Part shown: piece by piece, positions 1 to 64,000 of the stretch
Position numbering within the stretch: the stretch's first letter is position 1
Layout of the letters: the number at the start of each line of letters is the position of its first letter
NCBI GenBank assembly: GCA_965238305.1
Contig: CBDEHK010000001.1
Coordinates: forward strand, 449,355-513,354
DNA from: Alphaproteobacteria bacterium
GTDB lineage: Bacteria; Pseudomonadota; Alphaproteobacteria; GCA-2731375
Length of the DNA stretch: 64,000 nt
Reading direction: 5' to 3'
Program-made: the position numbers and the translations under genes
The notes under the pieces: model-generated
Told to the model about the DNA's origin: nothing
The model's database searches: none
The model's input: the letters and a program-made list of their open reading frames with translations, nothing else

Positions 1-831
1 TATGGGGCGCAGCGACTTGCGGCGCCAAAGCGGCCGCGTCAAAGTCATGGATCGCCTGATAGTCGGCGTTTTCGTCGCCGCGCCAAACTTTTTTGTCGCT
101 TAGATCACCGCCGTGGCTTTCCAGATAATCGATGGTGATGTCATCAGCGGCAATGATCCCGGTCTGCGCGCCGAGTTCGGCCGCCAGATTGCACATGGTC
201 ATGCGTTCGGTATGGGAAAGGGCGGTGACCGCTTCGCCGGCATATTCGACGACTTGATAAGCGCCGCCACCCAAGCCCATTTTTGCGCACGTCGCCAGCA
301 TCATATCTTTGGCGGCGACGCCGGCTGCAAGCTGGCTTGACCAGCGGATCAAAATCGTTCCCGGCACTTTGATCCAGGTTTCGCCGGTAACCAGAACGCC
401 GGCCATATCCGTGGCGCCGACGCCAAACATGAAACAGCCTGCCGCCCCACCGGTCGGTGAATGGCTATCGCCACCGACCACAAACATGCCGGGTTTCAGA
501 TAGGCATTTTCCTGAATAACGACATGGCAGATACCCTCCATATCGTGGAACTTCCGAACCCCGTTCGATCCCACCCATTTGCGGGTGAGATCCAGGATCG
601 CGGCGCTTTCGGCGTCGACGGCGGGCACATAATGGTCTGAGATCACAATAACCCGCTCAGGATCCCAAACATTTGCCTTAAGCTGCGCCAGGATCGGCGC
701 CACCCGTCGGGGTCCACCCGAATCATGCATCATCGCCAGATCGACCCGACAGGTCACGATCTCACCGGGCGCGACGGCGTCTCTACCGGCAGCGCGTGCG
801 ATGATCTTTTCAGCCAGCGTTTGTGGCACCC
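1..831 (-). CDS. Partial (3'-truncated in window) aconitase-family dehydratase large subunit, 3-isopropylmalate dehydratase LeuC-like
   Basis: Reverse-strand translation gives ...VPQTLAEKIIARAAGRDAVAPGEIVTCRVDLAMMHDSGGPRR...EGICHVVIQENAYLKPGMFVVGGDSHSPTGGAAGCFMFGVGATDMAGVLVTGETW... The GICHQV-like and GGDSHT-like motifs are typical of the LeuC/aconitase family. A GTG start near 829-831 is preceded by a G-rich stretch; the gene runs off the window edge. Confidence 0.6.
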
Positions 832-880
832 TCAAAGCCCCTTTATACAGAGGAAACAGAAATCGGAACGTAATTAGATA

Positions 881-1807
881 TTACAGCAATGAATTTGCCT
901 GTCTATCGCCCGCACCATCGAAGATAAAAGGATCAAGGCTGTTCCGGAAATGATGCACAAAATCCTGCAGCAGCAGAGATTGCGGATGGTATTTCGGATA
1001 CAGCAAGTCGAGGCGGAATGGCAGATCAGGCTTGAACGGGCGAATAACAAGTCCATCTCCGACATATTCGGCAGCGTCAATGGAGCTGACGACCGCGGCA
1101 CCGACGCCTTTCGCGGCCAACAAACAAGCGGTCGCAAATTGCCGGGCTTCGATGCGTTGATTAAGGGTGACGCTAGCGCTGTCGAAGGCGCGCTTTAAGG
1201 CATGATAAAAGACGTTGTCCCGGTCCGGCGTAATCATCGGGACCCCGTCCAGGTCCTGCGCACTAATGCTGTTGCGGGCGACCAGGGGATGATCCGAGGC
1301 CAGCACACAGACGGTGCGAATATCGATCGATTCGTGATTAATCGCACTATGACCGTCGAATTCATCGGCGATGCCGACATCATATTGCTGCGCCGCAATC
1401 CATTCGCGAACACGCGTCGAACTTCTGGTCTGAAAGGACATGGTCACTTGCGGGCGTTCGCGCAGAAATTCCGCCACCACATCCGGCAGCAAAGATGTCG
1501 CAAATCCAGGCAAGCAAGCGATGCGTAAATGCCCGGCCTTCTGGTTTCGGATATCGTCCGAGAGCTGAGAGATATGTTCCAAATTGGCGATCGCCCGCTC
1601 CACCTCATTGAACAAAAAATCCGCTTCCACCGTTGGCAACAAGCGGCCATGGCGGCGATCGAACAGTTGAAACTCCACCGATTGCTCAAGATTTGAGATC
1701 AAGCGGCTGACCGCCGGTTGGGATATATTCAACATCCCGGCGGCAGCGGTGGCGCCGCCTGTGATCATCACGGCGCGAAAAGCTTCTAATTGGCGTAATC
1801 GGATCAC
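881..1807 (-). CDS. LysR-family transcriptional regulator
   Basis: N-terminal HTH IRLRQLEAFRAVMITGGATAAAGMLNISQPAVSRLISNLEQ; a GTG start lies 7 nt after an AAGGAGG RBS; the longer ORF start at 1903 is probably an over-extension. Confidence 0.8.
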   Translation of the reverse strand: MIRLRQLEAFRAVMITGGATAAAGMLNISQPAVSRLISNLEQSVEFQLFDRRHGRLLPTVEADFLFNEVERAIANLEHISQLSDDIRNQKAGHLRIACLPGFATSLLPDVVAEFLRERPQVTMSFQTRSSTRVREWIAAQQYDVGIADEFDGHSAINHESIDIRTVCVLASDHPLVARNSISAQDLDGVPMITPDRDNVFYHALKRAFDSASVTLNQRIEARQFATACLLAAKGVGAAVVSSIDAAEYVGDGLVIRPFKPDLPFRLDLLYPKYHPQSLLLQDFVHHFRNSLDPFIFDGAGDRQANSLL

Positions 1808-2070
1808 CTCTAGTCCCTCCTTCGAACGGTCACGCGGGAACTTACTTGAACTTTCTCCATAACATAAGGTTATGTAGGCATTCAATAATTGTATTAGACA
1901 CAATAGGTTTTTCGAAAGACCATGTAAACATAATGAAATCGTACAATTGGGGGCTCGAGGTCTGTTATACCTCCGGCCAATTCTAAGCGACGTGAATGAA
2001 TGATTTGCTGGTCGTTAGGATCCAACAAAAAGACGAACAACGAAATACTTCAACTCTGAGGGAGATGAGA

Positions 2071-3384
2071 ATGTCCAATTTAAGAATATTTGCCGCCGGC
2101 GCGGCGATTGCCACGATAGCTGGCTGGGCCAGCCTGGCATCAGCAGCGAGCGAAGTGCAATGGTGGCACGCCATGGGCGGTACCAATGGCGAGCGGGTCA
2201 ACAAAATTGCGGCGGACTTTAACGCCACCCAATCCGACTATAAAGTGGTCCCGACGTTTAAGGGCAACTATACCGACACCATGACAGCGGCGATTGCGGC
2301 TTTCCGGGCGAAGAAACAGCCCCATATCGTGCAAGTTTTTGAAGTTGGCACCGCCACCATGATGGCGGCTAAGGGCGCGATTTATCCTGTTGAACAGGTA
2401 ATGGCTGACGCCAATGAACCGTTCGACAAGTCAACCTTTCTGCCAGCAGTGATCAGTTATTATCAAACTTCCAAAGGCGAACTGTTGTCGATGCCGTTTA
2501 ACAGCTCGACACCCGTGCTTTGGTATAACAAGGATGCGTTCGCGAAAGCCGGCGTCTCCTCTGTTCCGAAAACCTGGGGGGAAATGAAGACGGCCTCCGA
2601 AAAACTTGTCGCCGCGGGCTATAAATGCGGCTTCTCTTTCGGATGGCAGTCTTGGGTGATGATCGAGAATTTTAGCGCCTGGCATAATATGGAAATGGGC
2701 ACCATGGAAAATGGCTTTGCCGGTATCGACACGAAATTCTCGTTCAACAACGATAAGGTCAAGATGCATTTGGCCAATTTGGCAAGCTGGTCGAAAGACA
2801 AGCTCTTTACTTATGGCGGTCGCCGCGGCGATAGTTTGTCCATGTTCACCAATGGTGAATGCGGCATGTGGATGAACTCCTCAGCTTATTACGGCAGCAT
2901 CAAGAAGCAGGCGAAATTCAATTTCGGCCAATCGATGCTGCCATATTATCCCGATCTCATTGCCAAGCCACAAAACTCCATCATCGGTGGCGCGACGCTT
3001 TGGGTTCTGAAGGGCGGCAGCAAGGACGAATATAAAGGCGTCGCCAAATTCATGACCTATTTGTCCTCCGCAGAAGTGCAGGCTTGGTGGCATCAAGAAA
3101 CTGGTTACGTGCCGATCACCACGCCGGCGTATGAATTGTCGAAGAAGCAAGGCTTCTACAATTCTAACCCAGGAACGGATACGGCGATCCAGCAACTTAG
3201 CCTGAACATACCGACGCCGAATTCCCGCGGCATTCGCTTTGGCAATTTTGTGCAGGTTCGCGATGTTATCAACGAAGAGATGGAAGCGATTTGGAGCGGT
3301 AAAAAAACCGCTGCGCAAGGTCTGGACGATGCCGCGGAGCGTGGCGACAAGTTGCTACGGAAATTTGAACGCGCGAATAAATAA
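2071..3384 (+). CDS. ugpB: sn-glycerol-3-phosphate ABC transporter substrate-binding protein
   Basis: Signal peptide MSNLRIFAAGAAIATIAGWASLASAA, then a family-1 solute-binding protein of about 435 aa; followed by ugpAEC. Confidence 0.85.
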   Translation: MSNLRIFAAGAAIATIAGWASLASAASEVQWWHAMGGTNGERVNKIAADFNATQSDYKVVPTFKGNYTDTMTAAIAAFRAKKQPHIVQVFEVGTATMMAAKGAIYPVEQVMADANEPFDKSTFLPAVISYYQTSKGELLSMPFNSSTPVLWYNKDAFAKAGVSSVPKTWGEMKTASEKLVAAGYKCGFSFGWQSWVMIENFSAWHNMEMGTMENGFAGIDTKFSFNNDKVKMHLANLASWSKDKLFTYGGRRGDSLSMFTNGECGMWMNSSAYYGSIKKQAKFNFGQSMLPYYPDLIAKPQNSIIGGATLWVLKGGSKDEYKGVAKFMTYLSSAEVQAWWHQETGYVPITTPAYELSKKQGFYNSNPGTDTAIQQLSLNIPTPNSRGIRFGNFVQVRDVINEEMEAIWSGKKTAAQGLDDAAERGDKLLRKFERANK

Positions 3385-3400
3385 CGCGCGATTGCTTGAG

Positions 3401-3450
3401 CCCGCCGGTCACCTGAAGCATGGGAATCCGGCGGGTTCCCCTTTTTATTT
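3401..3450 (+). terminator. Rho-independent terminator/attenuator between ugpB and ugpA
   Basis: Stem cccgccgg...ccggcggg followed by ttcccctttttattt. Confidence 0.5.
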
Positions 3451-3461
3451 GACTTAATGAA

Positions 3462-4343
3462 ATGCTAAAACGCGTCCATTTCGGGCCTTCCATTTTGCCG
3501 TTCTTGCTGGTGACGCCACAGATCGCGGTGACCATCGTATTTTTCATCTGGCCGGCCAGTCAGGCGCTTTATCAATCTCTCCTCATTCAAGATGCCTTTG
3601 GTCTCAGCACCGAATTTGTTTGGTTTGAAAATTTCCAATTGCTGTTCGAAGACGAGCATTATCTGGGGACGTTCGAGCGTACTTTGTTCTTCTCAGTTTG
3701 CGTCGCCGGTATTTCCATGGGCGTGGCGCTGGTGCTGGCGACGATGGCAGATCGAGTGATCAAGGGATCGTCGACCTATCGAACTTTTTTAATCTGGCCT
3801 TATGCGGTTGCCCCAGTGGTCGCCGGTGCCTTATGGGTTTTCATGTTCGATCCAACCCTGGGCATTTTTACCTACGGTCTGTCGATGATGGGTTATGAAT
3901 GGAACCACAAACTCAACGGCGGCGAAGCCATGACTTTGGTGATCGTTGCCGCCGCTTGGAAACAGATTGCCTACAATTTCCTATTTTTCCTGGCCGGCAT
4001 GCAATCAATTCCCCGGTCGTTGATCGAAGCCGCAGCGATTGATGGCGCTGGCCCGTTGCGGCGCTTTTGGACTATCGTCTTCCCATTGCTGTCACCAACG
4101 ACGTTTTTCCTGCTGGTGGTGAATGTCGTCTTCGCTTTCTTCGAAACTTTCGCCATCATCCACGCGGTCACCCAGGGTGGCCCGGCCAAGGCAACGGAAA
4201 TTCTGGTCTATAAAGTTTATAACGACGGTTTTGTCGGGCTTGATTTGGGCGGCTCTGCGGCGCAATCGGTGATCCTGATGGTCATCGTCATCATGCTGAC
4301 GGTGATCCAGTTCCGCTACGTCGAGAAGAAGGTCGAATACTAA
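3462..4343 (+). CDS. ugpA: sn-glycerol-3-phosphate ABC transporter permease
   Basis: Polytopic membrane protein with an EAAxIDGA-type ABC permease signature ([23 protein letters not shown]). Confidence 0.85.
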
Positions 4344-5191
4344 TGATCGAAAATCGACCCATTCTGACCCTGATCTCGCATATCACGCTCATTCTTGGCG
4401 TCATGTTGATTGCCTTCCCGATCTATATCACCTTTGTTGCGGCCACACACAACGACATCCGTATGGTGCAGGTCCCGCTGCCTTTGCTGCCGGGTGACCA
4501 GTTTTTCACTAATCTGGAAGCAACCTTAACCAAAGGCATCTCCGGCGCCAATAGCCAGGGAATCGCGTTGATGCTGATGAACAGTTTGGTCATGGCGATG
4601 ATGATCGCGGTCGGAAAAATCGCCATTTCATTGCTCTCGGCTTTCGCAATCGTTTATTTCCGCTTCCCCTTCCGGATGGGTTTTTTCTGGATGATATTCA
4701 TCACTTTGATGCTGCCGGTGGAAGTGCGAATTCTACCGACTTTCGAAGTGGTCGCCAATCTGGGGCTGTTGAACTCCTATCTGGGGCTAAGCTTGCCACT
4801 GATCGCGTCGGCCACGGCTACCTTCATGTTTCGGCAAACTTTCTTGACCATACCGGACGAATTGTTGGAAGCGGCACGGATCGATGGCGCCGGGCCGATG
4901 CGCTTCTTCTTTGATATCCTAATTCCGATGTCACGGACCAATATTGCTGCTTTGTTTGTCATTCTATTCATCTATGGCTGGAACCAATATCTCTGGCCGC
5001 TGCTGATCACCACCGACAAAGACATGTACACCGTGGTTATGGGCATCAAACAATTACTTGAAGCAGCCGAGCAGGCGCCGGAATGGAACATCATCATGAT
5101 GACAACCCTGCTGGCCATGCTGCCGCCGGTCTGTGTTGTCATCTTCATGCAAAAGCTGTTCGTCCAAGGTTTGACCGAGACGGAGAAGTAG
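4343..5191 (+). CDS. ugpE: sn-glycerol-3-phosphate ABC transporter permease
   Basis: Second permease; [21 protein letters not shown] signature; the start codon overlaps the ugpA stop (ATGA). Confidence 0.85.
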
Positions 5192-5201
5192 AAGGAAATC
5201 C

Positions 5202-6287
5202 ATGGCACAAGTGCAATTACAAGGGGTAAAGAAAGAATACCCAAACGGCTTCAAAGCGATCCATGGCATCGACGTGGATATCACCGATGGCGAATTCATG
5301 GTGCTGGTCGGACCGTCCGGCTGCGGCAAGTCGACATTGTTACGGATGATTGCCGGGCTTGAATCTATTTCCGAAGGCACGGCGAAAATCGGCGACCGGG
5401 TGGTCAATGATCTAGAACCTTCAGAGCGGGATATCGCCATGGTTTTCCAGAACTATGCCCTTTATCCGCATATGAGCGTCTATGCCAATATGGCCTATGG
5501 CCTCAAAATCAAGGGCTTGCCAAAAGAAGAGATCGCCAGCCGGGTCCGGAAAGCGAGCGACATTCTGGAGCTGACCGAAGAGCAACTGCAACGTAAACCT
5601 CGGCAACTCAGTGGCGGTCAGCGCCAACGAGTGGCCATGGGCCGCGCCATTGTGCGGGAACCAAGCGTCTTTCTATTTGACGAACCCTTGTCCAATCTGG
5701 ATGCTAAATTGCGAGTGCAAATGCGGGTCGAGATCAAACGCCTGCAGGAACGCCTGGGGATTACCAGCGTCTATGTCACCCATGACCAGGTCGAAGCCAT
5801 GACCCTTGGTCATCGTCTGATGGTGTTAAATGATGGCCGGGTGGAGCAGCTTGGCACGCCGATCGAACTCTACGAAAAACCCGCCTCGATATTTGTCGCC
5901 GGCTTCATCGGCTCGCCAGCCATGAACTTGATACCGGCACGGATTGATGACAGCGGTCAAAAGGTTAAGATCACGGACGGCGCCGAATTACCGATTGGCG
6001 ACGGTACCTTAGCCGATGCTGCAAATCGCCCGGTCATTTTGGGCATTCGGCCGGAGCATTTGGAACGTGCGCAGGATGGCAACGGTAATACCGAACTGGA
6101 TGTGACGCTGGTCGAGCATCTGGGTGCCGATACCTTGGTTCATGGCCATTTTGGCACTGATCAAACCGACCTTACCTGCCGCCTGGGCGGAATTCAAAAA
6201 ATCAAGACAGGGGACGCATTGTCATTACGGGTGACGCCGGACCATTTGCATCTTTTTGATCCTGAGAACGAGAGACGGCTGCTTTAA
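5202..6287 (+). CDS. ugpC: sn-glycerol-3-phosphate ABC transporter ATP-binding protein
   Basis: Walker A GPSGCGKST, ABC signature LSGGQRQRVAMGRA, Walker B VFLFDEPLSNLD, MalK-like C-terminal domain. Confidence 0.9.
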   Translation: MAQVQLQGVKKEYPNGFKAIHGIDVDITDGEFMVLVGPSGCGKSTLLRMIAGLESISEGTAKIGDRVVNDLEPSERDIAMVFQNYALYPHMSVYANMAYGLKIKGLPKEEIASRVRKASDILELTEEQLQRKPRQLSGGQRQRVAMGRAIVREPSVFLFDEPLSNLDAKLRVQMRVEIKRLQERLGITSVYVTHDQVEAMTLGHRLMVLNDGRVEQLGTPIELYEKPASIFVAGFIGSPAMNLIPARIDDSGQKVKITDGAELPIGDGTLADAANRPVILGIRPEHLERAQDGNGNTELDVTLVEHLGADTLVHGHFGTDQTDLTCRLGGIQKIKTGDALSLRVTPDHLHLFDPENERRLL

Positions 6288-6295
6288 AGCCAGTA

Positions 6296-7306
6296 ATGAT
6301 GACAAAAACCATTGCCCTATCAAGTCTGCTAATTGGAGTAATCGTGACGCAAATTATGGGATCGGCCGGTGCGGCCTTCAGTTTTGATTTGCAAGGCCAT
6401 CGCGGCGCCCGGGGATTGGCGCCGGAGAACACTTTGGTCGGCTTCGCCAAAGCCCTGGAGATCGGCGTCAGCACCCTAGAGCTTGACCTGGCGGTGACCA
6501 AGGACAATGTCGTGGTGGTGGTCCATAATCAGCATCTGGAACCGGAGTTGGTGCGTGATGCCGCCGGCAACTGGCTATCGGAAAGCGGCCCGGCAGTGCA
6601 TTCCCTTACCTTGGCGGCGCTCAAGCAATATGACGTCGGACGATTGGACCCAAAAACCCGTTATGGCCAACGCTATTCGACGCAAGCGCCGGCCGACGGC
6701 GCCCGGGTGCCAACATTGGCGGAAGTATTCGCGCTGGTCAATAAATCCGGCAATGACATCGTGCAATTCAATATCGAGACCAAGATTAATCCGGAAAAGC
6801 CTGACCTCTCGCCAAGCCCGCGCGACTTTGCGCAAGCGGTTCTGAAAGTGATCAAGGAATTCGGCTTCGAAAGTCGTGTCACCTTGCAATCGTTCGATTG
6901 GCGCATCTTACAGATCGTTCAAGAACTCGAACCGATAATTTCGACCTCTTATCTGACCGCCAGTCAGCGCTGGACCGATAATGTCAAGTTGGGCGAACCC
7001 GGACCGTCGCCGTGGCTTGCCGGCTTCGATATCGACAATTTTGGCGGCAGCATCCCACAGGCCGTAAAAACCGCCGGTGGCGCAATCTGGTCATCGTATC
7101 ATCGTGAAGTGACGGCAGAAAATGTACAGGCAGCGCATGATTTAGGATTGTTGGTCAAAGTTTGGACCGTAAACGACCGCAAACAAATGGAATATCTTAT
7201 CGATCTGAAGGTCGATGGCATCATCACCGATTATCCGGATGTCCTGCGTGACGTGATGGCGGCGCGCGGTATGCCCTTGCCACCGTCGACGCCCGTTAAA
7301 CCCTAA
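6296..7306 (+). CDS. glpQ: Periplasmic glycerophosphodiester phosphodiesterase (GlpQ/UgpQ family)
   Basis: Signal peptide; GDPD motif HRGARGLAPENTLVGF; encoded directly after ugpBAEC. Confidence 0.8.
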   Translation: MMTKTIALSSLLIGVIVTQIMGSAGAAFSFDLQGHRGARGLAPENTLVGFAKALEIGVSTLELDLAVTKDNVVVVVHNQHLEPELVRDAAGNWLSESGPAVHSLTLAALKQYDVGRLDPKTRYGQRYSTQAPADGARVPTLAEVFALVNKSGNDIVQFNIETKINPEKPDLSPSPRDFAQAVLKVIKEFGFESRVTLQSFDWRILQIVQELEPIISTSYLTASQRWTDNVKLGEPGPSPWLAGFDIDNFGGSIPQAVKTAGGAIWSSYHREVTAENVQAAHDLGLLVKVWTVNDRKQMEYLIDLKVDGIITDYPDVLRDVMAARGMPLPPSTPVKP

Positions 7307-8757
7307 CCGTGGCCTGATGGCAGCCATTCCGCTGCGTCGGAACCGAGCGCCGGAGAGGGCCGCGACCAACCGGGCTTCGTTTCCGAGAACTTGACAATTG
7401 GCGCCAGATGACGGATCGCGCCGTAGGCGGTATCCGATTCCATCTGCAACGCCAAACCCTCCGCCGGCGACAGGTCCATATCGGTTGCGGAAAAATCGAC
7501 TTTGCCTTGGCGATAAAGGAACATACCGGACTGGCACAGCGAAACTTTGACATGATAGCTGCCGCCTTCAGTCGCGCGGCGGGCCAAGGCCAGCAGAATG
7601 CCGTAAGCGCCCAAATAACCGGTGCTGTAATCACAGGCCGGCACTGGCAAAAGCGCCGGGCGATCGCTGCCATTGTCGTGACAGATCCCGATCATCGATT
7701 GCGCCACCTGCTCCCATCCGGCTCGATTTTGCAGCGGCCCATGTTCGCCAAAACAGCTGATTGAGGTATAGATCAGACCGGGACGCAAGGCCGCCAGCTC
7801 GCGCGGGCCGAAACCGCGGTTCTCCAACACGCCGGGGCGATAGCCTTGTGAGAAAACATCCGCCTGGCGCACTAAATTCTTCAGTTTTTCCGCTTCGCCC
7901 GGAATATCCAGATCCAGATAACAACTTCGTTTGCCATGGGACAAATCAATGACAAAGTTTTTGATCTGCGGCGTATGTTCGGCAGCAACCATTAACACAT
8001 CGCCACCATGCTCCGCCAGCGTCCGCGCCGCTACCGGTCCGGCCAGAATGCGGGTCAAGTCCAGCACCCGGACGCCGGCCAAAGGCGGGCCGTCGCTTGG
8101 CAAGGGTTCCGGGTCGCTATCGCCGATCTTCTCGATCTCGACCACCGGCTGCGCCGCTAACGCCTGACCGTGGGGGTGAGCCAGCCATTCGGCATTTTGG
8201 CGCACCATGCCACCGCAGGCTTTGGCTTCGGCAATGGTATCTTCCAGCGTTTGGGCGTCCCATTGGCGGACCGCTGCCGCAACGCTTTCTGGCGTGGCTT
8301 CACATTTGAGCACGCCGAGGACGCGGTTTTTAAGATGTTTAATACCAAAATGGGGCAGGAACCAGCGGTCATCCTTGGTCTGAAAGGGCTGCGTAATCAG
8401 ATAATTCGCGGCCGCAGCTGCAGAATTTCCCATCGGCTCATAAGTGCCATCGGTCTGACGGGCCTGCAGATAGGCGAAGCTGTTTAACGCCGCGGCAGCG
8501 GCACGCACGTCAATAGCGACTTTTTGCCGGCGGTCGGTTTTCAGTTGCCAAATGTCCGAGACCGCAACGCCGACAGCCGCCAAGATCGCGGCACCGGTTT
8601 CGGCGACTTTGAATTGTGTCGAATAAACCGGGTCCGCGCCTGAAATTTCGACGCCGGAAGGTTCCGCCCCATCGCGGATGGTCATGAGTTCTTGAAACGC
8701 CGCGTTCATGGCTGAGATATCTCCGTGTTCGTATTCTCGAATTTCGCCCGAGAGCAC
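7303..8757 (-). CDS. CoA-transferase family III (CaiB/BaiF)-like protein with about 215 aa N-terminal extension
   Basis: Family III signature LAGVRVLDLTRILAGPVAARTLAEHGGDVLMV, but positioned around residue 220 rather than at the N-terminus. Confidence 0.6.
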   Translation of the reverse strand: MLSGEIREYEHGDISAMNAAFQELMTIRDGAEPSGVEISGADPVYSTQFKVAETGAAILAAVGVAVSDIWQLKTDRRQKVAIDVRAAAAALNSFAYLQARQTDGTYEPMGNSAAAAANYLITQPFQTKDDRWFLPHFGIKHLKNRVLGVLKCEATPESVAAAVRQWDAQTLEDTIAEAKACGGMVRQNAEWLAHPHGQALAAQPVVEIEKIGDSDPEPLPSDGPPLAGVRVLDLTRILAGPVAARTLAEHGGDVLMVAAEHTPQIKNFVIDLSHGKRSCYLDLDIPGEAEKLKNLVRQADVFSQGYRPGVLENRGFGPRELAALRPGLIYTSISCFGEHGPLQNRAGWEQVAQSMIGICHDNGSDRPALLPVPACDYSTGYLGAYGILLALARRATEGGSYHVKVSLCQSGMFLYRQGKVDFSATDMDLSPAEGLALQMESDTAYGAIRHLAPIVKFSETKPGWSRPSPALGSDAAEWLPSGHG

Positions 8758-8769
8758 AAGTTTTACAAA

Positions 8770-9396
8770 TTAATTCCTAAGTTCATCAATAGATTTATTG
8801 ACCCAACAAATACGCCAATCGCCACCGCCCTGTTCGTTGGCGAGCCACGTCAATCGAGTGATCGACAAGGGGTCAATCTGGAAATTTAGCGCCGTCGCAG
8901 GCGCGATCGACAGGGCAAGGGCGAGGGCGGCGCGGATGGTCCCGGCATGGGCGACGCAGACGACCGGCCCCGAAAGCGTGGATTGCAAATTTTCGATTTC
9001 TCGTTGCACCCGTATAGTTAGGTCGCTAAAACTTTCACCGCCTGGCGGCGCCATATCTGCCGGCTGAGCCCAAAATTTACGACAATCTCGCACAGCCGGG
9101 TCATCATAAGAAAGGCCTTCCCATTCACCAAAATTTTGTTCGCTGAAAGCCGCATGGATAGATATTTTGCTCGTCCGCGCTGCTTTTGTCACCAAAGCGT
9201 CAGCAGTTTTGCGGCATCGAATGAGCGGACTGGTCAGCCAATTTTCGGCTGCCGGGAGAAATCTACGCACCCGCTGGATGGCGATATCATCTAGCGGAGG
9301 ATCAACATCCAGCGCCCCGCAGAATTGCCCGGTAAGGCCCGTCGGCACATGGCGTATCCACCACCAGTCGATAATTTTCGAATTCGTCTCTGTCAT
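8770..9396 (-). CDS. cobC: Histidine-phosphatase family protein, probable alpha-ribazole-5'-phosphate phosphatase
   Basis: WWIRHVPT (RHG-like) and VAHAGTIRAALALAL motifs of the phosphoglycerate-mutase-like fold; lies next to cobalamin genes. Confidence 0.65.
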   Translation of the reverse strand: MTETNSKIIDWWWIRHVPTGLTGQFCGALDVDPPLDDIAIQRVRRFLPAAENWLTSPLIRCRKTADALVTKAARTSKISIHAAFSEQNFGEWEGLSYDDPAVRDCRKFWAQPADMAPPGGESFSDLTIRVQREIENLQSTLSGPVVCVAHAGTIRAALALALSIAPATALNFQIDPLSITRLTWLANEQGGGDWRICWVNKSIDELRN

Positions 9397-9499
9397 TTCG
9401 GGATAACGCTAAATTTCGGTCAAAATTACGGGTCTGGGGCAAAATACCTGTTTGAACTTTGCCGATCACCTCAGTATGCTACCAAATAATCACAGGCTA

Positions 9500-9529
9500 T
9501 TCAGATGTCCAATCCGAAGTTCATCTGAA
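9500..9529. promoter_or_regulatory. Perfect palindrome TTCAGATG-N14-CATCTGAA upstream of cbtB (candidate operator)
   Basis: Read directly from the sequence; about 35 nt upstream of the cbtB start. Confidence 0.4.
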
Positions 9530-9564
9530 TACGATAACCCAATTGTAAGTTAGGAGAAACCGGC

Positions 9565-9750
9565 ATGGCGCAGTCTAATTCGGCGATACATTCAGATGTC
9601 GTTGCCAAGGACACCAGTAAGCTATTGCAAGCCGTTTCTGCCGCTTTGATCGGCATGGCGCTGTTTGCTGGCGTGGCTTTGTCCCACCCAAACGTCGTTC
9701 ACAATGCGGCTCATGATTCGCGTCATGGCATCGCGGTGCCGTGCCACTAA
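9565..9750 (+). CDS. cbtB: Cobalt transporter subunit CbtB
   Basis: 61 aa, a single TM segment (LIGMALFAGVALSH) and a His-rich C-terminus (HNAAHDSRHGIAVPCH), immediately followed by cbtA. Confidence 0.75.
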   Translation: MAQSNSAIHSDVVAKDTSKLLQAVSAALIGMALFAGVALSHPNVVHNAAHDSRHGIAVPCH

Positions 9751-9774
9751 AGCCGCTATTTTCTGGGCACATTT

Positions 9775-10513
9775 TATGAATTTCTTTTTACGGATAGTAT
9801 GTTCCGCCGGGATCGCGGGACTGCTGGCGGCTGTGCTTTTGACGGTATTGCAGACGACAAAAGTTTATCCGTTGATCTTAGCGGCGGAGGTTTATGAGAA
9901 CGACAACGCCGCCACTACGGGCGTCAGCCAGCATGAGCATAAAACAAATGACGCGGCGGTCGAAAATCACCACGACGAAGATAGTTGGGCGCCGGCTGAT
10001 GGGCTCGAGCGATTGTTATTTTCATTCTTTTCCAATGCCTTATTGAGCGTCGGCCTCGCATTGGTTTTGGTCGCGATCTTTGCCCTACGTGGCGTCTCGA
10101 ATTGGCGGCATGGCCTGATCTGGGGCATTGGTGGTTTTGTCGCTGTGCAATTGGCCCCGTCGCTGGGCCTGCCACCAGAACTTCCAGGCTTGCCGGCAGC
10201 GGATATTATGGCCCGACAAGTATGGTGGGTGGGGACTGTATTCGCCACCGCCAGCGGTCTGGCGGCGATCTTTTTGACCGACAAATACTGGAGCCGTGCT
10301 GCCGGCGTTTTGCTCATTGCTGTACCGCACATTATTGGCGCGCCGCATCCAAGCGATATTGCTTCTTCGGTCCCGGCAAATCTTGCAGCTGAGTTCGTCA
10401 GCGCCAGTTTAGCCACAAACCTGGTTTTTTGGGTCGCTTTGGGGCTGCTTTGTGCAATCGTCCTGAAACAGTTCGAAGGACCTGAAGAGCGCAGCGATAG
10501 AACAGCGGCTTGA
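9775..10513 (+). CDS. cbtA: Cobalt transporter subunit CbtA
   Basis: About 246 aa multi-TM protein with a His/Asp-rich loop (HEHKTNDAAVENHHDEDSW); the cbtBA pair sits in the cob cluster. Confidence 0.75.
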
Positions 10514-10523
10514 CCGGACCGGT

Positions 10524-11537
10524 TCAGCCTGATTTGCCTGCCACGCCAGCTTCGGCGAAAGTCGCCATGCCATTGTAGGTCGCAATTGCCGCCCGCAGGA
10601 TCGCGACTGCAACAACCGCGCCAGAGCCTTCACCCAGGCGCATATCCAGATCAAGCAATGGCTGCTTCGCCAGTTTTTCGAGCAGGCGTCGATGACCGGG
10701 CTCCACCGAACAATGCGCGGCAGCGCAGTGATCCAGAAATGTCGGGTTAACTTGATGGAACGGGGCCAATGCCGCGGTCGCGACAAATCCATCCATCAAA
10801 ACCGGAATTCGATGCTGCCGCGCGGCGAGGACAGCCCCGGCTATTGCCGCCAGCTCCCGCCCACCCAAACGACGCGCTATTTCCAACGGATCGTGAAGAT
10901 GCTCATGGTGGAATTGGACGGCGGTTGAAATTACGTCGCTTTTGCGCTTCAGGCCGGCATCGTCCACCCCGGTGCCTCGGCCCACCCAATCCGCCGCGTC
11001 ACCGCCATAAAGCGCGTGGCAGATCGCCGCTGCAACCGTGGTATTGCCGATACCCATTTCGCCGATGCAAAGCAGATTTGCGTGCGGATCGACCTTTTCC
11101 ACTCCCGTTCGAACGGCGCTCAGAAAATCCGGCCAATCCATCGCCGCGGCGGCGCAGAAATCCCTGGTCGGGCGATCCAAATCCAGCGCACAAACCTCCA
11201 GCTCTGCATTGTTCAATGTACAAAGCTGATTAATCGCGGCACCACCATGGGAGAAATTAGCCACCATCTGTTCCGTAACTTCTGCCGGAAAAGCGGAAAC
11301 GCCGCGCGCCACGACCCCGTGATTGCCGGCAAAAACGAGCGTTTGCACTTTCGCCAAAATTGGTTCTGTCGTCGCTTGCCAACCGGCTAGCCAAATCGCC
11401 AGTTCCTCCAACCGACCAAGTGCACCTGGCGGCTTTGTCAACTGATCATTGCGCGCCTGCGCCGACGCTCGGGACGCCGGGTCAGATTGCGATAAATCGG
11501 TAAGCAATGACCTGAGTTGGTCGGCATCAATTGGCAT
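10524..11537 (-). CDS. cobT: Nicotinate-nucleotide--dimethylbenzimidazole phosphoribosyltransferase
   Basis: LLCIGEMGIGNTT and GVDDAGL motifs; start chosen at MPIDADQLRSLL (the longer ORF runs to 11597). Confidence 0.85.
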   Translation of the reverse strand: MPIDADQLRSLLTDLSQSDPASRASAQARNDQLTKPPGALGRLEELAIWLAGWQATTEPILAKVQTLVFAGNHGVVARGVSAFPAEVTEQMVANFSHGGAAINQLCTLNNAELEVCALDLDRPTRDFCAAAAMDWPDFLSAVRTGVEKVDPHANLLCIGEMGIGNTTVAAAICHALYGGDAADWVGRGTGVDDAGLKRKSDVISTAVQFHHEHLHDPLEIARRLGGRELAAIAGAVLAARQHRIPVLMDGFVATAALAPFHQVNPTFLDHCAAAHCSVEPGHRRLLEKLAKQPLLDLDMRLGEGSGAVVAVAILRAAIATYNGMATFAEAGVAGKSG

Positions 11538-11627
11538 AGAGTGGAATCCGGATTTATTATATGAAAAAGGATGGTATCGTCGAAAAATTCGCCGCAATCA
11601 TCGGCGTTGCAACAGGGTAGGTCAAGC

Positions 11628-12374
11628 ATGATCGGGAGTTATTGGCGGCAATTTCTGCTGGCGCTGGGGTTTCTAACCCGTCTTCCAGTTAGGCCACCCG
11701 ATGGCGACTGGCAGGGGCGTTTGGCGGACGCCGCCTGGAGCTTCCCCCTGGTTGGAATGGTGGTTGGATTTGTCGGCGGATTAACTTTCCTGGCGGCCAG
11801 TATATTAGGATTGCCGGCTTTCGTCGCGGCAATTGTCGCAGTCTCCGCCCAGGTGGTTTTGATCGGCGCGCTGCATGAAGACGGCCTAAGCGATGCTGCC
11901 GACGGCTTCGGCGGCGGACAGGATAAAGAACAAAAATTGTCGATCATGCGCGATAGCCGGATTGGCGCTTACGGTGTTATCGCCCTGGTATTGATGCTGC
12001 TGGCGCGGGTTGGCAGCGTTGCTGATATCACCCAGGTCATGTCAGCCTTGATCTGCGCCGGTGTTTTATCCCGTGCCATGATGGCGGCGGCATTGGCATG
12101 GTTGCCGCCGGCGCGCCCGGACGGACTGGGTTTCATCGCCGGCCGTGCCCAAAGTTCGACCTATGCGGCGATCGCCATCGCTTTCATTGTGCTGATTTTG
12201 CTGTCGGGATTTCTGAACGCAGTTCTGTTCCTGGTGATTGGCGGCCTTGTGCTTGGCGCCGTATGTTGGTTGGCGAAACGGCAGATTGGTGGGCAGACCG
12301 GAGATGTTCTTGGCAGTTGCCAACAGCTGGTGGAGATCGCCACCCTATTCACCTGGCTTGCGTTGCAGTCTTAA
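11628..12374 (+). CDS. cobS: Adenosylcobinamide-GDP ribazoletransferase (cobalamin synthase)
   Basis: MIGSYWRQFLLALGFLTRLPV N-terminus; polytopic membrane protein of about 248 aa. Confidence 0.85.
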   Translation: MIGSYWRQFLLALGFLTRLPVRPPDGDWQGRLADAAWSFPLVGMVVGFVGGLTFLAASILGLPAFVAAIVAVSAQVVLIGALHEDGLSDAADGFGGGQDKEQKLSIMRDSRIGAYGVIALVLMLLARVGSVADITQVMSALICAGVLSRAMMAAALAWLPPARPDGLGFIAGRAQSSTYAAIAIAFIVLILLSGFLNAVLFLVIGGLVLGAVCWLAKRQIGGQTGDVLGSCQQLVEIATLFTWLALQS

Positions 12375-13675
12375 ACCCGATCAATCAGATGCATGAAGGA
12401 GCCCATAACCCGGCCGCGTCGTTGACCGGCCGGGCCAAGGTTTTCATCGAAACCATCGCGGGCCCAGAACAAGGGGGCATCATCGCCTTGTTCGATGATG
12501 CTGGCATAGTGAAATTCGTGACCCCGCATGGCTTCAATATTGTCGAACATTTCCGGCGCCGCCACCTTCAGCTTGCGATATCCCAGATGCAATTTTCGTT
12601 TGGCGAATGACGTCGTGAGCGAGAGCAATCCGATCATCTCATGACCTGCACCTTCGCCATCAATCAACCGATCGCCCAGAACCATATAGCCGCCACATTC
12701 GCCAAACACTTTGGCGCCTGCCGCGGCCAATTCGCGGACCCCTTGTTTGAAGTTTTCCGCCGTTGCCAGTTGCCCGGCATAAAGTTCCGGATAGCCGCCC
12801 GGCAAATAGACCGCGTCCGCCGCCGCTATCGGGGCTTCATCCGCAAGCGGAGAGAAAAAACACAGTTCAGCGCCGGCGCTTCGCCATTCTGCCAATAAAT
12901 GCGGGTACGAAAAGGCAAATGCAACGTCACGGGCAACGGCAATCCTTTGGCCAAGTGGCGGAATACCGTCGGATCCGGTGGCGGTTGTTTCGATACTCAA
13001 TTCCTTCATCGCGGTGGACAATAGCTGCAGATCCAAATATTTGCTGAGCCACTGCGCCGCCTTGTCGAGCACGAGGTCTAGACCTTCTTGTTCATAGGCT
13101 TGCACCAGGCCAAGATGCCGGCTTGAAAGGCGAAGTTCCGGTTGCATCGGCGGGCAGCCCAGAATTGGCACGTCGATATCTTCGCAGGCCCTTCGAATGA
13201 TCCGTTCATGGCGCGGACTGGAAATGCCATTAATGATCACGCCAGCAAACCTAATATCCGGGCGAAAGTGCAAAAACCCGCTAATCGACGCGGCCAACGA
13301 GGCGCCCTGGCCTTGGGCGTTGGCGATCAGAATAATCGGTAAACCCAACTGAACGGCAACATCCGCGGTGCTGCCGGCGCCATCGACGGTGCCATCGAAC
13401 AGACCCATGACACCTTCAACAATGATATAGTCGGGCGTCGGCGCGATATCGTTCATAACCCCAGCCACAGTCGCGGCGCGCATCGCCCAAAGGTCGAGAT
13501 TGGCGCAATCCCGCCCGCTGGCGATGCGATGAAAACCGGGATCGATATAATCCGGCCCGACCTTGAGACCACGCGCCGTGTGACCTTGCTGCCTCAACAA
13601 GCGCAGCAATGCCGCGACGATCAAGGTCTTGCCGGCATTCGTCCCTAAGGCCGAAAATATTATGCCCTTGCTCAT
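12371..13675 (-). CDS. cobB: Cobyrinate/hydrogenobyrinate a,c-diamide synthase
   Basis: MSKGIIFSALGTNAGKTLIVAALLRLL... N-terminal ATP-binding domain plus a C-terminal glutamine amidotransferase domain; paralogous to cobQ. Confidence 0.85.
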   Translation of the reverse strand: MSKGIIFSALGTNAGKTLIVAALLRLLRQQGHTARGLKVGPDYIDPGFHRIASGRDCANLDLWAMRAATVAGVMNDIAPTPDYIIVEGVMGLFDGTVDGAGSTADVAVQLGLPIILIANAQGQGASLAASISGFLHFRPDIRFAGVIINGISSPRHERIIRRACEDIDVPILGCPPMQPELRLSSRHLGLVQAYEQEGLDLVLDKAAQWLSKYLDLQLLSTAMKELSIETTATGSDGIPPLGQRIAVARDVAFAFSYPHLLAEWRSAGAELCFFSPLADEAPIAAADAVYLPGGYPELYAGQLATAENFKQGVRELAAAGAKVFGECGGYMVLGDRLIDGEGAGHEMIGLLSLTTSFAKRKLHLGYRKLKVAAPEMFDNIEAMRGHEFHYASIIEQGDDAPLFWARDGFDENLGPAGQRRGRVMGSFMHLIDRV

Positions 13676-13774
13676 GACTACGGGTTATTCTTTCGTCGCA
13701 TTATTATCGCTCGTCAGGGGCAAAATATTGGCCTTCAATTGACTGGATTAGAGTAATCTTTAAGTTGTCTATTT

Positions 13775-14890
13775 ATGGACCGTGGTGAGCGGAAGGACAA
13801 GCAGCAGGTGGCGCGACAGGATAAACCATTACGGCGAGGATGGACGACGGGCGCCTGTGCGGCGGCGGCGGCCAAAGCCGCCTATTCGGCGCTGCTTTGC
13901 GGTGATTTTCCTGACCCGGTGCCGATAAATCTGCCAGGCGGCAAGACGACAAGTTTTAGTCTGTCGAAAGAGGCGCTTTACGAAAATCGGGCGATGGCGG
14001 CAATTGTGAAAGATGCCGGTGACGATCCGGACGTCACCCATGGCGCCTTGATAATTGTCGCGGTGTCGCCCGGCAAGCCGGGCAGCGGCCTCTGTTATGT
14101 CGCTGGCGAAGGCGTCGGGACAGTTACCCGACCGGGTTTGTCCCTTTCGGTCGGGGAGCCGGCGATCAACCCAGCACCACGGCAAATGATCCGTGACGAG
14201 CTGATCCAGTTGGCCGAGCGGTATGCGGTCGAATTGGATGTTGTGGTCGAAATTTCCGTCCCCGATGGCGAGAAACTGGCAGAAAAGACCATGAACGGTC
14301 GTCTCGGGATTATCGGCGGTATATCCATTCTTGGCACTACCGGGATTGTCGTCCCCTATTCCTGCTCCGCCTGGATCGCCTCGATCCATCAGGCGGTGGA
14401 TGTTGCCCGCGCCGAAGGCACCCGCCATATGGGCGCCTCGACCGGCAATACGTCGGAAAAAGCTTTGGCCCGGGCGACCGGTTTGGCGAAAAATGAGCTC
14501 ATTGAAATGGGTGACTTTGCCGGTGGATTGCTGAAGTATCTACGCCGCAACCCCCTAGATCGCCTGACCATTGCCGGCGGGTTCGCGAAGATGACGAAAC
14601 TAGCGGCGGGCCATATGGATCTACATTCCGCCAGAAGCAGCGTCGATTTTCAGCAACTGAAAGGCCTGTTGGGTGAATTGAAAGCGCCTGAAGAATTGGT
14701 GGCAGCTTGCGATCGGGCCAATACGGCGGCGGAAATACTCGATCTTGCCCGCCAGGCTGAAATCCCTTTAGCGGATCTGGTGGCGATGCGTGCCCAGGCG
14801 ATTGCGCAGGATATTTGCGACCGAAGATCGAAGATCGACATTCTGGTCACGGATCGTGCCGGCAATATCGTTGGTTCAGCGCATGACTGA
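13775..14890 (+). CDS. cbiD: Cobalt-precorrin-5B (C1)-methyltransferase CbiD
   Basis: LRRGWTTGACAAAAAKAA signature. Confidence 0.85.
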   Translation: MDRGERKDKQQVARQDKPLRRGWTTGACAAAAAKAAYSALLCGDFPDPVPINLPGGKTTSFSLSKEALYENRAMAAIVKDAGDDPDVTHGALIIVAVSPGKPGSGLCYVAGEGVGTVTRPGLSLSVGEPAINPAPRQMIRDELIQLAERYAVELDVVVEISVPDGEKLAEKTMNGRLGIIGGISILGTTGIVVPYSCSAWIASIHQAVDVARAEGTRHMGASTGNTSEKALARATGLAKNELIEMGDFAGGLLKYLRRNPLDRLTIAGGFAKMTKLAAGHMDLHSARSSVDFQQLKGLLGELKAPEELVAACDRANTAAEILDLARQAEIPLADLVAMRAQAIAQDICDRRSKIDILVTDRAGNIVGSAHD

Positions 14891-15635
14891 AAATCGCCGC
14901 CGGGTTCTATTGCTTGGCGGCACGGCGGACGCCCGGGCAATTGCAAAGCGGCTCAAGAATGGGGTGTCGGTGGATGTCATTTATTCCCTCGCCGGGCGAA
15001 CAAAAGCACCGATTCTACCGGATCTGGAAAGCCGCAGCGGCGGTTTCGGCGGTAGCGCCGGACTGGCATCCTATTTGACAAGCCATGCGATCGATTTCGT
15101 GATCGATGCCACCCATCCCTTCGCGATCCAAATGAGCACGAATGCAAAAAAGGCCTGCGATCAGGTAGATATCCCGCTTTTACGGTTCGATCGGCCGGCC
15201 TGGCTCGCTACTGCCGAAGATACCTGGACACATGTCGAAACTATCGCGGCGGCGGCACAGGCGGCGCCTGAACTTGGTCGCCGAATTTTGCTGACAACTG
15301 GTCGCCAGGAGCTTTCCCCGTTCTTAAAGCAGACAGTCTGTTGGTGGTTGGTCAGAGTGGTTGAAGCAAATGCGGATCTTCCAGCCTTGAACAATGGCAA
15401 TTATGTTTTTGGTCGCGGTCCGTTCGACAAGGAGGCGGAACTGACGCTTTTGAAAAATCATCAAATCGACTTGGTGATTTCAAAAAACAGCGGCGGGCTT
15501 TCGACCTACGGAAAAATCGCCGCCGCCCGGGAACTGAATTTACCGGTAATCATGATAGACCGGCCCGCCCAGCCGCTCACAAGCACGGCCAAAACCTATG
15601 ACGAGGTGGTTAATTGGTTGGTGGATCACCCGTGA
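14883..15635 (+). CDS. cobK: Precorrin-6A / cobalt-precorrin-6A reductase
   Basis: [24 protein letters not shown]; the start overlaps the cbiD stop. Confidence 0.85.
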
Positions 15636-16381
15636 CGCAGGATATGTTGGTGATCGGGCGCGTAGAGCCGACTATCGCTGGCGTCATCACCACTTAGAAC
15701 CTGGCCAACCAAGATCAGTGCAGTGCGGGTGATTTTCGCCTCTCGTACTTTCTCCCGTATATCGCCCAAGGTGCCGCGCAGAATAACCTGATCCGGCCAA
15801 CTGACCCGATAAACCACGGCGACGGGGCAGTCTTCGCCATAATGCGGCACCAAATCGCGACAGACCTGGCGTAAGTTTCGAACCGACAAATGGATCGCCA
15901 GGGTCGCTTTCGCGCAGGCCAGTTGCGCCAGTTCTTCACCGCTTGGCATCGCCGAGCTTTTCATTGATGTCCGGGTGAGGATGATGGTTTGGGCGATATC
16001 GGGCAATGTCAATTCGACCCCCAATGCCGCCGCGCTAGCAGCAAATGCCGGAACCCCAGGGGTGATTGTATAATCGATCCCAAGCTCGCGAAGCCAGCGT
16101 ATCTGTTCGCCAATGGCGCCATAAATCGATGGATCCCCGGAATGGACACGCGCGACGTCTTGCCCGTTGTCGTGGGCGGTGACTATTTCCGCGATGATCT
16201 GGTCCAAGGTCATGGCCGCGCTATCAATGACCCGGGCCCCGGCGGGTGCAAATTCGATAACTTCCTTAGGCACCAGGCTGCCGGCATAAAGGCAAACGGG
16301 AGAAACCGCGATAAGATCGCGACCGCGGATGGTGATAAGATCGGCGGCGCCCGGCCCGGCGCCAATGAAATGTACGGTCAT
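15626..16381 (-). CDS. cobM: Precorrin-4 C11-methyltransferase
   Basis: [24 protein letters not shown]; tetrapyrrole methylase fold. Confidence 0.85.
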
Positions 16382-18153
16382 TGCTCTTGTTTAACCTTAT
16401 TGAGCGGGTATCCCCGCGGCGTATAAATAAACCGCTCCGGGCCTTTTTCAGCAGCCGCGGTCATGGTTGAACCGATGATCACGATGGATAACATATCAAC
16501 ATCGTCGACCTGCAGACCGGCCAACTGGGTCGTGGTGATACGTTCATCATTTCGACCCAGATTGCGGGCGATCACAACTGGTGTCTGGGGCGGGCGATGG
16601 TCAAGCAGAATATCCCGGGCCTTGGCCAAAAGAACCCGACGCCGTTTCGAAACCGGGTTATAAAAAGCAATGACAAAATCACCGGCGGCGGCATTTTCAA
16701 CCCGTTTTATGATGACATCTGTCGGGGTCAGCAAATCCGATAAGGAGATGGCGCAGAAGTCATGGCCTAACGGCGCCCCGATACGCGCTGACGCGGCCTG
16801 CATCGCTGAGATACCGGGGGCATTCACAATCTTTAGCCGGCGCCAACTTGCCGGGCTGTCCGGATCGGCCAGCAATTCGTGGGCCAGTGATCCCATGGCA
16901 AAAATTCCAGCATCGCCGGAGGAAATGAGGGCGACATGTTGACCAGCCGCGGCCAGGCGTAAAGCCTCTCGGACCCGCGCTTCTTCTTCGCCAAGTTCAT
17001 AGGCATGGCAGGTTTTGCCGTCGGTAAGGTCCGCAATAAGGTCAAGATATAGGCCATAACCGACAATGATGGTTGCCGACCGGATCAGTTTGGTCGCTTC
17101 GCCAGTGCGCCAGTCGCTGGCCCCCGGGCCGATGCCGACGATGGAAAGTTGACCACGCGGTTGGCCGGCGCGCAAAACATCAATTGGGGTTTTCGCCGCC
17201 GCAATTGCGCAGGTCGCTCGTTTGCTTTTTCGCTTCTGTTGAACAAGCCGACCGGAAGCGCCAACAGCCGCCAGCGCGGCCGCTTCGGCGACCCCCGCTA
17301 CCCCGACTTCCGACATCACGATGTCGGAGGGATTAAGCAAACGGTCATGTTCTTTCGCCAGATCCTCGGTCGCGAAGAATCTAATCGGTTTGTCCAACGT
17401 CTGGGCGATTTCATGCAGGGCGGCCTCATCCGACTTGATGTCGATTGAGAAAAACCCGGCAACCGCATCGATGGTCAGGTTTGCCGCCGACAAGGTATCC
17501 GCGATTAATCTTTCTATTTCCGCCGCCGCCGTCCCGCGTTCGCAACCAAGGCCAATGGCCAGGTTATGTGGATAATAGACCAGGTTTTTTGCGTCACCCG
17601 GCAGCGGTTTGTTGGTCACGTGGATCTGTAAATCCCCGCCGCCGCCGAACGGCAGTTTGCTTGTTTGCAGCCAATTCGCTTCGCCGTGTAGTTCGATCGT
17701 GGCGCCGGCCATCGCCGCCACCAAAAAGGCCTTCACATCGCCTGGATTAGCAAGGGTCCAGCCGGCGGGCGGATCGTCCAAGGCGACATCGTACAACAGA
17801 TCGCTGGCAGACGTTATTGCGGCGGATACCTGCAAGCCGTCCGCCAATTGTTTTGCCAGGTCATTGGCGCCATGATGGCCACCAAGCAGCGGCACTACGA
17901 CGCTGCCGTCGGGCGCGACCACAACCACCGGCGGATCGGTTGTTTTTCCCTGCAGTTCGGCAGCGAGCAGGCGAATAACAATGCCGGTTGCACAAATGGC
18001 GATCACCGATCGATCGGCTTTGAAGGCATTCAAAAGTTCCGCTTTGAAGTCGCCCGTTGCCGCCAGCTCCGCTTCCGGCAAGACCGTCCGCACCTGTTTC
18101 GCGACACCTTCGGTGCTTTTGTTCAGCGGTATGATAATTGGTATTATCGTCAT
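16378..18153 (-). CDS. cobJ: Fused CbiG (cobalt-precorrin-5A hydrolase) - CobJ/CbiH (precorrin-3B C17-methyltransferase)
   Basis: 591 aa; N-terminal CbiG-like region, C-terminal methylase [38 protein letters not shown]. Confidence 0.8.
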
Positions 18154-18156
18154 ATC

Positions 18157-18858
18157 TCAGCCAACCGGCTTGTCCATGCGCACAATAATCGTGGCGAAAT
18201 AGGGTATCTTGGCGGGATCGACCTGCGACGCCTTGGCAACTTTCTGGCTTTGCATCGTTGCATATTCTACGCAATAGGCGTTATCCAGCAGGTCGAGCTC
18301 CCTAAGAAGGTCGATGACTTTTTCACCATGACGGCCAATTTTGATGATCGCGGCGGCTTGGCAGTCCAACAGGCGCCGTCGCAAATCGGTTGGTGATAAT
18401 CGCGCCGGCAGCACACAAAACACCTCGCTGCCGCTGACCAAAGGCATTAAGGCAACATCGGCACTCGCATTGACGGAGTTCACGCCTGGGATTACTTCGG
18501 TTTTGAAGCGATCGCTCAAACGATTGAACAGATACATGAAGGAACCGTAAAAAAACGGGTCGCCTTCACAAAGCACCGCCACGTCTTCGCCGCTTTCAAG
18601 CATCGCGCCGATCTGGGTCGCCGCGGCATCATAGGCCGCATGATCCGGATGTTTGTCAGTGGTCATTGCCAGGTCGAAGACGATTTCTTTTTTGCTATCG
18701 TGCAGATAAGCGTCGGCAATGCGCCGGGCCAGAGGCTCCCCCTTAATGGCCCTGGGATAAGCGATAACTTTGGTGCGTGCCAAAATTCGCGCCGCCTTCA
18801 AGGTCATCAATTCCGGATCACCAGGGCCAAGACCGACGCCATATAATGTTCCGGTCAT
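18157..18858 (-). CDS. cobI: Precorrin-2 C20-methyltransferase
   Basis: MTGTLYGVGLGPGDPELMTLKAARIL. Confidence 0.85.
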   Translation of the reverse strand: MTGTLYGVGLGPGDPELMTLKAARILARTKVIAYPRAIKGEPLARRIADAYLHDSKKEIVFDLAMTTDKHPDHAAYDAAATQIGAMLESGEDVAVLCEGDPFFYGSFMYLFNRLSDRFKTEVIPGVNSVNASADVALMPLVSGSEVFCVLPARLSPTDLRRRLLDCQAAAIIKIGRHGEKVIDLLRELDLLDNAYCVEYATMQSQKVAKASQVDPAKIPYFATIIVRMDKPVG

Positions 18859-20060
18859 GTCTTGATCCCACGATATTGCACCACCGGCCGCATTTGCTGC
18901 CAGGCATGAAAATTGCCCAGCGGTTGTAATTTCGCTACCGAATGACGGCTTAGTTCGCCACCATGTCGGGAATGAAATTTCAGCAGCGCCGCTTCACCTT
19001 CTGTCGTAACTACATTGGCGAGCAATCGTCCGCCATTTGGAAGGGCGCGCCAACAGGCGGACAGGAGCTTTGCATCGGTAACGCCGCCGCCGATGAAAAT
19101 CGCCTGTGGTTTTGCCAAACCCTTTAGGGCAGCAGGGGCTGTGCCGGTGATAATTTGCAGATTCGGAACGCCTAGATTTTGCGCATTTTCGGCGATCAAC
19201 GTCGCCCGCGCGCTATTCTCCTCGATTGCGATCGCTTTGGCCGTCGACTGCTGCAGCAGCCATTCGATGACGACGGAACCGCAACCGGCCCCGACATCCC
19301 ACAACAATTCCCCCGGGCCCGGCGCCAGGGCGGCAATTGTCAGGGCACGAATATCCTGTTTGGTGATTTGACCGTCATGGACAAAAGCCTCATCCGGCAG
19401 GCCGATGGTGTGCTGCGGATGTTGTTCTGTTGCGTCCCTAATGCATTCGATCGCAATGGTATTAAAGTCTTTGGTACGGCGCCGCCAAGACTTCGACAAA
19501 CCATCATAACGCTTCTCCGACGGTCCGCCCATATGTTCAAATACGGTCATGCGGCTAAGTCCATAACCGCTTTGCCGCAGCAGTCGGGCGACCTGTTTTG
19601 GGGTCGATCCATCGTCGCTTAAAATCAGCAAACGCGCATGATGCCGGATCGAGCGGCGCAACAGATCGAGCGGGCGGCCATGTAGGGTGATGGTCTCCAC
19701 TTCCGCCAGCGGCCAGCCGAGGCGGGCGCAGGCCAACGTGAAAGCGGACAAGTTTGGCACGACGTGCACCGCTTCTTTGCCAAACTCCCGGCAAAGCGTG
19801 ACACCGATGCCATAATGCATCGGATCGCCGGTGGCCAGCACACAGACTTTCCGGCCGCGCATCTCGCGGATCAGCTGGACCGTATCTTTCAGCGGGCTTA
19901 GCCATTTAAGGCGCTGCCGGGGATCGTCTTTCAACATCGCCAGCTGGCGCTCGCCACCAATGAAAATATCTGCCTTGTCGATCAATGCCAAGGCTTCCGG
20001 CGTCAATTCAGCCAGCCCGTTTTCACCGACGCCGACGATGGCTAACCAAGGTTTCGTCAT
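18855..20060 (-). CDS. cobL: Precorrin-6Y C5,15-methyltransferase (decarboxylating), CbiE-CbiT fusion
   Basis: MTKPWLAIVGVGENGLAELTPEALALIDKADIFIGGERQ at the N-terminus; a class I SAM methyltransferase half at the C-terminus. Confidence 0.85.
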   Translation of the reverse strand: MTKPWLAIVGVGENGLAELTPEALALIDKADIFIGGERQLAMLKDDPRQRLKWLSPLKDTVQLIREMRGRKVCVLATGDPMHYGIGVTLCREFGKEAVHVVPNLSAFTLACARLGWPLAEVETITLHGRPLDLLRRSIRHHARLLILSDDGSTPKQVARLLRQSGYGLSRMTVFEHMGGPSEKRYDGLSKSWRRRTKDFNTIAIECIRDATEQHPQHTIGLPDEAFVHDGQITKQDIRALTIAALAPGPGELLWDVGAGCGSVVIEWLLQQSTAKAIAIEENSARATLIAENAQNLGVPNLQIITGTAPAALKGLAKPQAIFIGGGVTDAKLLSACWRALPNGGRLLANVVTTEGEAALLKFHSRHGGELSRHSVAKLQPLGNFHAWQQMRPVVQYRGIKT

Positions 20061-20686
20061 TTGGCTAACCGTGCCATGGCGTTGACCGCGGCGGCGGCGA
20101 GGGCACTGCCACCGCGACGTCCGTGTAAGGTTAAAAAGGGGATGGAAAGGTTGGCCTCAATCAAGGCCCGCTTGGATTCCGCGGCACCGACGAATCCAAC
20201 CGGAAAGGCCAAAATCGCCGCCGGCTTCGCCACGCCGGCAGCTAAATGTTCAAGCAGACGGAAGAGCGCCGTCGGCGCATTGCCGATTGCGACAACCGCC
20301 CCGGCAAGGTCGGGTAACCATAGATCGACCGCCGCCGCCGACCGTGTAACTCCACTTTCACCGGCTCGTTCAGCGACCCCATCGTCATTCAAAGTGCAAA
20401 TAATGCGATTGTCGGCGGGTAAAAATTTGTCGATGACGCCTTCTTTGACCATGCGGGCGTCGACCAGAATTGGCGCGGCGTTTTTCAGCGCCCCAACGGC
20501 GGCGGCGGTTATGTTTTCACTGAACTCCAACTCGTCCACAATGTCGGTCATGCCGCAGGCATGGATGAGGCGGACAATGACCGTTGCGATATCGGACGAA
20601 AACCCGCCCAAGGAGGTTTCGTTGCGGATCATTTGGAAGGACCGCTGATAGATTTGATCCGGTAGTTTCAAATAAGGTTCGGTCAC
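20057..20686 (-). CDS. cobH: Precorrin-8X methylmutase
   Basis: MTEPYLKLPDQIYQRSFQMIRNE; about 209 aa CbiC/CobH family. Confidence 0.85.
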   Translation of the reverse strand: MTEPYLKLPDQIYQRSFQMIRNETSLGGFSSDIATVIVRLIHACGMTDIVDELEFSENITAAAVGALKNAAPILVDARMVKEGVIDKFLPADNRIICTLNDDGVAERAGESGVTRSAAAVDLWLPDLAGAVVAIGNAPTALFRLLEHLAAGVAKPAAILAFPVGFVGAAESKRALIEANLSIPFLTLHGRRGGSALAAAAVNAMARLAK

Positions 20687-20698
20687 TTGCTTCGCATC

Positions 20699-21721
20699 CT
20701 AGTCTTCGGTCATGCTGCGCGGGCCGAGGGGATGGTCCGCATGGGGATAGGGATGGTGGTCATGGTCGTGTTCATGGCTGTGTGAGTGACTATGTCCGGT
20801 GAAGACATGAGCGGTGGGGTCAAATTCGGCCCCGTCTAAATTATCGTCGGTGCCAATCCCTTCGACATGATGATGATGGCTTTCCTGCGGCAGGCCAACC
20901 TCGGCTTCGAAACCCAACACCTGTTCGCGATATTTGCAGGTCTGGCAATTCATGTTGTTGGCGCCCTCCAGGGCTTCCCGGACGCGGTCGGCAAAGGTAT
21001 CCAGCACCAAGGGATGGTCGTTTAGATAGGGCGCTTTGACAAACTCAATCTCAGGATGACGTGCCGCGACGATGTCGGTGTAGTGAAAAATTCGGCGCAC
21101 CAGGATGCCTGTAAACAGAAAATATGGAAACACGATGACCCGTTTGTAACCCAATCTGGCGACATGTTCTAATGCCGGCTCGACCAGCGGGAAAGTGACC
21201 CCGGAATAGGCCACCTGGCCCCAGCCGACACCGATACCTTCCCATAACATCCGGCAGACTTTGGCGATATTGGAGTTTGCGTCGGGATCGGAGGCACCGC
21301 GGCCAACCACGACCAGGCAGGTGTCGTGCCGCGCGACAGTGTCGCCGGCCGCCATTATCGCCTGCTCAACACGTTCGCCGGCGGCCCTGATCATGCGCAT
21401 ATCCAAACCCAGGTCGCGGGCATAGGTGATGTTCAAGTCGGGATTTTGTGCGGCATAGGTATTGATCACCGATGGTAAGTCGTTTTTGACATGACCGGCG
21501 GCGAACAACATGCCGGGGATGGCGATGATCCGCTTATTACCGCGTTCTTTCAGCGCATCAAGGCGTTCGCGGATGATCGGCTTGGCGAATTCGAGAAAGC
21601 CGCTGTCGACGTCATATTGCGGCAGGCGTTCTTTGATGCCGCGCGCGACGCTTTCGAATTCGCGGATCGCGGCACCATCCCGACTACCGTGGCCGCAGAC
21701 CATAACGCCCGTTTTTGTCAT
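20699..21721 (-). CDS. cbiX: Sirohydrochlorin cobaltochelatase, long form (CbiXL) with His-rich tail
   Basis: MTKTGVMVCGHGSRDGAA N-terminus; C-terminal MNCQTCKYRE cysteine motif and a His-rich tail HHHHVEG...HSHSHSHEHDHDHHPYPHADHP. Confidence 0.8.
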   Translation of the reverse strand: MTKTGVMVCGHGSRDGAAIREFESVARGIKERLPQYDVDSGFLEFAKPIIRERLDALKERGNKRIIAIPGMLFAAGHVKNDLPSVINTYAAQNPDLNITYARDLGLDMRMIRAAGERVEQAIMAAGDTVARHDTCLVVVGRGASDPDANSNIAKVCRMLWEGIGVGWGQVAYSGVTFPLVEPALEHVARLGYKRVIVFPYFLFTGILVRRIFHYTDIVAARHPEIEFVKAPYLNDHPLVLDTFADRVREALEGANNMNCQTCKYREQVLGFEAEVGLPQESHHHHVEGIGTDDNLDGAEFDPTAHVFTGHSHSHSHEHDHDHHPYPHADHPLGPRSMTED

Positions 21722-21806
21722 ATCTGTATTCCCTTAAAAGAGTTATAGCTTTCGCCGATCATGTTTATATTCCAACTTCGTTCGTGTCACTAAGCCGAAG
21801 GTAAGT

Positions 21807-22817
21807 ATGTTCGAAATATTGCTGCCCATGGCCACCACGCAAGGTCTCCAGAATGTCGCGTTGGTTTTGTTTGGGGCCCTGGTGATCGACGCGATCATTG
21901 GTGAGCCCAAATGGCTTTATCAACGCGTGACGCACCCGGTCGCGATCATCGGTAAATTTATTGATGTTCTTGAGACGGCTTTTTTTAAGCGCCGACAGGG
22001 CCGCGGTTTGCAAATGGCCAGTGGGCTTTCTCTGGTTCTCATCTGCCTGGCGGTATTCGCCGGCGCCGCCATGCTTATCGCCTGGATTTGCACGAAGTTC
22101 AGCGCTGGAAGCGTCGTTTTGATGCTCCTGACAAGTATGTTTTTGGCCGGACGAAGTCTTTTTGATCACGTTCGCGAAGTGGCCCATGGTTTGACCACCT
22201 TGTTGCAAGGCGGGCGTGAGGCCGTTGCCAAAATTGTCGGTCGCGATCCCGATAGCCTGGATCAAGCCGGCATCGCACGCGCTGCAATCGAAAGTTTGGC
22301 GGAGAATTTTTCCGACGCTGTGGTGGCGCCGGTATTGTGGTTTCTGCTGCTCGGTTTTCCAGGCCTGGTGGCCTACAAAGTCATTAATACGCTGGACAGC
22401 ATGATCGGCCATCGGAACGACCGCTATGAATGGTTCGGCAAGGTAGCAGCCCGGCTTGACGACGCCGTGAATTGGCCGGCGGCGCGATTGAGTGGTTTCA
22501 TTCTGGTCTTGGCGGCAGCGGTTGTTCCCGGATTTCATGGACAAAGCGCGTTGGTGACGATGCTGCGTGATGCCGGGCAGCACAAATCGGTCAATGCCGG
22601 TTGGCCGGAGGCCGCCATGGCCGGCGCCCTGAATATCGCCCTGGCTGGCCCTCGGGTTTATGACGGCAAGCGGGTAGAAGATGACTGGATGGGCACTGGC
22701 CGGCAAGATATCGCGGCGCCGGATATCGACCGCGCCCTCAGGCTTTACCTCACCGCCAATGTGATTTTGGCGTCGTCGGTTTTGAGCCTGTGGTGGCTGT
22801 TGTCTGAGATTACCTGA
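21807..22817 (+). CDS. cobD: Adenosylcobinamide-phosphate synthase
   Basis: GEPKWLYQRVTHPVAIIGKFID (CbiB/CobD HPV motif); membrane protein; the real gene among two overlapping antisense ORFs. Confidence 0.85.
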   Translation: MFEILLPMATTQGLQNVALVLFGALVIDAIIGEPKWLYQRVTHPVAIIGKFIDVLETAFFKRRQGRGLQMASGLSLVLICLAVFAGAAMLIAWICTKFSAGSVVLMLLTSMFLAGRSLFDHVREVAHGLTTLLQGGREAVAKIVGRDPDSLDQAGIARAAIESLAENFSDAVVAPVLWFLLLGFPGLVAYKVINTLDSMIGHRNDRYEWFGKVAARLDDAVNWPAARLSGFILVLAAAVVPGFHGQSALVTMLRDAGQHKSVNAGWPEAAMAGALNIALAGPRVYDGKRVEDDWMGTGRQDIAAPDIDRALRLYLTANVILASSVLSLWWLLSEIT

Positions 22818-24273
22818 CATGAGCAATCTCCAGCATGTGGTCTAGGGACAATTCTTTTTCCAACTGCGCCGCCAGTTGGTCCAGGGCCTGGTCGACAACA
22901 AGATCGTAAGCGAGCTTGGAGGGCTCTCGATGGCGCAATCGGGACAGGAAGGCGTGGCGAAAATCATCGCCCCGGAACAGCCCATGCAAATAGCAGCCGG
23001 CAACCAGTCGATCCGGACTTTGCGCGCCGTCATTTCGCGTGGAGAAAGATAAAAACGGGGTATCGCAGTCGGCGCCGCAGCTATCGCCGATATGGATTTC
23101 GTAACCGTTCACATTCTTCCCGGTGGCGATATGGATACCGCCGGTCTCTCCCAGCTCTTTGCGCCCGCGTAAGGTTGTTTCGATGTTCAGCAGACCCAGA
23201 CCGTCGATTTCTTCTGTCGCGCTTTCGATCCGCTCCGGGTCGCGGATTTTCTTGCCAAGCATCTGATAACCGCCGCAGATGCCCAGGATAGCACCGCCGC
23301 GGCGGTGATGGGCCTGAATATCGATATCCCAACCTTGCTGTCGAAGGAATGCCATGTCGGCAATCGTGGCTTTTGTGCCGGGCAGAATGATCAGATCGCA
23401 AGCAGCTGGAATAGCCTCACCGGCCGGGACAAACAGCAGCGACACATCGGGTTCCAACTTGAGCGGATCAAAATCATCGAAATTTGCGATCCGGGACAGT
23501 TTGGGCACGGCAATGCGAATGGCCCCTGCAGGCGCCTTCGTTATCGCCTCCAACGCCATGGCGTCTTCCGCCGGTAATTTGGCGACAGCGCTGCTATGTT
23601 CAACGACACCGAATGAAGCCCAGCCGGTACGTTGCGTAATCATTTCCAAGCCGCTGCCGAACAAGGATTTGTCGCCGCGGAATTTGTTGATGATGTACCC
23701 TTTTACCCGGGCCTTATCATCGCTGTTTAGTAATTCGAACGTCCCAACCAAGCTCGCGATCACCCCGCCACGGTCGATATCGGCGACCAAGGCAACCGCA
23801 ATGTCGGCGGCGTCAGCAAACGCCATATTGGCGATATCCAAGCCCGGCAAATTTATTTCCGCCGGGCTGCCGGCACCTTCGACCAACATCAGGTCCGCGT
23901 CGTTGGCCAAGCCTTGGTAGCTGTCCAGTATCTGCGGCAGCAAGGTCGCTTTCATCTCCTGATAAGCCCGCGCGTTGGCATTGCCCAAGCGTTCTCCCAA
24001 GACAATGACCTGCGCGCCAACGTCACTTTGCGGCTTTAGAAGCACCGGGTTCATGTGCACGCTCGCCGCGGTCCGGCAGGCCAGGGCTTGTAGATGTTGG
24101 GCCCGGCCAATTTCACCACCATCTGCGGTGACGGCGGCGTTATTCGACATATTCTGCGGTTTAAAAGGTCGGACGGTTAAACCGCGATTGCTATAGGCGC
24201 GCGCCAGTCCGGCGACGAGGACTGATTTCCCCACGTCCGACCCGGTCCCTTGCATCATCAGTGCGCCCGTCAT
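22810..24273 (-). CDS. cobQ: Cobyric acid synthase
   Basis: MTGALMMQGTGSDVGKSVLVAGLARAY; CobQ/CbiP with a glutamine amidotransferase C-terminal domain. Confidence 0.85.
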   Translation of the reverse strand: MTGALMMQGTGSDVGKSVLVAGLARAYSNRGLTVRPFKPQNMSNNAAVTADGGEIGRAQHLQALACRTAASVHMNPVLLKPQSDVGAQVIVLGERLGNANARAYQEMKATLLPQILDSYQGLANDADLMLVEGAGSPAEINLPGLDIANMAFADAADIAVALVADIDRGGVIASLVGTFELLNSDDKARVKGYIINKFRGDKSLFGSGLEMITQRTGWASFGVVEHSSAVAKLPAEDAMALEAITKAPAGAIRIAVPKLSRIANFDDFDPLKLEPDVSLLFVPAGEAIPAACDLIILPGTKATIADMAFLRQQGWDIDIQAHHRRGGAILGICGGYQMLGKKIRDPERIESATEEIDGLGLLNIETTLRGRKELGETGGIHIATGKNVNGYEIHIGDSCGADCDTPFLSFSTRNDGAQSPDRLVAGCYLHGLFRGDDFRHAFLSRLRHREPSKLAYDLVVDQALDQLAAQLEKELSLDHMLEIAHVR

Positions 24274-24281
24274 TTCGCCCC

Positions 24282-24938
24282 CTAAAATTCGATACCGACT
24301 TGGGCTTTGACGCCGGATCGGAAAGGATGTTTGATTTGCGTCATCTCGGTCACCAAATCGGCGCAGTCGATCAATTCATCTTTCGCATTGCGTCCGGTGA
24401 CAACGATGTGCAGGTTTTCGGGTCGGTTCTGCAATGTTTCGATGACATCGTCCAATGGCAGATAGTCGTAGCGGAGAACGATATTTAATTCGTCCAGGAC
24501 AATCATGTCGTAGGCCGGATCCGGCCCGCGCGCCGCTTCAATCATCGCCTTCGATTTTTCCCAAGCCGCATTGGCGGCGGCAATATCCCGGGCCCGGTCC
24601 TGCGTGTCCCAAGTAAATCCTTCGCCCATGGCGTTGATCGTCACCAGATCGGGATAATTCTCCTGGATCGTGCGTTCGCCGGTTTCCCACGCACCTTTGA
24701 CATATTGCACAATGCCGACCCGCATACCGTTGCCGATGGCGCGCAAGGCCAGGCCGAAAGCGGCGGTCGATTTGCCCTTGCCTTTGCCGGTATGAACAAT
24801 CAACAAGCCTTTCTCGATCGTTTTGGTGGCGATCATTTTTTCCCGCGCCGCCTTTTTCTTTGCGGCTTTTTCGTTGGCCCGTTGATTGGCATCGTCGTCG
24901 CCAACCGTTTCATAGGCTTTTTTCTTCTCGTTCATGCG
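24282..24938 (-). CDS. cobO: Cob(I)yrinic acid a,c-diamide adenosyltransferase
   Basis: HTGKGKGKSTAAFGLALRAIGNGMRVGIVQYVKGAWETGE; start chosen at MNEKKK, abutting the cobN stop (the ORF would extend to 25007). Confidence 0.8.
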   Translation of the reverse strand, partial: RMNEKKKAYETVGDDDANQRANEKAAKKKAAREKMIATKTIEKGLLIVHTGKGKGKSTAAFGLALRAIGNGMRVGIVQYVKGAWETGERTIQENYPDLVTINAMGEGFTWDTQDRARDIAAANAAWEKSKAMIEAARGPDPAYDMIVLDELNIVLRYDYLPLDDVIETLQNRPENLHIVVTGRNAKDELIDCADLVTEMTQIKHPFRSGVKAQVGIEF

Positions 24939-27900
24939 CTCCATTCCTCCTCTATAGCGGCAAGCCCGGCTAATTCCGCTTGGGCAGAATTTGATCGCGG
25001 TTGCCATAGCTCACGGGCGCAGGCTTCCAGCAATTTTTCCGCCATTTCCCGCAACGCGGCCGGATTATGTTTCAACAAAAACTCGCGCACTTCCAGATCG
25101 TTTAAGTACGCCTCAAAGACGGCGTCGAAATGATGGTTTTGAACCACCCGGGCGGTGGCGGCAAAGGCAAACATATAGTCGACGGTGGCGGCCATTTCGA
25201 ACGCCCCTTTGTAACCGTGACGCATGACCCCGGCGATCCACTTCGGATTGACCACGCGGGCCCGGACAATGCGGCCGATTTCATCTTCTAGGGTACGGAT
25301 CCGTGGGTTTTCCGGCCGGCTATGGTCGTTGTGATAGACCGTTGGCTGGGTCCCGGAGAAATGGCGAATGGCCGCCGTCATGCCACCTTCGAACTGATAA
25401 TAGTCGTCGGAATCCAACAAATCATGCTCGCGATTGTCCTGGTTCTGAATGACCGCTTCGGTGGTCGATAACAATTGCTGGAATTGCTGATGGGTCGGTT
25501 GACCGGCCTGCCCACCGCCGTAAGCGTAACCGCCCCAAACCAGATAGGCTTGCGCCAAGTCGCGGTCGTCGCGCCAGCCTTTTTCATCGATCAGGGCTTG
25601 CAATCCGGCCCCATAAGCACCGGGCATGGAGCCGAAAACACGGGCGCCGGCCAGACGTTCGCTGTCGCTCTCATTATATCCTTCGGTTTTGAGGCGGGCT
25701 TTGTCGACTTTAACCCGTGCCGCCATTGGGTTGAAATTGTCCGGTTCGTCCAATGCCGCAATCGCGCGTGCCGCACTATCGATTAGATCGACTTGCGCCG
25801 GGAAGGCGTCGCGGAAAAAGCCGGAAATGCGGAAGGTCACATCGACCCGTGGCCGGTCCAGGATCGACAACGGCATGATCTCAAATCCGGTGACCCGTCT
25901 GGAGGCCGGCTCCCACGATGGTTGCACCCCCATCAACGCTAAAGCTTGCGCAATATCGTCGCCGCCGGTGCGCATATTGGCGGTGCCCCAGGCGCTGATC
26001 GCCAGATGCCGGGGCCAGGCACCATGTCGCTGGCGGAATTCATCGACCAATAACCCGGCGGAGTGCCAACCCAGTTGCCAAGCCGCCGGCGTCGGCACCG
26101 AGCGGCTATCGACAGAATAGAAATTACGGCCGGTTGGCAACACATCGATGCGCCCCCGGGTCGGTGCGCCGGACGGGCCAGGTTCAACAAATCTACCGTC
26201 CAGACCGGTCAACAAGGCGGCGATCTCCCGGCTGCCGCAGTCATCGACCGCGGCGGCGATTTCGGTTTTGATGGTATCGGTCACGGCTTTGGTGATCTGC
26301 CAGCCTTCGTCTGCAATCACCTCACCATCGACCAAGGCAGCGGCCAGCAGCTCCAAGCGCTCGACCGTATCGCCTTGGCTGCGCCAACTATCAGCGGTGA
26401 TTTTTGCCAAAACATCCGGCTTCGGTCCGGCCCAAGCAGCGCCTAGTTCGCAGGCCAGGGGATCGAAAGCGTCCTCTCCGACAGACAAACCGAGATCGAT
26501 CGCCAAGCCGCGGATAATTGAAGCATTGCCGTCTTTGCCATCATGTCGGGGCAAGCGTGCCAACGCCACCAACAAATCCCGGCGCTGGCGCCCGGATGGC
26601 GACAGGCCAAAGATGTGCAGGCCATCGCGAATTTGCAGTTCTTTCAGCTCGCAAAGATAATTGTCCAGCTTCGATAGCGCCGTGTCGTCGTCATCCTTTT
26701 TGCCGATGCCGATATCCCGGTCGAGACCGATATCGCGGCTAAGCTCTAGGATCTGTTCTTTCAATAATTTCACCCGCCGCGGATCGACACTTACCGCGTC
26801 ATAATATTCGTCGACCAGAAGCTCCAGATCGGCCAGCGGCCCGTAGCTTTCCGCCCGCGTCAAAGGTGGTGTCAAATGGTCGATAATGACCGCCTGGGCC
26901 CGGCGCTTGGCTTGCGTGCCTTCGCCTGGATCGTTGACGATGAAAGGATAGAGATGGGGCAACGGTCCCAATGCGGCTTCCGGAAAACATTGTTGCGAAA
27001 GCGCGTTCGATTTCCCCGGCAACCATTCCAAATTGCCATGTTTGCCCAAGTGGATGATCGCGTCAACGCCGATATCGTCGCGTAGCCAGCCATAGAACGC
27101 CATATAACCATGCGGTGGCACCAAATCCGGATCGTGATAGCTGGCTTGCGGATCGATGTTGTAGCCGCGGGCCGGCTGCAGCCCGACGATTATGTTGCCA
27201 AATTCAAGCGCCGGTAGGATCAGCTGGGCGCCAACGCAGAACGGATCGTCTTCAACATCGCCCCATCGCTCGGTTATTTGCTGCTGAACCGCCGCCGGCA
27301 GGTGATTGAAAAATTCACGATAAGCCGCGACCGGATAAGCGATGCCGCCGCTTTTCTGAGCCCGTCTGCCAATGTCGTTGGTGGGTCCGGCGGCCAATTG
27401 ATGGATCAGCCGATCGCCAGTTTCTGGAATGGCTCCGACCTGATAACCAGCGCCTTGCAATGCCTGCAGCACCACAATCGCGCCCGCCGGTGCATCCAAA
27501 CCAACCCCATTGCCCAAGCGTCCATCCTTGTTTGGGTAGTTTGCAAAGATGATAGCAAGTCGCCGGTCCACCGGTTTTTTGCGTCGCAACTTGACCCAAT
27601 TGGCGGCAAGCTGGCAGGTGAAATCGATGCGATCCGCTTCCGCTTCATAGGCGATCGTTGGATATTGCGTTTCCGCATCGAAGGTCACTTCGGACTTGAA
27701 CGAAACCGCGCGCGCGATGATCCGACCATCGACCTCCGGGAGGGCGATATTCATAGCGATATCACGGGCGTTTAGACCGTGACTTTTATCGGCCCAGCTT
27801 TCCCGGTCGCTGCCGGCAAAAATCACCTGCAGCACCGGGCAAGCCGGTTTCTCCAACGGCGACGCTGCCCGCTCGGTGTTGGGACGGGAAACCGCAAATC

Positions 27901-28702
27901 CGGTGGCGTTCAAAATCACCTGCGGTTCGGTTTGCGCGAATATCGCATCGACCAGGGCGGCTGACCCGGCATCCTTTAGACTGGCAACATAAAGCGGCAG
28001 CGGATTAAGACCCTGGTTACGCAAACCTTCAATTAAAGCGTCCACCGGCGCCAGATTGCCGGCCTGAAATAGGGCTCGATAAAATACGATCGCCGCCGTT
28101 GGTGCCGCTGGTTGCCATTGTTTTTGCACATCATCTAATGAGACATCTTCCAGCCCAGGCCAATAAAGCCCGGCCCGCAACAATAGCTGCGGTTCGAACC
28201 AAGTTTCGTTTTGTTCGCCAAGCAGCGACGCGCCATAGGCAAGCAGTGAGCGGGCATTTGCCGGTCCGCCCTGCACACAATATTGCCAAAGCCGGTGGCA
28301 GACATCCGTTCCAAGCGTCGATAATCCGGCTAACTCCGGGTCCGGTTGATCGTCGCCCGGCACAATCGCCAGCTTGATTTGTTGATCGCGGCAGGTCTTG
28401 ACAATCTGCTCGACCCCATAAGGCCAATAATTGGCCCCGCCCAGCAGTCGAACAATCACCAGCCGCGCACCAGAGATCACCTCGCCAACATACAAATCGA
28501 CGGAATAGGGATGCGCCAAATTCATCAGATTGGCGAGACGCAGGCTAGGCAAGTCAGGGCCAATCGCGTCGCGGGCGGCGACCAGCATTTGCAGGTCGCT
28601 ATCGGCGGCCGAGAGCACGACAATATCGCCGGCGCTCTGACCCAGGTCGACGGCTTCGCTGCCATCGACGATCCCCCCTGGTTTTGCCGCGAGTAAGTGC
28701 AT
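24932..28702 (-). CDS. cobN: Cobaltochelatase large subunit CobN
   Basis: 1256 aa; MHLLAAKPGGIVDGSEAVDLGQSAGDIVVLSAADSDL; CobN/Mg-chelatase H family length and N-terminus. Confidence 0.85.
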   Translation of the reverse strand: MHLLAAKPGGIVDGSEAVDLGQSAGDIVVLSAADSDLQMLVAARDAIGPDLPSLRLANLMNLAHPYSVDLYVGEVISGARLVIVRLLGGANYWPYGVEQIVKTCRDQQIKLAIVPGDDQPDPELAGLSTLGTDVCHRLWQYCVQGGPANARSLLAYGASLLGEQNETWFEPQLLLRAGLYWPGLEDVSLDDVQKQWQPAAPTAAIVFYRALFQAGNLAPVDALIEGLRNQGLNPLPLYVASLKDAGSAALVDAIFAQTEPQVILNATGFAVSRPNTERAASPLEKPACPVLQVIFAGSDRESWADKSHGLNARDIAMNIALPEVDGRIIARAVSFKSEVTFDAETQYPTIAYEAEADRIDFTCQLAANWVKLRRKKPVDRRLAIIFANYPNKDGRLGNGVGLDAPAGAIVVLQALQGAGYQVGAIPETGDRLIHQLAAGPTNDIGRRAQKSGGIAYPVAAYREFFNHLPAAVQQQITERWGDVEDDPFCVGAQLILPALEFGNIIVGLQPARGYNIDPQASYHDPDLVPPHGYMAFYGWLRDDIGVDAIIHLGKHGNLEWLPGKSNALSQQCFPEAALGPLPHLYPFIVNDPGEGTQAKRRAQAVIIDHLTPPLTRAESYGPLADLELLVDEYYDAVSVDPRRVKLLKEQILELSRDIGLDRDIGIGKKDDDDTALSKLDNYLCELKELQIRDGLHIFGLSPSGRQRRDLLVALARLPRHDGKDGNASIIRGLAIDLGLSVGEDAFDPLACELGAAWAGPKPDVLAKITADSWRSQGDTVERLELLAAALVDGEVIADEGWQITKAVTDTIKTEIAAAVDDCGSREIAALLTGLDGRFVEPGPSGAPTRGRIDVLPTGRNFYSVDSRSVPTPAAWQLGWHSAGLLVDEFRQRHGAWPRHLAISAWGTANMRTGGDDIAQALALMGVQPSWEPASRRVTGFEIMPLSILDRPRVDVTFRISGFFRDAFPAQVDLIDSAARAIAALDEPDNFNPMAARVKVDKARLKTEGYNESDSERLAGARVFGSMPGAYGAGLQALIDEKGWRDDRDLAQAYLVWGGYAYGGGQAGQPTHQQFQQLLSTTEAVIQNQDNREHDLLDSDDYYQFEGGMTAAIRHFSGTQPTVYHNDHSRPENPRIRTLEDEIGRIVRARVVNPKWIAGVMRHGYKGAFEMAATVDYMFAFAATARVVQNHHFDAVFEAYLNDLEVREFLLKHNPAALREMAEKLLEACARELWQPRSNSAQAELAGLAAIEEEWSA

Positions 28703-28712
28703 GAAAAAGGTC

Positions 28713-29747
28713 CTAAGCCTGAATGATGGCGTTGATCGCGGCCTGATCCAGGCCGGCTTGCCCGATCACCACGATCTGCCCTTGGCGGCTCTCCTGGTTT
28801 TGCCATTCGCGGTCGAAATAATGTTGTAAGCGGCGGCCGACCCCTTGGATCAGCAAGCGCATATCCTTGCCTTCGACGGCGACAAAACCCTTGAGGCGCA
28901 GGATGTCATGCTCTGCCGCCGCCCGGCGCAAGCGATCCAGCATGCCATCCAGATCTTTGATGACATCGACGGAGACGATAAAACTTTCGAAATCGTCATG
29001 TTCATGATCGTCCTCGTCGTCGTGATGAGAGGGGCGGTTCATCAGATCATCTTCGGCCGCCGCTTCCAAACCCAATAAGGTGGCGGCGTCGATGGCGCCG
29101 TGTCGGGCCGGCACGATGGCGATTTCCTGCCGCAATTCTTTGCGCAGATCATCGGCGGCCTTGCCCAAACTGGCTTCGTCCATCAGATCCGCTTTGTTCA
29201 AAATGACCATGTCGGCACTGGCCAGCTGATCTTCGAACAATTCAGCCAGCGGACTTTCATGGTCCAAAGCGTCATCGGCCAGGCGTTGCGCCGCGACCGC
29301 GTCCGGATCCTCGGCAAACAGACCGTCGGCAAAAGCCGGCCCATCGACCACAGCGACGACCCCGTCGACCGTGACCCGGGTACGGATATCCGGCCAGTTG
29401 AAGGCTTTGATCAAGGGTTTCGGCAAGGCCAGGCCAGACGTTTCGATGACGATGTGATCTATCGGGTCGGCCCGGTTCAATAGCGCGTTCATGGTCGGGA
29501 CAAAATCGTCGGCGACGGTGCAGCAAATGCAACCGTTGGCCAATTCCACGATATCGGCTTCGCTACAGGTTTCCTCGCCGCAGGCTTTCAAGATTTCGCC
29601 ATCGACGCCGACATCGCCAAATTCGTTGATAATAAGGGCGATTTTGCGCCCGTTGGCGGTTTCCAACAGATGCCGAATAAGACTGGTTTTGCCGGCCCCT
29701 AAAAAGCCAGTGATCACGGTGGTGGGGACACGGTTGAGACTATTCAT
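28713..29747 (-). CDS. cobW: Cobalamin biosynthesis GTPase CobW (COG0523 family)
   Basis: GFLGAGKTSL P-loop, CICCTV metal motif, His/Asp-rich stretch HHDDEDDHEHDDFE. Confidence 0.85.
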   Translation of the reverse strand: MNSLNRVPTTVITGFLGAGKTSLIRHLLETANGRKIALIINEFGDVGVDGEILKACGEETCSEADIVELANGCICCTVADDFVPTMNALLNRADPIDHIVIETSGLALPKPLIKAFNWPDIRTRVTVDGVVAVVDGPAFADGLFAEDPDAVAAQRLADDALDHESPLAELFEDQLASADMVILNKADLMDEASLGKAADDLRKELRQEIAIVPARHGAIDAATLLGLEAAAEDDLMNRPSHHDDEDDHEHDDFESFIVSVDVIKDLDGMLDRLRRAAAEHDILRLKGFVAVEGKDMRLLIQGVGRRLQHYFDREWQNQESRQGQIVVIGQAGLDQAAINAIIQA

Positions 29748-30298
29748 CGGGCAACATCCTCGGTTAGTTGGCCTTTTAGGATTAGCGGCAGGCCGGCAGC
29801 GGTGAAAATGACATTATCGGCGATCATGGCGGCGCGTTGGTTCATGCAGCCGCTGAGGTCGCGAAATTTACGGGCGAGATCGTTTTCAGGCACGATGGAC
29901 AGGCCGACTTCGTTTGATATCAAAGTGATTGGACAGGTAACGGCTTGCACCGCCTCCAGCAGCGCCGTTACTTCGTGATCGATATCCCCATCGGCCAGCA
30001 GATGATTGGACAGCCAAAGGGTCAGGCAATCGACCAGGATCGGCAAACCGATTTGGCCGGCTTCCGCAATCGCTTGGGCCAGGTCCATCGGCGCTTCAAT
30101 CGTGCGCCATGTGTGGTTGCGTCGGGCCTGATGGGCGTCGATGCGTTGTCGCATTTCCTCGTCAAAAGCTTGCGCGGTGGCGATATAGATGCGGTTTTGG
30201 CCTTGCCCGCAACACAGGCGTTCACCCAAACGGCTTTTCCCCGAACGGGCACCCCCCAGGATTAGTGAAATTTCCGCAAGTCGGCCCTCTGATCGCAT
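29744..30298 (-). CDS. cobU: Adenosylcobinamide kinase / adenosylcobinamide-phosphate guanylyltransferase
   Basis: ISLILGGARSGKSRLGE P-loop; start chosen at MRSEG (the ORF extends to 30364, which would leave no room for the riboswitch expression platform). Confidence 0.8.
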   Translation of the reverse strand: MRSEGRLAEISLILGGARSGKSRLGERLCCGQGQNRIYIATAQAFDEEMRQRIDAHQARRNHTWRTIEAPMDLAQAIAEAGQIGLPILVDCLTLWLSNHLLADGDIDHEVTALLEAVQAVTCPITLISNEVGLSIVPENDLARKFRDLSGCMNQRAAMIADNVIFTAAGLPLILKGQLTEDVAR

Positions 30299-30367
30299 GA
30301 CGCTCCTGCTCTCCCTCCGAAGCTTGGTCAATACCGCCGTGCGCGTCTCCTGACTTAGGCTCATGGG

Positions 30368-30545
30368 TCCCGAGGCCTTCCCAGCAGATTAATCTGCCAG
30401 TGGCTGTTTCCCGGTTCCTCGCCATTCACAGTTGCGGGGGCAGTGTTGGAATTTCCATGATTTTTACCTGGAGCACCAACTTCCGCGCCGCAGCGGTCCA
30501 GGAAACTAGCACGAGAGGCCGGGCCAGAGCAATCGTGCTGGACGG
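30368..30545 (-). ncRNA. Cobalamin (AdoCbl) riboswitch upstream of cobU-cobW-cobN-cobO-cobQ
   Basis: Minus-strand read: ...GGTGCTCCAGG...CCCGCAACTGTGAATGGCGAGGAACCGGGAAACAGCCACTGGCAGATTAATCTGCTGGGAAGGCC, containing the B12 box GCCACTG and the CCCGCAACTGT element. Confidence 0.8.
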
Positions 30546-30609
30546 CTTTGCCTAAGCGCTCTATACGGAATGCTGATATTAAACTCCACCCGCGCCGAGC
30601 CACACTGAA

Positions 30610-31311
30610 ATGACTGCAATTCTGACCCTTGGTTTTCTCTTAGGTTTGCAACATGCGATGGAAGCCGATCATGTCGCCTCGGTTGCCAGCATCGTCGCCG
30701 GACAACGAAAACTCAGCCATATTGCCGCGCATGGCTTGTTCTGGGGCATCGGTCATGCCCTCACGCTGGCGGCTTTTGTCGGCACAATAATATTACTTCG
30801 TGGCGAATTGCCCGCCGGATTGACGCCGCTACTGGAAGCCGCGATTGGCGTCATCTTGATCGGCCTTGGCAGCTCCGTCCTCTATCGCTTGCATAAAGCG
30901 CGCATCCATTTCCACCTCCATCGCCATCGCGACGGCGCCGTGCACTTCCACGCCCATAGCCACAAAGGCGACAAACAACCGCATGATCTGAACCCGCATC
31001 ATCATGCCCATGCGCCAGCGCCGCGACGGCGGCGTAGTTTTATCATCGGGGTCATGCACGGCCTGGCCGGATCGGCGGCGGTCCTGGCCCTGGCCTTTCC
31101 GCAAGGCGGCTGGGCCGGCTTTGCTTTGGTGCTCTTGTTTTCGCTCGGCTCGATCATCGGCATGGTGGCGTTATCAGGCGTCATCGCGATGCCGCTTATC
31201 CTCAGCGGCCGGCTGGCGACCGGCCTGAACAATACCCTGCAAAGCGCCATCGGAGGGCTCAGCGTCGCCATCGGCGTTATCCACATCGTCAGCGTCTATC
31301 CCGAGCTGTGA
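30610..31311 (+). CDS. NicO/RcnA-family nickel-cobalt transporter with His-rich loop
   Basis: LQHAMEADHVASVASI (HX4DH-type NicO signature); His-rich loop HFHLHRHRDGAVHFHAHSHKGDKQPHDLNPHHHAHAP; 6 or more TM segments. Confidence 0.7.
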   Translation: MTAILTLGFLLGLQHAMEADHVASVASIVAGQRKLSHIAAHGLFWGIGHALTLAAFVGTIILLRGELPAGLTPLLEAAIGVILIGLGSSVLYRLHKARIHFHLHRHRDGAVHFHAHSHKGDKQPHDLNPHHHAHAPAPRRRRSFIIGVMHGLAGSAAVLALAFPQGGWAGFALVLLFSLGSIIGMVALSGVIAMPLILSGRLATGLNNTLQSAIGGLSVAIGVIHIVSVYPEL

Positions 31312-31584
31312 TTGAGCGGGTTTTCGGCCAAAATTTGCTGTTACGTTCAGAAGCAAACACTTCATCCACGACCGGACATTTGCAACATCTAGTTGTCCGG
31401 CCTTCGGACGGTAAACTGCGCCCCGTCATCGACGAACAACGGTAGGTAGTGTTTTCTAATTTAGCAACTTATTGTATTATAACAGTGCATATGAATAACC
31501 TTTAGTTGACAAATCTAATATATTTATGATTAGTAAATTTATATTCTATTAATCATTATTTTCTCGACGGAGTTTTTCACTGTA

Positions 31585-33387
31585 ATGTTGTATAAGTCGG
31601 GTAGCGAATTTCAAATCAATTCATTCGCCAGCAATAATCCAAATTCCGTCCGTCTTGCGGACCTTGATGACGGGACATTCGTTGCGGTTTGGCAGGGCAA
31701 CAGTGAAACCCAAGGCGACAGCTTTCCTTTGGACGTGTATGGCCAACGGTTCGACGCCGAGGGGAACAAAATCGGCGACGAATTTTTGGCCAATTCTACG
31801 ACAGGTGGTACCCAGTGGGTCCAGGACGTCACCGGCCTGGAAGGCGGTGGTTTCGTTGTCACTTGGCGTGATGGCAGCCCTGGTGATTCGGGTTGGTGGT
31901 CAGTTCGAGGTCAAATCTACGACTCAGACGGAAACCCTGTCGGTGGCGAGTTTGAAATACCAACCACCACAACGGACAATCAAAATCATCCTTCGGTCAC
32001 CAGCTTGGAAGACGGCGGCTTTGTTGCCGTTTGGAGCGACAGCAGCGCGACGGGCGATGACACATCTTTTGAGGCGGTTCGTGGCCAAGTGTTTGGCGCG
32101 AACGGCGCACCGGTCGGCGATGAGATATTGGTCAACACGACAACGAATGCGAGCCAATACGATGCAACTGTGCAAAGTCTGGAAGGCGGCGGTTTTGTTG
32201 TAGCTTGGGAAGACTATGGCGAGACCGGTGCAGACCTTTCCGGTCTTGCAATAAGAGCGCAATTGTTTGATTCGGCCGGAAACAAAGTTAATAGCGAATT
32301 TCTGGTCAACTCCTCAACTGAGGAACACCAATTCGATCCAGTTATCGGTGGCCTTCAGAACGGTGGGTTTGTTATCGTTTGGGTCGATGGAAGCGCTACA
32401 AACGGCGATTCCGATCATGCTATTCGCGGACAAATCTATGACGCAGACGGCGCGCCGGTAGACGGCGAGTTCTTAATCAATACTATAACCGCAGGAACGC
32501 AATCGGTCGCGTCGGTCATCGGTCTACAGAACGGCGGGTTTTTCGTCACATGGAACGACAGAAGCCTAAGTCCGGACGATCCGTCCGTAACCGCGATCCG
32601 CGGGCAGCTTTTTGACGCCAGCGGCGCGAAGTCCGGCGATGAGATTCTGGTCAATACCACGACCGACGGATGGCAGACGACATCTTCGATTACTCAATTG
32701 GAAAGCGGCGACATTGTTGTCGCCTGGAGTGATGGCAGTCAGTCCAGGGACACAATCCTTAATGGACAATTCTTTTCCTTTGATGATGGTGGTGGCACCG
32801 GCGGCGGTGGTGGCGGTGGCAGTGGTGGCCCGTCCCCGACCGGCTCCGCCGGCAATGACTTCATCGAAGGTGGTGAGTTCGGTGATGTGTTGGCGGGAAT
32901 GGCCGGGGATGACATTATATTCGGATTGGCTGGTACTGATATTATTTACGGCAACCAGGGCAGCGACATCATCTATGGCAACCAGGGCGAAGATGTCATC
33001 TTCGGTGGCCAGGGCAACGATATTGTCTTCGGCGGTCAGAACGCCGACGTCATCTATGGCAACCTTCAGAACGATGTAATTTACGGCAACATCGGCAATG
33101 ACGTTATCTACGGCAACCAGGGCGACGATGTAGTTTACGGCAACATCGGCAACGACGTGCTTTATGGCGGTCAGAACGATGACGTTTTATACGGTGGCCA
33201 GGATCAGGACACTCTATACGGCAACCTCGGCAACGATGTGCTGAATGGGAATTTGGGCAACGACATCCTGTACGGCGGCGCCGGCGTCAATACCATGATC
33301 GGCGGGCAAGGCGCGGACACCTTCTATGTCGATGGCGATGACGTGGTGCTTGATATGAGCGCGGAAGATACGCTGATATTTTTTTAG
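31585..33387 (+). CDS. RTX-type (haemolysin-type Ca-binding repeat) protein with N-terminal ~48-aa blade repeats (x8), probable T1SS substrate
   Basis: No signal peptide. About eight repeats of the pattern GGFVVxWxD...(A/S)(I/V)RGQ(I/L)FDxxGxxxGxEFLVNTTTxxxQ. A Gly-rich linker [17 protein letters not shown], then about 20 nonapeptide repeats GNQGxDVIYG. Confidence 0.75.
32930..33300 (+). repeat. Tandem 27-nt coding repeats (RTX nonapeptide units)
   Basis: Recurrent ggcaaccagggcgacgatgt(a/c)atttacggc-like units in the sequence. Confidence 0.6.
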
Positions 33388-33399
33388 TTACGCCTCAAA

Positions 33400-33528
33400 T
33401 GCTCAATCGGTGGGCGGCGGTTGTTGGAAGCCGCGAATGGTGCCATCCTGATCAGCCCTGGCGGCTCAATCCTCTATCGCTTGCATAAAAAGCGCATCCA
33501 TTTCCATCGTCGCCGTCTATCCCGAATT
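33400..33528 (+). pseudogene. Decayed fragment of the NicO-like transporter gene (internal deletion)
   Basis: About 85% nt identity to 30835-30925 of the NicO gene (LEAAxGxILIxxGxSxLYRLHKxRIHFH) joined directly to a copy of its 3' end (VYPE*); no complete ORF. Confidence 0.6.
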
Positions 33529-33565
33529 CTGATCTCGCCGTTTACCGGCGCTTGACCGCTTCCCT

Positions 33566-34072
33566 TCAAGAAATCGGAATGCCAGCAGATGTTTTTATCT
33601 TTGCCAGACGCTCCATGCTCTCGGGCGACCAGGTCGCTTCGAAATCATAAAACTCTTCAACCCGCAGGTCGTCCCTTGGCAGCGCGACCCACGGCTGTTT
33701 TGAGCCCGTGTAAATATGGACATCCGGCGGTAATTGGTCCGGGTCATCAAGCGTGCCGACGCGAATAAAGCGGATCCGTTCACGTAAACCGCCAAAATTG
33801 TAGTTGCTCCAAACTGCGGCTTTGCAATTGGCGCATCGGGCAATGATTTGACCCGTGCCACCAGGCGTCGGAACGGTAATTTCCTCAACCTCACCTGACA
33901 TCAGCTGCACCTGATCAGCCTCAAAAAGGGCGTTCAGGGCAAAGGCAGAACCAGAGTTTTTCTGACAGCCGCGGCAGTGGCAGCAATGTACGATCATGGG
34001 CGCCGAAGTTACTTGATACCGCACCTGGCCGCAGGTACAGCCACCCTCTCTGGTTTTGGAATTGTTGTTCAT
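33566..34072 (-). CDS. GFA-family protein (glutathione-dependent formaldehyde-activating enzyme / CENP-V-like zinc protein)
   Basis: GGCTCGQVRYQ...HCCHCRGCQKNSGSAF cysteine pattern of the GFA fold; start chosen at MNNNSK (the ORF with a GTG start reaches 34162). Confidence 0.7.
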   Translation of the reverse strand: MNNNSKTREGGCTCGQVRYQVTSAPMIVHCCHCRGCQKNSGSAFALNALFEADQVQLMSGEVEEITVPTPGGTGQIIARCANCKAAVWSNYNFGGLRERIRFIRVGTLDDPDQLPPDVHIYTGSKQPWVALPRDDLRVEEFYDFEATWSPESMERLAKIKTSAGIPIS

Positions 34073-34171
34073 GGCGTCCTCCGTTGTTATTCGGTTTCCC
34101 CGGAAAGGGGATGTACTGGAGTTGCCGGCCCTTCGCGGGAACCTGCCAAAGTTTTCTGACACCTAGTTGGG

Positions 34172-34540
34172 CTAGGCTGTCACGATATCCGCTTTAAGGC
34201 CGTCGAGGAAGGCCATCACCTCGCCGCCTTCATTCGGGCCAACGCCCATATCACCGGCAACATCGACCACGATCTCGATGAAGCGGGTCCAGTCTGCCTC
34301 GGTAATCCCCATGCCCTGATGGGCAAGCGCCATGTCACGGCCGCTATAATACATCTGCCCACCGGTTTCTTTAACGAAAAAATCAATCAGAAGCTGGAGT
34401 TCGCGCGCAATTCTGTCTTCACCTCGGTTGGCCCTGAAACGCCCCAGAAGATCGTCCTTGCGGGCGAGCCCGACGACAGTGGTTGAGAACATCGCAAGGC
34501 CATCATAGCCACCAAGGCGGGAGTAAAGAGAAGTTGTCAT
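34172..34540 (-). CDS. Group I truncated haemoglobin (2/2 Hb, GlbN-like)
   Basis: MTTSLYSRLGGYDGLAMF... about 122 aa trHbN family. Confidence 0.75.
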   Translation of the reverse strand: MTTSLYSRLGGYDGLAMFSTTVVGLARKDDLLGRFRANRGEDRIARELQLLIDFFVKETGGQMYYSGRDMALAHQGMGITEADWTRFIEIVVDVAGDMGVGPNEGGEVMAFLDGLKADIVTA

Positions 34541-34570
34541 TTTCTAAATTTCCTTATATTGGCAAAATGG

Positions 34571-35086
34571 TCAGGCTATTTTGATCTCTAGTTTTGAAGG
34601 CGTTTCGCGGCGACTGCCGTCAGCGACCGGGGAATGGGTCACCGCGAAATCAACAATCTCACGCAGGGTTTTTTCGTCCACGCCCGCGGCACCAATCGTC
34701 ACGCGGGTTCGCAAGCTCAGCGGACCGGCAGGAACCGATTTATCCAGGCCGAGCAGGCCGCGGTCGTCGGAAACGCTGTCGGCCGTGACCTCGAGCGTGT
34801 CCAGCGTTACCCCTAACTGTGCGGCGTGCAACGCTATTCGAGTGGCGTCGCAAGTGGCTAAAGCTGCCCGTGACAGCCAGCCCGGTGACGGTGCCGAACC
34901 GCCCCCGCCGATGGCTTCCGGCATGTCGGTGACGATCGTTTCGCCGGCCGCCCCAGTGGCCCGGCAGCGCAGGCCGCCTTCCATGACCGCAGTGACCGGT
35001 GGGTCGTCGCTCAACGCGTCTTTCGGGTTCTCTTTCAAGTAGGCGATAACATCTTTAACCGAATTCTGGATGTGTTCGACAGACAT
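34571..35086 (-). CDS. OsmC/Ohr-family peroxiredoxin-like protein
   Basis: About 171 aa with the two conserved Cys (GGLRCRATG... ALATCDATRIA) and the OsmC fold signature. Confidence 0.7.
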   Translation of the reverse strand: MSVEHIQNSVKDVIAYLKENPKDALSDDPPVTAVMEGGLRCRATGAAGETIVTDMPEAIGGGGSAPSPGWLSRAALATCDATRIALHAAQLGVTLDTLEVTADSVSDDRGLLGLDKSVPAGPLSLRTRVTIGAAGVDEKTLREIVDFAVTHSPVADGSRRETPSKLEIKIA

Positions 35087-35287
35087 TGTGTTCTCCTTGA
35101 TTAGATCGATATTCCAATTAAGTTTTCTAGTCGTGCGCGACGCTTTGCAGGAGCCGGATTTCGTTCGCCCGCGAGCAGCGCCAGAGCTTTATTCACTTGC
35201 CAAATTGGTCGCATTGGATAATGGTTTTGGGAATTGGGGAAAAATCGACACTCGTTTTGCAAAAATGCACATGGTAGGGAACACCGG

Positions 35288-36169
35288 ATGCAATGGGATG
35301 ACGCGCGAATATTCCTGGCCGTAGCCCGTGAGGGTTCTTTCAGCAGTGCCGCCAAGCTGTTGGGTGTGCAGCATTCCACCGTTTCGCGGCGAATTCGCGC
35401 TTTAGAGCATAAACTGGCGACGCCGTTGGTTGAACGCAAAGCATCCGGCTATGTCCTGACCGAGGCCGGAGAAGAGTTGAAGCTTTCCGCCTTGCGTATC
35501 GAGAGCGAACTGTTGTCCTTTGAAGGGGCGGTCGGCGGTCAAGCCGAAGATGTCGCCGGGCAATTGCGGGTCACCGCAATTGCCAACATGGCGTCAACCG
35601 TGCTGATGCCGTATTTTGCGCGCTTCACGACCGCCTACCCAAGGATCGAACTAAGCGTTCAGGTCACCAATGACTCAGTGCGCCTTGCCGAACGTGAAGC
35701 CGACGTTGCCATCCGGCAGACCAACAAACCGCTGGAAACCTTGATCGGGACACGCCTGACAACGGTGGCTTCGGCGGTCTATGGCGCGCGTGATTACTGC
35801 GCCGCGGTCAAATCCGGGCACGCCAAGGAAAAATGGATTGGGGTTGATTGCTGCGAATATCATAGAACCTGGACCAAGCAGGCCTGGCCACAAGCGGAAC
35901 ACGAGTTTTATGTCGACGAAACCTCGCTGACGCTAGCGGCGTTGAAAGAAGGCCTGGGGGTTGGCTTTCTGCCTTGCTTTCTAGGTGACAGCGACGCCGA
36001 ACTGGCAAGATTTCACGAACCTAAAAAGCAACATGAACTTGGCCTTTGGCTGCTCTATCACCGTGATCTGCGCAATACCAAACGAGTGTCGCTCTTCCGC
36101 CAGCATATGCAGCGCGAGATCAAACAAGCCGCCGCACTGTTCGAAGGCGCTGTGCCAACATCGAAGTAG
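35288..36169 (+). CDS. LysR-family transcriptional regulator (divergent from the OsmC-trHb-GFA genes)
   Basis: MQWDDARIFLAVAREGSFSSAAKLLGVQHSTVSRRIRALE HTH. Confidence 0.8.
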   Translation: MQWDDARIFLAVAREGSFSSAAKLLGVQHSTVSRRIRALEHKLATPLVERKASGYVLTEAGEELKLSALRIESELLSFEGAVGGQAEDVAGQLRVTAIANMASTVLMPYFARFTTAYPRIELSVQVTNDSVRLAEREADVAIRQTNKPLETLIGTRLTTVASAVYGARDYCAAVKSGHAKEKWIGVDCCEYHRTWTKQAWPQAEHEFYVDETSLTLAALKEGLGVGFLPCFLGDSDAELARFHEPKKQHELGLWLLYHRDLRNTKRVSLFRQHMQREIKQAAALFEGAVPTSK

Positions 36170-36368
36170 TCAGGCGAGGAAATGGCAAGTTATCATTGGC
36201 CTGGCCGGATCGGCGGCGGTAAATTGCGAGCGCGACGTAATTTGCACCGGAGCGGGGTTAGATAAATTTATGTATTGGAAATTTCGGCTTTGGGTTCGAG
36301 TTCAGACATTTAGAGACAAATGAACAACTTCTGCATCTTGCCAATCTCGGACATTTAATCCGTGATTG

Positions 36369-36623
36369 CTATACATGACCTTCGAGCAAATCAGTTTCTC
36401 TGGGTCGATGTCCCTTGATTTTGATTTCGCCACGTGAGGATGTTTGATAGCGGTTGGAGAGCATTTCCCTGGTTTCTGCTGAAATTTGGGGTTGATCGGC
36501 AATGCCTTCGGATTCGATCTGGCTTGCGACATTCATAGTATCGCCCCAAAGGTCGTATGAGAATTTTTGTTTGTCGATCAAACCGACGATGACCGCGCTA
36601 GAATGCTCAGGAGAGGGCGTCAA
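36369..36623 (-). pseudogene. C-terminal remnant of a class III adenylate/guanylate cyclase
   Basis: GLIDKQKFSYDLWGDTMNVASQIESEGIADQPQISAETREML aligns with [42 protein letters not shown] of the intact cyclase at 56672-57919. The upstream part is replaced by the end of the iorB-like gene (17-nt overlap). Confidence 0.6.
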
Positions 36624-38844
36624 GAACCCTTTCCGGGGTCATAGGAAGCCTACGCATTCTAACACCTGTCAGTGCCGCAACAGCATTGGCTACCGGCGCA
36701 ACGCCCAATGTAACTCCCATTTCCCCTGCACCTCCCGGTGGGTTGTCCGTTGTCAAGACTTGCACATGTATATCTGGGACGTCCGACATACGCGGTATAA
36801 GATAATCGTGGAAGTTTGACTGCTGTACCACGCCGTCTTCCATAGTTATGCGTTCGCTGAGCGCCACACCCAAACCATAGATTATCCCACCTTCGATTTG
36901 AGCTTGTACAGTATCAGGCTGCACAGCCAAACCCGGATCAATGGCAGCCCAGATATTGTGAACTTTAATTGTCCCACTATCGCGATCAAGCGATACCTCA
37001 GCTACTGAAGCCATATAGCTGCCAGAGTTATGGACAAAACCAATGCCGAGAGCACGATCTTTTGCCACTTCGTGCGGCCACGCCGCCATCGCGGCAACTC
37101 TGTTCAATACAGCTAGTGCCCGCATATCGTGGCGAAGCAACCCCAATCGAAATTCCAAAGGGTCAACGCCTTTTTTAACGGATATTTCGTCTAGAAAAGA
37201 TTCGACGGCAAAGTTGTTGGTGGTGACAGATGTGCCGCGAACAGGGGCAAGCCGCATACCATCAACCTGCTTTATATGTTCCGCCAAGAAATTTGGGATA
37301 GCGTAGTCGATGTTAGAGCCATTGATTGACAAAAAAGGCCTGCTGCCAAAAGCTTCATACATCGAAGGATGACTAAAAGAAAAAGCGGTTTCGGATGCTA
37401 TTCTGTGGTGCAGGGCAATGATATTCCCGTCACGGTCAAAGGCGGCTCGTATGATATGTGCTGCCATGGGGCGAAAACGCCCGTTATGAACATCATCTTC
37501 ACGGCTCCAGATACATTTCACCGGCCTTCGGGATGCCTTCGCAAGCAACGCGGCATCGACGGTAAACTCCTGATCCTCATGGTTCCGACGCCCAAAACCT
37601 CCGCCCGAGAAACTACGGTGTAGGATGATCTTGTCCTCAGCCAAATCCAGGGCTTTAGCAGCGGCTGCGATTGCAAAGGTTGGAGATTGTGTGCCCACCC
37701 ACACATCGGCCCTGTCGCCAGCTTCATTCAAAGCAACCACAGCATTGAGAGGCTCCATCTGGGCATGGTAAGTATAGTCATGACGATACTGTCCTTCGAA
37801 AACTGTATCAGCTGCATCGAACGCCTTACGAATGTCGCCTGTGTCAGCAGGGTTAAAGTCGTTGGTGTGGGCAAAGGCGCTTTTGATTGAAAGATCATTT
37901 GCAGCCTCGGCGTATGAATCAAGTGCAACCTCGCTATTAAAACTGCCCGCGCCCTCGACAATACTCCATTCGACTTCGAGACTGTCCTTAGCTGCCAGTG
38001 CCGCTTCCATCGTTTCGGCTAAGATACCCACGCCGTGAGGAAGGACCACCGTTTTGACAAACCCGGGCACACCTGAAGCTTCAGCGGTAGAAACTTTCAC
38101 TGGCCGAGAGCCCTCAATCGGTGCCCGTAACACCACGCCATAGAGCATACCCTCAAGGCGCACATCGATACTGAATTCCGCCTTGCCGTTTACTTTGGCG
38201 GGTAAATCCACACGAGGTATATCTTTGCCAATGTAGCGAAATTCGCTCCATGGTTTGAGGTCATTTTTTGTAATCGCGGGTGTGGGATTTGGGTACTTTG
38301 CAAAGACAGCGATGTCGGCGAAAGTGATTTTGCGACCGGTTTTTTTATGGACGACCTGGCTTGGTTCTTCGCTTAGTTCAGAAACGGGCACATCCCAGTT
38401 AGTAGCAACCGCATTATGTAAAATTACTCTGATCTGGGCTGCTTGGGTTCTAATAAGAGCGAAATATCCGGCTGTACCGGCGCTCCCGCCTGTAAGCATA
38501 ACGCCATAGTAAGGATTGCCATATATCTTATCGATGGCAGGCGATGGCACCACCACGACGTCGGCCCAATCTGCGCCCAATTCGTCGGCGAAAACGAGAG
38601 GGAGCGCTGTTGAGGTACCCTGCCCAATTTCATCAACAGGGTAAACGATGGTGATTTTTCCATCAGTCCCTATTGTAACCCATGCGTCACTGATTTGCCC
38701 GTCACCCACCGCCAACGAATGTCCCCCCGTTGCTTTCAGGCCTAGCGACAGGGCAAATGTCAGGCCCGCAACTCCCGTATGGAAGTTTCGGCGAGAGAGT
38801 AACGGTCCAGATGAATTTTCGGTGCTGGCTAGTTGATCAACCAT
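36607..38844 (-). CDS. Molybdopterin-binding aldehyde oxidase/xanthine dehydrogenase-family subunit (isoquinoline 1-oxidoreductase beta-like), Tat-exported
   Basis: 745 aa; twin-arginine signal SRRNFHTGVAGLTFALSL; length and composition fit the IorB/PaoC-type large subunit. Confidence 0.7.
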   Translation of the reverse strand: MVDQLASTENSSGPLLSRRNFHTGVAGLTFALSLGLKATGGHSLAVGDGQISDAWVTIGTDGKITIVYPVDEIGQGTSTALPLVFADELGADWADVVVVPSPAIDKIYGNPYYGVMLTGGSAGTAGYFALIRTQAAQIRVILHNAVATNWDVPVSELSEEPSQVVHKKTGRKITFADIAVFAKYPNPTPAITKNDLKPWSEFRYIGKDIPRVDLPAKVNGKAEFSIDVRLEGMLYGVVLRAPIEGSRPVKVSTAEASGVPGFVKTVVLPHGVGILAETMEAALAAKDSLEVEWSIVEGAGSFNSEVALDSYAEAANDLSIKSAFAHTNDFNPADTGDIRKAFDAADTVFEGQYRHDYTYHAQMEPLNAVVALNEAGDRADVWVGTQSPTFAIAAAAKALDLAEDKIILHRSFSGGGFGRRNHEDQEFTVDAALLAKASRRPVKCIWSREDDVHNGRFRPMAAHIIRAAFDRDGNIIALHHRIASETAFSFSHPSMYEAFGSRPFLSINGSNIDYAIPNFLAEHIKQVDGMRLAPVRGTSVTTNNFAVESFLDEISVKKGVDPLEFRLGLLRHDMRALAVLNRVAAMAAWPHEVAKDRALGIGFVHNSGSYMASVAEVSLDRDSGTIKVHNIWAAIDPGLAVQPDTVQAQIEGGIIYGLGVALSERITMEDGVVQQSNFHDYLIPRMSDVPDIHVQVLTTDNPPGGAGEMGVTLGVAPVANAVAALTGVRMRRLPMTPERVLDALS

Positions 38845-38847
38845 AAT

Positions 38848-39318
38848 TTACCCCTCGTTTGCGATGCGCTCTATTGCGCGAATAATCCGTGGATAGGTGC
38901 CACATCGACAAAGGTTCGTAGTCATATGCTCCACAATCTCTTCGCGACTTGGATGGCTGTTTTTTGCCAGTAAATCTGCGGCACTCATAATTTGCCCCGA
39001 TTGACAATATCCGCATTGCGGTACCTTCTCCGAAAGCCACGCCTTTTGAACAGGATGACTGTAATCAGCTGACAAGCCCTCAATAGTTGTCACGGATTTA
39101 CCGCCTATTTCAGCGATACTTGTCTGACAAGAGAAGGTTCGATTCCCATCGACATGAACCATGCAGGCACCGCATAAGCCAGCGCCGCATCCAAACTTTG
39201 TGCCAGTCAGCCCTATATGTTCGCGGAGAGCCCACAGCAACGGTGTATCGGGATCGACAGAAAGGCTTGTTGATTTCTCGTTAAGGATAAAGGTAATTGG
39301 TTGATATGCTTCCTTCAT
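38848..39318 (-). CDS. (2Fe-2S)-binding small subunit of the molybdo-dehydrogenase (IorA-like)
   Basis: [23 protein letters not shown] and [12 protein letters not shown] motifs; start at MKEAYQ, preceded by an AGGGAAAAG RBS. Confidence 0.8.
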
Positions 39319-39450
39319 TTTCTTTTCCCTGATATTCGCGCAGTAATTTATGTTTCCGGCCACTTGACGGAAATCGCACCATAACTACTGGCCTAAAGAT
39401 AGGAAATCATCTAAAATTCATAATACTAATGATTAAAATCATATATAGGC

Positions 39451-40341
39451 ATGATTATGGACCTGAACGCCGTAAAGATTTTTGCAAAAACCGCTGAACT
39501 GTCCAGCTTCACAAAAGCTGCCACAGCCGTCAAAATGACACAGTCCGGCGTATCCCGTGCGGTCAGTCGACTGGAAGAAGATCTTGGTGTAAAACTGATG
39601 AACCGTACTACCCGCGGCCTGAACCTAACACACGATGGACAGGCTTTTTTTGAACGCTGCTCATTGTTACTGGAAGAACTTGAAGAAGCTAAACAACAAC
39701 TTATTGGACGCCAAGCGCAACCATCCGGTCATTTGAAAATCTCGTCTCCACACGGATTTGGAAAACTAATCCTCTCGCCAGCCGTAGCTCGGCTTTCTGA
39801 AAAGAATCCTGATCTTATTGTCGAAACCACGCTAACGGACCGCCTTGTCGATCTGATCGCTGAAGGATATGATGCCGCCATTCGCGTCGGGCAAATCCCT
39901 GATTCTCGTGTTGTCGCCAAACACCTGGGCACCATTCGCCTGGTGACCATCGCGTCGCCTACTTATTTGAATAAATTTGGCACCCCAAGGACGCCGGGCG
40001 ACCTGGCTCAACACAACTGCTTAAACATGCGTCTTCCTCGCACAGGGCGACTATATGAATGGCGATTCATTGAAGACGGCCACGAGCGTAAATTTTCCGT
40101 AACCGGTAATATAATATTGGATTCTGGCGATGCTCTTGTTGACCTGGCTGTTCGAGGCCATGGCATCACGCAAGCCCAGAGTTTTATGGTGACACAAGCG
40201 TTGGACAACAAACAGGTCGTGCCCGTGCTCTCCGCTTATGCGGCTAACAGAGGGCCTATTTCCCTAATTTACCCACAAAGCAGGCAACTTTCGTCAAAAA
40301 TCGGAGCCTTGACTAAAGCATTGAAAAACTTAAATTTTTGA
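39451..40341 (+). CDS. LysR-family transcriptional regulator (divergent from iorAB-like genes)
   Basis: FTKAATAVKMTQSGVSRAVSRLEEDLGVKLMNR HTH. Confidence 0.8.
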   Translation: MIMDLNAVKIFAKTAELSSFTKAATAVKMTQSGVSRAVSRLEEDLGVKLMNRTTRGLNLTHDGQAFFERCSLLLEELEEAKQQLIGRQAQPSGHLKISSPHGFGKLILSPAVARLSEKNPDLIVETTLTDRLVDLIAEGYDAAIRVGQIPDSRVVAKHLGTIRLVTIASPTYLNKFGTPRTPGDLAQHNCLNMRLPRTGRLYEWRFIEDGHERKFSVTGNIILDSGDALVDLAVRGHGITQAQSFMVTQALDNKQVVPVLSAYAANRGPISLIYPQSRQLSSKIGALTKALKNLNF

Positions 40342-40687
40342 CCACACGATTAACGAAAAAAATGCACCTTTGCGTGTGCATTGCCGATCAACCAGATCGT
40401 GTCATGGCAATGTTCGAAGGGTATCACGGCAAGAATATTCGTCGCGATGATTTGGCGATGGTCGGGTTTAGATTGTGAATTTCCGGGAGTGCCGATAGTC
40501 CGCTCTGGGTCAAACTGAGACGAAATAACAGCAGTATTGGAAGGTCTGCTTTTACCAGCAGAAGACATTATCTGTCTGCTCGCCTAAGGTGTTACATGAT
40601 TGCAAGCCTATACAGAGTACCAAATTCCACAGTCAAAAATTCGGCTAAGCTCACCTATTCTATAACCTATTGAATTACGTAGAAAAA

Positions 40688-40762
<75 letters not shown>

Positions 40763-40884
40763 ATGTTGGCGGCGTGGTCATAACGGCGCGCGGGGTGGGC
40801 ACCCCTCGGTGCCTTAATCGGCGCGGAACATAGGCGTTTCGCGACTTGATGGCAAGGGCAAAGGGACCCGGGCGGCAGATCCAG

Positions 40885-41322
40885 CTAGATTGAAAACAAC
40901 AAGGTCGTGCAGTTGCGCCCGGCGACTTGTTGGTAGTCGATTTCATCGCTTAGGTTTTCGATCAAATGCAGGCCCAGGCCGCCGATTTGACGCTCTTCCA
41001 AGGCCCCGTCCAAGGAGGCCTGTTGGCTTTGTCGGGGATCGAACGGCCAGGCATCGTCAATGACGACAATTTTTAAGCTGCCACCCGCTTTCTCGCCGGC
41101 TGCCACGCCCGCTACCTCAATCGTGACGTCGATCAGATGAACGCCGTCGCGGCGGAAACCGTAACTGACCGTATTGGTCACCAGTTCCTCCAGCGCCAGG
41201 GTAATTCGATGGGCGGTTTTGGCGGCAATCCCCTGCGCCGCGCAATATTCGGCGATGGCGCGACCCAAACGCTGCACTTCGGCAAGATTGTTTTTCAGTT
41301 GCAGTTGAATGGGTGCCGACAT
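40885..41322 (-). CDS. Anti-sigma regulatory factor, RsbW/SpoIIAB-like serine kinase (HATPase_c)
   Basis: LALEELVTNTVSYGF...GGLGLHLIENLSDEIDY (N-box/G-box of GHKL ATPases). Confidence 0.7.
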   Translation of the reverse strand: MSAPIQLQLKNNLAEVQRLGRAIAEYCAAQGIAAKTAHRITLALEELVTNTVSYGFRRDGVHLIDVTIEVAGVAAGEKAGGSLKIVVIDDAWPFDPRQSQQASLDGALEERQIGGLGLHLIENLSDEIDYQQVAGRNCTTLLFSI

Positions 41323-41524
41323 CGGGGATCGTCGTTAAGTTGAAACTGTGCCGCTTGTGCCACAATTTGCACGCAAAGGGTAGTCCTGGCGCCAAATTCC
41401 GCAAACCATCGCGCTGGACAGGTCGCGGCAAGCTCATTATTCTATTCATATTCGTCAGAATTGAGGGATTCGCTTTGTCGATAGCCGGATGTCGACAGAA
41501 AAACTGATTTTTTGAGGACTGATT

Positions 41525-41965
41525 ATGAAAAAAGTATGTTTATTAGCGTTTGCCATGATGTTCGTGACCCTCACCGCTTGGGCCGAAAACAATGTCATCG
41601 GTTATGTCAGAACGACCAGCGGCGAAACCTTTCTAGTGCGGGATGCGGTCCGGATGGCGGCGCATATCGGCGATGTGGTGCAACGTGCCGATATCGTCGA
41701 AACCGGTAAAACCGGTACCATCGGCATCACTTTTGTTGATAACACGGTGTTTTCCGCCGGCCCCAACAGTTCCATTACGCTGGAGGAATATGTTTTCAAC
41801 TCGTCCAGTTTCGAAGGTAATTTACTGGCGCGCATGGACAAAGGAACTTTGTCGGTGGTGTCCGGTGACATCGCCCGCACCTCGCCAGAGGCGATGAAAA
41901 TCAAGACCCCGACGGCAATTTTAGGGGTTCGCGGCACCACCTTCCTGATCAAGGTCGAAGAGTGA
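41525..41965 (+). CDS. Secreted FecR-domain protein
   Basis: Signal peptide MKKVCLLAFAMMFVTLTAWA; FecR-like beta-rich domain (VRTTSGETFLVR...GITFVDNTVFSAGPNSSITLEEY...LGVRGTTF). Confidence 0.6.
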   Translation: MKKVCLLAFAMMFVTLTAWAENNVIGYVRTTSGETFLVRDAVRMAAHIGDVVQRADIVETGKTGTIGITFVDNTVFSAGPNSSITLEEYVFNSSSFEGNLLARMDKGTLSVVSGDIARTSPEAMKIKTPTAILGVRGTTFLIKVEE

Positions 41966-42009
41966 GAAATCCGCTCAGTAGAGCATGACAAACCGGGGGA
42001 TGATGGGCA

Positions 42010-42618
42010 ATGAACTGGCAGCCGATACGCAGACTAGGCCTAATCATCATGCTGGGCCTGTTCGCCACGGCGTGCGAAAGTGGCCTCGGTAAAACGGTCT
42101 TCGTGGTCCTCCCCGACGATGACGGCAAGGTCGGGCAAATTACCATCGACGATGGCAAAAGCAGCCAAACCCTGAACCAAGCCTATGCCACCGCCCATGT
42201 GCAAAACGGTGACTTGAAAGCGACGACGCTAGATCGGAAACAAATCGAACAAATCTTTGCCGAAGCCCTGAAAGCGCAACCGATCTTACCGGCCCGGTTC
42301 ACAGTTCATTTCGAAAGCGACACCGACGCCTTAACGGCCGAATCCATTGCCGTCCTCGATATGGTCGTTACAGATATTGGCCGTCGATCCTCTTATTTGG
42401 TCGAAGTCGTCGGCCATACCGACCGCAAGGCGAGCGATGCCTATAATACCGCGTTATCGTTGCGCCGGGCCTCGGTGGTGCGGGAATTTCTGATCGAAAA
42501 AGGCATCGCCGGCGATACCCTTGTCGCCACTGGCCGCGGTGAATTCGATCCGGTAATACCGACCGCCGACAAGGTCGCCGAACCCCGCAACCGCCGGGTT
42601 GAAATCACCGTTCGCTAG
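42010..42618 (+). CDS. OmpA-family (peptidoglycan-binding) lipoprotein
   Basis: Lipobox-like LGLFATAC; OmpA C-like domain VEVVGHTDRKASDAYNTALSLRRASVVREFLIEKGI. Confidence 0.75.
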   Translation: MNWQPIRRLGLIIMLGLFATACESGLGKTVFVVLPDDDGKVGQITIDDGKSSQTLNQAYATAHVQNGDLKATTLDRKQIEQIFAEALKAQPILPARFTVHFESDTDALTAESIAVLDMVVTDIGRRSSYLVEVVGHTDRKASDAYNTALSLRRASVVREFLIEKGIAGDTLVATGRGEFDPVIPTADKVAEPRNRRVEITVR

Positions 42619-42648
42619 GGCGCGTTCGCAATTCACCGAGCCGGCCCA

Positions 42649-42726
42649 CGCCCCCTGCCCAACCGCCCATAGGGTACCATTGTCAAGCTTTGCTTGCGGA
42701 GCAAGACGGTGGTTGGGCAGGGGGCG
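42649..42726. terminator. Large hairpin / bidirectional terminator between convergent OmpA-like and CHASE2-PP2C genes
   Basis: A 16-nt perfect inverted repeat CGCCCCCTGCCCAACC ... GGTTGGGCAGGGGGCG with a nested small hairpin CTTGCggaGCAAG. Confidence 0.5.
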
Positions 42727-42748
42727 TAGGCCGGTGATGCTTCAAGTT

Positions 42749-44950
42749 TCATGAGCTCTCGATCGCCTGAACATTATCTTGACCGATATATTTCACTGCC
42801 AGAATGGTGATGTCGTCCGAGGGCTCGGCCCCGGCGGCAAAATCGTGCACCGCCCGGAGGATAGCTTCGACCAATTCGCGGGCTGTGGTTTTGCCGCTCA
42901 CCAAGCGTAACAGATCCTCTATTCGCTCTAGCGTGAACATGGCCCGTTTGTCATTCATCGCTTCACTAACACCATCGCTGGACGAGACCAGGAAATCGCC
43001 GCTTTGCAAAGCGATTTCGGACGCCGTATAGGTAAAATCTTCCAAAATCCCTAGGGGCGGACCACCGGCCGTATGCAGCGCTTGCGCGGGGCTCCCCGGA
43101 CGCGCCAGGTAAGGGGTATCGTGACCGGCATTGCAGCACTCGACGAGCCCGGTGCGCAAGTCCAGAATACCCGCCAAGACGGTGACAAACATGGCTTGCG
43201 GGTTCTCTCGATAAATTTCCTTGTTCACTTCCGTCATGATCCGGGCAATGTCGCGGCGCCGGCGCAGCGCCCCACTTTTATAAAGCGCTTTCGACAGTGC
43301 CATGAACAAAGACGCCGGCACCCCCTTACCGGAGACGTCGCCAACCATGAAAAACAGATGGTCTTCATCCAGCAAGGCAAAATCGTAAAGATCGCCGCCA
43401 ACGGACCGGGCCGGCTCGATCAGCGCATGCAGATCAAAATCTTGCCGCGCCGGGAAAGCCGGAAAATCGCGCGGCAAAATTCCCATCTGAATTCGCCGCG
43501 CCGCCTCCAGTTCGCCTTGGATGCGGGCCGCGGCGGCGCGCTCGATACCCAGGTCATAATCGAGTTGCCGGCGCTGCCGGTCCGCCGCCGCCCACGTCGA
43601 CGCCGACATCACAATCAACAAAGCAACGCTGGTTCCGATCGCCAGACTGCTGTCAATCAGCCACAATTTCAGATCGTAGGCATACCAAGTCACCGCTGCC
43701 AGGATCAGAACAACGGCGACGGCCGGCATCGGGCTCCAAACCGGGCGGAACATCGGGATCAGCACAACCATGGCAAGGCCGGCCAAGGCGATCATCGCCA
43801 ACTCCATCCAGTGGGCGAAGCCTGGGCGTGTCAGGGCGTGACCGGGGGCCAGCATTTCCAATACCTGCGCATGAATTTCGACACCGGCCATTTGTGGCTC
43901 CAGCGGCGTTGCCCGTAAATCCAACAAGCCAGCGCTGCTGGTCCCTAAAAGGACAATACGGTTGGCAAACGTCGCCGAACTTAGACCACCGGCCAGTACT
44001 TCCTTGGCGGAAACATACCGGGCCGGCTGGTGGGCGGTGTAGTGGAGCCAGATCTGCCCGTCCGGCGCGGTCGGATAAAAGAAATCGGCGATCGAAATGC
44101 CCCGCACGCCGGCCTTGTCGCTATGCACTACAAAATATTTTTCGCCAAATGCAACCCGCAGAACTTCCAAGGTCAGAGACGGATAAATTTTCCCTGCCAC
44201 ACCGGCCAATAACGGCACCCGACGGACAATGCCGTCGACGTCGGAAGTCGAATTCAACACCCCTTCGCCGCGCGCTCGACGGCTTATCGCCGGCACGTTG
44301 CGTAAGAAGCTTTGGTAATGTGGGATAACCGCCGCAGGATCGTCGCCGCGTACAAAATAGACGGTTTCTGGCGCGTCCGTTTGGCCGCCGGCGACCGCCG
44401 CGCCAATTGCCACTACACCGACGACGACGGGATGGCCGCGAAAACTTTCTCCAAAGCGGATATCGTTGGATGGCATGTTGGCAAGTTCACGCGCCGCCGC
44501 CGCCGGTAGATCGGGAATTTCGGCTGCCAGATTATCCGGCGATAGTCGATCCGGTTCGCTAAACAGGAAGTCGAGCCCGATCGCCAATGGGCCCGGCGCG
44601 GCGATTTTGTCGATCAGCGCCGCCAGGCGATGACGCGGCCAGGGCCATTGGCCATGGGCCGCCAGGCTGGCTTCGTCAATATCGACAATGACCACCGGTG
44701 CATGCTTCCATTCTCTCGGTTTGATCGATTGCAGCACGTCAAATTGCTTGAGGCGGAGCCACTCCAGCTCGCTTGGATCACTCCACCGCACGGCCAAAAA
44801 TGCGATCAGAAACAACAGCGCAATTGGTGCCCCCTGCCAGCGTCCCAGACCCGCCAGCCCCAAACGTTCGAATGAGCCGGCGATCAGGCCGCTGGTCGGG
44901 CGATCTTGGGGTTCGGGTTTAACACTATGGTCCTGCGCCACGATTACCAC
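42749..44950 (-). CDS. CHASE2-domain membrane sensor fused to PP2C-type (SpoIIE/RsbU) serine phosphatase
   Basis: 733 aa; periplasmic CHASE2-like region followed by TM helices, and a C-terminal PP2C domain (GDVSGKGVPASLFMALSKAL...SSSDGVSEA...DDITILAVKY). Confidence 0.7.
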   Translation of the reverse strand: MVIVAQDHSVKPEPQDRPTSGLIAGSFERLGLAGLGRWQGAPIALLFLIAFLAVRWSDPSELEWLRLKQFDVLQSIKPREWKHAPVVIVDIDEASLAAHGQWPWPRHRLAALIDKIAAPGPLAIGLDFLFSEPDRLSPDNLAAEIPDLPAAAARELANMPSNDIRFGESFRGHPVVVGVVAIGAAVAGGQTDAPETVYFVRGDDPAAVIPHYQSFLRNVPAISRRARGEGVLNSTSDVDGIVRRVPLLAGVAGKIYPSLTLEVLRVAFGEKYFVVHSDKAGVRGISIADFFYPTAPDGQIWLHYTAHQPARYVSAKEVLAGGLSSATFANRIVLLGTSSAGLLDLRATPLEPQMAGVEIHAQVLEMLAPGHALTRPGFAHWMELAMIALAGLAMVVLIPMFRPVWSPMPAVAVVLILAAVTWYAYDLKLWLIDSSLAIGTSVALLIVMSASTWAAADRQRRQLDYDLGIERAAAARIQGELEAARRIQMGILPRDFPAFPARQDFDLHALIEPARSVGGDLYDFALLDEDHLFFMVGDVSGKGVPASLFMALSKALYKSGALRRRRDIARIMTEVNKEIYRENPQAMFVTVLAGILDLRTGLVECCNAGHDTPYLARPGSPAQALHTAGGPPLGILEDFTYTASEIALQSGDFLVSSSDGVSEAMNDKRAMFTLERIEDLLRLVSGKTTARELVEAILRAVHDFAAGAEPSDDITILAVKYIGQDNVQAIESS

Positions 44951-44956
44951 CCGCGC

Positions 44957-45916
44957 CTAAAGAGCAATATCCAAGCCGTCAAACGCCATCGTCACTTGCA
45001 GCTCACTTTCCGGCGCTGTTATTTGCAGATACCGCTTGGTCTCCTGCAGAATTTCGAACAATGCGGCGTCGCCGTTGCTGGGTTCATGATGGAATAGGCA
45101 AAGATTTTTCACTTGTGCCCGCTGCGCCAGTTCAACGGCAATAATGTTATTGGAATGCCCCCAGTCGGCTCGCACTGTGGCGGCGTCGGCTAAGGAATAC
45201 ATGGCGTCGAATATCAACAAATCGGCGGCGCGGATAAATTCTACAATTTCATCCAGTTCGGGCAGATCCTCCAGCCGATATTCCCCATCCGTGGAATAAA
45301 CCACGGATTTACCCCCATGTTCAAAGCGGTAGGCGTAAGAATCGCTATCGTGATGTTGTTTGATCGCCTTGACTTTCAGGCCGGCGATGTCATGGACCTG
45401 GTTCGCCGGCAGAGTGACGAAAGAGATTTCCGCCGCCAATTCGGAAAAATCGACAGGAAAATATGGCCGGCTTTGTTGGCATCTGAATATCTCTTCCAGC
45501 TGGTCATGGCATCCATAGATGATGATTTTGTTACCGGGAACATAAATCGGCGTGAAGAATGGGAAGCCCATAATATGATCCCAATGGCCGTGCGACATAA
45601 AGACGTGGAAAACCGATTTTCGGCCTGGCCAACGACCGCTCAACACCGCATTGCCGAATTCCCGCACGCCGCTGCCCATGTCGCAGATGATATATTCGTC
45701 CCCAACATCATCCAACTGCACGCAAGAGGTGCTGCCGCCATAGGTGCCGGCCACATCAAATGGCATCTCGTCAGCAACGAACCGAGCGATCTCGTCGTCA
45801 TTGGAAAAGGAACGCCCTTGGGCGGCGGCCACAGCAGAAATCAGATTTTGGTTAACTTGCTGGCTTGTGAGGGCAACCGGTAGCGACCCTCTTGTTCCCC
45901 AGAACCGCGCAAGCAT
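44957..45916 (-). CDS. MBL-fold metallo-hydrolase
   Basis: HxHxDH motif VFMSHGHWDHIMGFPFF. Confidence 0.7.
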   Translation of the reverse strand: MLARFWGTRGSLPVALTSQQVNQNLISAVAAAQGRSFSNDDEIARFVADEMPFDVAGTYGGSTSCVQLDDVGDEYIICDMGSGVREFGNAVLSGRWPGRKSVFHVFMSHGHWDHIMGFPFFTPIYVPGNKIIIYGCHDQLEEIFRCQQSRPYFPVDFSELAAEISFVTLPANQVHDIAGLKVKAIKQHHDSDSYAYRFEHGGKSVVYSTDGEYRLEDLPELDEIVEFIRAADLLIFDAMYSLADAATVRADWGHSNNIIAVELAQRAQVKNLCLFHHEPSNGDAALFEILQETKRYLQITAPESELQVTMAFDGLDIAL

Positions 45917-45967
45917 TTCATTCGCCCTCTTGACACTTGTGCCGTAAAATCGGTTTAGCTCAGCACG

Positions 45968-46360
45968 CTAGTTGTTGGCGTCATAACTTTCCACCGAATC
46001 TGGTGAAATTGACATGATGGCTTGCCGCACATCTTCAAACACATCGATAATTAGATTGAAACGGCTAATTTCAAAAATTTCACTTACTACCGGCGACAAA
46101 TTGGTGAGCGCCAATTGACCATTGCCGGCGCGGCATTGCTTCGCGACAATCATCAAAGCCCGCAGGCCGACGCTACTGACATAGTCGACGCCACTCATTT
46201 CGAGGATAACACGAGGCCGGTCCAGGGATTCTTGCGTGATCAGCAGCAAAAGCTGCTTTTGGAAAATCTGGCTTGTATCTTGGTCTAGGCGGCCGCTAGG
46301 ATTCAATACAAGAACATCCGCATAACGGATTTCCGCAAACTGAACACCACTATCGCCCAT
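45968..46360 (-). CDS. STAS-domain anti-sigma-factor antagonist (SpoIIAA/RsbV-like)
   Basis: About 130 aa; VILEMSGVDYVSSVGLRALM with the conserved phosphorylatable Ser context. Confidence 0.7.
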   Translation of the reverse strand: MGDSGVQFAEIRYADVLVLNPSGRLDQDTSQIFQKQLLLLITQESLDRPRVILEMSGVDYVSSVGLRALMIVAKQCRAGNGQLALTNLSPVVSEIFEISRFNLIIDVFEDVRQAIMSISPDSVESYDANN

Positions 46361-46445
46361 TTAGATATCCTTCGCCAATTCCCAAGCTTTCCTTCACCAG
46401 GCATTACGTCATGACAGACGAAACTGCAAGGCCTCGATTTTCATC

Positions 46446-47867
46446 CTAATTGGTCTTCGTACCGACTGTCGATGTTTCTGTTGTAGATTGTTCGCTTAGA
46501 GCTGGCGGTCCTTCCAGCGAAGTGGCGCTTTCGGCCTGCGCGGTCATTGGCGCCTGGTCCACCGCAGGGCGCTCCGGAACAACGGTTTCGGTCCCTTGCG
46601 GCCAGGAAATACTCGCAAAATCACCGCATTCGGGACATTCAGGTGACCATTTGGCCGACTGTGCCTGGCAACTATCACAGGTCCATGTATCGGCGCCCGG
46701 CGCATCATTTGCGCGCCGCAGCCATTCCCGCGCCGCTTCCATATCGCGGCCCTGCGCTTCACTAAGTTCGGCCATGAAAGCACAGACGGTCTTGTTTGCC
46801 CTTGCCCCCAGCAGCGGTGCCACCAGATCGCGCGCCTGGGCGAAATTCCCGGCTGCTTTCGCGGCTTCCGCCAATAACATGATACTTTCCCGGTGTTCGG
46901 CGTTTTTAGCTGTCAGTGTTCGCAAGCGCCGCAGCCTTGTTTCAGGCGTCTCGCCCGGTTGCAGCACCATCGCCAAGGCGGCAAGATCTGGATGCGGGCA
47001 TTGCGACCAGGCCGCCAGCAGAACCCGGTCCGCCTTGCGATAGCTTGTCTGTTGATACAATAATCGGACCGCCTCAACCGCTGCCGGCAGGGGCGAGATC
47101 GCCGCCGCTTTTTGCGTCAATGACAAAGCTAACGGTAGCGCGTGATTGGCCTCCGCTTCGCGGGCCTGGGCCAGGAACAAGGCGACCCGTTGGCGGCGCA
47201 ACTCATCACCGTCGATGGTGTGGCGTTTTTCCGCTTGTTTCAAATGCCGAATGGCATTGTCCCATTCCCCCTGGTCCGCTTCCAGCAGGATTAATTCGCG
47301 GCCCACCCACGGGGCTTTAGGCTTCAGTTGATAGGCCCGCCGCGCCAAAACCAGGGCTTCGACGTCGTCGCCTTCGCGCCGGGCGTAGGCCAACAAACCG
47401 CGAAGGCCAAGAAATTCGGTATCGGGGCGCTCCCGCATGGCTTGAAAATGCGTTTTTGCCTTTTTATCGTCGCCGTCCAATTGCGCCGCCTGGGCAGACA
47501 ACAAAAGGCTCAACGGATTGTCTTCCAGCATGTGATCGGCCCGCTGGGCTTGTTTCAGCGCCAACGGCACGTCGCCTGCGGCCACCGCCACCAAACCATC
47601 GCTGAGGGCCGAATAACCGCGCTGGCGACGTCGCTCCAACGCCGCCTGGCGATAAGATGCCGGCCCGCGCAACAGCCAATGCAGCAGGCGATATAGCGCC
47701 AACAACAAAAAAATCGCCAGCAAGATCGCAACCAAGGTCATCCCTAAAGAGGCTTCGATCAACCAGCCTTGCCATTCAATGGTCATCAACCCTGGATGGT
47801 CGGCATACCAGGCGGCGACGCCGGCAATCAATGCCATGGCCAGGAACAGCAGGGCAAACTTCAGCAT
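46446..47867 (-). CDS. hemY: HemY-like TPR membrane protein (haem biosynthesis-associated), with C-terminal zinc ribbon
   Basis: Two N-terminal TM helices, a TPR-rich body, C-terminal CDSCQAQSAKWSPECPECGDF; encoded after hemC-hemD-hemX-like genes. Confidence 0.7.
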   Translation of the reverse strand: MLKFALLFLAMALIAGVAAWYADHPGLMTIEWQGWLIEASLGMTLVAILLAIFLLLALYRLLHWLLRGPASYRQAALERRRQRGYSALSDGLVAVAAGDVPLALKQAQRADHMLEDNPLSLLLSAQAAQLDGDDKKAKTHFQAMRERPDTEFLGLRGLLAYARREGDDVEALVLARRAYQLKPKAPWVGRELILLEADQGEWDNAIRHLKQAEKRHTIDGDELRRQRVALFLAQAREAEANHALPLALSLTQKAAAISPLPAAVEAVRLLYQQTSYRKADRVLLAAWSQCPHPDLAALAMVLQPGETPETRLRRLRTLTAKNAEHRESIMLLAEAAKAAGNFAQARDLVAPLLGARANKTVCAFMAELSEAQGRDMEAAREWLRRANDAPGADTWTCDSCQAQSAKWSPECPECGDFASISWPQGTETVVPERPAVDQAPMTAQAESATSLEGPPALSEQSTTETSTVGTKTN

Positions 47868-49108
47868 CAGCCGGCCCCCGCCCCGGCCAGGGCCTGCTGT
47901 TCCAGGGTGTCCATCGCCGCTTCGACCGCGATACGGGCTTTAGCGTCATCCAACCAAGGCGCCGCTTTTGCCTGCGCCGCCGCATCCAGGCTTTCAATTT
48001 CCGCCACCGCGACTGTCAGATCGCCATCGTTCAAGGCATGTTCCGCCCGCGCCAAGATCGCTTCGGCGCTGTCACCATCGATGGCGCCGGTGCGCCGTAC
48101 GGTCACCAAATTTGCCAGTTTCTGCTTGGCGGTATCCCAAAATCCAGGCGCCGCCATATCGCTGCCATGTAGGACGAGCCGGATCACCTCAGGAAACTCG
48201 CTCTGCAAGGCGTCGATATTCTTGACCCCTTCGTCAGCGTGTTCGTTGAGTGTTTTTAACGCCTCATCGACAATTGTTTGACCGCCGAAGCGCTGTCCGA
48301 TCGCGGCCAGGACATTGGCGAAGGATCGCCCCTTATCAATCGCCACCCGCAACTGCACCAAAGCGATGGCAAATGCTTCTTTTTGCACCGCGGCCACTCG
48401 ATTTGCCGCTTCCGCCGCCATCGCCTCGACTTTTTGGCTGAGATCTTTGATGTCGTCGCCAAGTGGCGCCACCGCGTCGTCGGCCATTTCACGGGCCTGT
48501 CGCGCCGCCTGCTGCAATTCGCCGGTCAGTTTAATCATATTGGTTTCCAGCGCGTTCAGCCTGGCCTGCAATCCATCGACGTCGATTTCAGCTGTCGCAG
48601 AATTCGCCTGCCCGGCCATTTGTTCGACTTGCCGGGCCACCCTGTCCAGCGCGGCCTTGGTTTCCGCCAAGCCTGATTGCAAACGGTCTTCCAGCGCCGT
48701 AAGTTCGCCGCTTTGCTCGCGGGTGGCGGTATCGCCAGCGCGGCTGGCTTCCGCCGCCCGCAACTCCCGCACTTGTTGGGCCAAGCCATCAAGATTTTTC
48801 GCTGCCACGGCCGCTGCCGTCTCCAACCGCGTCGTTCGCCTCGCCAACGCTGAAAGAATTTGACTATTGCCGTTTGTGGGCACCGCCACGGGTTGCAATG
48901 CCGCCGGCAGATAGGGTGTCAGCAAGGTCTGAATGAAAGGACCAACGACCAGCCCGACGATCAAAGCGATCAACGCCAAGGTCACGCCACTGGAACTTTT
49001 GCCGGTAGTTTCAGGCTCCGTCACTTCGGCATTGATAACTTCCGCCTCAACTTCGATGGCTTCATCTTGTTCTGTTTTATCCGCCATTTTGGTTTCTTTC
49101 TTATTCAC
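47867..49108 (-). CDS. HemX-like / alphaproteobacterial Mic60 (mitofilin-domain) coiled-coil membrane protein
   Basis: Acidic N-terminus, a single TM segment (VTLALIALIVGLVVGPFIQTLL), a long Ala/Gln/Glu-rich coiled-coil, and a conserved C-terminal domain; conserved hemC-hemD-X-hemY gene order. Confidence 0.6.
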   Translation of the reverse strand: MNKKETKMADKTEQDEAIEVEAEVINAEVTEPETTGKSSSGVTLALIALIVGLVVGPFIQTLLTPYLPAALQPVAVPTNGNSQILSALARRTTRLETAAAVAAKNLDGLAQQVRELRAAEASRAGDTATREQSGELTALEDRLQSGLAETKAALDRVARQVEQMAGQANSATAEIDVDGLQARLNALETNMIKLTGELQQAARQAREMADDAVAPLGDDIKDLSQKVEAMAAEAANRVAAVQKEAFAIALVQLRVAIDKGRSFANVLAAIGQRFGGQTIVDEALKTLNEHADEGVKNIDALQSEFPEVIRLVLHGSDMAAPGFWDTAKQKLANLVTVRRTGAIDGDSAEAILARAEHALNDGDLTVAVAEIESLDAAAQAKAAPWLDDAKARIAVEAAMDTLEQQALAGAGAG

Positions 49109-49119
49109 ACTCGTTCCAG

Positions 49120-49827
49120 TTACGCTTGCCCGATTTGCGCTAATATGGCCGTTTGACTAGGTTCCGCCGCAATACAGACGCGGGCCCAATTTAACCGGCT
49201 TGTTGCCTGCGCCACGGCATCGGACAGGCAGAAAACCGTTACATTCGAGACCTTATCCTGCAGCTGTTCGCGCAATACTAACCTAACAAAAGTCTTCGCC
49301 GTGCGGGGAGAGAAAATAACCACAGCGTCGATATTTCCATTCGAGATGGCGGTTCTAGTGGTCAAACTCAAGCTTTCGCTGGCCCGTGCCTCATAAAGCA
49401 CCTGCCGGCGAAGAACATAACCCAACGCACTTAATTGGCCGGCTAGATCGCCTGCTACTTTGGTGCCGGCAATATGCAGCAGTATTTTGTCGTCAACCGG
49501 TTGTTTCGATGTGATCAATCGCACCAAATCGTCAACGTCGCCATGGGCGCTATCGATATTTTCGAAACCGAGCTCTTGAGCTGCCCGCGCCGTCGCCTCG
49601 CCAACAGCCAGAACGGGGATTGATCGGACCTCACAATTTTGCGTAAAAGCGCGGATGCCGTTGGCACTGGTTACGATCAAGGCGGCCACGTCTAGCAAAT
49701 CGATCGCTTGATTTTGATAAATTTCGATCGTCAGCAGGGGTTCGATCAAGCTGTCATGACCGAAATCTTGCAAAATTTCCGCGAGTGCTTCTGCATCCGC
49801 TCGTGGTCGGGTCAGCAAGAGCCGCAT
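49120..49827 (-). CDS. hemD: Uroporphyrinogen-III synthase
   Basis: MRLLLTRPRADAEALAEILQDFGHDSLIEPLLTIE; about 235 aa HemD fold. Confidence 0.8.
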   Translation of the reverse strand: MRLLLTRPRADAEALAEILQDFGHDSLIEPLLTIEIYQNQAIDLLDVAALIVTSANGIRAFTQNCEVRSIPVLAVGEATARAAQELGFENIDSAHGDVDDLVRLITSKQPVDDKILLHIAGTKVAGDLAGQLSALGYVLRRQVLYEARASESLSLTTRTAISNGNIDAVVIFSPRTAKTFVRLVLREQLQDKVSNVTVFCLSDAVAQATSRLNWARVCIAAEPSQTAILAQIGQA

Positions 49828-49833
49828 AACCGA

Positions 49834-50763
49834 TCAATCCGTAAAAAACTCAGGGCCGCCCTTGGCCTTGAGTTCCTGGCCGGCATCGTCACCCAAAGCT
49901 TGCGCCTGGCTTTCTGGGCCTTGCCGTCGGGCGGTATGACAGACTTTACCATCCGGCGTAAGGATTTCGCCATGCAGTATAATATCGCCCGCCTGCAATT
50001 CCGCCAGAGCTGCAATCGGGGTTCGGCAGGAGCCGTCCAGAGCGGCCAAAAAAGCCCGCTCCGCGGTGATCCGGGTCCAAGTCGGGGCATGGTTCAACGG
50101 CGCGATCAGTTCGCTGATGCGCGGATCGTCCTGGCGGCTTTCCAGGCCGATTGCGCCTTGTGCTACTGCCGGCAACATGATCTCCGGCGCCATCGCTTCG
50201 GTGATACGCTCCGCCTGCCCCAAGCGATTGAGGCCGGCGCAGGCCAGAAAAGTTGCGTCCGCCAGGCCTTCTTGCAATTTTCTGAGCCGGGTTTCGACAT
50301 TGCCGCGAAACTCTACAATTTTCAGATCCGGTCGCATATGTCGGACCTGCGCGGCCCGGCGCAGCGAGGAAGAGCCGACGACCGCCCCTTCGGGCAGCGT
50401 TTCAAACGACGCCGAAGTGAGCGATATAAAGGCGTCGCGGGCATCTTCGCGTTCCAACACACAGTTCAAGCCCAACCCGGCCGGCAATTCGGTCGGCAAA
50501 TCCTTTGACGAATGAACGCCAATATCGACCTCTCCGGCCAACATGGCGTCTTCAATTTCCTTGGTAAAGAGGCCTTTGCCGCCAAAATCACGCAGGGACT
50601 TATCTTGGATACGGTCGCCACTGGTGCGGAAGATGCAGATCGCTATATCGCCGCCGCTCAAATGCGCGTGGGCGGACAGCAGAAGCGATTTTACCTCCTC
50701 CGCCTGAGCCAAAGCCAAAGGACTGCCACGGGTGCCGATTGTAATTCTCTGTTGCCGGGTCAT
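49834..50763 (-). CDS. hemC: Hydroxymethylbilane synthase (porphobilinogen deaminase)
   Basis: MTRQQRITIGTRGSPLALAQAEE...; dipyrromethane cofactor region (Cys near the C-terminus); start chosen at MTRQQ (the ORF extends to 51003). Confidence 0.85.
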   Translation of the reverse strand: MTRQQRITIGTRGSPLALAQAEEVKSLLLSAHAHLSGGDIAICIFRTSGDRIQDKSLRDFGGKGLFTKEIEDAMLAGEVDIGVHSSKDLPTELPAGLGLNCVLEREDARDAFISLTSASFETLPEGAVVGSSSLRRAAQVRHMRPDLKIVEFRGNVETRLRKLQEGLADATFLACAGLNRLGQAERITEAMAPEIMLPAVAQGAIGLESRQDDPRISELIAPLNHAPTWTRITAERAFLAALDGSCRTPIAALAELQAGDIILHGEILTPDGKVCHTARRQGPESQAQALGDDAGQELKAKGGPEFFTD

Positions 50764-50841
50764 AAGCACAGGTGCTAAGGCCTGAATTGGGAAAGCGCAA
50801 GCGCTAAATCGTCGCATCGGACGATAGATGGAAGGAAGAAT

Positions 50842-51885
50842 ATGCGGGTCCTGGGCATTGAAACCAGCTGCGATGAAACCGCTGCCGCGATTGTTACCAG
50901 CGAGCGTGAAATCCTTGCCAATGTGGTATTGAGCCAGATCGACGAGCACCGCCCCTATGGCGGCGTGGTGCCGGAAATTGCCGCCCGTGCCCATGTCGAA
51001 CATCTGGACCGGCTCATTGCGCAGGCCATGACCGAAGCTGATATGGATTTCGATGATCTGGACGCCGTCGCCGCCACTGCCGGGCCCGGTTTAATCGGTG
51101 GCGTCATGGTCGGCCTGGTTACCGCAAAAGCGATTGCCGCGGCCACCGGCAAGCCGCTGATTGCCGTCAATCATCTTGAAGGGCATGCCTTGACCGCGCG
51201 ATTGACCGACAAGGTACCGTTTCCCTATCTCCTGCTGCTGGTTTCGGGCGGCCATTGCCAGATATTAGTGGTTGAAGGGGTCGGACAATATCGCCGCCTT
51301 GGCACCACCATCGATGACGCCATTGGCGAAGCGTTCGACAAGACCGCCAAAATGCTCGACCTCGGCTATCCGGGCGGACCGGCGGTGGAAGCGACCGCGT
51401 TGAACGGCGATCCCAAAGCCGTTCCGTTGCCCAGACCGATGAAAGGCCGCGAAGGTTGCGATTTTTCCTTCGCCGGCTTGAAAACCGCGGTGCTGCATGC
51501 GTTGAAAAAAGACCCTCAAATTTCCCCGGCCGATATGGCGGCAAGTTTTCAACAAGCCGTCGTCGATGTCGTGGTCGACCGTCTAGACCATGCTTTGATC
51601 TGGACAAAAGACCATTACCCTGACGTTGCCCATGTGGTGGTGGCCGGCGGTGTCGCCGCCAACAAAGCTTTGCGAAGCGGATTGGAGGATATCGTCCGGC
51701 AAGCCGAGATGGAACTGGTGGCGCCACCAATCGGGCTTTGTACCGACAATGGCGCCATGATTGCTTGGGCCGGCCTAGAACGATTACGGGCCGGACTGAC
51801 CGATGAATTGGACGCTGAAGCCCGCCCGCGCTGGCCGCTGGATCCCGATGCCGCGCCCAAACCCTTTGCCGGCGTCCGGGCATAA
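50842..51885 (+). CDS. tsaD: tRNA N6-adenosine threonylcarbamoyltransferase
   Basis: [18 protein letters not shown]...; Kae1/TsaD family. Confidence 0.9.
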
Positions 51886-51900
51886 GGTTAGGATAAGGCT

Positions 51901-52896
51901 ATGAAACGCATTGCAGTTATCGGCGGTGGTGCCTGGGGCACAGCGCTGGCCCAGGTCTGTCGGGCCAATGGCCGCGACACCGTGATCTGGGCCTTGGAAG
52001 ACGACGTTGTCGGGGCGATCAACCAGAGCCACGAAAACAAGGTTTATCTGCCGGGTGTGCCGCTTGATCCCGATTTGCGTGCGACCAGGGAACTGGGCGA
52101 AGCCGGCGACGCGGATCTGGTGCTGTTGGTGACGCCGGCGCAGCATTTGCGTAGTATTGCCAGACAACTCGCGGGGCAGGTGAAGGGCGGTGTGCCAATG
52201 GTGATCTGCTCCAAAGGGGTGGAGATCGGTAGTTTCGCCTTGATGAGCGAGGTGTTGGCGGAAATCCTGCCGGAAAACCCGCCGGCTATCCTGTCAGGGC
52301 CGACCTTTGCTCAAGAAGTAGCGTCCGGCCTGCCGACCGCCGTGACTTTGGCGGCAGCGGGCGAAAAAACCGGCGGCGCCATTGTTGAAGCCATCGGCCG
52401 GCCCACCTTCCGTCCTTATTTGAGCGATGACATTATTGGTGCCCAGATCGGCGGTGCCGTGAAAAATGTGATTGCGGTCGCCTGTGGCATCGTTGAAGGC
52501 AAGCGCCTGGGTGAAAATGCCCGCGCCGCGCTGATGACCCGAGGGCTGGCGGAGCTGGCGCGCTACGGGATCGCCCGTGGCGCCCGCATGGAAACCCTAA
52601 TGGGATTATCCGGCATCGGCGATCTGTCGCTGACCTGCAATAGTTTGCAGTCGCGCAACATGTCGTTTGGCGCCGAACTAGGGCAGGGGAAGACCGCGGC
52701 TGAGATTAAAGCGGCGCGCAATTCCGTCGCCGAAGGGGTCCATACCGCGGCGGCCGTGACGGCGGAGGCCACGGCCAAGAATATCGACATGCCGATCGCG
52801 GCGACGGTCGATCTAATCGCCAATCAGGGGGGCAATGTCGACGACGCCATTCAGGCCTTGCTCAGCCGCCCCTTCCAACCGGAATTCCGCGATTGA
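51901..52896 (+). CDS. gpsA: NAD(P)H-dependent glycerol-3-phosphate dehydrogenase
   Basis: MKRIAVIGGGAWGTALAQV Rossmann N-terminus; GpsA length. Confidence 0.9.
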   Translation: MKRIAVIGGGAWGTALAQVCRANGRDTVIWALEDDVVGAINQSHENKVYLPGVPLDPDLRATRELGEAGDADLVLLVTPAQHLRSIARQLAGQVKGGVPMVICSKGVEIGSFALMSEVLAEILPENPPAILSGPTFAQEVASGLPTAVTLAAAGEKTGGAIVEAIGRPTFRPYLSDDIIGAQIGGAVKNVIAVACGIVEGKRLGENARAALMTRGLAELARYGIARGARMETLMGLSGIGDLSLTCNSLQSRNMSFGAELGQGKTAAEIKAARNSVAEGVHTAAAVTAEATAKNIDMPIAATVDLIANQGGNVDDAIQALLSRPFQPEFRD

Positions 52897-52942
52897 GCAA
52901 AGACTTGCTATAATATCAAGATCGCCGCAGAATTTCCCCAGT

Positions 52943-53965
52943 ATGGATAGTCGCGCGGTAAAACAGCTGGCTTTGGATTTGGGTGCCGATTTGGTCGGTA
53001 TTGCCAGCGCCAAAATTTTGAACGCCTTTCCCCCCGATTTGCGGTTTCCGCAAACGCCGGAGCGGATTTCCCCCCATGTCAAAAGCGTTGTCGTGCTGGT
53101 GCAGCGGATACCGGTCGGTGCCTTCCGCTGCAAAAGCAACGTCCCGGTGCAATATATGGATATGCTGGTATTGCGAAAAATGGACCGGGTCGCCCACCGC
53201 CTGGCGGAAAAATTGGAACGCGCTGGGCATCCAAGCTTCGTGACGGCGGCGCAAGAGACCGACTGGAATTTCAAGAATGCCAGTTATGGCCATTTATCGA
53301 CCCGTCATCTGGGGGTTGAGGCGGGACTTGGCACCTTCGGTTTGGAAGTGAATATTCTGACCCCGGAATTTGGTCCCCGGCTTTATTTGACCGGGGTCTT
53401 GACGGAACTTGAACTGGACGCCGATGCGCCGATCAGCGAACAGGTCTGTATCGGGGAAAGCTGCAGCCGTTGTCTGCATTCCTGCCCCACTGACGCGGTC
53501 GGCCATTTTGCCATCGACAAGCGCGCCTGTGCCATGGAAGCGCAGGAATTCGGTTTCGCAACGATCCTGAAATACCTAAACCGGTTGATCGAGGCGCCGG
53601 ACGGCAAACATCAAGAGATGTTGAAATCCCGCGACGTCTTCGGTTTCTGGCAGGGCCTGTTGCGCGTTGTCGGCTCGTTCGGCGATTGCCCCAGATGTTT
53701 GGCGGTCTGCCCGGTTGGCAATGATTATCACGCACATCTAGCGAAGGTGCAGAAAGTCATCCCGGAACGCACGCCCGAAAAAGTGGCGAAGGGCAAATCT
53801 TTCAAAGAAGCGCGCCAGGAAGGTGGCGAAATTGCCGGCTTAGATAACTGGAATATCCGCTGGGTCGGCCCAGACGGCTATCAGGGCATGGTGGCGCGGC
53901 AATTACAGGCCTTCAAAGCCGAACAGCGCGAACGCGAAGTGGCGTATCAGAAGGAGGATGATTAA
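52943..53965 (+). CDS. QueG / reductive-dehalogenase-superfamily Fe-S protein, paralogue 1
   Basis: AGLGTFGLEVNILTPEFGPRLYLTGVLTELEL (QueG-like GLGxxGK...G..L.L.T motif region); Cys motifs CIGESCSRCLHSCP and CPRCLAVCPVGNDY. Confidence 0.6.
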   Translation: MDSRAVKQLALDLGADLVGIASAKILNAFPPDLRFPQTPERISPHVKSVVVLVQRIPVGAFRCKSNVPVQYMDMLVLRKMDRVAHRLAEKLERAGHPSFVTAAQETDWNFKNASYGHLSTRHLGVEAGLGTFGLEVNILTPEFGPRLYLTGVLTELELDADAPISEQVCIGESCSRCLHSCPTDAVGHFAIDKRACAMEAQEFGFATILKYLNRLIEAPDGKHQEMLKSRDVFGFWQGLLRVVGSFGDCPRCLAVCPVGNDYHAHLAKVQKVIPERTPEKVAKGKSFKEARQEGGEIAGLDNWNIRWVGPDGYQGMVARQLQAFKAEQREREVAYQKEDD

Positions 53966-53969
53966 GGTC

Positions 53970-54938
53970 ATGGTCGCGGCTTTTCAAGAACCGCTCACGC
54001 TTAGCGAGATCAAACAACAGGCCAAGGCGTTTGGTGCCGACCTGGTCGGCGTGGCGGCTGGCCAAGTGCTGGAAGAATACGCCGGGGAAGGGCGCAAACC
54101 GTCCGACATCACCGATCATGACGCCAGCCGGGTCATTGTTCTGGCCAAACGCTATAGCGCCGGCACCGCGCGCATCTTGGACTGGAACAATCGGCATAAA
54201 TATTACAATGACGAATTGACCCTGACAGCATTGGAAGAAACCTCCCTGGAACTGGTCTATTGGCTCGAGGATAAAGGTTATCCCGCCATTATCGTCCCGC
54301 CGACCCATGTTGATCCCTGGCGCTATTGGGGCGACCCGAACGCCCATCAAGAAACCCTGTTGTCGATGCCGCACGCGGCGGTGGAAGCGGGGCTGGGCAC
54401 CTTGGGCCTGAATTTACAACTGATCACGCCGGAATATGGGCCTCGCGTGATCCTGACCGTCGTCTTGTGTTCGGTCGACTGCGAAACCGACCAGCGGCAG
54501 GAAAAAGCGCTTTGTTTGGGTCCGGAATGTGGGCGTTGCCTTTTGGCCTGTCCGGGCGACGTGATTGGGCAATGGCAACGCGATTGGGAAGCGTGCGATG
54601 ATTATCGCGCGCCCCATGGTTTCAAACAACTGACCAGCCACATGACGGAAATTTTGGAAACGAGCGACGCGGAAGCCCGCAAGGACTTGGTCCGCTCCGA
54701 AACCAGTTTTAATCTGTGGCAAAGTATCTTGCGGGGCAGCGGTGTCATTACCGGCTGCCGGCGTTGTCAGGACGTCTGTCCTGTCGGCGCTGATTATGGC
54801 GGTTTGCAGGACGCATTGGATACTATTCCAGAGGCGACTGGTGATAAACAAAAGCGCCTTGAGGGATATAAATCGTCGCCGATCGCAGCTGGATACGAAG
54901 CGCAGAAACGTTGGATTGGGAAATTCGATGATGAATGA
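53970..54938 (+). CDS. QueG / reductive-dehalogenase-superfamily Fe-S protein, paralogue 2
   Basis: AGLGTLGLNLQLITPEYGPRVILTVVL; CLGPECGRCLLACP and CRRCQDVCPVGADY; AAGGAGG RBS 12 nt upstream; overlaps or abuts both neighbouring genes. Confidence 0.6.
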   Translation: MVAAFQEPLTLSEIKQQAKAFGADLVGVAAGQVLEEYAGEGRKPSDITDHDASRVIVLAKRYSAGTARILDWNNRHKYYNDELTLTALEETSLELVYWLEDKGYPAIIVPPTHVDPWRYWGDPNAHQETLLSMPHAAVEAGLGTLGLNLQLITPEYGPRVILTVVLCSVDCETDQRQEKALCLGPECGRCLLACPGDVIGQWQRDWEACDDYRAPHGFKQLTSHMTEILETSDAEARKDLVRSETSFNLWQSILRGSGVITGCRRCQDVCPVGADYGGLQDALDTIPEATGDKQKRLEGYKSSPIAAGYEAQKRWIGKFDDE

Positions 54939-56226
54939 GGCACCCCTGCCGACGCCAAAATCAAAGGCCGACATTGAAATACTGCAACGGATGCGTAAAA
55001 AGATCGCCGTTGAACGGGCCCGCCAAAGCCCCTTTTGGGCCGACAAACTGGCCAATATCAATAGCGACAAACTGGACGATCCCGAGGAATGGGGCAAAAT
55101 TCCGATCCTGCACAAAGAAGAACTGCGGGCCTTGAGCGCGGCAGAGTTCTATCGCGATTTCTGCCACGGCACAAAGTCGGATTATGCGGAATATTGGCGG
55201 TCCGGCGGCAGCACTGGCAAACCCTTATTCTATCCGCGAAGCAAGGAAGACTTGCGTTACAATATGCTGGGTTTCACCCGCACCTTTACCTGCATGGGGA
55301 TTGCGGCCGGGGCGGCGGCGCATCTTTCCTTCCCCCTTGGCATTCATCCGGCCGGCCATATGTGGGCCCGCGCCGGCGAAATCATGGGCCTGGCCATGGC
55401 TTGGGTCGGTGCCGGTAACTCCGCCCCGTCCGAAGCCCAGCTGCAATTGATCGAGATGCTGAAACCCGATCTATGGATGGGGATGTCGAGTTATGGGCTA
55501 CATCTGGCAAATCTGGCGGAAAGTCTGGATATCGACCTGACCGCATCCAGCGTCGAACGTATTCTCTGTACCGCCGAGCCTTTGTCGATGGCAAAACGGC
55601 AGAAGCTGCAACGGATGTGGGGCGCCGATGTATTCGATGCTTTCGGGATGACGGAAATTTCGATGATGGGGGCGGAAGCGGGCAGCGCCGGCGAATTACA
55701 TATCTGGACCGATCTGGCCCATATTGAAGTGGTCGATCCGGAAAGTCATCAACCGGTGGCGCCGGGAGCGCCCGGCGCTCTGGTCGTCACCTCGCTTTAC
55801 GGTAACAATTGCACCCCGTTCCTGCGCTGGTTCTCCGGCGATATCGTGGTCTATCAGGAAGAAGGCTCTAGCGACAGTCCGCTATCGGTCTTCCCGGTTC
55901 TACGCCACGCCCACCGCACCGCCGGGTTCTTCAAAGTCCGCGGTGTCAATATCAACCATGCGGAATTGGAAGATCTGATGTTTGACGACGCCGCGATCGG
56001 TGATTTCAAAGCCGCGGCAGTGAATGATGGCGGTCTGGACGATTTGCGCCTGTCCATTGAGATTGCCAAGGGGCAGCACCCCCAACAAGTGAGCGACTTG
56101 ATCGCGCAGAAAATAAAAGCAACTTTCGAAATTAGTCCTATTATCGAACAACTGCCGACCGGAACATTGGCGGCGGAATTTGAGAGCAGCGTCAAAGCGC
56201 CACGCTTTGCTGATTTGCGGGAATAA
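54928..56226 (+). CDS. Phenylacetate-CoA ligase (PaaK) / coenzyme F390 synthetase-family adenylate-forming enzyme
   Basis: SGGSTGKP P-loop-like AMP-binding motif (YWRSGGSTGKPLFYP), about 432 aa PaaK-like length; the start overlaps the upstream stop (ATGATGAATGA). Confidence 0.7.
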   Translation: MMNEAPLPTPKSKADIEILQRMRKKIAVERARQSPFWADKLANINSDKLDDPEEWGKIPILHKEELRALSAAEFYRDFCHGTKSDYAEYWRSGGSTGKPLFYPRSKEDLRYNMLGFTRTFTCMGIAAGAAAHLSFPLGIHPAGHMWARAGEIMGLAMAWVGAGNSAPSEAQLQLIEMLKPDLWMGMSSYGLHLANLAESLDIDLTASSVERILCTAEPLSMAKRQKLQRMWGADVFDAFGMTEISMMGAEAGSAGELHIWTDLAHIEVVDPESHQPVAPGAPGALVVTSLYGNNCTPFLRWFSGDIVVYQEEGSSDSPLSVFPVLRHAHRTAGFFKVRGVNINHAELEDLMFDDAAIGDFKAAAVNDGGLDDLRLSIEIAKGQHPQQVSDLIAQKIKATFEISPIIEQLPTGTLAAEFESSVKAPRFADLRE

Positions 56227-56237
56227 ATTAGGGGAAA

Positions 56238-56663
56238 TTGATTATGGAATATTGGCTGTTTAAATCGGAACCGGGCGCCTGGTCCTGGGAAGATCATCAA
56301 AAAGAGGGCAAAAAGGGCGCGGAATGGGATGGTGTCCGCAACTATCAGGCCAACAATTATATGAAAGCGATGAAAATCGGCGACAAAGCTTTCTTCTACC
56401 ATTCGGTGAATGAAAAACGCATCGTCGGCATCGTCGAGGTGATCAAAGAACATTACCCCGACCCTACAGATGCAAAGGGCCGCTTCGGCATGGTCGATCT
56501 GCGGGCCATCGAAACCGTGCCCAATCCGGTCACCCTGGAAGATATAAAAGCCGATGCGCGGTTCAAGGATTTGGCGTTGGTGAACAATACCCGCTTGTCG
56601 GTGCAGCCGGTGGACACAAAGTCCTGGAAAGCGATCTGCAAGATGGGCGGCGTCAAAGGGTAG
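56238..56663 (+). CDS. EVE-domain (PUA-like) protein
   Basis: MEYWLFKSEPGAWSWEDH...FFYHS..IVGIVEV; typical EVE/Thy28-like, about 140 aa. Confidence 0.75.
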   Translation: MIMEYWLFKSEPGAWSWEDHQKEGKKGAEWDGVRNYQANNYMKAMKIGDKAFFYHSVNEKRIVGIVEVIKEHYPDPTDAKGRFGMVDLRAIETVPNPVTLEDIKADARFKDLALVNNTRLSVQPVDTKSWKAICKMGGVKG

Positions 56664-56671
56664 CGGCGTTC

Positions 56672-57919
56672 GTGATAGCCAGAACTTTCCAATCGATGCT
56701 ACCACGCCCACTATTTTCCGCGGCGAATGAAGAACGATTTCAGACGGCGTGCCGGCAACGGTCGGTGGCGATATCGAAACGCGTGGTTTATTTCACGATG
56801 GTGAACCTTGTCCTTTTCACCGGTTGGGACGCCCTTATCGACGCCGAGCAGCTAATCATTACAATCCCTATTCGCATTGGCTGCATCGCTTATTTTGTTT
56901 TTCTTGCCGTGATGACAGGAAATCAGCGAGTCACCAGCAGCAATCGATTATGGTTATTGCTGGTTGCCTCAGCCAATGCGGCACTGACGCTCGATTTCGC
57001 GTTGATCTTAGCGGTGCTGCCGAACGGTGCGTTCATCGGTGTGCCGGGTCATATCATCGTTATTGTCACCATTCCGACCTTGATTTCCGGACTAAGGCCC
57101 GCGGCGGTCTGCCTTCTGCCCATGCTTATTCTGCCTAATCTTGTGATGTTGATCAGTGGCGAAGCGGCGGTCGTGGTGATCAATGCCAATATCTGGATTG
57201 TTAGTGCCGCGTCATTGACCTTGCTGGTCAGTTATTTTTTTGAACTGCTGGATCGACGCGCCTTTGCCCTGGAGCTGTCGGTCGAGGCCGAAAAAGAGCG
57301 CGCCGACGATCTGTTACGTAATATTCTACCGGTCAGCATTGCCGAGGAATTGAAAGAACATCACCGCACGGTGCCGCAAAATATTCCTGCCGCCTCCGTC
57401 CTGTTTGCCGACCTGGCCGGCTTCACCCGCTTGGCGCAAGACATGCCGGCGGAAAAACTTGTTGGTTTGTTGGATGAACTATTCACAAGCTTCGACCAAC
57501 TGTCACATAAATTAGGGGCGGAAAAAATCAAGACCATCGGCGATAGCTACATGGCGGCGACCGGCGTGCCGTCATCGCAAGAAGATCATGCCGAACGCGC
57601 GGTGAAGCTGGCCTTGGCGATGCAGGACGCGCAAAACGTCTTCAATGGTCGCCACGGCTTGAAACTCAAACTGCGCATCGGGATTAATTCGGGGTCGCTG
57701 GTCGCCGGCGTCATCGGGCAGCATAAATTCGCATACGACTTGTGGGGTGATACGGTCAATGTAGCGCAACGCATGGAGGCCCATGGCGTTGCCGGTGAAA
57801 TCCAAATCTCCGAACCAACCAAGACCTTGCTGCCGCCCGGCTATATTTTTCGCGCGCAAGGTTCGATCGACCTGAAAGGGCACGATCCGATCGATGCCTA
57901 TTTTGTCAATCGCGCGTAA
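56672..57919 (+). CDS. Membrane-anchored class III adenylate/guanylate cyclase
   Basis: N-terminal about 6 TM helices; cyclase domain FADLAGFTRLA...KTIGDSYMAATG...FAYDLWGDTVNVAQRMEAHG. Confidence 0.8.
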   Translation: MIARTFQSMLPRPLFSAANEERFQTACRQRSVAISKRVVYFTMVNLVLFTGWDALIDAEQLIITIPIRIGCIAYFVFLAVMTGNQRVTSSNRLWLLLVASANAALTLDFALILAVLPNGAFIGVPGHIIVIVTIPTLISGLRPAAVCLLPMLILPNLVMLISGEAAVVVINANIWIVSAASLTLLVSYFFELLDRRAFALELSVEAEKERADDLLRNILPVSIAEELKEHHRTVPQNIPAASVLFADLAGFTRLAQDMPAEKLVGLLDELFTSFDQLSHKLGAEKIKTIGDSYMAATGVPSSQEDHAERAVKLALAMQDAQNVFNGRHGLKLKLRIGINSGSLVAGVIGQHKFAYDLWGDTVNVAQRMEAHGVAGEIQISEPTKTLLPPGYIFRAQGSIDLKGHDPIDAYFVNRA

Positions 57920-57974
57920 TATTTTAAAAACGGTTTGTAACATGACAAAAACAAAATGGTGGGGAGACAGATTG

Positions 57975-58994
57975 ATGGAACGAGCGGACTGGTTAGCGCA
58001 GACAAGGGAAGAAATATTGGAGCCGGATTTGCCGATCTGCGATCCCCATCACCACCTTTGGGACTTTCCGAATTATCGTTATCTGCTAGATGAACTGCTG
58101 ACCGATACCAATAGCGGCCACAAAATCGTCAGCACGGTCTTTGTCGAATGCGGTGCTTTCTATCGTGCACAGGGCCCGGAGGACTTGGCGCCGGTTGGTG
58201 AAATTGAGGCGGTCAATGGTCAAGCGGCGATGGCGGCCAGCGGCCTCTATGGCGATACCAGGGCGTGTGCCGGTATTGTCGGTCATGCCAACCTGTTATT
58301 GGGCGACAAGGTACAGGACGTGTTGCAAGCACAAATTGCCGGCGGCGGCGCGCCCAGCCGCTTTCGCGGTATTCGCCATTCCGGCAGTTGGCATACGAGC
58401 GACGATATTCGCAATTCCCATTCAGGCGCGCCTGAACACATTTTCCTCGATGACACGTTCCGCCAGGGCTTTGCGCAGCTGGCGCCCCATAATCTCAGTT
58501 TTGAAGGTTGGCTCTATTTCAATCAAATTCCGGAACTGACCGAATTGGCGCGGGCGTTTCCGGAGACCACGATAATTTTCAATCACTTCGGCGGACCTTT
58601 AGGCATTGGCCCCTATGCCGGCAAGCGCGATGAGGTATTTGCGGCCTGGCGCGACAGTGTTGTCGAGCTGGCAAAATGCGAAAATGTTGTTGCCAAGCTG
58701 GGCGGCCTGGGCATGGCGATCTGCGGCTTTCAATTTCATAAACGTGACAGACCGCCAGGATCAGAAGAGCTGGCGCAGCATTGGGCACCTTACGTTCAAC
58801 ACGCCGTCGATTGTTTTGGCCCCGATCGCTGCATGTTCGAAAGCAACTTTCCGGTCGACAAAGTCTCCTGCAGTTATGCGGTTCTGTGGAACGCCTTCAA
58901 ACGCCTGGCCAGCGGCCATTCAGCGGGCGAAAAAACGGCGCTGTTCCACGATACTGCCAGCCGAATTTACCGGCTCGATTCGCAAGATAGTTAA
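57975..58994 (+). CDS. Amidohydrolase-2 family metal-dependent hydrolase (TIM barrel)
   Basis: ICDPHHHLWDF N-terminal metal-binding motif; start at MERADW after a GGGGAG RBS. Confidence 0.7.
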   Translation: MERADWLAQTREEILEPDLPICDPHHHLWDFPNYRYLLDELLTDTNSGHKIVSTVFVECGAFYRAQGPEDLAPVGEIEAVNGQAAMAASGLYGDTRACAGIVGHANLLLGDKVQDVLQAQIAGGGAPSRFRGIRHSGSWHTSDDIRNSHSGAPEHIFLDDTFRQGFAQLAPHNLSFEGWLYFNQIPELTELARAFPETTIIFNHFGGPLGIGPYAGKRDEVFAAWRDSVVELAKCENVVAKLGGLGMAICGFQFHKRDRPPGSEELAQHWAPYVQHAVDCFGPDRCMFESNFPVDKVSCSYAVLWNAFKRLASGHSAGEKTALFHDTASRIYRLDSQDS

Positions 58995-59113
58995 AATTGT
59001 TGATAAAATAAAATCGCATATTTCTTAACATTAAGGGAAAATTAAGTAGCAGCTGGCAATTCTGTTTGTGTTGAAACGTATTATCCAACAATTTATTACT
59101 AGGAACACATTTT

Positions 59114-59692
59114 ATGAAGAAACTCATAGCTGCTCTTTCAATGACCTCTGTCTTATTGATCGCGACCGCGGTTCACGCTGAAGGTGAACATGTTGCCCCG
59201 ATCAAGGCTTATATTGCCGAAAGCTTGAAAGCCGCCATGACCGAGACCGTCGTCGTCGAAGCGATCGTGGGGCAGAATACAGCCCATGCGAACCTCAACA
59301 ATGGCGACATTGACAAGCTGGACAAACAATGGCGGGCGGAGGTCGACGCCGGTAGTAAACCAATGATCGATGCTGTGACCAGCAACGCCCTTTCCGCCTA
59401 TTTGGTGGGAATGAAAGAGGCTGGCCAAGGTAAGATCACGGAAGTCTTCGTTATGGACAACAAAGGTTTGAATGTTGGCGTCAGTGACGTGACCTCCGAC
59501 TATTGGCAAGGCGATGAAGGGAAATTCAAAAAATCTTTCGGGGCCGGCGCCAGTGGTGTTTTTATTGACGACGTCGAAAAAGATGACTCAACTCAAAGTT
59601 TGCAGTCGCAAGCCAGTTTTACCATTGTCGATCCAGCTAGTGGTAAAGCCATTGGTGCCGTGACTTTCGGCATCAATGTTGACGAACTTTAA
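59114..59692 (+). CDS. Secreted/periplasmic protein, possible Cache/PAS-like ligand-binding module
   Basis: Signal peptide MKKLIAALSMTSVLLIATAVHA; about 170 aa mature alpha/beta-like domain; no confident family assignment. Confidence 0.4.
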   Translation: MKKLIAALSMTSVLLIATAVHAEGEHVAPIKAYIAESLKAAMTETVVVEAIVGQNTAHANLNNGDIDKLDKQWRAEVDAGSKPMIDAVTSNALSAYLVGMKEAGQGKITEVFVMDNKGLNVGVSDVTSDYWQGDEGKFKKSFGAGASGVFIDDVEKDDSTQSLQSQASFTIVDPASGKAIGAVTFGINVDEL

Positions 59693-59787
59693 ACCCGCAA
59701 TACCAACACATGTTGCCGAAAATCGGGCAAGCTTTGGCCTAGGCCTTGGCTTGCCCATTTTCCTTTCCCTTTAGAAAGCTCCTGCAA

Positions 59788-61482
59788 ATGTCTGTAGATA
59801 CCTCGCTAACCGAACAGAATTCGACCGAACCCGCTGAAAAGCAGAAAAAGTCACTCGGCCGAATTGTAGCGATCCAGATCGCCTTTGCGTTGTTGGTTGG
59901 TCTAATGGCCATGGCAGGTATTCTGTTGATGCAACAATCCCAGCAGTCGAAAGCGGCGGCCATGCGATCAGCGGCCGCCACCGCCGACCTGTTCGCTAAA
60001 CAAATTGCCGGGGCGGTGCGGTGGAAAAAAGTCGACTTGATTAAAACCTCTCTGGACGACCTAAGGGCGACACTGCCAACGAACGTCTCGAACGTTAATG
60101 TCTATGCGAAAGGCCAAAGCATCTTCTCTGGGGCGCCGGAAGAAGGGGGCGTGCCGGTATTCGACATCGACGGGCATGTCGCCAACAGCAGCGATTTATT
60201 GACGCGCGAAAAAGGAAACGTGATCGAAGTTGGTCGTTTCTATCTTGCCGTGCAGCCGATCCAAATGATCAAGAAGGGCAAAGCCATCAGGGTTGGCACG
60301 CTAGTTTTTGCCTGGAGCCATGCGGATGCCGACGCTGCCTTTCGCCAGGCGTTGACAGTCTCGGCCATTGTCACAGTGGTAACCACCGCCTTGATCGCGC
60401 TGCTGGTGGTATATTTGCTTCGACGCACCGCCTTGACCCCGATTAATCAGATCACCGAAACTATGCGCAGTTTGGCCAGAGGCAATCATGATGTCGACGT
60501 GCCCAACCAGGACCGGGTCGACGAAATTGGTGCCATGGCACGCGCCGTATTAGTCTTCAAGGAAGACCAAGCCCGTATCCAACAACTGGAAAAAGACCAA
60601 AAAGAGCAAGAAAAAGTTGCCCAGGAAAACAGCCAAAAAGAACGAACCCGTTTAGCCGATCAATTAGATGAGAAAGTCAAAGGCTCCGCCGCGACGATAG
60701 CGACGGCGGTGGACAAACTGCGTGAGGCCTCGCAGGTATTGGATCAGAACGCGGCGGTAACGTCAGAACGCAGCGACAATGTCGCGAAGACAATCGAGGA
60801 CGCCGCGGCGGCCGTTGAAGTTGTATCCGACGCCAGCGGGCAATTAGCCGAGGCCGTGTCCGAGATCGCGCAACAAGTCCGCCAAGCCCAGGATATCTCG
60901 GCGCAAGCTGTCGAGCAGGCCGAAGAAACCAATCGACGGATCGATAATCTGTCGGGTGCGGTGCAAAAAATTGGCGAAGTGGTTAATTTGATCAACGATA
61001 TTGCCGAGCAAACAAACTTGCTGGCGCTCAATGCCACCATCGAATCTGCACGTGCCGGTGAAGCCGGCAAGGGCTTTGCCGTGGTGGCCGGAGAAGTCAA
61101 AAGTCTGGCCAGCCAAACTTCCCGAGCGACGGATGAAATTGCTGCGCAAATAAACGAAGTGCGAAACGAAACCGAAGCGTCCGTCATCGCGATGCGCGGT
61201 ATCAACGATGTGATTGGCAATATCAATGAATTATCGGTGATGATTAGCGGCGCCGTTGAAGAACAAGGGGCGGCAACCCGGGAAATCGCTCAAAGCGCCG
61301 CCCGTGCCGCGAACAGCAACAACGAAATGCGCGAAAGCATTGGCGAAGTCGGCGAAATCGCTCAACGGACCGGCCACAGCGCCAGCGACGTACGCGACGT
61401 AACCGATGAATTAACCCAGGAAAGCGCCCAGCTTGCCGACGCCATCGAAAGCTTCCTACAGGTTATCCGCGCCGCCAAATAA
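59788..61482 (+). CDS. Methyl-accepting chemotaxis protein (two TM segments, periplasmic sensor, HAMP, MCP signalling domain)
   Basis: TM1 [25 protein letters not shown]2 [24 protein letters not shown]; conserved signalling hairpin [31 protein letters not shown]. Confidence 0.85.
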
Positions 61483-61600
61483 TGTGCGGCGGTCTATAGC
61501 GCCATCCGCATGTACACGCGCGCGAATGGCGGGTCTTTGCCGCCACCGGGGGCTGGGCAATAACAATTGCGTTGATCAGTAATCTTGTCGAGGGCAGCGG

Positions 61601-62029
61601 CTATTTTGTTACCAGACCCTTAAAAGATTTGGCCGCGATCTGTTTAAACACGTCCTTGCCCTGCTGAATTTGATTGTTATAGACCAAATTCCAATCGGTC
61701 GTGATCGCGCCGTTAGCATAAAAACCGGTCCAGCCTGTAATCGACATACAATTGGCTTGGGCGTTGTTCCAATTGACGCTCCACGAGATCAGGTTGGCAT
61801 AGACATATCCAACCGCATCATAGGCGATATTCTGGCAACCTGTGTTCGGCGCCCGGTTTACGTAACTGCCCGTCAACTCGCCAGTTGGCGAAATCGTATT
61901 GATGGTGAAAGTCGATCCATATTGGTTCTGCCAAGCCGATAACCCAGCCAGCTGGCTTTCCTCGCTCTGAGCGGTATAGCTAAAGAAAGCCAATGTGAAC
62001 GTCAGGATCAAACTCAAAATATGTTTCAT
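61601..62029 (-). CDS. Avidin-family biotin-binding protein (rhizavidin/hoefavidin-like), secreted
   Basis: Signal peptide MKHILSLILTFTLAFFSYTAQS; mature SAWQNQYGSTFTINTISPTGELTGSYVNRAPNTGCQNIAYDAVGYVYANLISWSVNWNNAQANCMSITGWTGFYA...TDWNLVY...QGKDVF. This matches the avidin/streptavidin beta-barrel signature (WxNQxGST, GxYxNR, SWxVxWxN, TGWTG, WNL) and the Cys pair of rhizavidin; GAGGAAA RBS. Confidence 0.85.
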   Translation of the reverse strand: MKHILSLILTFTLAFFSYTAQSEESQLAGLSAWQNQYGSTFTINTISPTGELTGSYVNRAPNTGCQNIAYDAVGYVYANLISWSVNWNNAQANCMSITGWTGFYANGAITTDWNLVYNNQIQQGKDVFKQIAAKSFKGLVTK

Positions 62030-62321
62030 TGTATTAGTTTCCTCAAATTTTAAGTTGTTTTATTGAACAAAATCAGAACCCAAAACAGAGATACAGACGT
62101 ATATTATTCTACATAAAGTAATTGAATGCACGTATTTTTATTATTTAAATACGGTTTATAATTTCCGTTTAAATTCGCGCAAGTCTAATTATATGACATG
62201 TAGATCCGGCCCCAACGCTGATCGTCGGGAAATTCTGAACGAAATAAAAACAGCCTGCGAAATTCTCGCCGCTTATTTTCATCAACTTGTCATGGGGGTC
62301 GTTTTCTATGTCAGGGTTAGC

Positions 62322-62774
62322 TCAGAGCGATTTTTTCATATCGACCCGATCGAAACCGCTTTCCTGGCCGCGGTGATATTCCCGCCAGCCTATTTTGCGG
62401 TAGAGCGCAAGGTTTTCAACCATTTTGATGTTGGTGTAGAGACGTATTTCGCGGTAAGCCATTTCACGTGCCTGCTGATCCGCCAATTCAAGCAGCGCGC
62501 GCCCTAATCCTTGGCCCTGCACGTCCGGATGGACGGCGATATTGTCGAGGAGCAGATGGTCCTCTCGCCGCATTAACACCAAAGCGCCGGTTAGGCGTCC
62601 GCCAACCTCGGCCAGCCAAACAATATCATTCCGGATTTGTGCCGCATGGTCGTCAACCATCGGTCCGGGTTCGCGCCCCATTCGCGTGATGTAATGGCGA
62701 TACGCGTCCGCCACCAAATCGGTCATAGCCGGCGCATCATCCGCCTCAGCACGTCGCAGGGTCCAGTTGTTCAT
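62322..62774 (-). CDS. GNAT-family N-acetyltransferase
   Basis: [14 protein letters not shown] acetyl-CoA binding motif (Q/RxxGxG/A). Confidence 0.8.
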
Positions 62775-64000
62775 TGATCGGGATCGCGCACCGCCCCATA
62801 GGCCGCAGAGCGGGTCATTTTGGCATAAGCCCGCAACGCCCGCGACACTGTGCGATCGCGGTCGATCGGCTGCCAGGCATTGCCTTCGCGCGCCACCATC
62901 GCTTGGTGGCGACGTTCAAGCTCCTGCGGATCGACGTTCAGGGTCAGCTTCCGGCCCGGGATATCGATCTCGATCTCATCACCGTTTTCCACCAAGGCGA
63001 TAAGGCCGCCTTCGGCGGCTTCCGGCGACATATGGCCAATTGACAAGCCGGAGGTGGCGCCAGAGAACCGGCCGTCGGTGATCAGGGCGCATTTTTTGCC
63101 CAAGCCGGCGGCTTTGATCATGCTGGTTGGCACCAACATTTCCTGCATACCGGGGCCGCCACGCGGTCCCTCGTAACGAATAACAACAACGTCGCCGGCC
63201 TTCACTTCGCTGCCGGCGATTCCGTCGGCGGCCTGATCCTGGCTTTCGAAAACCACTGCCGGGCCTTTGAACGACCAGATGCTTTCATCGACCCCGGCGG
63301 TTTTAACGATGCAACCTTCTTCCGCCAGATTGCCAACCAGCACGGCCAGGCCACCTTCTTTCGTATAAGCGTGCTCAATATCGCGGATGCAACCGCCTTC
63401 GCGGTCCAGATCGAGATCGGCATAGCGGTCATCCTGAGAGAAGGCGGTGATCGAAAAACGATTGCCGGGCGCGGCCTTGAAAAAATCGACCACACGCGCA
63501 TTGCTGCTGCGGCCGACGTCCCACATCGCCAGCTTATCGTCCAGATTATCGCCGGAGACGTCGTTGACGTCAATATTCAGCAAGCCGCCTTTTTCCAGCT
63601 CGCCCAGGATCGACATGACACCACCGGCGCGATGCACGTCTTCCATGTGATAATGCGGCACCGCCGGCGAAACTTTGCAAAGGTTCGGTACTTTCCGCGA
63701 CAGGCGGTCGATATCTTTCATGGTGAAATCGACTTCACCTTCATAGGCCGCCGCTAACAGGTGCAACACCGTATTAGTTGAGCCGCCCATGGCGATATCC
63801 AAACACATGGCGTTTTCGAAGGCGTCGAAATTGGCAATGTTGCGCGGCAGCACGCGCTCGTCTTCCAGTTCGTAGTAAGCCCGGGTCATTTCGACAATGC
63901 GCCGGCCGGCTTCCAGGAACAACTCCTTGCGGGCCCCGTGGGTGGCAACAATGCTGCCATTACCGGGTAGCGCGAGGCCCAGCGCTTCGGTCAGGCAGTT
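62771..64000 (-). CDS. ilvD: Dihydroxy-acid dehydratase (partial, 5' end outside window)
   Basis: C-terminal two-thirds of IlvD (…[11 protein letters not shown]-like [32 protein letters not shown]); the ORF continues beyond position 64000. Confidence 0.85.

What the first reader, a model, noticed from the sequence alone, without database searches (positions are those of the whole stretch)
31320..33387. Orphan RTX protein with eight ~48-aa propeller-like blade repeats behind an AT-rich promoter island
The 600-aa protein has no signal peptide. It has about eight internally homologous units, GGFVVxWxD ... AIRGQxFDxxGxxxGxEFLVNTTTxxxQ; a regular 48-50 aa period suggests a beta-propeller. A poly-Gly linker and about 20 haemolysin-type nonapeptide repeats follow, so it is a putative Ca-binding T1SS substrate. 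No T1SS ABC/MFP/OMF genes are nearby. The 150 nt upstream (31440-31590) are extremely AT-rich, unlike the flanking cob genes. The protein ends abruptly, DTLIFF*, within what looks like the post-RTX DxxxDF region, just 13 nt before a decayed NicO gene fragment. The C-terminal secretion signal may therefore be truncated.
Basis: seen in the sequence. Interest (0 to 1): 0.6.

Follow-up and report, generated by a model that had tools for sequence, protein, structure and literature searches.

The report
Complete propeller-RTX exoprotein, not truncated
This gene encodes an intact calcium-binding RTX protein that is probably secreted. Its front half is a seven-bladed propeller of a very common but unstudied family, and its oddly short ending is the normal, conserved ending of a small RTX subfamily rather than a truncation.

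Summary
The 600-aa ORF (31585-33387, +) is real. Its N-terminal 400 residues are seven repeats of 56-58 aa, not eight of 48. AlphaFold2 models them as a seven-bladed beta-propeller (pLDDT 93). The nearest solved fold is the CylK propeller, but no sequence similarity to it is detectable. No Pfam or NCBIfam model covers the domain, although 28,371 cluster representatives match it, many of them giant multi-propeller proteins.

A Gly-rich linker, 18 in-register RTX nonapeptides and a 19-residue tail follow. The AT-rich upstream island, the absence of T1SS genes in the 64 kb window and the decayed NicO piece after the stop codon are all confirmed.

The truncation idea is not supported. Seven other proteins share this RTX module at 56-66% identity. 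They carry two or more other kinds of N-terminal region, including a metzincin protease, and come from several sources. All end in the same alignment column (plus or minus 2 aa), with the consensus [28 protein letters not shown]. The propeller keeps 73 of 79 family-conserved positions. A paralogue that appears to lie on the same chromosome differs mainly at non-conserved sites.

Best reading: a complete Ca-dependent exoprotein, probably exported by an unlinked T1SS through a compact C-terminal signal, with a multivalent binding propeller as passenger. It is an ordinary member of a known kind.

The parts
31430..31584 (+). AT-rich intergenic island upstream of the gene, presumed to be the promoter and regulatory region. 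GGAG lies 12 nt before the ATG, and a perfect TTGACA hexamer lies at about 31506.
   Evidence: GC is 0.25-0.33 in 150-nt windows against a window mean of 0.554. The consensus sigma-70 scan found no full promoter here. Short-tail RTX relatives in the nearest related MAG also have AT-rich upstream regions (GC 0.37-0.42 against 0.60-0.63). Promoter function is inferred, not shown.
31585..33387 (+). Complete ORF for a 600-aa propeller-RTX protein, stop codon included.
   Evidence: It keeps 73 of 79 family-conserved columns; the homologue mean is 72.7. Its codon usage is typical of the window.
31603..32784 (+). Seven-bladed beta-propeller passenger domain. The seven 56-58-aa repeats span residues 7-400, with blade starts at residues 7, 65, 121, 179, 237, 294 and 352. 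Repeat consensus: xEFLVNTTTxxxQxxPxxTxLxxGGFVVxWxDxSxxGxDxSxxAIRAQxFxAxGxxxG.
   Evidence: Repeat statistics are. The AF2 model has pLDDT 93 and pTM 0.93, with 3-4 strands called per blade. The Foldseek top hit is CylK 7FH6, with TM-score (query-normalised) 0.76. Neither Pfam, NCBIfam nor PDB sequences match. 28,371 cluster representatives match at E <= 1e-3.
32785..32841 (+). Gly-rich flexible linker, residues 401-419 ([19 protein letters not shown]).
   Evidence: Read from the sequence. pLDDT is below 50 for residues 402-414 in the full-length model. The propeller-family homologues printed that have a serralysin-type C-terminus lack this linker.
32842..33327 (+). RTX beta-roll: 18 nonapeptides in strict register, residues 420-581.
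   Evidence: Pfam PF00353, E = 3e-49. Register is shown. The model has 18 short strands at 9-residue spacing with pLDDT 90-97. Relative to subfamily relatives there is an 18-residue (two-unit) insertion.
33328..33384 (+). Conserved short C-terminal tail, residues 582-600 ([19 protein letters not shown]). It is proposed to be a compact T1SS signal or beta-roll cap.
   Evidence: Seven other proteins end in the same column plus or minus 2 aa, with the consensus [21 protein letters not shown]. The final strand (residues 596-599) is modelled with pLDDT about 92. The secretion role is inferred.
33388..33549 (+). Decayed NicO remnant in two pieces, which marks the downstream edge of the inserted RTX cassette. 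The first piece corresponds to NicO codons ~63-103. The second corresponds to the last ~9 codons plus the stop and about 18 nt of 3' flank.
   Evidence: tblastn places it at 33388-33516 (60% identity, E = 1e-8). The direct repeats are D5 (33425-33506, 87%) and D6 (33505-33549, 73%).
30610..31311 (+). Intact NicO-type Ni/Co transporter gene, the native neighbour of the cob operon. It marks the upstream edge of the cassette.
   Evidence: Homologues carry PF03824. The arrangement cobQ-cobO-cobN-cobW-cobU next to a divergently transcribed NicO is conserved in L047. No RTX gene follows NicO in L046, and L047 and L048 end too close to NicO to tell.

Best explanation
The gene encodes a complete, functional RTX exoprotein made of three modules.

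(1) Passenger domain. This is an N-terminal seven-bladed beta-propeller built from 58-aa blades. It belongs to a very large, uncurated family found mostly in alphaproteobacterial 'calcium-binding proteins' and in giant multi-propeller proteins. Every family-conserved residue recurs at the same position in each blade, so the propeller most likely acts as a symmetric, possibly Ca-stabilised, multivalent binding module (lectin- or adhesin-like) and not as a single-site enzyme.

(2) Linker. A flexible Gly-rich stretch.

(3) Export module. This is a portable unit of 18 RTX nonapeptides plus a conserved tail of about 19 residues that ends in acidic residues followed by hydrophobic ones (EDTLIFF).

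Proposed mechanism. The protein stays unfolded in the low-Ca cytoplasm. An unlinked type I secretion system recognises the compact C-terminus. The beta-roll, and probably the propeller, then fold on meeting extracellular Ca2+.

What is shown: the domain anatomy, the fold prediction, the conservation of the end position, and the integrity of the propeller.

What is inferred: secretion by a T1SS, Ca-dependent folding, and the binding function.

The gene with its AT-rich upstream region is a lineage-specific cassette lodged between the native NicO gene and a decayed second NicO copy. The close paralogue shows that it has been duplicated or gene-converted.
For: Anatomy:
-.

Fold:
-.

The gene is complete, not truncated:
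- Alignment A4 shows eight proteins collinear to a common end.
- The short-tail relatives are the best-scoring hits of a search with residues 420-600: P0391, P0392, P0393, P0394, P0397 and P0400, with 51-60% identity and 98-99% coverage.
- One more relative is a metzincin/serralysin-type protease with the same tail: L051, with PF00413, part of PF08548, and PF00353. Serralysins are classical T1SS substrates (established knowledge).

Functional constraint:
- 73 of 79 family-conserved columns are kept.
- Differences from the paralogue avoid conserved positions: 5 of 49 against 27 of 95, one-sided Fisher p = 0.009.

Blade-periodic conservation only:
- Every column conserved at >=90% maps to the same blade positions.

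Adhesin-like family context:
- The top representatives are proteins of 1-8 kaa with up to 22 matched stretches.
- Cadherin and Ig-like Pfam domains occur in homologues.

Unlinked T1SS is the norm:
-. Rhizobial RTX substrates such as NodO use a T1SS that also exports other, separately encoded proteins (PMC3034196).

Insertion:
-.

Paralogue:
-.
Against: - No experiment shows secretion, and the rest of the genome could not be inspected for a T1SS.
- Only 19 residues follow the last repeat, against the ~60-residue signal described for RTX proteins (PMC3034196). 21 of 22 RTX relatives in genome contigs run 41-97 aa (or, in multi-domain proteins, much more) past the aligned end. The short tail is therefore unusual and its signal function is unproven.
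- The nearest solved structures include enzymes (CylK, PL42 lyase, sialidases) as well as lectins (PLL2, PLL4), so an enzymatic role is not excluded.
- Ca binding by the propeller loops is a guess from Asp/Ser-rich loop motifs and the analogy with CylK. Model coordinates could not be analysed.
- Several short-tail relatives come from one MAG (ERZ25072999). The number of independent lineages is therefore about four or five, not seven.
Confidence: 0.68

Rival explanations
1. Truncated relic. A rearrangement against the NicO copy removed the last ~50-70 codons, so the protein has lost its T1SS signal and is non-secreted or on its way to becoming a pseudogene.
For: - 21 of 22 RTX relatives from genome contigs continue 41-97 aa (or, in multi-domain proteins, much more) past the position aligned with the last residue.
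- The propeller-family consensus has about 65-70 more residues (D.IDLS ... GDG.AD ... DFIL).
- NicO-like sequence starts at the first codon after the stop.
- The only same-length homologue first found, P0001, appears to be a paralogue on the same chromosome and so is not independent.
Against: - Seven other proteins, with two or more other kinds of N-terminal region, end at the same column with a conserved tail motif despite 34-44% divergence.
- The propeller shows no decay.
- Paralogue differences avoid conserved sites.
- No remnant of a longer C-terminus exists in any frame of the 178 nt before the next gene.
Confidence: 0.07
2. An enzyme that is not secreted, or is secreted by another route. 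Like CylK, the propeller and beta-roll would together form a Ca-dependent catalytic unit (for example a lyase, hydrolase or alkyl-transferase acting on a polysaccharide or small molecule). The short tail would then be only a beta-roll cap and not a secretion signal.
For: - The best PDB match is CylK, with TM-score (query-normalised) 0.76. Next come a PL42 rhamnose-glucuronate lyase and sialidases.
- CylK also combines a seven-bladed propeller with an RTX-like roll and needs Ca2+ (PMC8916777).
- The canonical ~60-aa signal is absent.
Against: - The domain order is reversed.
- The two domains are joined by a disordered Gly linker (pLDDT below 50) and do not form a packed interface.
- No sequence similarity to CylK is detectable at E <= 10.
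- Conservation is purely blade-periodic, with no asymmetric residue constellation.
- An 18-turn canonical beta-roll is typical of exported proteins that fold in mM Ca2+ (PMC3034196).
- One short-tail relative is a serralysin-type protease, a classic T1SS cargo.
Confidence: 0.15
3. A recently acquired foreign cassette that is silenced. On this reading the AT-rich island reflects horizontal acquisition and repression by a nucleoid-associated protein, and is not an ordinary promoter.
For: - The gene is absent next to NicO in the one related contig that extends past NicO (L046).
- It is flanked by NicO and a NicO remnant.
- The upstream GC of 0.25 is the lowest in the window together with one other island.
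Against: - GC, GC3 and codon usage of the coding region are typical of the window.
- The nearest related MAG carries three related short-tail RTX genes, so the module is native to the lineage.
- Three other intergenic islands in the window are similarly AT-rich.
Confidence: 0.1

Closest known systems
RTX exoproteins secreted by type I secretion systems, such as the serralysin/PrtA-type proteases and NodO (Linhartova et al. 2010, PMC3034196)
   Same: It has tandem GGxGxDxUx nonapeptides that form a beta-roll C-terminal to a passenger domain. It has no Sec signal. Its extreme C-terminus is acidic then hydrophobic. The secretion genes can be encoded elsewhere in the genome.
   Different: Only about 19 residues follow the last repeat, against a ~60-residue signal. 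There is no Peptidase_M10_C-type terminal domain. The passenger is an uncharacterised propeller. Secretion has not been shown.
CylK / BrtB, the cyanobacterial Ca-dependent alkylating enzymes (PDB 7FH6, 7RON; PMC8916777)
   Same: Its propeller is the closest solved fold to this one (TM-score, query-normalised, 0.76; RMSD 3.8 A). It also combines a seven-bladed propeller with an RTX-like Ca-binding beta-roll.
   Different: The domain order is reversed. The Foldseek alignment shows 15% identity and HMMER detects no similarity. A flexible linker replaces the packed catalytic interface. No halogenase or resorcinol-pathway genes are nearby. Conservation is blade-periodic and not focused on an active site.
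Seven-bladed propeller lectins (Photorhabdus PLL2 and PLL4; tachylectin-like)
   Same: They are seven-fold pseudo-symmetric propellers with repeated motifs in every blade, which is the functional model proposed here. The Foldseek TM-score (query-normalised) is 0.56-0.57.
   Different: No sequence similarity is detectable, the blades are longer (58 aa), and no binding-site residues have been mapped.
Uncurated '58-aa blade' propeller family of alphaproteobacterial calcium-binding proteins and giant RTX-type proteins
   Same: The window protein is a typical member: 40-49% identity to many 550-700-aa propeller-RTX proteins, and 73 of 79 conserved columns kept.
   Different: Most single-propeller members carry a serralysin-type long C-terminus (PF08548) joined directly to the propeller. 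This one has a Gly linker and the short-tail RTX module.

Membership tests
RTX protein / T1SS substrate | Tandem Ca-binding nonapeptide repeats (GGxGxDxUx) | tested here: met
   PF00353 at E = 3e-49. There are 18 units in strict register at residues 420-581, and they are modelled as a beta-roll.
RTX protein / T1SS substrate | No cleavable N-terminal Sec signal | tested here: met
   The N-terminus [14 protein letters not shown] has no hydrophobic segment, and blade 1 starts at residue 7 as in homologues. No dedicated signal-peptide predictor was available.
RTX protein / T1SS substrate | Uncleaved C-terminal secretion signal of about 60 residues after the repeats | tested here: not met
   Only 19 residues follow the last nonapeptide. 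The canonical length is taken from PMC3034196. A conserved short tail is present in its place, and its signal function is untested.
RTX protein / T1SS substrate | Cognate ABC transporter, membrane fusion protein and outer-membrane factor | not testable with these tools
   None was found among the ORFs scanned in the 64 kb window.
CylK/BrtB alkylating enzymes | N-terminal Ca-binding beta-roll packed on the top face of a C-terminal propeller | tested here: not met
   The order is reversed (propeller at the N-terminus, roll at the C-terminus), and the two are joined by a disordered linker.
CylK/BrtB alkylating enzymes | Sequence homology (more than 24% identity to CylK or BrtB, as used in PMC8916777) | tested here: not met
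   No CylK hit at E <= 10 with either the domain or a blade profile. The Foldseek alignment shows 15% identity.
CylK/BrtB alkylating enzymes | Catalytic Arg105 and Tyr473 and a partner CylC halogenase | not tested
   No residue-level superposition was possible, and no halogenase-like gene was seen among the window ORFs scanned.
Seven-bladed beta-propeller fold | Seven four-stranded antiparallel blades around a central axis | tested here: met
   AF2 gives pLDDT 93 and pTM 0.93, with strands in seven groups of 3-4. The top 50 PDB matches listed are almost all propellers. This is a prediction, not a solved structure.
Short-tail RTX export-module subfamily (defined here) | YGN/YGGQ-type repeats ending in [28 protein letters not shown] at the C-terminus | tested here: met
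   Alignment A4 shows 56-66% identity and a common end column plus or minus 2 aa in 8 proteins.
Serralysin C-terminal domain (Pfam PF08548, Peptidase_M10_C) | A match to the PF08548 profile after the repeats | tested here: not met
   There is no PF08548 hit even at E <= 1, although many propeller-family homologues carry it.

The most novel reading that the evidence does not exclude
The conserved ~19-28-residue ending ([21 protein letters not shown]) would be a minimal, portable type I secretion signal about one third the canonical length. It would be used in one alphaproteobacterial lineage to export unrelated passengers: a propeller, a metzincin and other, uncharacterised N-terminal regions. 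The 58-aa-blade propeller, a family of more than 28,000 clusters with no curated model, would be a new class of Ca-dependent extracellular lectin or adhesin module.
Probability: 0.35. Interest if true: 0.5.

Novelty: new member of a known kind. Interest (0 to 1): 0.3.

Why it matters
For this locus, the main value is corrective. The gene should be annotated as an intact propeller-RTX exoprotein, not as a truncated pseudogene.

Two by-products may interest specialists:
- An abundant beta-propeller repeat family (28,371 representatives at E <= 1e-3) has no Pfam or NCBIfam model and no solved structure. Its nearest solved fold is CylK.
- A small RTX subfamily has a C-terminus only about 19 residues past the last repeat. 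If secretion is confirmed, this would define an unusually compact T1SS signal that could be useful as an export tag.

Tried and rejected
- Exact look-ups of the window protein, of P0001 and of NicO in the contig index failed. The paralogue's neighbourhood and the genome's T1SS genes therefore could not be examined.
- The genome-contig scan did not contain this genome.
- An exact degenerate DNA pattern for the gene's 3' end found nothing in metagenomes.
- A single-blade profile found no relative in PDB sequences or in Pfam.
- Up to I favoured truncation, because 21 of 22 RTX relatives from genome contigs extend well beyond the aligned end. That view was dropped once L051 and the search revealed the short-tail subfamily.
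- MAFFT's global alignment placed 'DTLIFF' on the extreme C-terminal DFIL motif of long-tailed homologues, with a ~70-column gap. I treat this as an alignment ambiguity, not as evidence for an internal deletion.
- I tested whether NicO homology extends upstream into the last RTX codons. Identity there is only 40-47%, so the result is inconclusive.
- Composition-based evidence for foreign origin was negative.
- The consensus sigma-70 scan gave no more sites than shuffled sequence.
Full report
**Observation**

The window holds an ATG-initiated ORF at 31585..33387 (+) encoding 600 aa that end in DTLIFF*. The N-terminal 400 residues are internally repetitive. Anchoring on the E[FI]xxN motif gives seven units starting at residues 7, 65, 121, 179, 237, 294 and 352. 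Six are 56-58 aa long; the last is 49 aa. Mean pairwise identity between units is 41%. The BLOSUM62 autocorrelation peaks at offset 58 (0.90), against a maximum of -0.27 in 200 shuffles.

Residues 401-419 are a Gly-rich linker. Residues 420-581 are 18 nonapeptides in perfect 9-residue register (Pfam PF00353, E = 3e-49). Nineteen residues follow them.

The 150 nt before the start codon have GC 0.25-0.33, against 0.554 for the window. Three other intergenic islands in the window are comparably AT-rich. The coding region has ordinary GC, GC3 and codon usage.

**Surroundings**

Upstream lie cobQ, cobN, cobW and cobU on the minus strand, with a cobalamin riboswitch at 30345-30484 (-). An intact NicO-type transporter gene lies at 30610-31311 (+). 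The arrangement of cobU next to a divergently transcribed NicO is conserved in a related contig, L047. In L046, the one related contig that extends past NicO, no RTX gene follows it.

A decayed NicO copy starts directly after the RTX stop codon. tblastn places it at 33388-33516 (NicO residues 63-105, 60% identity, E = 1e-8). At the DNA level, 33425-33506 is 87% identical to NicO nt 224-305. The stretch 33505-33549 is 73% identical to the NicO stop codon and its flanks. The gene and its AT-rich leader are therefore a lineage-specific cassette lodged between the native NicO and a second, destroyed NicO copy.

None of the window ORFs scanned is a T1SS ABC, MFP or OMF protein. The four ORFs of 570 aa or more, other than the RTX gene and CobN, are CbiG/methylase, an MCP, a MoCo-binding protein and CHASE2-SpoIIE.

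**The N-terminal domain**

No Pfam or NCBIfam model matches it, and PDB sequences give nothing either with the domain or with a single-blade profile. It is nevertheless very common. A word-indexed search returned more than 1,600 relatives, mostly alphaproteobacterial 'calcium-binding proteins' of 550-700 aa with PF00353 and often PF08548. An exhaustive phmmer run over 1.84 billion cluster representatives found 28,371 hits at E <= 1e-3 and 8,704 at E <= 1e-30. The top hits are giant proteins of 1-8 kaa with up to 22 matched stretches.

With a 121-sequence alignment, AlphaFold2 gives an all-beta model (pLDDT 93, pTM 0.93) whose strands fall into seven groups of three to four. In Foldseek against the PDB, the best match is the propeller of the Friedel-Crafts alkylase CylK (7FH6; TM-score normalised by query length 0.76, RMSD 3.8 A, 15% identity). 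Behind it come a PL42 rhamnose-glucuronate lyase, sialidases, NHL domains and the Photorhabdus PLL lectins, all with TM-scores of 0.62 or less.

CylK also joins a seven-bladed propeller to an RTX-like roll and has Ca sites bridging its blades (PMC8916777). It differs in three ways:
- Its roll is N-terminal and packed onto the propeller to form the active site.
- Membership of the CylK family was defined by more than 24% identity and both domains in that order.
- Here the order is reversed, the linker is disordered (pLDDT below 50 for residues 402-414), and no sequence similarity is detectable.

This protein is therefore not a CylK-family member. CylK is only the nearest solved fold.

All columns conserved at 90% or more across 121 homologues fall on the same blade positions: E, N, Q, L, G, F, W, D, Q, G, G. 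No asymmetric residue cluster is present that would suggest a single active site. Together with the family's occurrence in giant multi-propeller, cadherin- and Ig-containing proteins, this favours a symmetric, multivalent binding role. That remains an inference.

**The C-terminus**

At first the truncation hypothesis looked good. In 21 of 22 RTX relatives from genome contigs, the ORF continues 41-97 aa (or, in multi-domain proteins, much more) beyond the position aligned with the last residue of this protein. The propeller-family consensus has a further ~65-70 residues of serralysin-type terminal domain. The only same-ending homologue, P0001 (597 aa), sits on a contig of exactly the same length (4,897,822 bp) as the window's own proteins. 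It therefore appears to be a paralogue on the same chromosome and is not independent evidence.

A metagenome scan then turned up L051. It carries a complete 469-aa metzincin-RTX ORF (PF00413, part of PF08548, and PF00353) that ends ...GGSGADTFYLDADDIILDLGEDDEVIWLVG*.

A search with residues 420-600 of the window protein placed six further proteins among its ten best hits. They are P0391, P0392, P0393, P0394, P0397 and P0400, of 250-273 aa, with 51-60% identity and 98-99% coverage. All end ...FYVDGDD[VI][VI]LD..x[ED]D..[VI]..[LIF].

In alignment A4 the eight proteins are collinear at 56-66% identity, and their C-termini fall in the same column plus or minus two residues. They carry at least three kinds of N-terminal region (propeller, metzincin, and one or more unassigned regions). 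They come from the window genome, from one related MAG (ERZ25072999, which also holds the closest NicO relative) and from several other assemblies.

An accidental truncation would not be kept at the same residue through this much divergence and domain shuffling. The short tail is therefore the natural end of a portable RTX export module.

**Further signs of function**

- The propeller keeps 73 of the 79 columns that are at least 85% conserved in the family. The homologue mean is 72.7 with SD 4.9.
- The paralogue differs at 32 positions, all within residues 20-163. These avoid conserved columns: 5 of 49 conserved positions differ against 27 of 95 others (one-sided Fisher p = 0.009).
- Residues 164-600 are identical between the two copies except for four residues in one nonapeptide. 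This indicates a recent duplication or gene conversion.

**Mechanism (inferred)**

The protein has no Sec signal. It has a long canonical beta-roll, which is expected to be disordered at cytoplasmic Ca concentrations, and an acidic-then-hydrophobic extreme C-terminus. That ending is the hallmark of serralysin-type T1SS cargo (my own knowledge of Ghigo and Wandersman's PrtG work; general description in PMC3034196).

One short-tail relative is itself a serralysin-type protease. I therefore propose export through an unlinked T1SS followed by Ca-driven folding outside the cell. Unlinked secretion genes appear to be the norm for this family, because none of the four inspected homologue neighbourhoods has an adjacent T1SS.

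The tail is only a third of the canonical ~60 residues. Whether it suffices as a signal is the main open point.

**Verdict**

This is a real and correctly delimited gene, and an ordinary member of the RTX exoprotein class. Its passenger is an abundant but uncharacterised propeller. Its short C-terminal module is unusual but conserved. It is not truncated and not distinctively 'orphan'. Interest is modest.

Noticed in passing
window 30345-30484 (-): A cobalamin riboswitch (RF00174, 79 bits) lies at the 5' end of the cobU-cobW-cobN operon. It sits in the divergent intergenic region shared with NicO.
   Followed up: partly
not in window (protein P0001, same 4,897,822-bp contig): A 597-aa paralogue of the RTX protein appears to lie elsewhere on the same chromosome. 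It is identical over residues 164-600 except for one nonapeptide, and it differs at 32 positions plus a 3-aa indel in blades 1-3. The pattern suggests a gene-conversion tract or diversification of the first blades.
   Followed up: partly
window 33085-33138 (residues ~501-518): The window protein has two extra nonapeptides (18 aa) compared with its short-tail relatives. The only C-terminal differences between the two paralogues fall in this same stretch, which suggests repeat expansion or intragenic recombination.
   Followed up: no
L068 7965-10807; L069 10001-10804 (MAG sample ERZ25072999): The nearest related MAG carries at least three small (266-268 aa) short-tail RTX proteins. P0392, P0393, P0394, P0397 and P0400 align over an unannotated N-terminal region of about 110 aa. 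Two of the MAG genes flank a 351-aa protein with no Pfam hit. One lies next to an IS630-type transposase. Their upstream regions are also AT-rich.
   Followed up: partly
window 39270-39400, 58930-59030, 61950-62140: Three further AT-rich intergenic islands have 150-nt GC values down to 0.24-0.35, comparable to the one upstream of the RTX gene.
   Followed up: no
window 31372-31400: A hairpin (CCGGACA...TGTCCGG) lies 60 nt after the NicO stop codon. It may be the NicO terminator. It has no T-run, and the terminator scan did not call it.
   Followed up: no
window 30610-31311: The NicO-like protein gave no Pfam hit at E <= 1e-5 in a direct scan, although most of its homologues carry a precomputed PF03824 (NicO) assignment, some of them marked weak. 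Its closest relative is only 65% identical, so the genome appears to be phylogenetically isolated in the databases.
   Followed up: partly
L050 1-7668: A propeller-RTX homologue (P0060) sits directly beside a prophage-like block with an integrase, SSB, ParB and a cI-type repressor. This suggests that some family members travel with mobile elements.
   Followed up: no
window 40691-40762 (-): A tRNA gene (RF00005, 74 bits).
   Followed up: no

Follow-up and report, generated by a model that had tools for sequence, protein, structure and literature searches.

All reactions known for the fold shared by reductive dehalogenases (RdhA), epoxyqueuosine reductase (QueG) and CblC are reductive eliminations at cobalt, and no sequence motif is diagnostic of corrinoid binding in these class-III enzymes (PMC4646009). 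PceA is a dimer (PMC4646009 Fig. 7), NpRdhA mimics a dimer by means of a vestigial second core (PMC12219181) and QueG is a monomer (PMC4646009). The catalytic residues of Bacillus subtilis QueG are Asp134 and an Asp-Tyr-His motif (PMC5175355, PMC4646009), whilst its cluster ligands follow the order Cys188-x2-Cys191-x2-Cys194-x3-Cys198...Cys214...Cys240-x2-Cys243-x3-Cys247 (PMC5175355). Activation of a substrate as its CoA ester ahead of a reductive step that removes a ring substituent is an established strategy, as in the proposed reductive removal of the amino group from 4-aminobenzoyl-CoA (PMC7500099).

The window analysed here, a stretch of 64,000 nucleotides from an alphaproteobacterial genome, encodes two proteins of the RdhA/QueG type, designated A and B, followed by a PaaK-type ligase. 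About 70 other bacterial genomes carry the same trio, which matches no described enzyme family. Window ORF calls recovered all three genes at the positions given in a preliminary description of this DNA, and the features of the locus are as follows.

52906..52914, + strand: candidate extended -10 element TGcTATAAT, read from the letters of the 46-nt gpsA-A spacer (tentative)
52943..53965, + strand: subunit A, 340 aa, of RdhA/QueG fold, two [4Fe-4S] sites predicted
53321..53380, + strand: core motif of A, AGLGTFGLEVNILTPEFGPR, common to RdhA and QueG (translation)
53447..53488, + strand: Fe-S motif 1 of A, CIGESCSRCLHSCP, C-x4-C-x2-C-x3-CP, its four Cys invariant in the A and B families
53528..53530, + strand: lone Cys196 of A, invariant, counterpart of QueG Cys214 and by position ligand four of the cluster nearest the corrinoid (topology from PMC5175355)
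53687..53713, + strand: Fe-S motif 2 of A, CPRCLAVCP, C-x2-C-x3-CP (translation, family alignment)
53970..54938, + strand: subunit B, 322 aa (326 aa from the alternative start 53958), with the same core and eight Cys as A
54387-54446, + strand: core motif of B, AGLG...TPE(F/Y)GPR (translation)
54513..54554, + strand: Fe-S motif 1 of B, CLGPECGRCLLACP (translation)
54594-54596, + strand: lone Cys213 of B (translation)
54756..54782, + strand: Fe-S motif 2 of B, CRRCQDVCP (translation), with Pfam Fer4 matches at residues 265-278
54931..56226, + strand: PaaK-type adenylate-forming ligase, 431 aa
55201-55224, + strand: ligase P-loop SGGSTGKP (translation)

We surveyed 80 related genome loci, 75 of which were assessable for the order of the trio. 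The order A-B-ligase on one strand was found in 71 of these, and the ligase lay upstream of A-B in two more, so that it adjoins the pair in 73/75. No other gene is a universal neighbour of A-B. Over 2,000 members of the A/B family occur in the database, and this number, together with a gene order kept in about 70 genomes, places the module beyond chance. Natural A-B fusion proteins also exist (P0121 and P0122), and the gene for P0121 adjoins a divergently transcribed PaaK-like gene. Locus L088, from a clade only 40 % identical, carries an A-like gene and, in the position of B, a gene for a 347-aa protein without a Pfam match; 385 nt downstream, past a small ORF on the opposite strand, lies an ANL-type ligase gene. 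The link to the ligase is kept in relatives and persists through fusion and rearrangement. The preliminary description had not recognised the combination as a described system, in agreement with full-text literature searches, which returned no publication describing it.

As first described, A and B are tandem paralogues (33 % identity over 313 aa, E=3e-54) that both contain the core AGLGT(F/L)GL...TPE(F/Y)GPR; in A this core, AGLGTFGLEVNILTPEFGPR, aligns with AGLGQASRMGACITPEFGPN of PceA and AGIGFSAKNCMITTPEYGSY of QueG. Each protein shows the class-III fold, defined as a nitroreductase-like cobalamin-binding core and then a two-cluster ferredoxin insert. The motif cysteines are C169-x4-C174-x2-C177-x3-C181-P and C249-x2-C252-x3-C256-P in A, and C186-x4-C191-x2-C194-x3-C198-P and C267-x2-C270-x3-C274-P in B, with the spacings initially reported, including C-x4-C-x2-C-x3-CP. 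The second motif had been taken for a half-motif, a term we no longer apply, as the lone invariant Cys (C196 in A, C213 in B) supplies the fourth ligand position. None of the eight Cys varied among 51 sequences (27 A-type, 24 B-type), and together they correspond to the QueG ligand topology with a single spacing difference, the first, which is x4 rather than x2. Subunit A is the more constrained paralogue; identities across ~75 genomes were 73-85 % for A and 59-76 % for B, and 121 columns of the B alignment were at least 97 % conserved.

The pair could be read as an ordinary queG and a degenerate duplicate that lie by chance beside an unrelated ligase. Many homologues are labelled 'epoxyqueuosine reductase QueG' in the JGI annotation, TIGR00276 (QueG) is the best single NCBIfam match for both proteins, and QueG (5d08, 5d6s) is the best PDB sequence match (E=3e-12). 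QueG also shares the eight-Cys topology, including the lone Cys ~15 residues past motif 1, and is likewise cytoplasmic and of comparable size. However, the TIGR00276 scores were 56.3 bits for A and 27.7 bits for B, in local matches to model positions of about 128-207, against a curated, full-length equivalog cutoff of 200 bits. DUF1730 (PF08331) gave no match to A or B in the Pfam search, and the HEAT-repeat tRNA-binding region of QueG had no counterpart within the aligned parts of A/B. The phmmer comparison, a sequence alignment only, paired QueG Asp134 with Ser114 of A and the Asp-Tyr-His motif with R-V-A, leaving the catalytic residues unconserved. Further differences from QueG are the distance from the lone Cys to motif 2 (an insert of 52 residues in A, 25 in QueG), the occurrence of the family as pairs or fusions rather than as a monomer, and a context in relatives of CoA metabolism rather than queuosine genes. 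The low TIGR00276 scores, the unconserved catalytic residues, the strong conservation of both copies and the adjacency of the ligase in nearly all assessable loci effectively refute a queG with a decayed copy, and the original proposal of a distinct, conserved subfamily stands.

Comparison with RdhAs (PceA 4uqu, RDH complex 8q4h, catabolic NpRdhA 6zxu/4ras) showed a shared GADLVGIA strand and AGLG...TPEFGPR core and the same succession of a first Cys motif and a C-x2-C-x3-CP motif, and the A/B pair parallels the PceA dimer and the NpRdhA pseudo-dimer. Scores against TIGR02486 (RdhA) were nonetheless 35.8 bits for A and 20.7 bits for B, where the subfamily cutoff is 160.35 bits and a 446-aa neighbour in L084, a true RdhA, reached 199.7 bits. 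A and B are only ~330 aa long, compared with 450-700 aa for RdhAs, have no fused reductase domain, carry the x4 spacing at the first Cys, form two distinct paralogous subunits each with a full Fe-S set, and have an obligatory PaaK-type ligase partner that is absent from the RdhA operons described in the literature covered. Because the GADLVGIA strand occupies A from residue 14 onwards, there is no space for the TAT signal peptide of respiratory RdhAs, and no small membrane-protein gene resembling the RdhB anchor was found within the module, either in the window or in the annotated loci. We assign A and B to the class-III (RdhA/QueG/CblC-fold) superfamily as a family of their own, apart from QueG and RdhA. 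The two most likely form a heterodimer, for which the structural model was of low confidence (pLDDT 57.8, pTM 0.56).

The third protein displays a Pfam AMP-binding domain (PF00501, 47.3 bits, cutoff 29.9), a weak match to AMP-binding_C_2 (PF14535, 19.2 bits, cutoff 25) and the P-loop SGGSTGKP, and is accordingly assigned to the PaaK-like branch of the adenylate-forming (ANL) superfamily. Among solved structures it is closest to PaaK (4r1l, E=3e-26) and 2-hydroxyisobutyryl-CoA synthetase (6hdw), and its residues 15-431 align full-length to PaaK structures. The AMP-binding fold, the P-loop and a short PaaK-type C-terminal domain are shared with PaaK-like enzymes (4r1l, 2y27, 6hdw, AjiA1 6wuq, 6siw), but scores of 112.6 and 126.8 bits against the PaaK models TIGR02155 and NF041878 lie far below the equivalog cutoffs of 646 and 700 and indicate a separate clade. 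No paa operon genes lie beside the ligase in the window.

Downstream of the ligase, the window carries a gene for an EVE protein (PF01878, 159.7 bits), which the preliminary description had grouped with the trio. A homologue next to the module was present in one of the 80 related loci, the closest relative L002, and absent in the other 79; given this lack of conserved adjacency, we rejected the EVE domain as a module component. This also removes the chief reason to expect a nucleic-acid substrate. A system that modifies bases in tRNA or another nucleic acid and works with the EVE protein would accord with the placement of that gene 12-17 nt past the ligase, and QueG, the nearest characterized sequence relative, does act on tRNA. 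Yet the adjacency is confined to the window and L002, Pfam showed no tRNA-binding domain in either A or B, none of the four proteins matched a PADLOC defence system, and the recurring neighbours are CoA-metabolism and aromatic-acid genes, making such a system very improbable.

The remaining neighbours were variable. A benzoate-CoA-ligase-family gene lies directly upstream of the module in 20 loci (368 bits, cutoff 375), a kynureninase gene is found nearby in 11 (L055 copy 292 bits, cutoff 246), and a KynB-type cyclase gene sits between ligase and kynureninase in three, overlapping the latter by 4 nt in L066. At ~5 kb from the module, 10 loci encode a true RdhA. Subsets of loci also carry genes for a BenE-family transporter, MarR, AraC, PaaG-like enoyl-CoA hydratases, acyl-CoA dehydrogenase, OYE-type reductase, CoA-transferase, Rieske dioxygenase and Peripla_BP_6 ABC transporters. 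In L082 the order is MarR, acyl-CoA dehydrogenase, OYE, benzoate-CoA-ligase-type, A, B, ligase, ABC transporter and two enoyl-CoA hydratases. These neighbours, drawn from subsets of relatives, point to aromatic-acid CoA metabolism; in the window, gpsA and the EVE gene flank the module and no catabolic genes surround it. No conserved electron-donor gene was found near the module. Loci with the benzoate-CoA-ligase-type gene hold two ligases, which a simple picture of one ligase feeding the reductase does not explain.

The explanation that we favour, and to which we give about an even chance, is that 52943-56226 constitutes a self-contained three-gene module in which the A/B reductase and the PaaK-type ligase carry out a reductive elimination on an activated acid, most likely aromatic or aryl-alkanoic, probably removing a substituent from the aromatic compound. 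Reductive elimination is proposed because it is the only chemistry known for the fold. Each of A and B would contribute a minimal RdhA/QueG-type cofactor-binding core and a ferredoxin insert with two [4Fe-4S] clusters. The ligase would turn a carboxylic acid, such as anthranilate, another substituted benzoate or an arylacetate, into an acyl-adenylate and probably then a CoA thioester. A/B would pass low-potential electrons via the Fe-S chain to a base-off corrinoid, and a ring substituent (halide, amino, hydroxyl) or epoxide oxygen would then be lost from the activated substrate. Reduction of an adenylate- or CoA-activated substrate, as suggested at the outset, appears to be the best reading and is backed by the aromatic-acid and CoA gene context. 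The same fold and ligase coupling might instead serve aryl-CoA dearomatization, as a new benzoyl-CoA-type reductase, or conversion of an acyl-adenylate or thioester to an aldehyde. An invariable ligase partner suits chemistry on an activated carboxyl group, and the L082 setting resembles operons for ring reduction and beta-oxidation-like steps, but such a context occurs in a minority of loci only and neither reaction is known for the RdhA/QueG/CblC fold (PMC4646009). We therefore regard this alternative as unlikely.

The preliminary description also pointed to a B12 pathway in the window. Many cobalamin-biosynthesis genes are indeed present at about 12-30 kb (CobN, CobW, CobU, CobB/CobQ-type amidotransferases, CbiG, CbiX and corrin methylases), along with a cobalamin riboswitch at 30345-30484, but the cluster is 22 kb from the module and unlinked, making the association circumstantial. 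No cobalamin riboswitch was found near the module, and no cob/btu genes occurred among neighbour families common to at least four related loci. Since class-III enzymes lack a corrinoid-binding motif, B12 binding by A/B is deduced from fold similarity alone, and we infer corrinoid dependence on that basis. The fold could also house a corrinoid-independent enzyme (B12 lost or another cofactor used), CblC-like cofactor processing or a biosynthetic role. The missing sequence signature and B12 linkage would fit, the vestigial cobalamin-binding core of NpRdhA is a precedent for loss of B12 binding (PMC12219181), several PaaK-like ligases, such as AjiA1 (6wuq), BagE/FevW and FlxY, serve natural-product biosynthesis, and in 15 loci ribA (GTP cyclohydrolase II) is an adjacent, divergent gene. 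However, both paralogues keep the full eight-Cys chain that feeds the corrinoid in known members, every top structural match was a corrinoid protein, with flavin nitroreductases far behind, the organism has many cobalamin-biosynthesis genes, and the annotated flanks contained no other typical biosynthetic-cluster genes such as NRPS, PKS or tailoring sets. These departures from corrinoid-dependent reduction seem improbable.

More speculatively, and with rather doubtful prospects, A/B may be a new functional class of class-III corrinoid enzyme, an oxygen-tolerant heterodimeric aryl-CoA defunctionalizing reductase that, with its dedicated ligase, removes a non-halogen substituent from the CoA ester of an aromatic acid, for example by reductive deamination of anthraniloyl-CoA from kynurenine-derived anthranilate. 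If true, this would represent a new reaction type in B12 chemistry, cleavage of a C-N or C-O bond on a ring activated as its thioester, and a new tryptophan or aromatic-acid catabolic route in Alphaproteobacteria. The succession of an acid-CoA ligase and a substituent-removing reductase proposed for the module would recall the molybdenum aryl-CoA reductases (4-hydroxybenzoyl-CoA reductase type and the proposed 4-aminobenzoyl-CoA reductase of Desulfatiglans anilini; PMC7500099). Those enzymes come from strict anaerobes, use molybdopterin and belong to an entirely different family that lacks the RdhA/QueG fold, and the likeness would be functional only.

Tight gene spacing, earlier read as translational coupling, was confirmed, but the overlaps of 8 and 11 nt and the EVE gap of 12 nt all depend on the start codons chosen. 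The EVE gene probably starts at ATG 56244, 17 nt past the ligase stop. The consensus promoter scanner, which requires a -35 hexamer, did not report the candidate -10 element. For B, ATG 53970 is the more likely start than 53958, given a Shine-Dalgarno-like AAGGAGG at 53951-53957 and an exact match of B from this codon to database protein P0271 (322 aa), which begins there too; A and B are then separated by a 4-nt gap instead of overlapping by 8 nt. The ligase from 54931 is likewise an exact database match, and with this start it overlaps B by 8 nt.

Re-reading of the open reading frames, together with the starts of matching database proteins, confirmed the coordinates and gene content given in the preliminary description, start-codon details excepted. 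The gpsA gene (51901-52896) precedes four co-directional genes, encoding two sister Fe-S proteins of the RdhA/QueG fold (A and B), a PaaK-type ligase and a protein with an EVE domain, a modified-base-reader fold. The features of this region and the tRNA gene of the window are as follows.

52906-52914, + strand: TGcTATAAT, resembling an extended -10 element, in the 46-nt spacer between gpsA and A
52943-53965, + strand: A, 340 aa
from 53958, + strand: B (ORF start); the likelier start is ATG at 53970, with AAGGAGG at 53951-53957 and in agreement with the 322-aa database protein P0271
from 54928, + strand: PaaK-type ligase (ORF start), 431 aa; the database protein starts at 54931
from 56238, + strand: EVE-domain gene (ORF start, TTG); the likelier start is ATG at 56244
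57894-58994, + strand: Amidohydro_2 family gene (124 bits), two genes downstream of the A-B-ligase module
40691-40762, - strand: tRNA gene (Rfam, 74 bits)

Depending on the start codons chosen, A and B are separated by 4 nt or overlap by 8 nt, B and the ligase gene overlap by 8 or 11 nt, and the ligase and EVE genes are separated by 12 or 17 nt. The TGcTATAAT element hints at a possible promoter dedicated to the module; a promoter and terminator scan around the operon returned nothing useful. The ORF 3' of the EVE gene may encode a membrane adenylate cyclase, judging by its sequence. The Amidohydro_2 family also occurs near the module in L001/L084-type loci, albeit in a different ORF cluster, and this may be a coincidence.

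Database relatives of A numbered 2,404 at E <= 0.001, the best 120 of which were 73-100% identical and mostly either unnamed or carried the JGI label 'epoxyqueuosine reductase QueG', whilst relatives of B numbered 1,941, with the best 120 at 63-100% identity. A scan of species-representative genomes identified a relative in 137 species, the best match to A being 85% identical (locus L002), and the best 80 loci were taken for examination. Nearly all of these belonged to alphaproteobacterial MAGs (Rhodospirillales, Defluviicoccus, Hyphomicrobiales), alongside one isolate, Amorphus coralli DSM 19760, and single MAGs labelled Marinacidobacterales, Chromatiales and Gammaproteobacteria. Neighbourhood ORFs in GC-rich loci were taken from a GC3-weighted caller, and some of these calls are approximate. 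Contigs allowed gene order to be judged at 75 of the 80 loci. A, B and the ligase gene were present in this order on one strand in 71 of the 75, and in 68 of those 71 the tblastn match to the ligase started no more than 300 nt from where that to B ended. The ligase lay upstream of A-B in two further loci and was not found within the locus in the remaining two. The adjacency to a PaaK-like gene noted at the outset is therefore a conserved property.

The EVE gene fared differently. It was found beside the module, along with gpsA and tsaD, only in the closest relative, L002, and all other flanks differed, indicating that the conserved unit is A-B-ligase and that the EVE gene, originally read as part of the operon, is a bystander. 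A nucleic-acid role for the module together with EVE is unlikely, as the adjacency on which it was based is not conserved and a PADLOC search of the module and EVE proteins returned no defence-system match.

Further evidence for the trio came from altered gene arrangements. Two database proteins, P0121 (670 aa) and P0122 (678 aa), are natural A-linker-B fusions with all motifs intact in both halves, and P0121 adjoins a divergently transcribed 431-aa PaaK-like gene, showing that the association of A-B with the ligase survives a changed architecture. The L088 clade, whose identity to A is just 40%, has an A-like gene that overlaps with a 347-aa gene (no Pfam match) occupying the position of B; an ANL-type AMP-binding ligase lies 385 nt downstream, past a small opposite-strand ORF, and an ABC transporter is divergent. 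The fusions, the P0121 arrangement and the L088 clade support a physical and functional link between A, B and the ligase. A structural model of the A-B pair built from a seven-row alignment was poor (pLDDT 57.8, pTM 0.56).

A and B are 33% identical over 313 residues (E=3e-54). Both scored far under the cutoffs of the curated models for QueG (TIGR00276; A 56 bits, B 28 bits, cutoff 200) and RdhA (TIGR02486; A 36 bits, B 21 bits, cutoff 160), and the matches to both were local, covering only the stretch from the AGLG motif to the first cysteine motif. A Pfam search returned weak ferredoxin motifs only and did not find DUF1730. By these models A and B are neither QueG nor RdhA. The conserved GADLVGIA strand is common to RdhAs, and as it begins at residue 14 of A a TAT leader is excluded.

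Both proteins carry AGLGT(F/L)GL...TPE(F/Y)GPR followed by C-x4-C-x2-C-x3-CP, a lone cysteine 14 residues on, and C-x2-C-x3-CP, and the eight cysteines were invariant in both families (27 A-type and 24 B-type sequences aligned). In Bacillus subtilis QueG the cluster ligands are Cys188-x2-Cys191-x2-Cys194-x3-Cys198...Cys214...Cys240-x2-Cys243-x3-Cys247 (PMC5175355), and the corrinoid-adjacent cluster is bound by the last cysteine of motif 1, the lone cysteine and the first two of motif 2 (PMC5175355; PMC4646009). The cysteines of A and B are thus arranged like the B. subtilis QueG ligands, differing in the first spacing (x4 rather than x2). The second motif is present as originally reported but is not a true half-motif, since the lone cysteine completes the ligand set, leaving the x4 spacing as the sole real deviation. 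The catalytic residues of QueG are not kept in the sequence alignment, in which Asp134 is matched by Ser114 of A and the Asp-Tyr-His motif has no counterpart. Across 118 A-type and 120 B-type sequences, 61 positions were conserved and identical between A and B, including the eight cysteines, Y71, D73, D107, W108, S119, H122 and the AGxG motif. Of the two, A is under the tighter constraint, with 173 columns at least 97% conserved compared with 121 in B. The possibility of a QueG with a decayed copy was excluded: HMM scores are low, domains and catalytic residues of QueG are missing, and both copies are strongly conserved, as is their link to the ligase.

Comparison table of structural matches.
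Match, value
PceA, 17.6
NpRdhA, 17.0
RDH complex, 16.9
QueG, 16.0
CblC/MMACHC, 9-10
Flavin nitroreductases, 6.2 or less

In this comparison corrinoid proteins ranked far above flavin nitroreductases. We regard a corrinoid-free or biosynthetic role for A and B as rather unlikely. The window also carries many cobalamin-biosynthesis genes, located as follows.

12371-30484, - strand: cobalamin biosynthesis cluster, behind a cobalamin riboswitch
30345-30484, - strand: cobalamin riboswitch (79 bits)
24932-28702, - strand: CobN, within the cluster

The cluster additionally encodes CobW, CobU, two CobB/CobQ-type amidotransferases, a CbiG-methylase fusion, CbiX and corrin methylases, and so contains both CobN-type and CbiX-type chelatases, the former of which we take to be of the aerobic-route type. 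The preliminary description was correct on the presence of these genes, but their proximity is not evidence of linkage: the cluster and the module are 22 kb apart, no riboswitch was found near the module, and no cob genes were among the neighbour families common to at least four related loci. A link between the cluster and the module was rejected because of this distance and for want of conservation.

The ligase has the P-loop SGGSTGKP, an AMP-binding domain and a weakly scoring C-terminal domain of the PaaK type. Its alignment with PaaK structures spans the full length (best 4r1l, E=3e-26), other solved relatives being 2-hydroxyisobutyryl-CoA synthetase and AjiA1. Scores on PaaK equivalog models (113-127 bits) were far below the cutoffs of 646-700, marking it as PaaK-like.

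No neighbour besides the ligase was universal, and in the window, where gpsA and EVE flank the module, none of the following recurrent neighbours was present. In 20 loci the gene immediately upstream of A encoded a benzoate-CoA-ligase-family ANL ligase (368 bits on TIGR02262, cutoff 375); in L083 it overlaps A by one base. Transglut_core proteins and enoyl-CoA hydratases were each found near the module in 18 loci, the single hydratase looked at being PaaG-like, and kynureninase in 11 (the L055 copy scoring 292 bits, cutoff 246). In three loci (L066:11375-13251, L047 and L056) genes for a KynB-type cyclase and kynureninase come immediately after the ligase, in this order; in L066 the end of the former overlaps the latter by 4 nt. 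The arrangement may represent an operon fusion between the module and the final two kynurenine-pathway steps. Subsets of loci carried AraC or MarR regulators and a BenE-family transporter; further neighbours included acyl-CoA dehydrogenase, an OYE-type flavoenzyme, family-III CoA-transferase, Rieske dioxygenase subunits, indolepyruvate-oxidoreductase-like genes and Peripla_BP_6 ABC transporters. The gene of a bona fide cytoplasmic-type RdhA (446 aa, 200 bits on TIGR02486) lies approximately 5 kb upstream in 10 closely related loci (L001/L084 and eight similar, e.g. L084:3783-5123), where its block also includes Amidohydro_2, RidA, EamA, family-III CoA-transferase and enoyl-CoA hydratase. What the recurrent neighbours share is the handling of aromatic or alicyclic acids as CoA esters, and the kynureninase link points to anthranilate-type acids specifically in one lineage. 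The divergent neighbour ribA (GTP cyclohydrolase II; 15 loci) was rejected as a partner, scoring as ordinary RibA and being absent from most loci.

To our knowledge, the RdhA/QueG/CblC fold has only three known activities, namely reductive dehalogenation, epoxyqueuosine reduction and cobalamin processing, and in every member that we know of two clusters reduce a base-off corrinoid, which expels a halide, an epoxide oxygen or, in CblC, the upper ligand. We propose that the ligase would activate an acid and that A/B would then reduce the activated product. As all known fold members expel a leaving group via reduced corrinoid, a reductive elimination in which an aryl-CoA loses a ring substituent or oxygen would be the favoured reaction, and we give this general scheme about an even chance. 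Different reductive chemistry by A/B, such as dearomatization or acyl reduction, is by the same precedent rather unlikely. Within reductive elimination, a specific non-halogen defunctionalization such as anthraniloyl-CoA deamination is a tentative and somewhat doubtful proposal. Literature on reductive deamination offered molybdenum-enzyme candidates only. Aryl-CoA activation before reductive substituent removal is well established for molybdenum enzymes (PMC7500099), and its extension to the module would be a parallel that we infer.

In agreement with the initial impression that this was not a described system, the full texts searched, which include few subscription-journal papers, contained no description of the family or gene combination. 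The fold and cofactor logic are already known; the family, its putative heteromeric architecture and the obligatory ligase partner are new. The module is a concrete candidate for a new family of the RdhA/QueG/CblC fold. It is experimentally tractable, being small and soluble without signal peptide or membrane anchor and present in at least one cultured strain (A. coralli DSM 19760, L052), and the ligase should reveal the substrate. The reaction, once identified, would extend known corrinoid chemistry and correct a systematic JGI mis-annotation, and the module may fill a gap in aromatic-acid or tryptophan catabolism in marine, soil and host-associated Alphaproteobacteria.

Other relatives of the fold were also observed. 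A third, more divergent paralogue (308 aa; 26 bits on the QueG HMM, no Pfam match) followed the Transglut_core gene downstream of the ligase, e.g. L083:14067-14993 and in L006, L008, L013, L014, L028, L031 and L034, with an altered cysteine pattern (C-x4-C...C-x3-CP...C-x2-C-x3-CP) and a conserved 110-aa ORF after it. Four proteins of 735-791 aa (P0222, P0229, P0250 and P0260) form a separate family, apparently uncharacterized, with two tandem QueG/RdhA-like cores, canonical C-x2-C-x2-C-x3-CP motifs and a DUF1730 match in one. More distant single-domain relatives at L086 (P0137) and L090 (P0182) occupied quite different settings: one of these loci contained three tandem paralogues beside a TetR regulator, and neither a PaaK-like nor an ANL ligase was called there; the other had a lone copy between recG and argS.

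Follow-up and report, generated by a model that had tools for sequence, protein, structure and literature searches.

Within the 64,000-nucleotide stretch of alphaproteobacterial DNA that was analysed here, and which we refer to as the window, a small open reading frame on the minus strand at 61601..62029 raises the question of whether a true avidin is encoded there and, if it is, what such a protein would do for its producer and how its gene came to stand among its present neighbours. Avidins are biotechnology workhorses, and low-valency binders such as rhizavidin are wanted, for example for MAPS vaccines. They are also rare in bacteria: from the protein encoded here, 232 clusters (50% identity) were reached out of 1.84 billion representatives, and the named relatives are scattered over the Beta-, Gamma- and Alphaproteobacteria.

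A divergent member of the avidin family

The coding sequence runs from an ATG start to a stop codon at 61601-61603 and specifies 142 amino acids including a signal peptide, an assignment drawn from the list of open reading frames, Pfam, PDB matches and an AF2 model. A sequence-only reading had recognised an avidin in this frame from a series of motifs, all of which are present in the minus-strand translation: W33-Q-N-Q-Y-G-S-T-F41, T53-G-S-Y-V-N-R59, T63-G-C65-Q-N with N93-C94 further on, S82-W-S-V-N-W-N-N89, T98-G-W-T-G102 and W113-N-L115. The same reading had pointed to the Pfam avidin profile (PF01382) as a check, and here the frame scores 51.6 bits against a gathering score of 24 (E=1.4e-13, profile positions 4-98 of 116). 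In a phmmer search of PDB chains the best match was wilavidin (E=8.5e-30), followed by shwanavidin (~3e-26), rhizavidin (5e-24), and afifavidin and hoefavidin (~1e-22), and the protein is ~50-53% identical to the solved avidins of the dimeric type (E = 1e-30 to 1e-22). The family match is far above chance. With the streptavidin equivalog NCBIfam NF047623 the score is 31 bits, below the cut-off of 300.

No relative above ~53% identity was found among ~15 billion proteins and the protein forms a singleton cluster in the databases. Exact-sequence look-up returned no database record for the avidin or for the neighbouring GNAT and p192 proteins, a scan of 185,579 species genomes with avidin peptides gave 64 pattern matches and 0 relatives, and a phage collection gave no match. 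We describe the protein as a new and divergent addition to a known family, of the disulfide-clamped bacterial 'dimeric' type, which reveals no new mechanism. From its sequence and model we consider it very likely that the gene product is a small exported avidin that binds free biotin outside the cytoplasm.

The case for export comes from a predicted Sec signal peptide at residues 1-22 (61964..62029, minus strand), with the n-, h- and c-region features of a leader: the residues MKH, a hydrophobic segment from I4 to F16 (mean Kyte-Doolittle hydropathy 2.48 over residues 4-16) and an A20-Q-S22 cleavage motif with small residues at -3/-1, which aligns with the A-x-A leader ends of homologues. The segment is modelled with a pLDDT of 57-66, and its features are those expected if the earlier description of the protein as secreted is right. 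The 142-residue precursor would leave by the Sec pathway and be cut after Ser22, to give a mature protein of 120 residues, 13.1 kDa and a calculated pI of ~6.4. At the other end lies a flexible C-terminal tail, residues 132-142 (AAKSFKGLVTK; 61604..61636, minus strand), which has no secondary structure in the model (pLDDT 63-76). A K-S-L-like motif of this tail is seen again in homologues, and the tail is the counterpart of those deleted in the 'short' PDB constructs of hoefavidin, afifavidin and wilavidin.

Fold, predicted biotin site and assembly

The AF2 model of the single chain (mean pLDDT 87.3, with ~97 in the core and 95-98 across the blocks covering residues 31-130) has eight β-strands, and the predicted structure is an eight-stranded antiparallel up-and-down β-barrel, the avidin fold. 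When this model was used in Foldseek, wilavidin, shwanavidin and rhizavidin gave target-normalised TM scores of 0.85-0.93 and rmsd values of 1.0-1.4 Å, and the best 50 matches were all avidins or streptavidin hybrids (rmsd 1.0-3.0 Å). The mature barrel core, residues 23-131 (61637..61963, minus strand), is defined by mapping onto streptavidin and rhizavidin, by the invariant columns and by the eight model strands, and bears the predicted biotin contacts N35, Y37, S39, Y56, N58, W87, S96, T98, W100, W113, L115 and D126. In this mapping streptavidin N23/L25/S27/Y43/S45/W79 become N35/Y37/S39/Y56/N58/W87 and S88/T90/W92/W108/L110 become S96/T98/W100/W113/L115, while D126 is the equivalent of streptavidin D128, the local sequence QGKDVF being aligned to QGQDTF of rhizavidin. 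The Asn at the position of streptavidin S45 (N58) is found in rhizavidin too, and by sequence comparison every streptavidin biotin contact is kept or is substituted as in rhizavidin. Two alignments of relatives, with 36 and 42 sequences, show no variation at S39, N58, C65, W87, C94, W100 and W113, and little or none at N35. The sequence-only reading had named structure prediction and the biotin-contact residues as further places to look; the barrel superposes on solved avidins and the contact residues are there. As judged from the conserved residues, each subunit would bind one biotin in its eight-stranded barrel, with N35, S39, Y56, N58, S96, T98 and D126 probably making the polar contacts and W87, W100, W113, L115 and Y37 forming a putative hydrophobic cage around it.

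Three residues depart from the family consensus, namely Asp71, at a position almost always occupied by Pro, Tyr75 in place of Trp and Trp83 in place of Phe, and on sequence grounds these could alter affinity. They also invite a different view of the protein, as an avidin fold whose natural ligand is something other than free biotin, whether a peptide, its own tail or a small molecule, and which binds biotin only weakly or incidentally. The retention of the 11-residue flexible tail fits such a view, as do the intrinsic peptide ligands of bradavidin (the Brad-tag) and hoefavidin (its C-terminal tail) (PMC5398887). However, hoefavidin and bradavidin still bind biotin though intrinsic peptides occupy the site, and all contact positions in the protein studied here are kept or swapped as in proven biotin binders, and we regard a different natural ligand as very unlikely.

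Turning to the lid of the site, Cys65 and Cys94 align with the cysteines of rhizavidin, wilavidin and shwanavidin and are both invariant among relatives. A bridge between L3,4 and L5,6 is a hallmark of dimeric avidins and holds L3,4 closed (PMC5398887), and a disulfide between Cys65 (L3,4) and Cys94 (L5,6) would form in the oxidising periplasm and keep the L3,4 lid shut, as proposed by analogy with the disulfide-closed lids of rhizavidin, shwanavidin and hoefavidin. The segment W113-NLVYNNQIQQGK-D126 is without Trp, and the alignment does not extend over streptavidin W120, so that L7,8 has no equivalent of W120 or of avidin W110. The connection between β7 and β8 is small, with 12 residues between W113 and D126 (family mode 17) and a two-residue turn, N118-N119; it is the shortest when set against the five solved avidins checked, and L6,7 is also short (12 residues, W100 to W113). 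Since there is no Trp120 equivalent and the β7-β8 turn is of two residues only, each subunit would supply its whole site, and the protein is predicted to form dimers, or larger assemblies made of dimers, rather than a tetramer of the streptavidin type. Streptavidin and chicken avidin share the fold and the core biotin contacts of the protein, but streptavidin is only 38% identical and has no disulfide at these Cys positions, and in both proteins Trp120/Trp110 is provided by the L7,8 loop of a neighbouring subunit, making them obligate tetramers (PMC5398887). The Cys65-Cys94 pair, the missing tetramer Trp and the signal peptide therefore together mark the protein as a predicted biotin binder that is exported by Sec and belongs to the dimeric group. 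A simple dimer is not assured because wilavidin, the closest solved relative, is a hexamer (hexamer of dimers).

Wilavidin (PDB 7ouq, 7our, 7p8y) is the best match both in sequence, with 52% identity over 110 aligned residues, and in structure, with a target-normalised TM of 0.90-0.93 and rmsd of 1.0-1.3 Å. It has the same Cys pair, the same lack of a Trp in L7,8, an equally short L6,7 (12 residues between the equivalents of W100 and W113) and a C-terminal tail. The two differ in the β7-β8 connection, where wilavidin has 17 residues and the present protein, with 12, is 5 shorter between the equivalents of W113 and D126, in the lid residue before the Cys (Tyr rather than Thr63) and in the Trp/Phe pair that takes the place of Tyr75/Trp83. 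Shwanavidin from Shewanella denitrificans (PDB 3szh, 3szi, 3szj, 3t2w) is 53% identical (TM ~0.87) and is likewise of the disulfide-bearing dimeric type (PMC5398887); its L6,7 and L7,8 are longer by 4 and 5 residues, respectively, and it has Phe43 in place of Thr63, a residue whose mutation to Ala (F43A) was deposited as a 'low affinity mutant' (PDB 3t2x). Rhizavidin from Rhizobium etli (PDB 3ew1, 3ew2) is 50% identical, with identical WQNQ.GST, YVNRA, TGCQN and WNL motifs. It shares the Thr at the lid position, and Leu115 fits the 'pinching' pair formed by its Thr48 and Leu104 (PMC5398887); its L6,7 and L7,8 loops are of 16 residues each against 12. Hoefavidin and afifavidin (PDB 4z6j, 4z27, 6rtq, 6hdv, 6hds) are of the same disulfide-clamped type, come from Alphaproteobacteria and have C-terminal tails, but are less similar, the L7,8 of afifavidin being of 16 residues. 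The resemblance to rhizavidin and hoefavidin that had been suggested from the motifs thus holds for the disulfide-bearing, Trp120-less dimeric group as a whole and for the rhizavidin-like Thr63 lid, while the nearest solved proteins overall are wilavidin and shwanavidin.

The short loops raise the possibility that this protein and a few metagenomic relatives (P0002, P0006 and P0012, possibly also P0007 and P0011) make up a distinct 'minimal' type of avidin, marked by the two-residue β7-β8 turn and the short L6,7, with the Tyr75/Trp83 swap in β4/β5 in the present protein, P0002, P0006 and P0012. A neighbour-joining phylogeny with bootstrap was tried as a means of defining such a subclade and was set aside, as the tree did not resolve it (support of 6-33% for groupings containing the protein); the subgroup is therefore defined by no more than its common short loop and signature residues, and we think its existence unlikely. 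If it were real, its oligomeric state could differ from that of every solved avidin, for example by remaining a dimer that never associates further, or even by binding with high affinity as a monomer, and it could provide a useful compact, low-valency biotin binder of ~12-13 kDa. A further avidin, P0005, has three domains.

Genomic setting and base composition

The genes around the avidin gene encode a chemoreceptor (MCP), a GNAT protein, IlvD, an amidohydrolase and a cyclase, and the avidin gene appears to be placed between the convergent chemoreceptor gene and an ilvD-GNAT operon. The GNAT gene noted next door by the sequence-only reading is indeed present (62322-62774, minus strand) and overlaps ilvD by 4 nt; it belongs to the ilvD operon and shows no link to the avidin gene. 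A terminator-like hairpin with a T-run after the GNAT gene (62247..62269, minus strand) parts the ilvD-GNAT transcript from the avidin gene, and a GNAT gene beside the avidin gene did not recur at the other avidin genes examined. One found three genes from an avidin gene at another locus (L120) is unrelated to that of the window (21% identity).

The avidin gene would thus stand by itself, served by an AT-rich upstream region and a ribosome-binding site of its own. The upstream intergenic region (62030..62321, minus strand; 292 nt, 34.9% GC) is the presumed site of its own promoter, and a scan of this minus-strand sequence for sigma-70 promoters gave no consensus match. A Shine-Dalgarno-like GAGGA (62040..62044, minus strand), read from the sequence, stands 10 nt upstream of the ATG. 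Approximately 97 nt downstream of the avidin stop is a weak candidate terminator-like hairpin (61477..61504, minus strand; 5 pairs, loop 8), which abuts the stop of the convergent chemoreceptor gene. A 7-bp inverted repeat at 62131-62153 was discarded, since AT-rich DNA should, by a rough estimate, contain such a repeat by chance and none similar is evident upstream of a homologue, and a search of 61400-62400 against Rfam at a permissive threshold gave a single chance-level match.

The AT-richness of this pocket had been taken as a sign of horizontal acquisition. At 26% GC against 55.4% for the window, the flank at 62030-62190 is as AT-rich as was claimed, but it is not unusual, since other intergenic regions of the window are similar (27.7% GC at 58995-59113 and 31% at 39364-39450). 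No other gene of the window has a total GC as low as that of the avidin gene (0.473, z=-2.6), and this is a point in favour of a recently acquired single-gene islet. Comparison with the other ORFs of the window (54-55 in number), a check that the sequence-only reading had proposed, shows a GC3 of 0.601, close to the window mean of 0.614 (z=-0.23), and an ordinary codon-usage fit (z=-0.65). The low GC instead sits in the first codon position (GC1=0.39), and so comes from the amino-acid composition, in which Asn, Thr, Ala, Ser and Ile are abundant. A low GC1 is common to nearly all avidin genes examined, and the gene of the closest homologue, in another genome context, has both the low GC1 and an AT-rich upstream region (257-275 nt, 29-30% GC). 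Nothing in the composition of the gene shows recent horizontal acquisition, and a general caution follows: the low GC of a small gene can reflect amino-acid composition, and GC3 should be checked before transfer is inferred.

Some features of the family speak for acquisition. It is rare and patchy in distribution, relatives occur on 42 plasmids, 37 of which are predicted to be conjugative, and some metagenomic avidin genes have a GC3 far under that of their neighbours (0.40 against 0.70 at L097, 0.24 against 0.68 at L105). At the present locus no integrase or transposase gene adjoins the avidin gene, the window's one tRNA lies at a distance of 21 kb, and a search for direct repeats on either side revealed none of note. 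Synteny adds little. A chimeric query of the GNAT and p192 proteins found neighbourhood relatives of only ~62-64% identity (a Rhodospirillales MAG, Pelagibius and Kiloniellaceae), and an ilvD search for syntenic relatives in species genomes gave a best identity of 68% among the matches listed, which came from mixed classes. The two nearest loci with the p192-MCP pair (~62% identity in p192) have no avidin gene downstream, which could suggest a later arrival in the window; they are also without GNAT-ilvD at that site, and as synteny is gone for every gene past MCP the absence of the avidin gene there says little. Overall, a recent islet seems to us improbable.

It could also be asked whether the frame is expressed at all. 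The missing promoter consensus and the singleton status of the protein would suit an unexpressed relic or a chance ORF, a reading that we find scarcely credible given the intact frame with ribosome-binding site and leader, the host-like codon usage and the retention of all family-invariant residues despite ≤53% identity to any relative. With its intact ORF, its GAGGA ribosome-binding site and its host-like GC3 and codon usage, the gene looks functional and native.

Possible roles

The genomic context gives no tie to biotin physiology, as the 64-kb window contains no biotin synthesis, transport or regulatory genes and no BioR box (TTATMKATAA, one mismatch allowed). Nor did wider comparison suggest a partner: across 46 distinct metagenomic avidin loci there was no recurrent neighbour except in two lineage-specific syntenic blocks, where the neighbours that match Pfam (Ppnp, VF530, Ogt, a thioesterase and a RIO kinase) are of housekeeping types and two more are without such a match; no biotin gene is among them.

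The role suggested by the protein itself is biotin capture outside the cytoplasm, and of the forms that this might take we lean towards a reservoir or scavenger of biotin that serves the producer, the one role of a bacterial avidin to have been tested genetically. A rhizavidin knockout of R. etli loses growth faster in biotin-free serial subculture and is rescued by biotin or by complementation (PMC8914248). The storage role was demonstrated for one rhizobial auxotroph only. Rhizavidin is a secreted, dimeric protein and the only bacterial avidin with a knockout phenotype, one of biotin conservation (PMC8914248); its gene is plasmid-borne (p42d, NC_004041.2), whereas that of the window is chromosomal and lies among housekeeping genes.

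In the classical 'antibiotic' view of streptavidin and avidin, these proteins starve competitors of biotin. Withholding biotin from competitors is about as plausible here as a reservoir or scavenger, and the two roles are not exclusive. In a stronger version antagonism is the main role, and the protein is secreted to deprive biotin-auxotrophic competitors or grazers of the vitamin instead of storing it. This version draws on the same molecular evidence as storage, namely the predicted leader and high-affinity-type site. Laitinen et al. (2021) discuss a role in defence or competition and report that defence-related GO terms are enriched near avidin genes (PMC8033661). However, companion antibiotic or toxin genes were not found nearby, a Sec leader alone would bring the protein of a Gram-negative cell to the periplasm rather than directly to the medium, and the sole reported knockout phenotype of a bacterial avidin points to storage (PMC8914248). 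We thus see a mainly antagonistic function as possible, if somewhat doubtful, and retain the reservoir or scavenger as the favoured role.

As a deep-branching singleton with at most ~53% identity to any relative and the shortest β7-β8 connection when compared with the five solved avidins checked, the protein would be a sensible choice for biochemical characterisation. The find also contributes a host-adapted avidin, chromosomally encoded, from what seems a poorly sampled, Rhodospirillales-like alphaproteobacterium, and is thereby relevant to the purpose that avidins serve in bacteria.

Family membership, predicted biotin site and predicted fold

The avidin gene lies at 61601..62029 on the minus strand, as an entry in the ORF list that starts with ATG and encodes a protein of 142 aa (MKHILSLILTFTLAFFSYTAQSEESQLAGLSAWQNQYGSTFTINTISPTGELTGSYVNRAPNTGCQNIAYDAVGYVYANLISWSVNWNNAQANCMSITGWTGFYANGAITTDWNLVYNNQIQQGKDVFKQIAAKSFKGLVTK), and all of the motifs quoted in the sequence-only reading are present in this translation. 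The Pfam Avidin model (PF01382) matches the protein at 51.6 bits (E=1.4e-13), well over its gathering score of 24. A phmmer search of all PDB chains matched 159 avidin or streptavidin sequences, headed by wilavidin (8.5e-30), shwanavidin (~3e-26) and rhizavidin (5e-24), followed by afifavidin and hoefavidin (~1e-22) and agroavidin (1e-19 to 1e-18), and then by bradavidin 2 and streptavidin (1e-8 to 1e-7). Pairwise identity is 53% to shwanavidin, 52% to wilavidin, 50% to rhizavidin and 38% to streptavidin. The avidin identity first proposed is right, with PF01382, PDB matches, biotin contacts and predicted fold all in agreement, as is the placement in the dimeric group, but the nearest solved structures overall are wilavidin and shwanavidin rather than the rhizavidin and hoefavidin that had been named. 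The protein adds a new, divergent member to a known family, and the label 'avidin/streptavidin family protein' is already to be expected from standard annotation.

Alignment places the streptavidin contacts N23, L25, S27, Y43, S45 and W79 at N35, Y37, S39, Y56, N58 and W87, and S88, T90, W92, W108 and L110 at S96, T98, W100, W113 and L115, while D128 falls on D126 through the alignment of QGKDVF with QGQDTF of rhizavidin. Every contact is kept or substituted as in proven bacterial avidins. Streptavidin Trp120, given in tetramers by the L7,8 loop of the neighbouring subunit, is without an equivalent here. Cys65 and Cys94, which do not vary in either of two alignments of relatives, align with the L3,4–L5,6 disulfide that is present in rhizavidin, shwanavidin and wilavidin, the hallmark of dimeric avidins that holds the L3,4 lid closed (PMC5398887). 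The lid position just before the Cys is Thr63 (TGCQN), as in rhizavidin, in contrast to Phe in shwanavidin and Tyr in wilavidin; a Thr here is described for rhizavidin and hoefavidin as 'pinching' against a β7 Leu (PMC5398887), the equivalent of which is L115.

Structure prediction with AlphaFold2, using an alignment of 42 sequences, gave an eight-stranded avidin fold with a mean pLDDT of 87.3, rising to 95–98 over the residue blocks covering 31–130, in which β7 and β8 are joined by a two-residue turn (N118–N119). The top Foldseek matches of this model in the PDB are avidins only, with target-normalised TM of 0.85–0.93 and rmsd of 1.0–1.4 Å to wilavidin, shwanavidin and rhizavidin. Residues 1–22 look like a Sec signal peptide, with Lys2, a hydrophobic stretch from I4 to F16 whose hydropathy averages 2.48, and a cleavage motif, A-Q-S↓E, that aligns with the A-x-A at the end of the leaders of homologues; the predicted mature protein has 120 aa (13.1 kDa). 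Residues 132–142 form a disordered C-terminal tail in the model (pLDDT 63–76), at a position where the tails have been taken off in the 'short' PDB constructs of hoefavidin, afifavidin and wilavidin; the hoefavidin tail is an intrinsic ligand (PMC5398887).

Rarity and the β7–β8 loop

A full HMMER search of 1.84 billion cluster representatives returned 232 clusters at E≤1e-3, of which 105 reach E≤1e-10; the closest relative has 53% identity. In a collection of 5.8 billion clusters the protein forms a cluster by itself, from a single 4.9-Mb contig, and its next relative is 51% identical. Named relatives are scattered across Chitiniphilus, Thiobacillus, Candidatus Nitrosoglobus, Varunaivibrio, Rhodobacter and a cyanobacterial MAG. 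The best-scoring match in the 1.84-billion-protein library, P0005, has 405 aa, with three avidin domains in tandem behind a leader and the Cys pair in each domain, and looks like a natural 'single-chain' multi-avidin.

Over 177 aligned family members, loop length was taken as the count of residues lying between the equivalents of W113 and D126. This spacing is 12 here, against a family mode of 17, 16 in rhizavidin and afifavidin, 17 in wilavidin and shwanavidin and 19 in streptavidin, and among sequences with both anchors aligned only six, this one included, are as short. Tyr75 and Trp83 are shared with three of the relatives found by database search (P0002, P0006 and P0012), in place of the Trp and Phe of most relatives. 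A neighbour-joining tree clusters these sequences together, and because its bootstrap support is poor (6–33%) a 'minimal-loop' subgroup is retained as a lead and not as a result. The minimal turn, as modelled, is one modest structural peculiarity of the protein, which might thereby be of use as a compact binder of biotin.

Composition, mobility and gene neighbourhood

Horizontal acquisition had been proposed from the AT-richness of the flanking DNA. The flank (62030–62190) is indeed 26% GC in a window of 55.4%, but several other intergenic regions are just as AT-rich, namely 58995–59113 (27.7%), 39364–39450 (31%) and 31312–31584 (37%), the last of which directly precedes a gene (31585–33387) whose 600-aa product gives seven matches to RTX calcium-binding nonapeptide repeats. 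Of 55 window ORFs the avidin gene is the lowest in total GC (0.473, z=-2.6), a deficit that sits at first codon positions (GC1 0.39) because Asn, Thr, Ala, Ser and Ile are abundant in the protein and Arg occurs just once. Its GC3 is 0.601 against a window ORF mean of 0.614 (z=-0.23), and in a ranking of 56 genes by leave-one-out synonymous-codon likelihood it stands 14th from the bottom (z=-0.65), so that its codon usage is host-like. This pattern recurs in the gene of the closest homologue, in an unrelated context, where GC1 is 0.35, GC3 falls inside the range of the neighbouring genes and an upstream region of 275 nt has 30% GC, and across 64 metagenomic loci, where avidin genes have GC1 of 0.34–0.55 and average 3.9 GC points under their locus. 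The surroundings are ordinary chromosomal genes (hemC, hemD, tsaD, gpsA, an EVE-domain protein, adenylate cyclase, amidohydrolase, the 192-aa protein p192, MCP, GNAT and ilvD), no mobility genes were found near the avidin gene and no flanking repeats around it, and the nearest tRNA is 21 kb off. With host-like GC3 and codon usage, several other AT-rich spacers and no mobility genes nearby, the acquisition proposed from AT-richness is not supported.

The family is nevertheless mobile, since relatives are plasmid-borne and some copies look compositionally fresh, yet the window copy is without sign of recent arrival. Relatives at 42–44% identity are carried by 42 plasmids, 37 of them predicted conjugative and one being R. 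etli p42d with rhizavidin; none were matched in a phage collection. Some metagenomic avidin genes look like fresh transfers, with GC3 of 0.24–0.40 against 0.66–0.70 in neighbours. A GC3 lower than that of neighbours by 0.23–0.44, at loci L097 (3379–3855), L105 (2321–2779), L111 (2097–2546), L113 (6001–6450), L114 (425–877) and L149 (1134–1577) on metagenomic contigs, is a clear compositional signature of recent avidin transfer in other organisms. Within the window, a stronger case than the avidin gene for an islet gained by horizontal transfer is 36607–40341, three genes (molybdopterin hydroxylase large subunit, [2Fe-2S] subunit and LysR regulator) with the lowest GC3 (0.465–0.487) and worst codon-usage fit, adjoined by the only tRNA gene, tRNA-Thr (40688–40762). 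A partner-switching-type signalling set follows at 40885–46360, in which a HATPase_c_2 anti-sigma-like kinase (40885–41322), a CHASE2-SpoIIE phosphatase (42749–44950) and a STAS protein (45968–46360) have a FecR-domain protein and an OmpA-family protein lying between them.

The avidin gene and the MCP gene are convergent. In the nearest loci, on a Rhodospirillales MAG and an ENA contig, p192 has ~62% identity and the p192–MCP pair is kept, with complete divergence beyond. The secreted-looking p192, without a Pfam family, is paired with its HAMP-MCP chemoreceptor at 59114–61482, and conservation of the pair in these relatives (L083, 8606–10972; L085, 10001–12369) suggests a two-component sensory unit in which p192 is perhaps a periplasmic partner to the receptor.

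On the other side, the avidin gene follows the GNAT gene (62322–62774, minus strand; ORF list and Pfam), whose start is overlapped by ilvD by 4 nt. The ilvD gene (62771–64000), listed as a 383-aa ORF from a TTG at 63922, has a frame open to the window end and is cut by the window edge, not truncated. A terminator-like hairpin (62269–62257) lies after GNAT, in a 292-nt AT-rich spacer, and GAGGA stands 10 nt before the avidin ATG. Searches here gave no sigma-70 consensus promoter, BioR box or Rfam element. A perfect 7-bp inverted repeat (CGTATTT-N9-AAATACG, 62131–62153) ~100 nt upstream of the start, in the AT-rich region, is a possible operator; a rough estimate puts it no higher than chance for such DNA, and no similar repeat is evident upstream of the homologue. 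Across 46 distinct metagenomic loci the recurrent neighbours form two lineage-specific syntenic blocks only, with housekeeping-type genes (Ppnp, VF530, Ogt, thioesterase, RIO kinase), two neighbours lacking a Pfam match and no biotin genes; none occur in the 64-kb window either. One of these loci has a GNAT gene close by, which is not related to that in the window. As recurrence is confined to the two blocks and the other GNAT is unrelated, the avidin gene behaves as a stand-alone gene, and the adjacent GNAT that had been pointed out is coincidental and irrelevant to it. Elsewhere in the window, a large cobalamin biosynthesis cluster (~9.6–30.4 kb) contains cbtA, cobT, cobS, cobQ, cbiD, cobK and several precorrin methylases, and a cobalamin riboswitch (30345–30484, minus strand, 79 bits) heads a cobU-cobW-cobN operon.

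Proposed role

We infer that the protein functions in extracytoplasmic biotin capture. The precursor would be exported by Sec and its leader cleaved, the disulfide would form in the periplasm, and each subunit would hold one high-affinity biotin site, complete within that subunit, in an assembly probably built on dimers. A classical role in biotin deprivation or defence, as discussed in PMC8033661, is the alternative. Genetic testing of bacterial avidins is limited to the rhizavidin knockout of R. etli, which lost growth faster in biotin-free serial subculture and was rescued by biotin or complementation, and which its authors read as biotin storage and conservation (PMC8914248). For the avidin described here, we slightly favour a function as biotin scavenger or reservoir.
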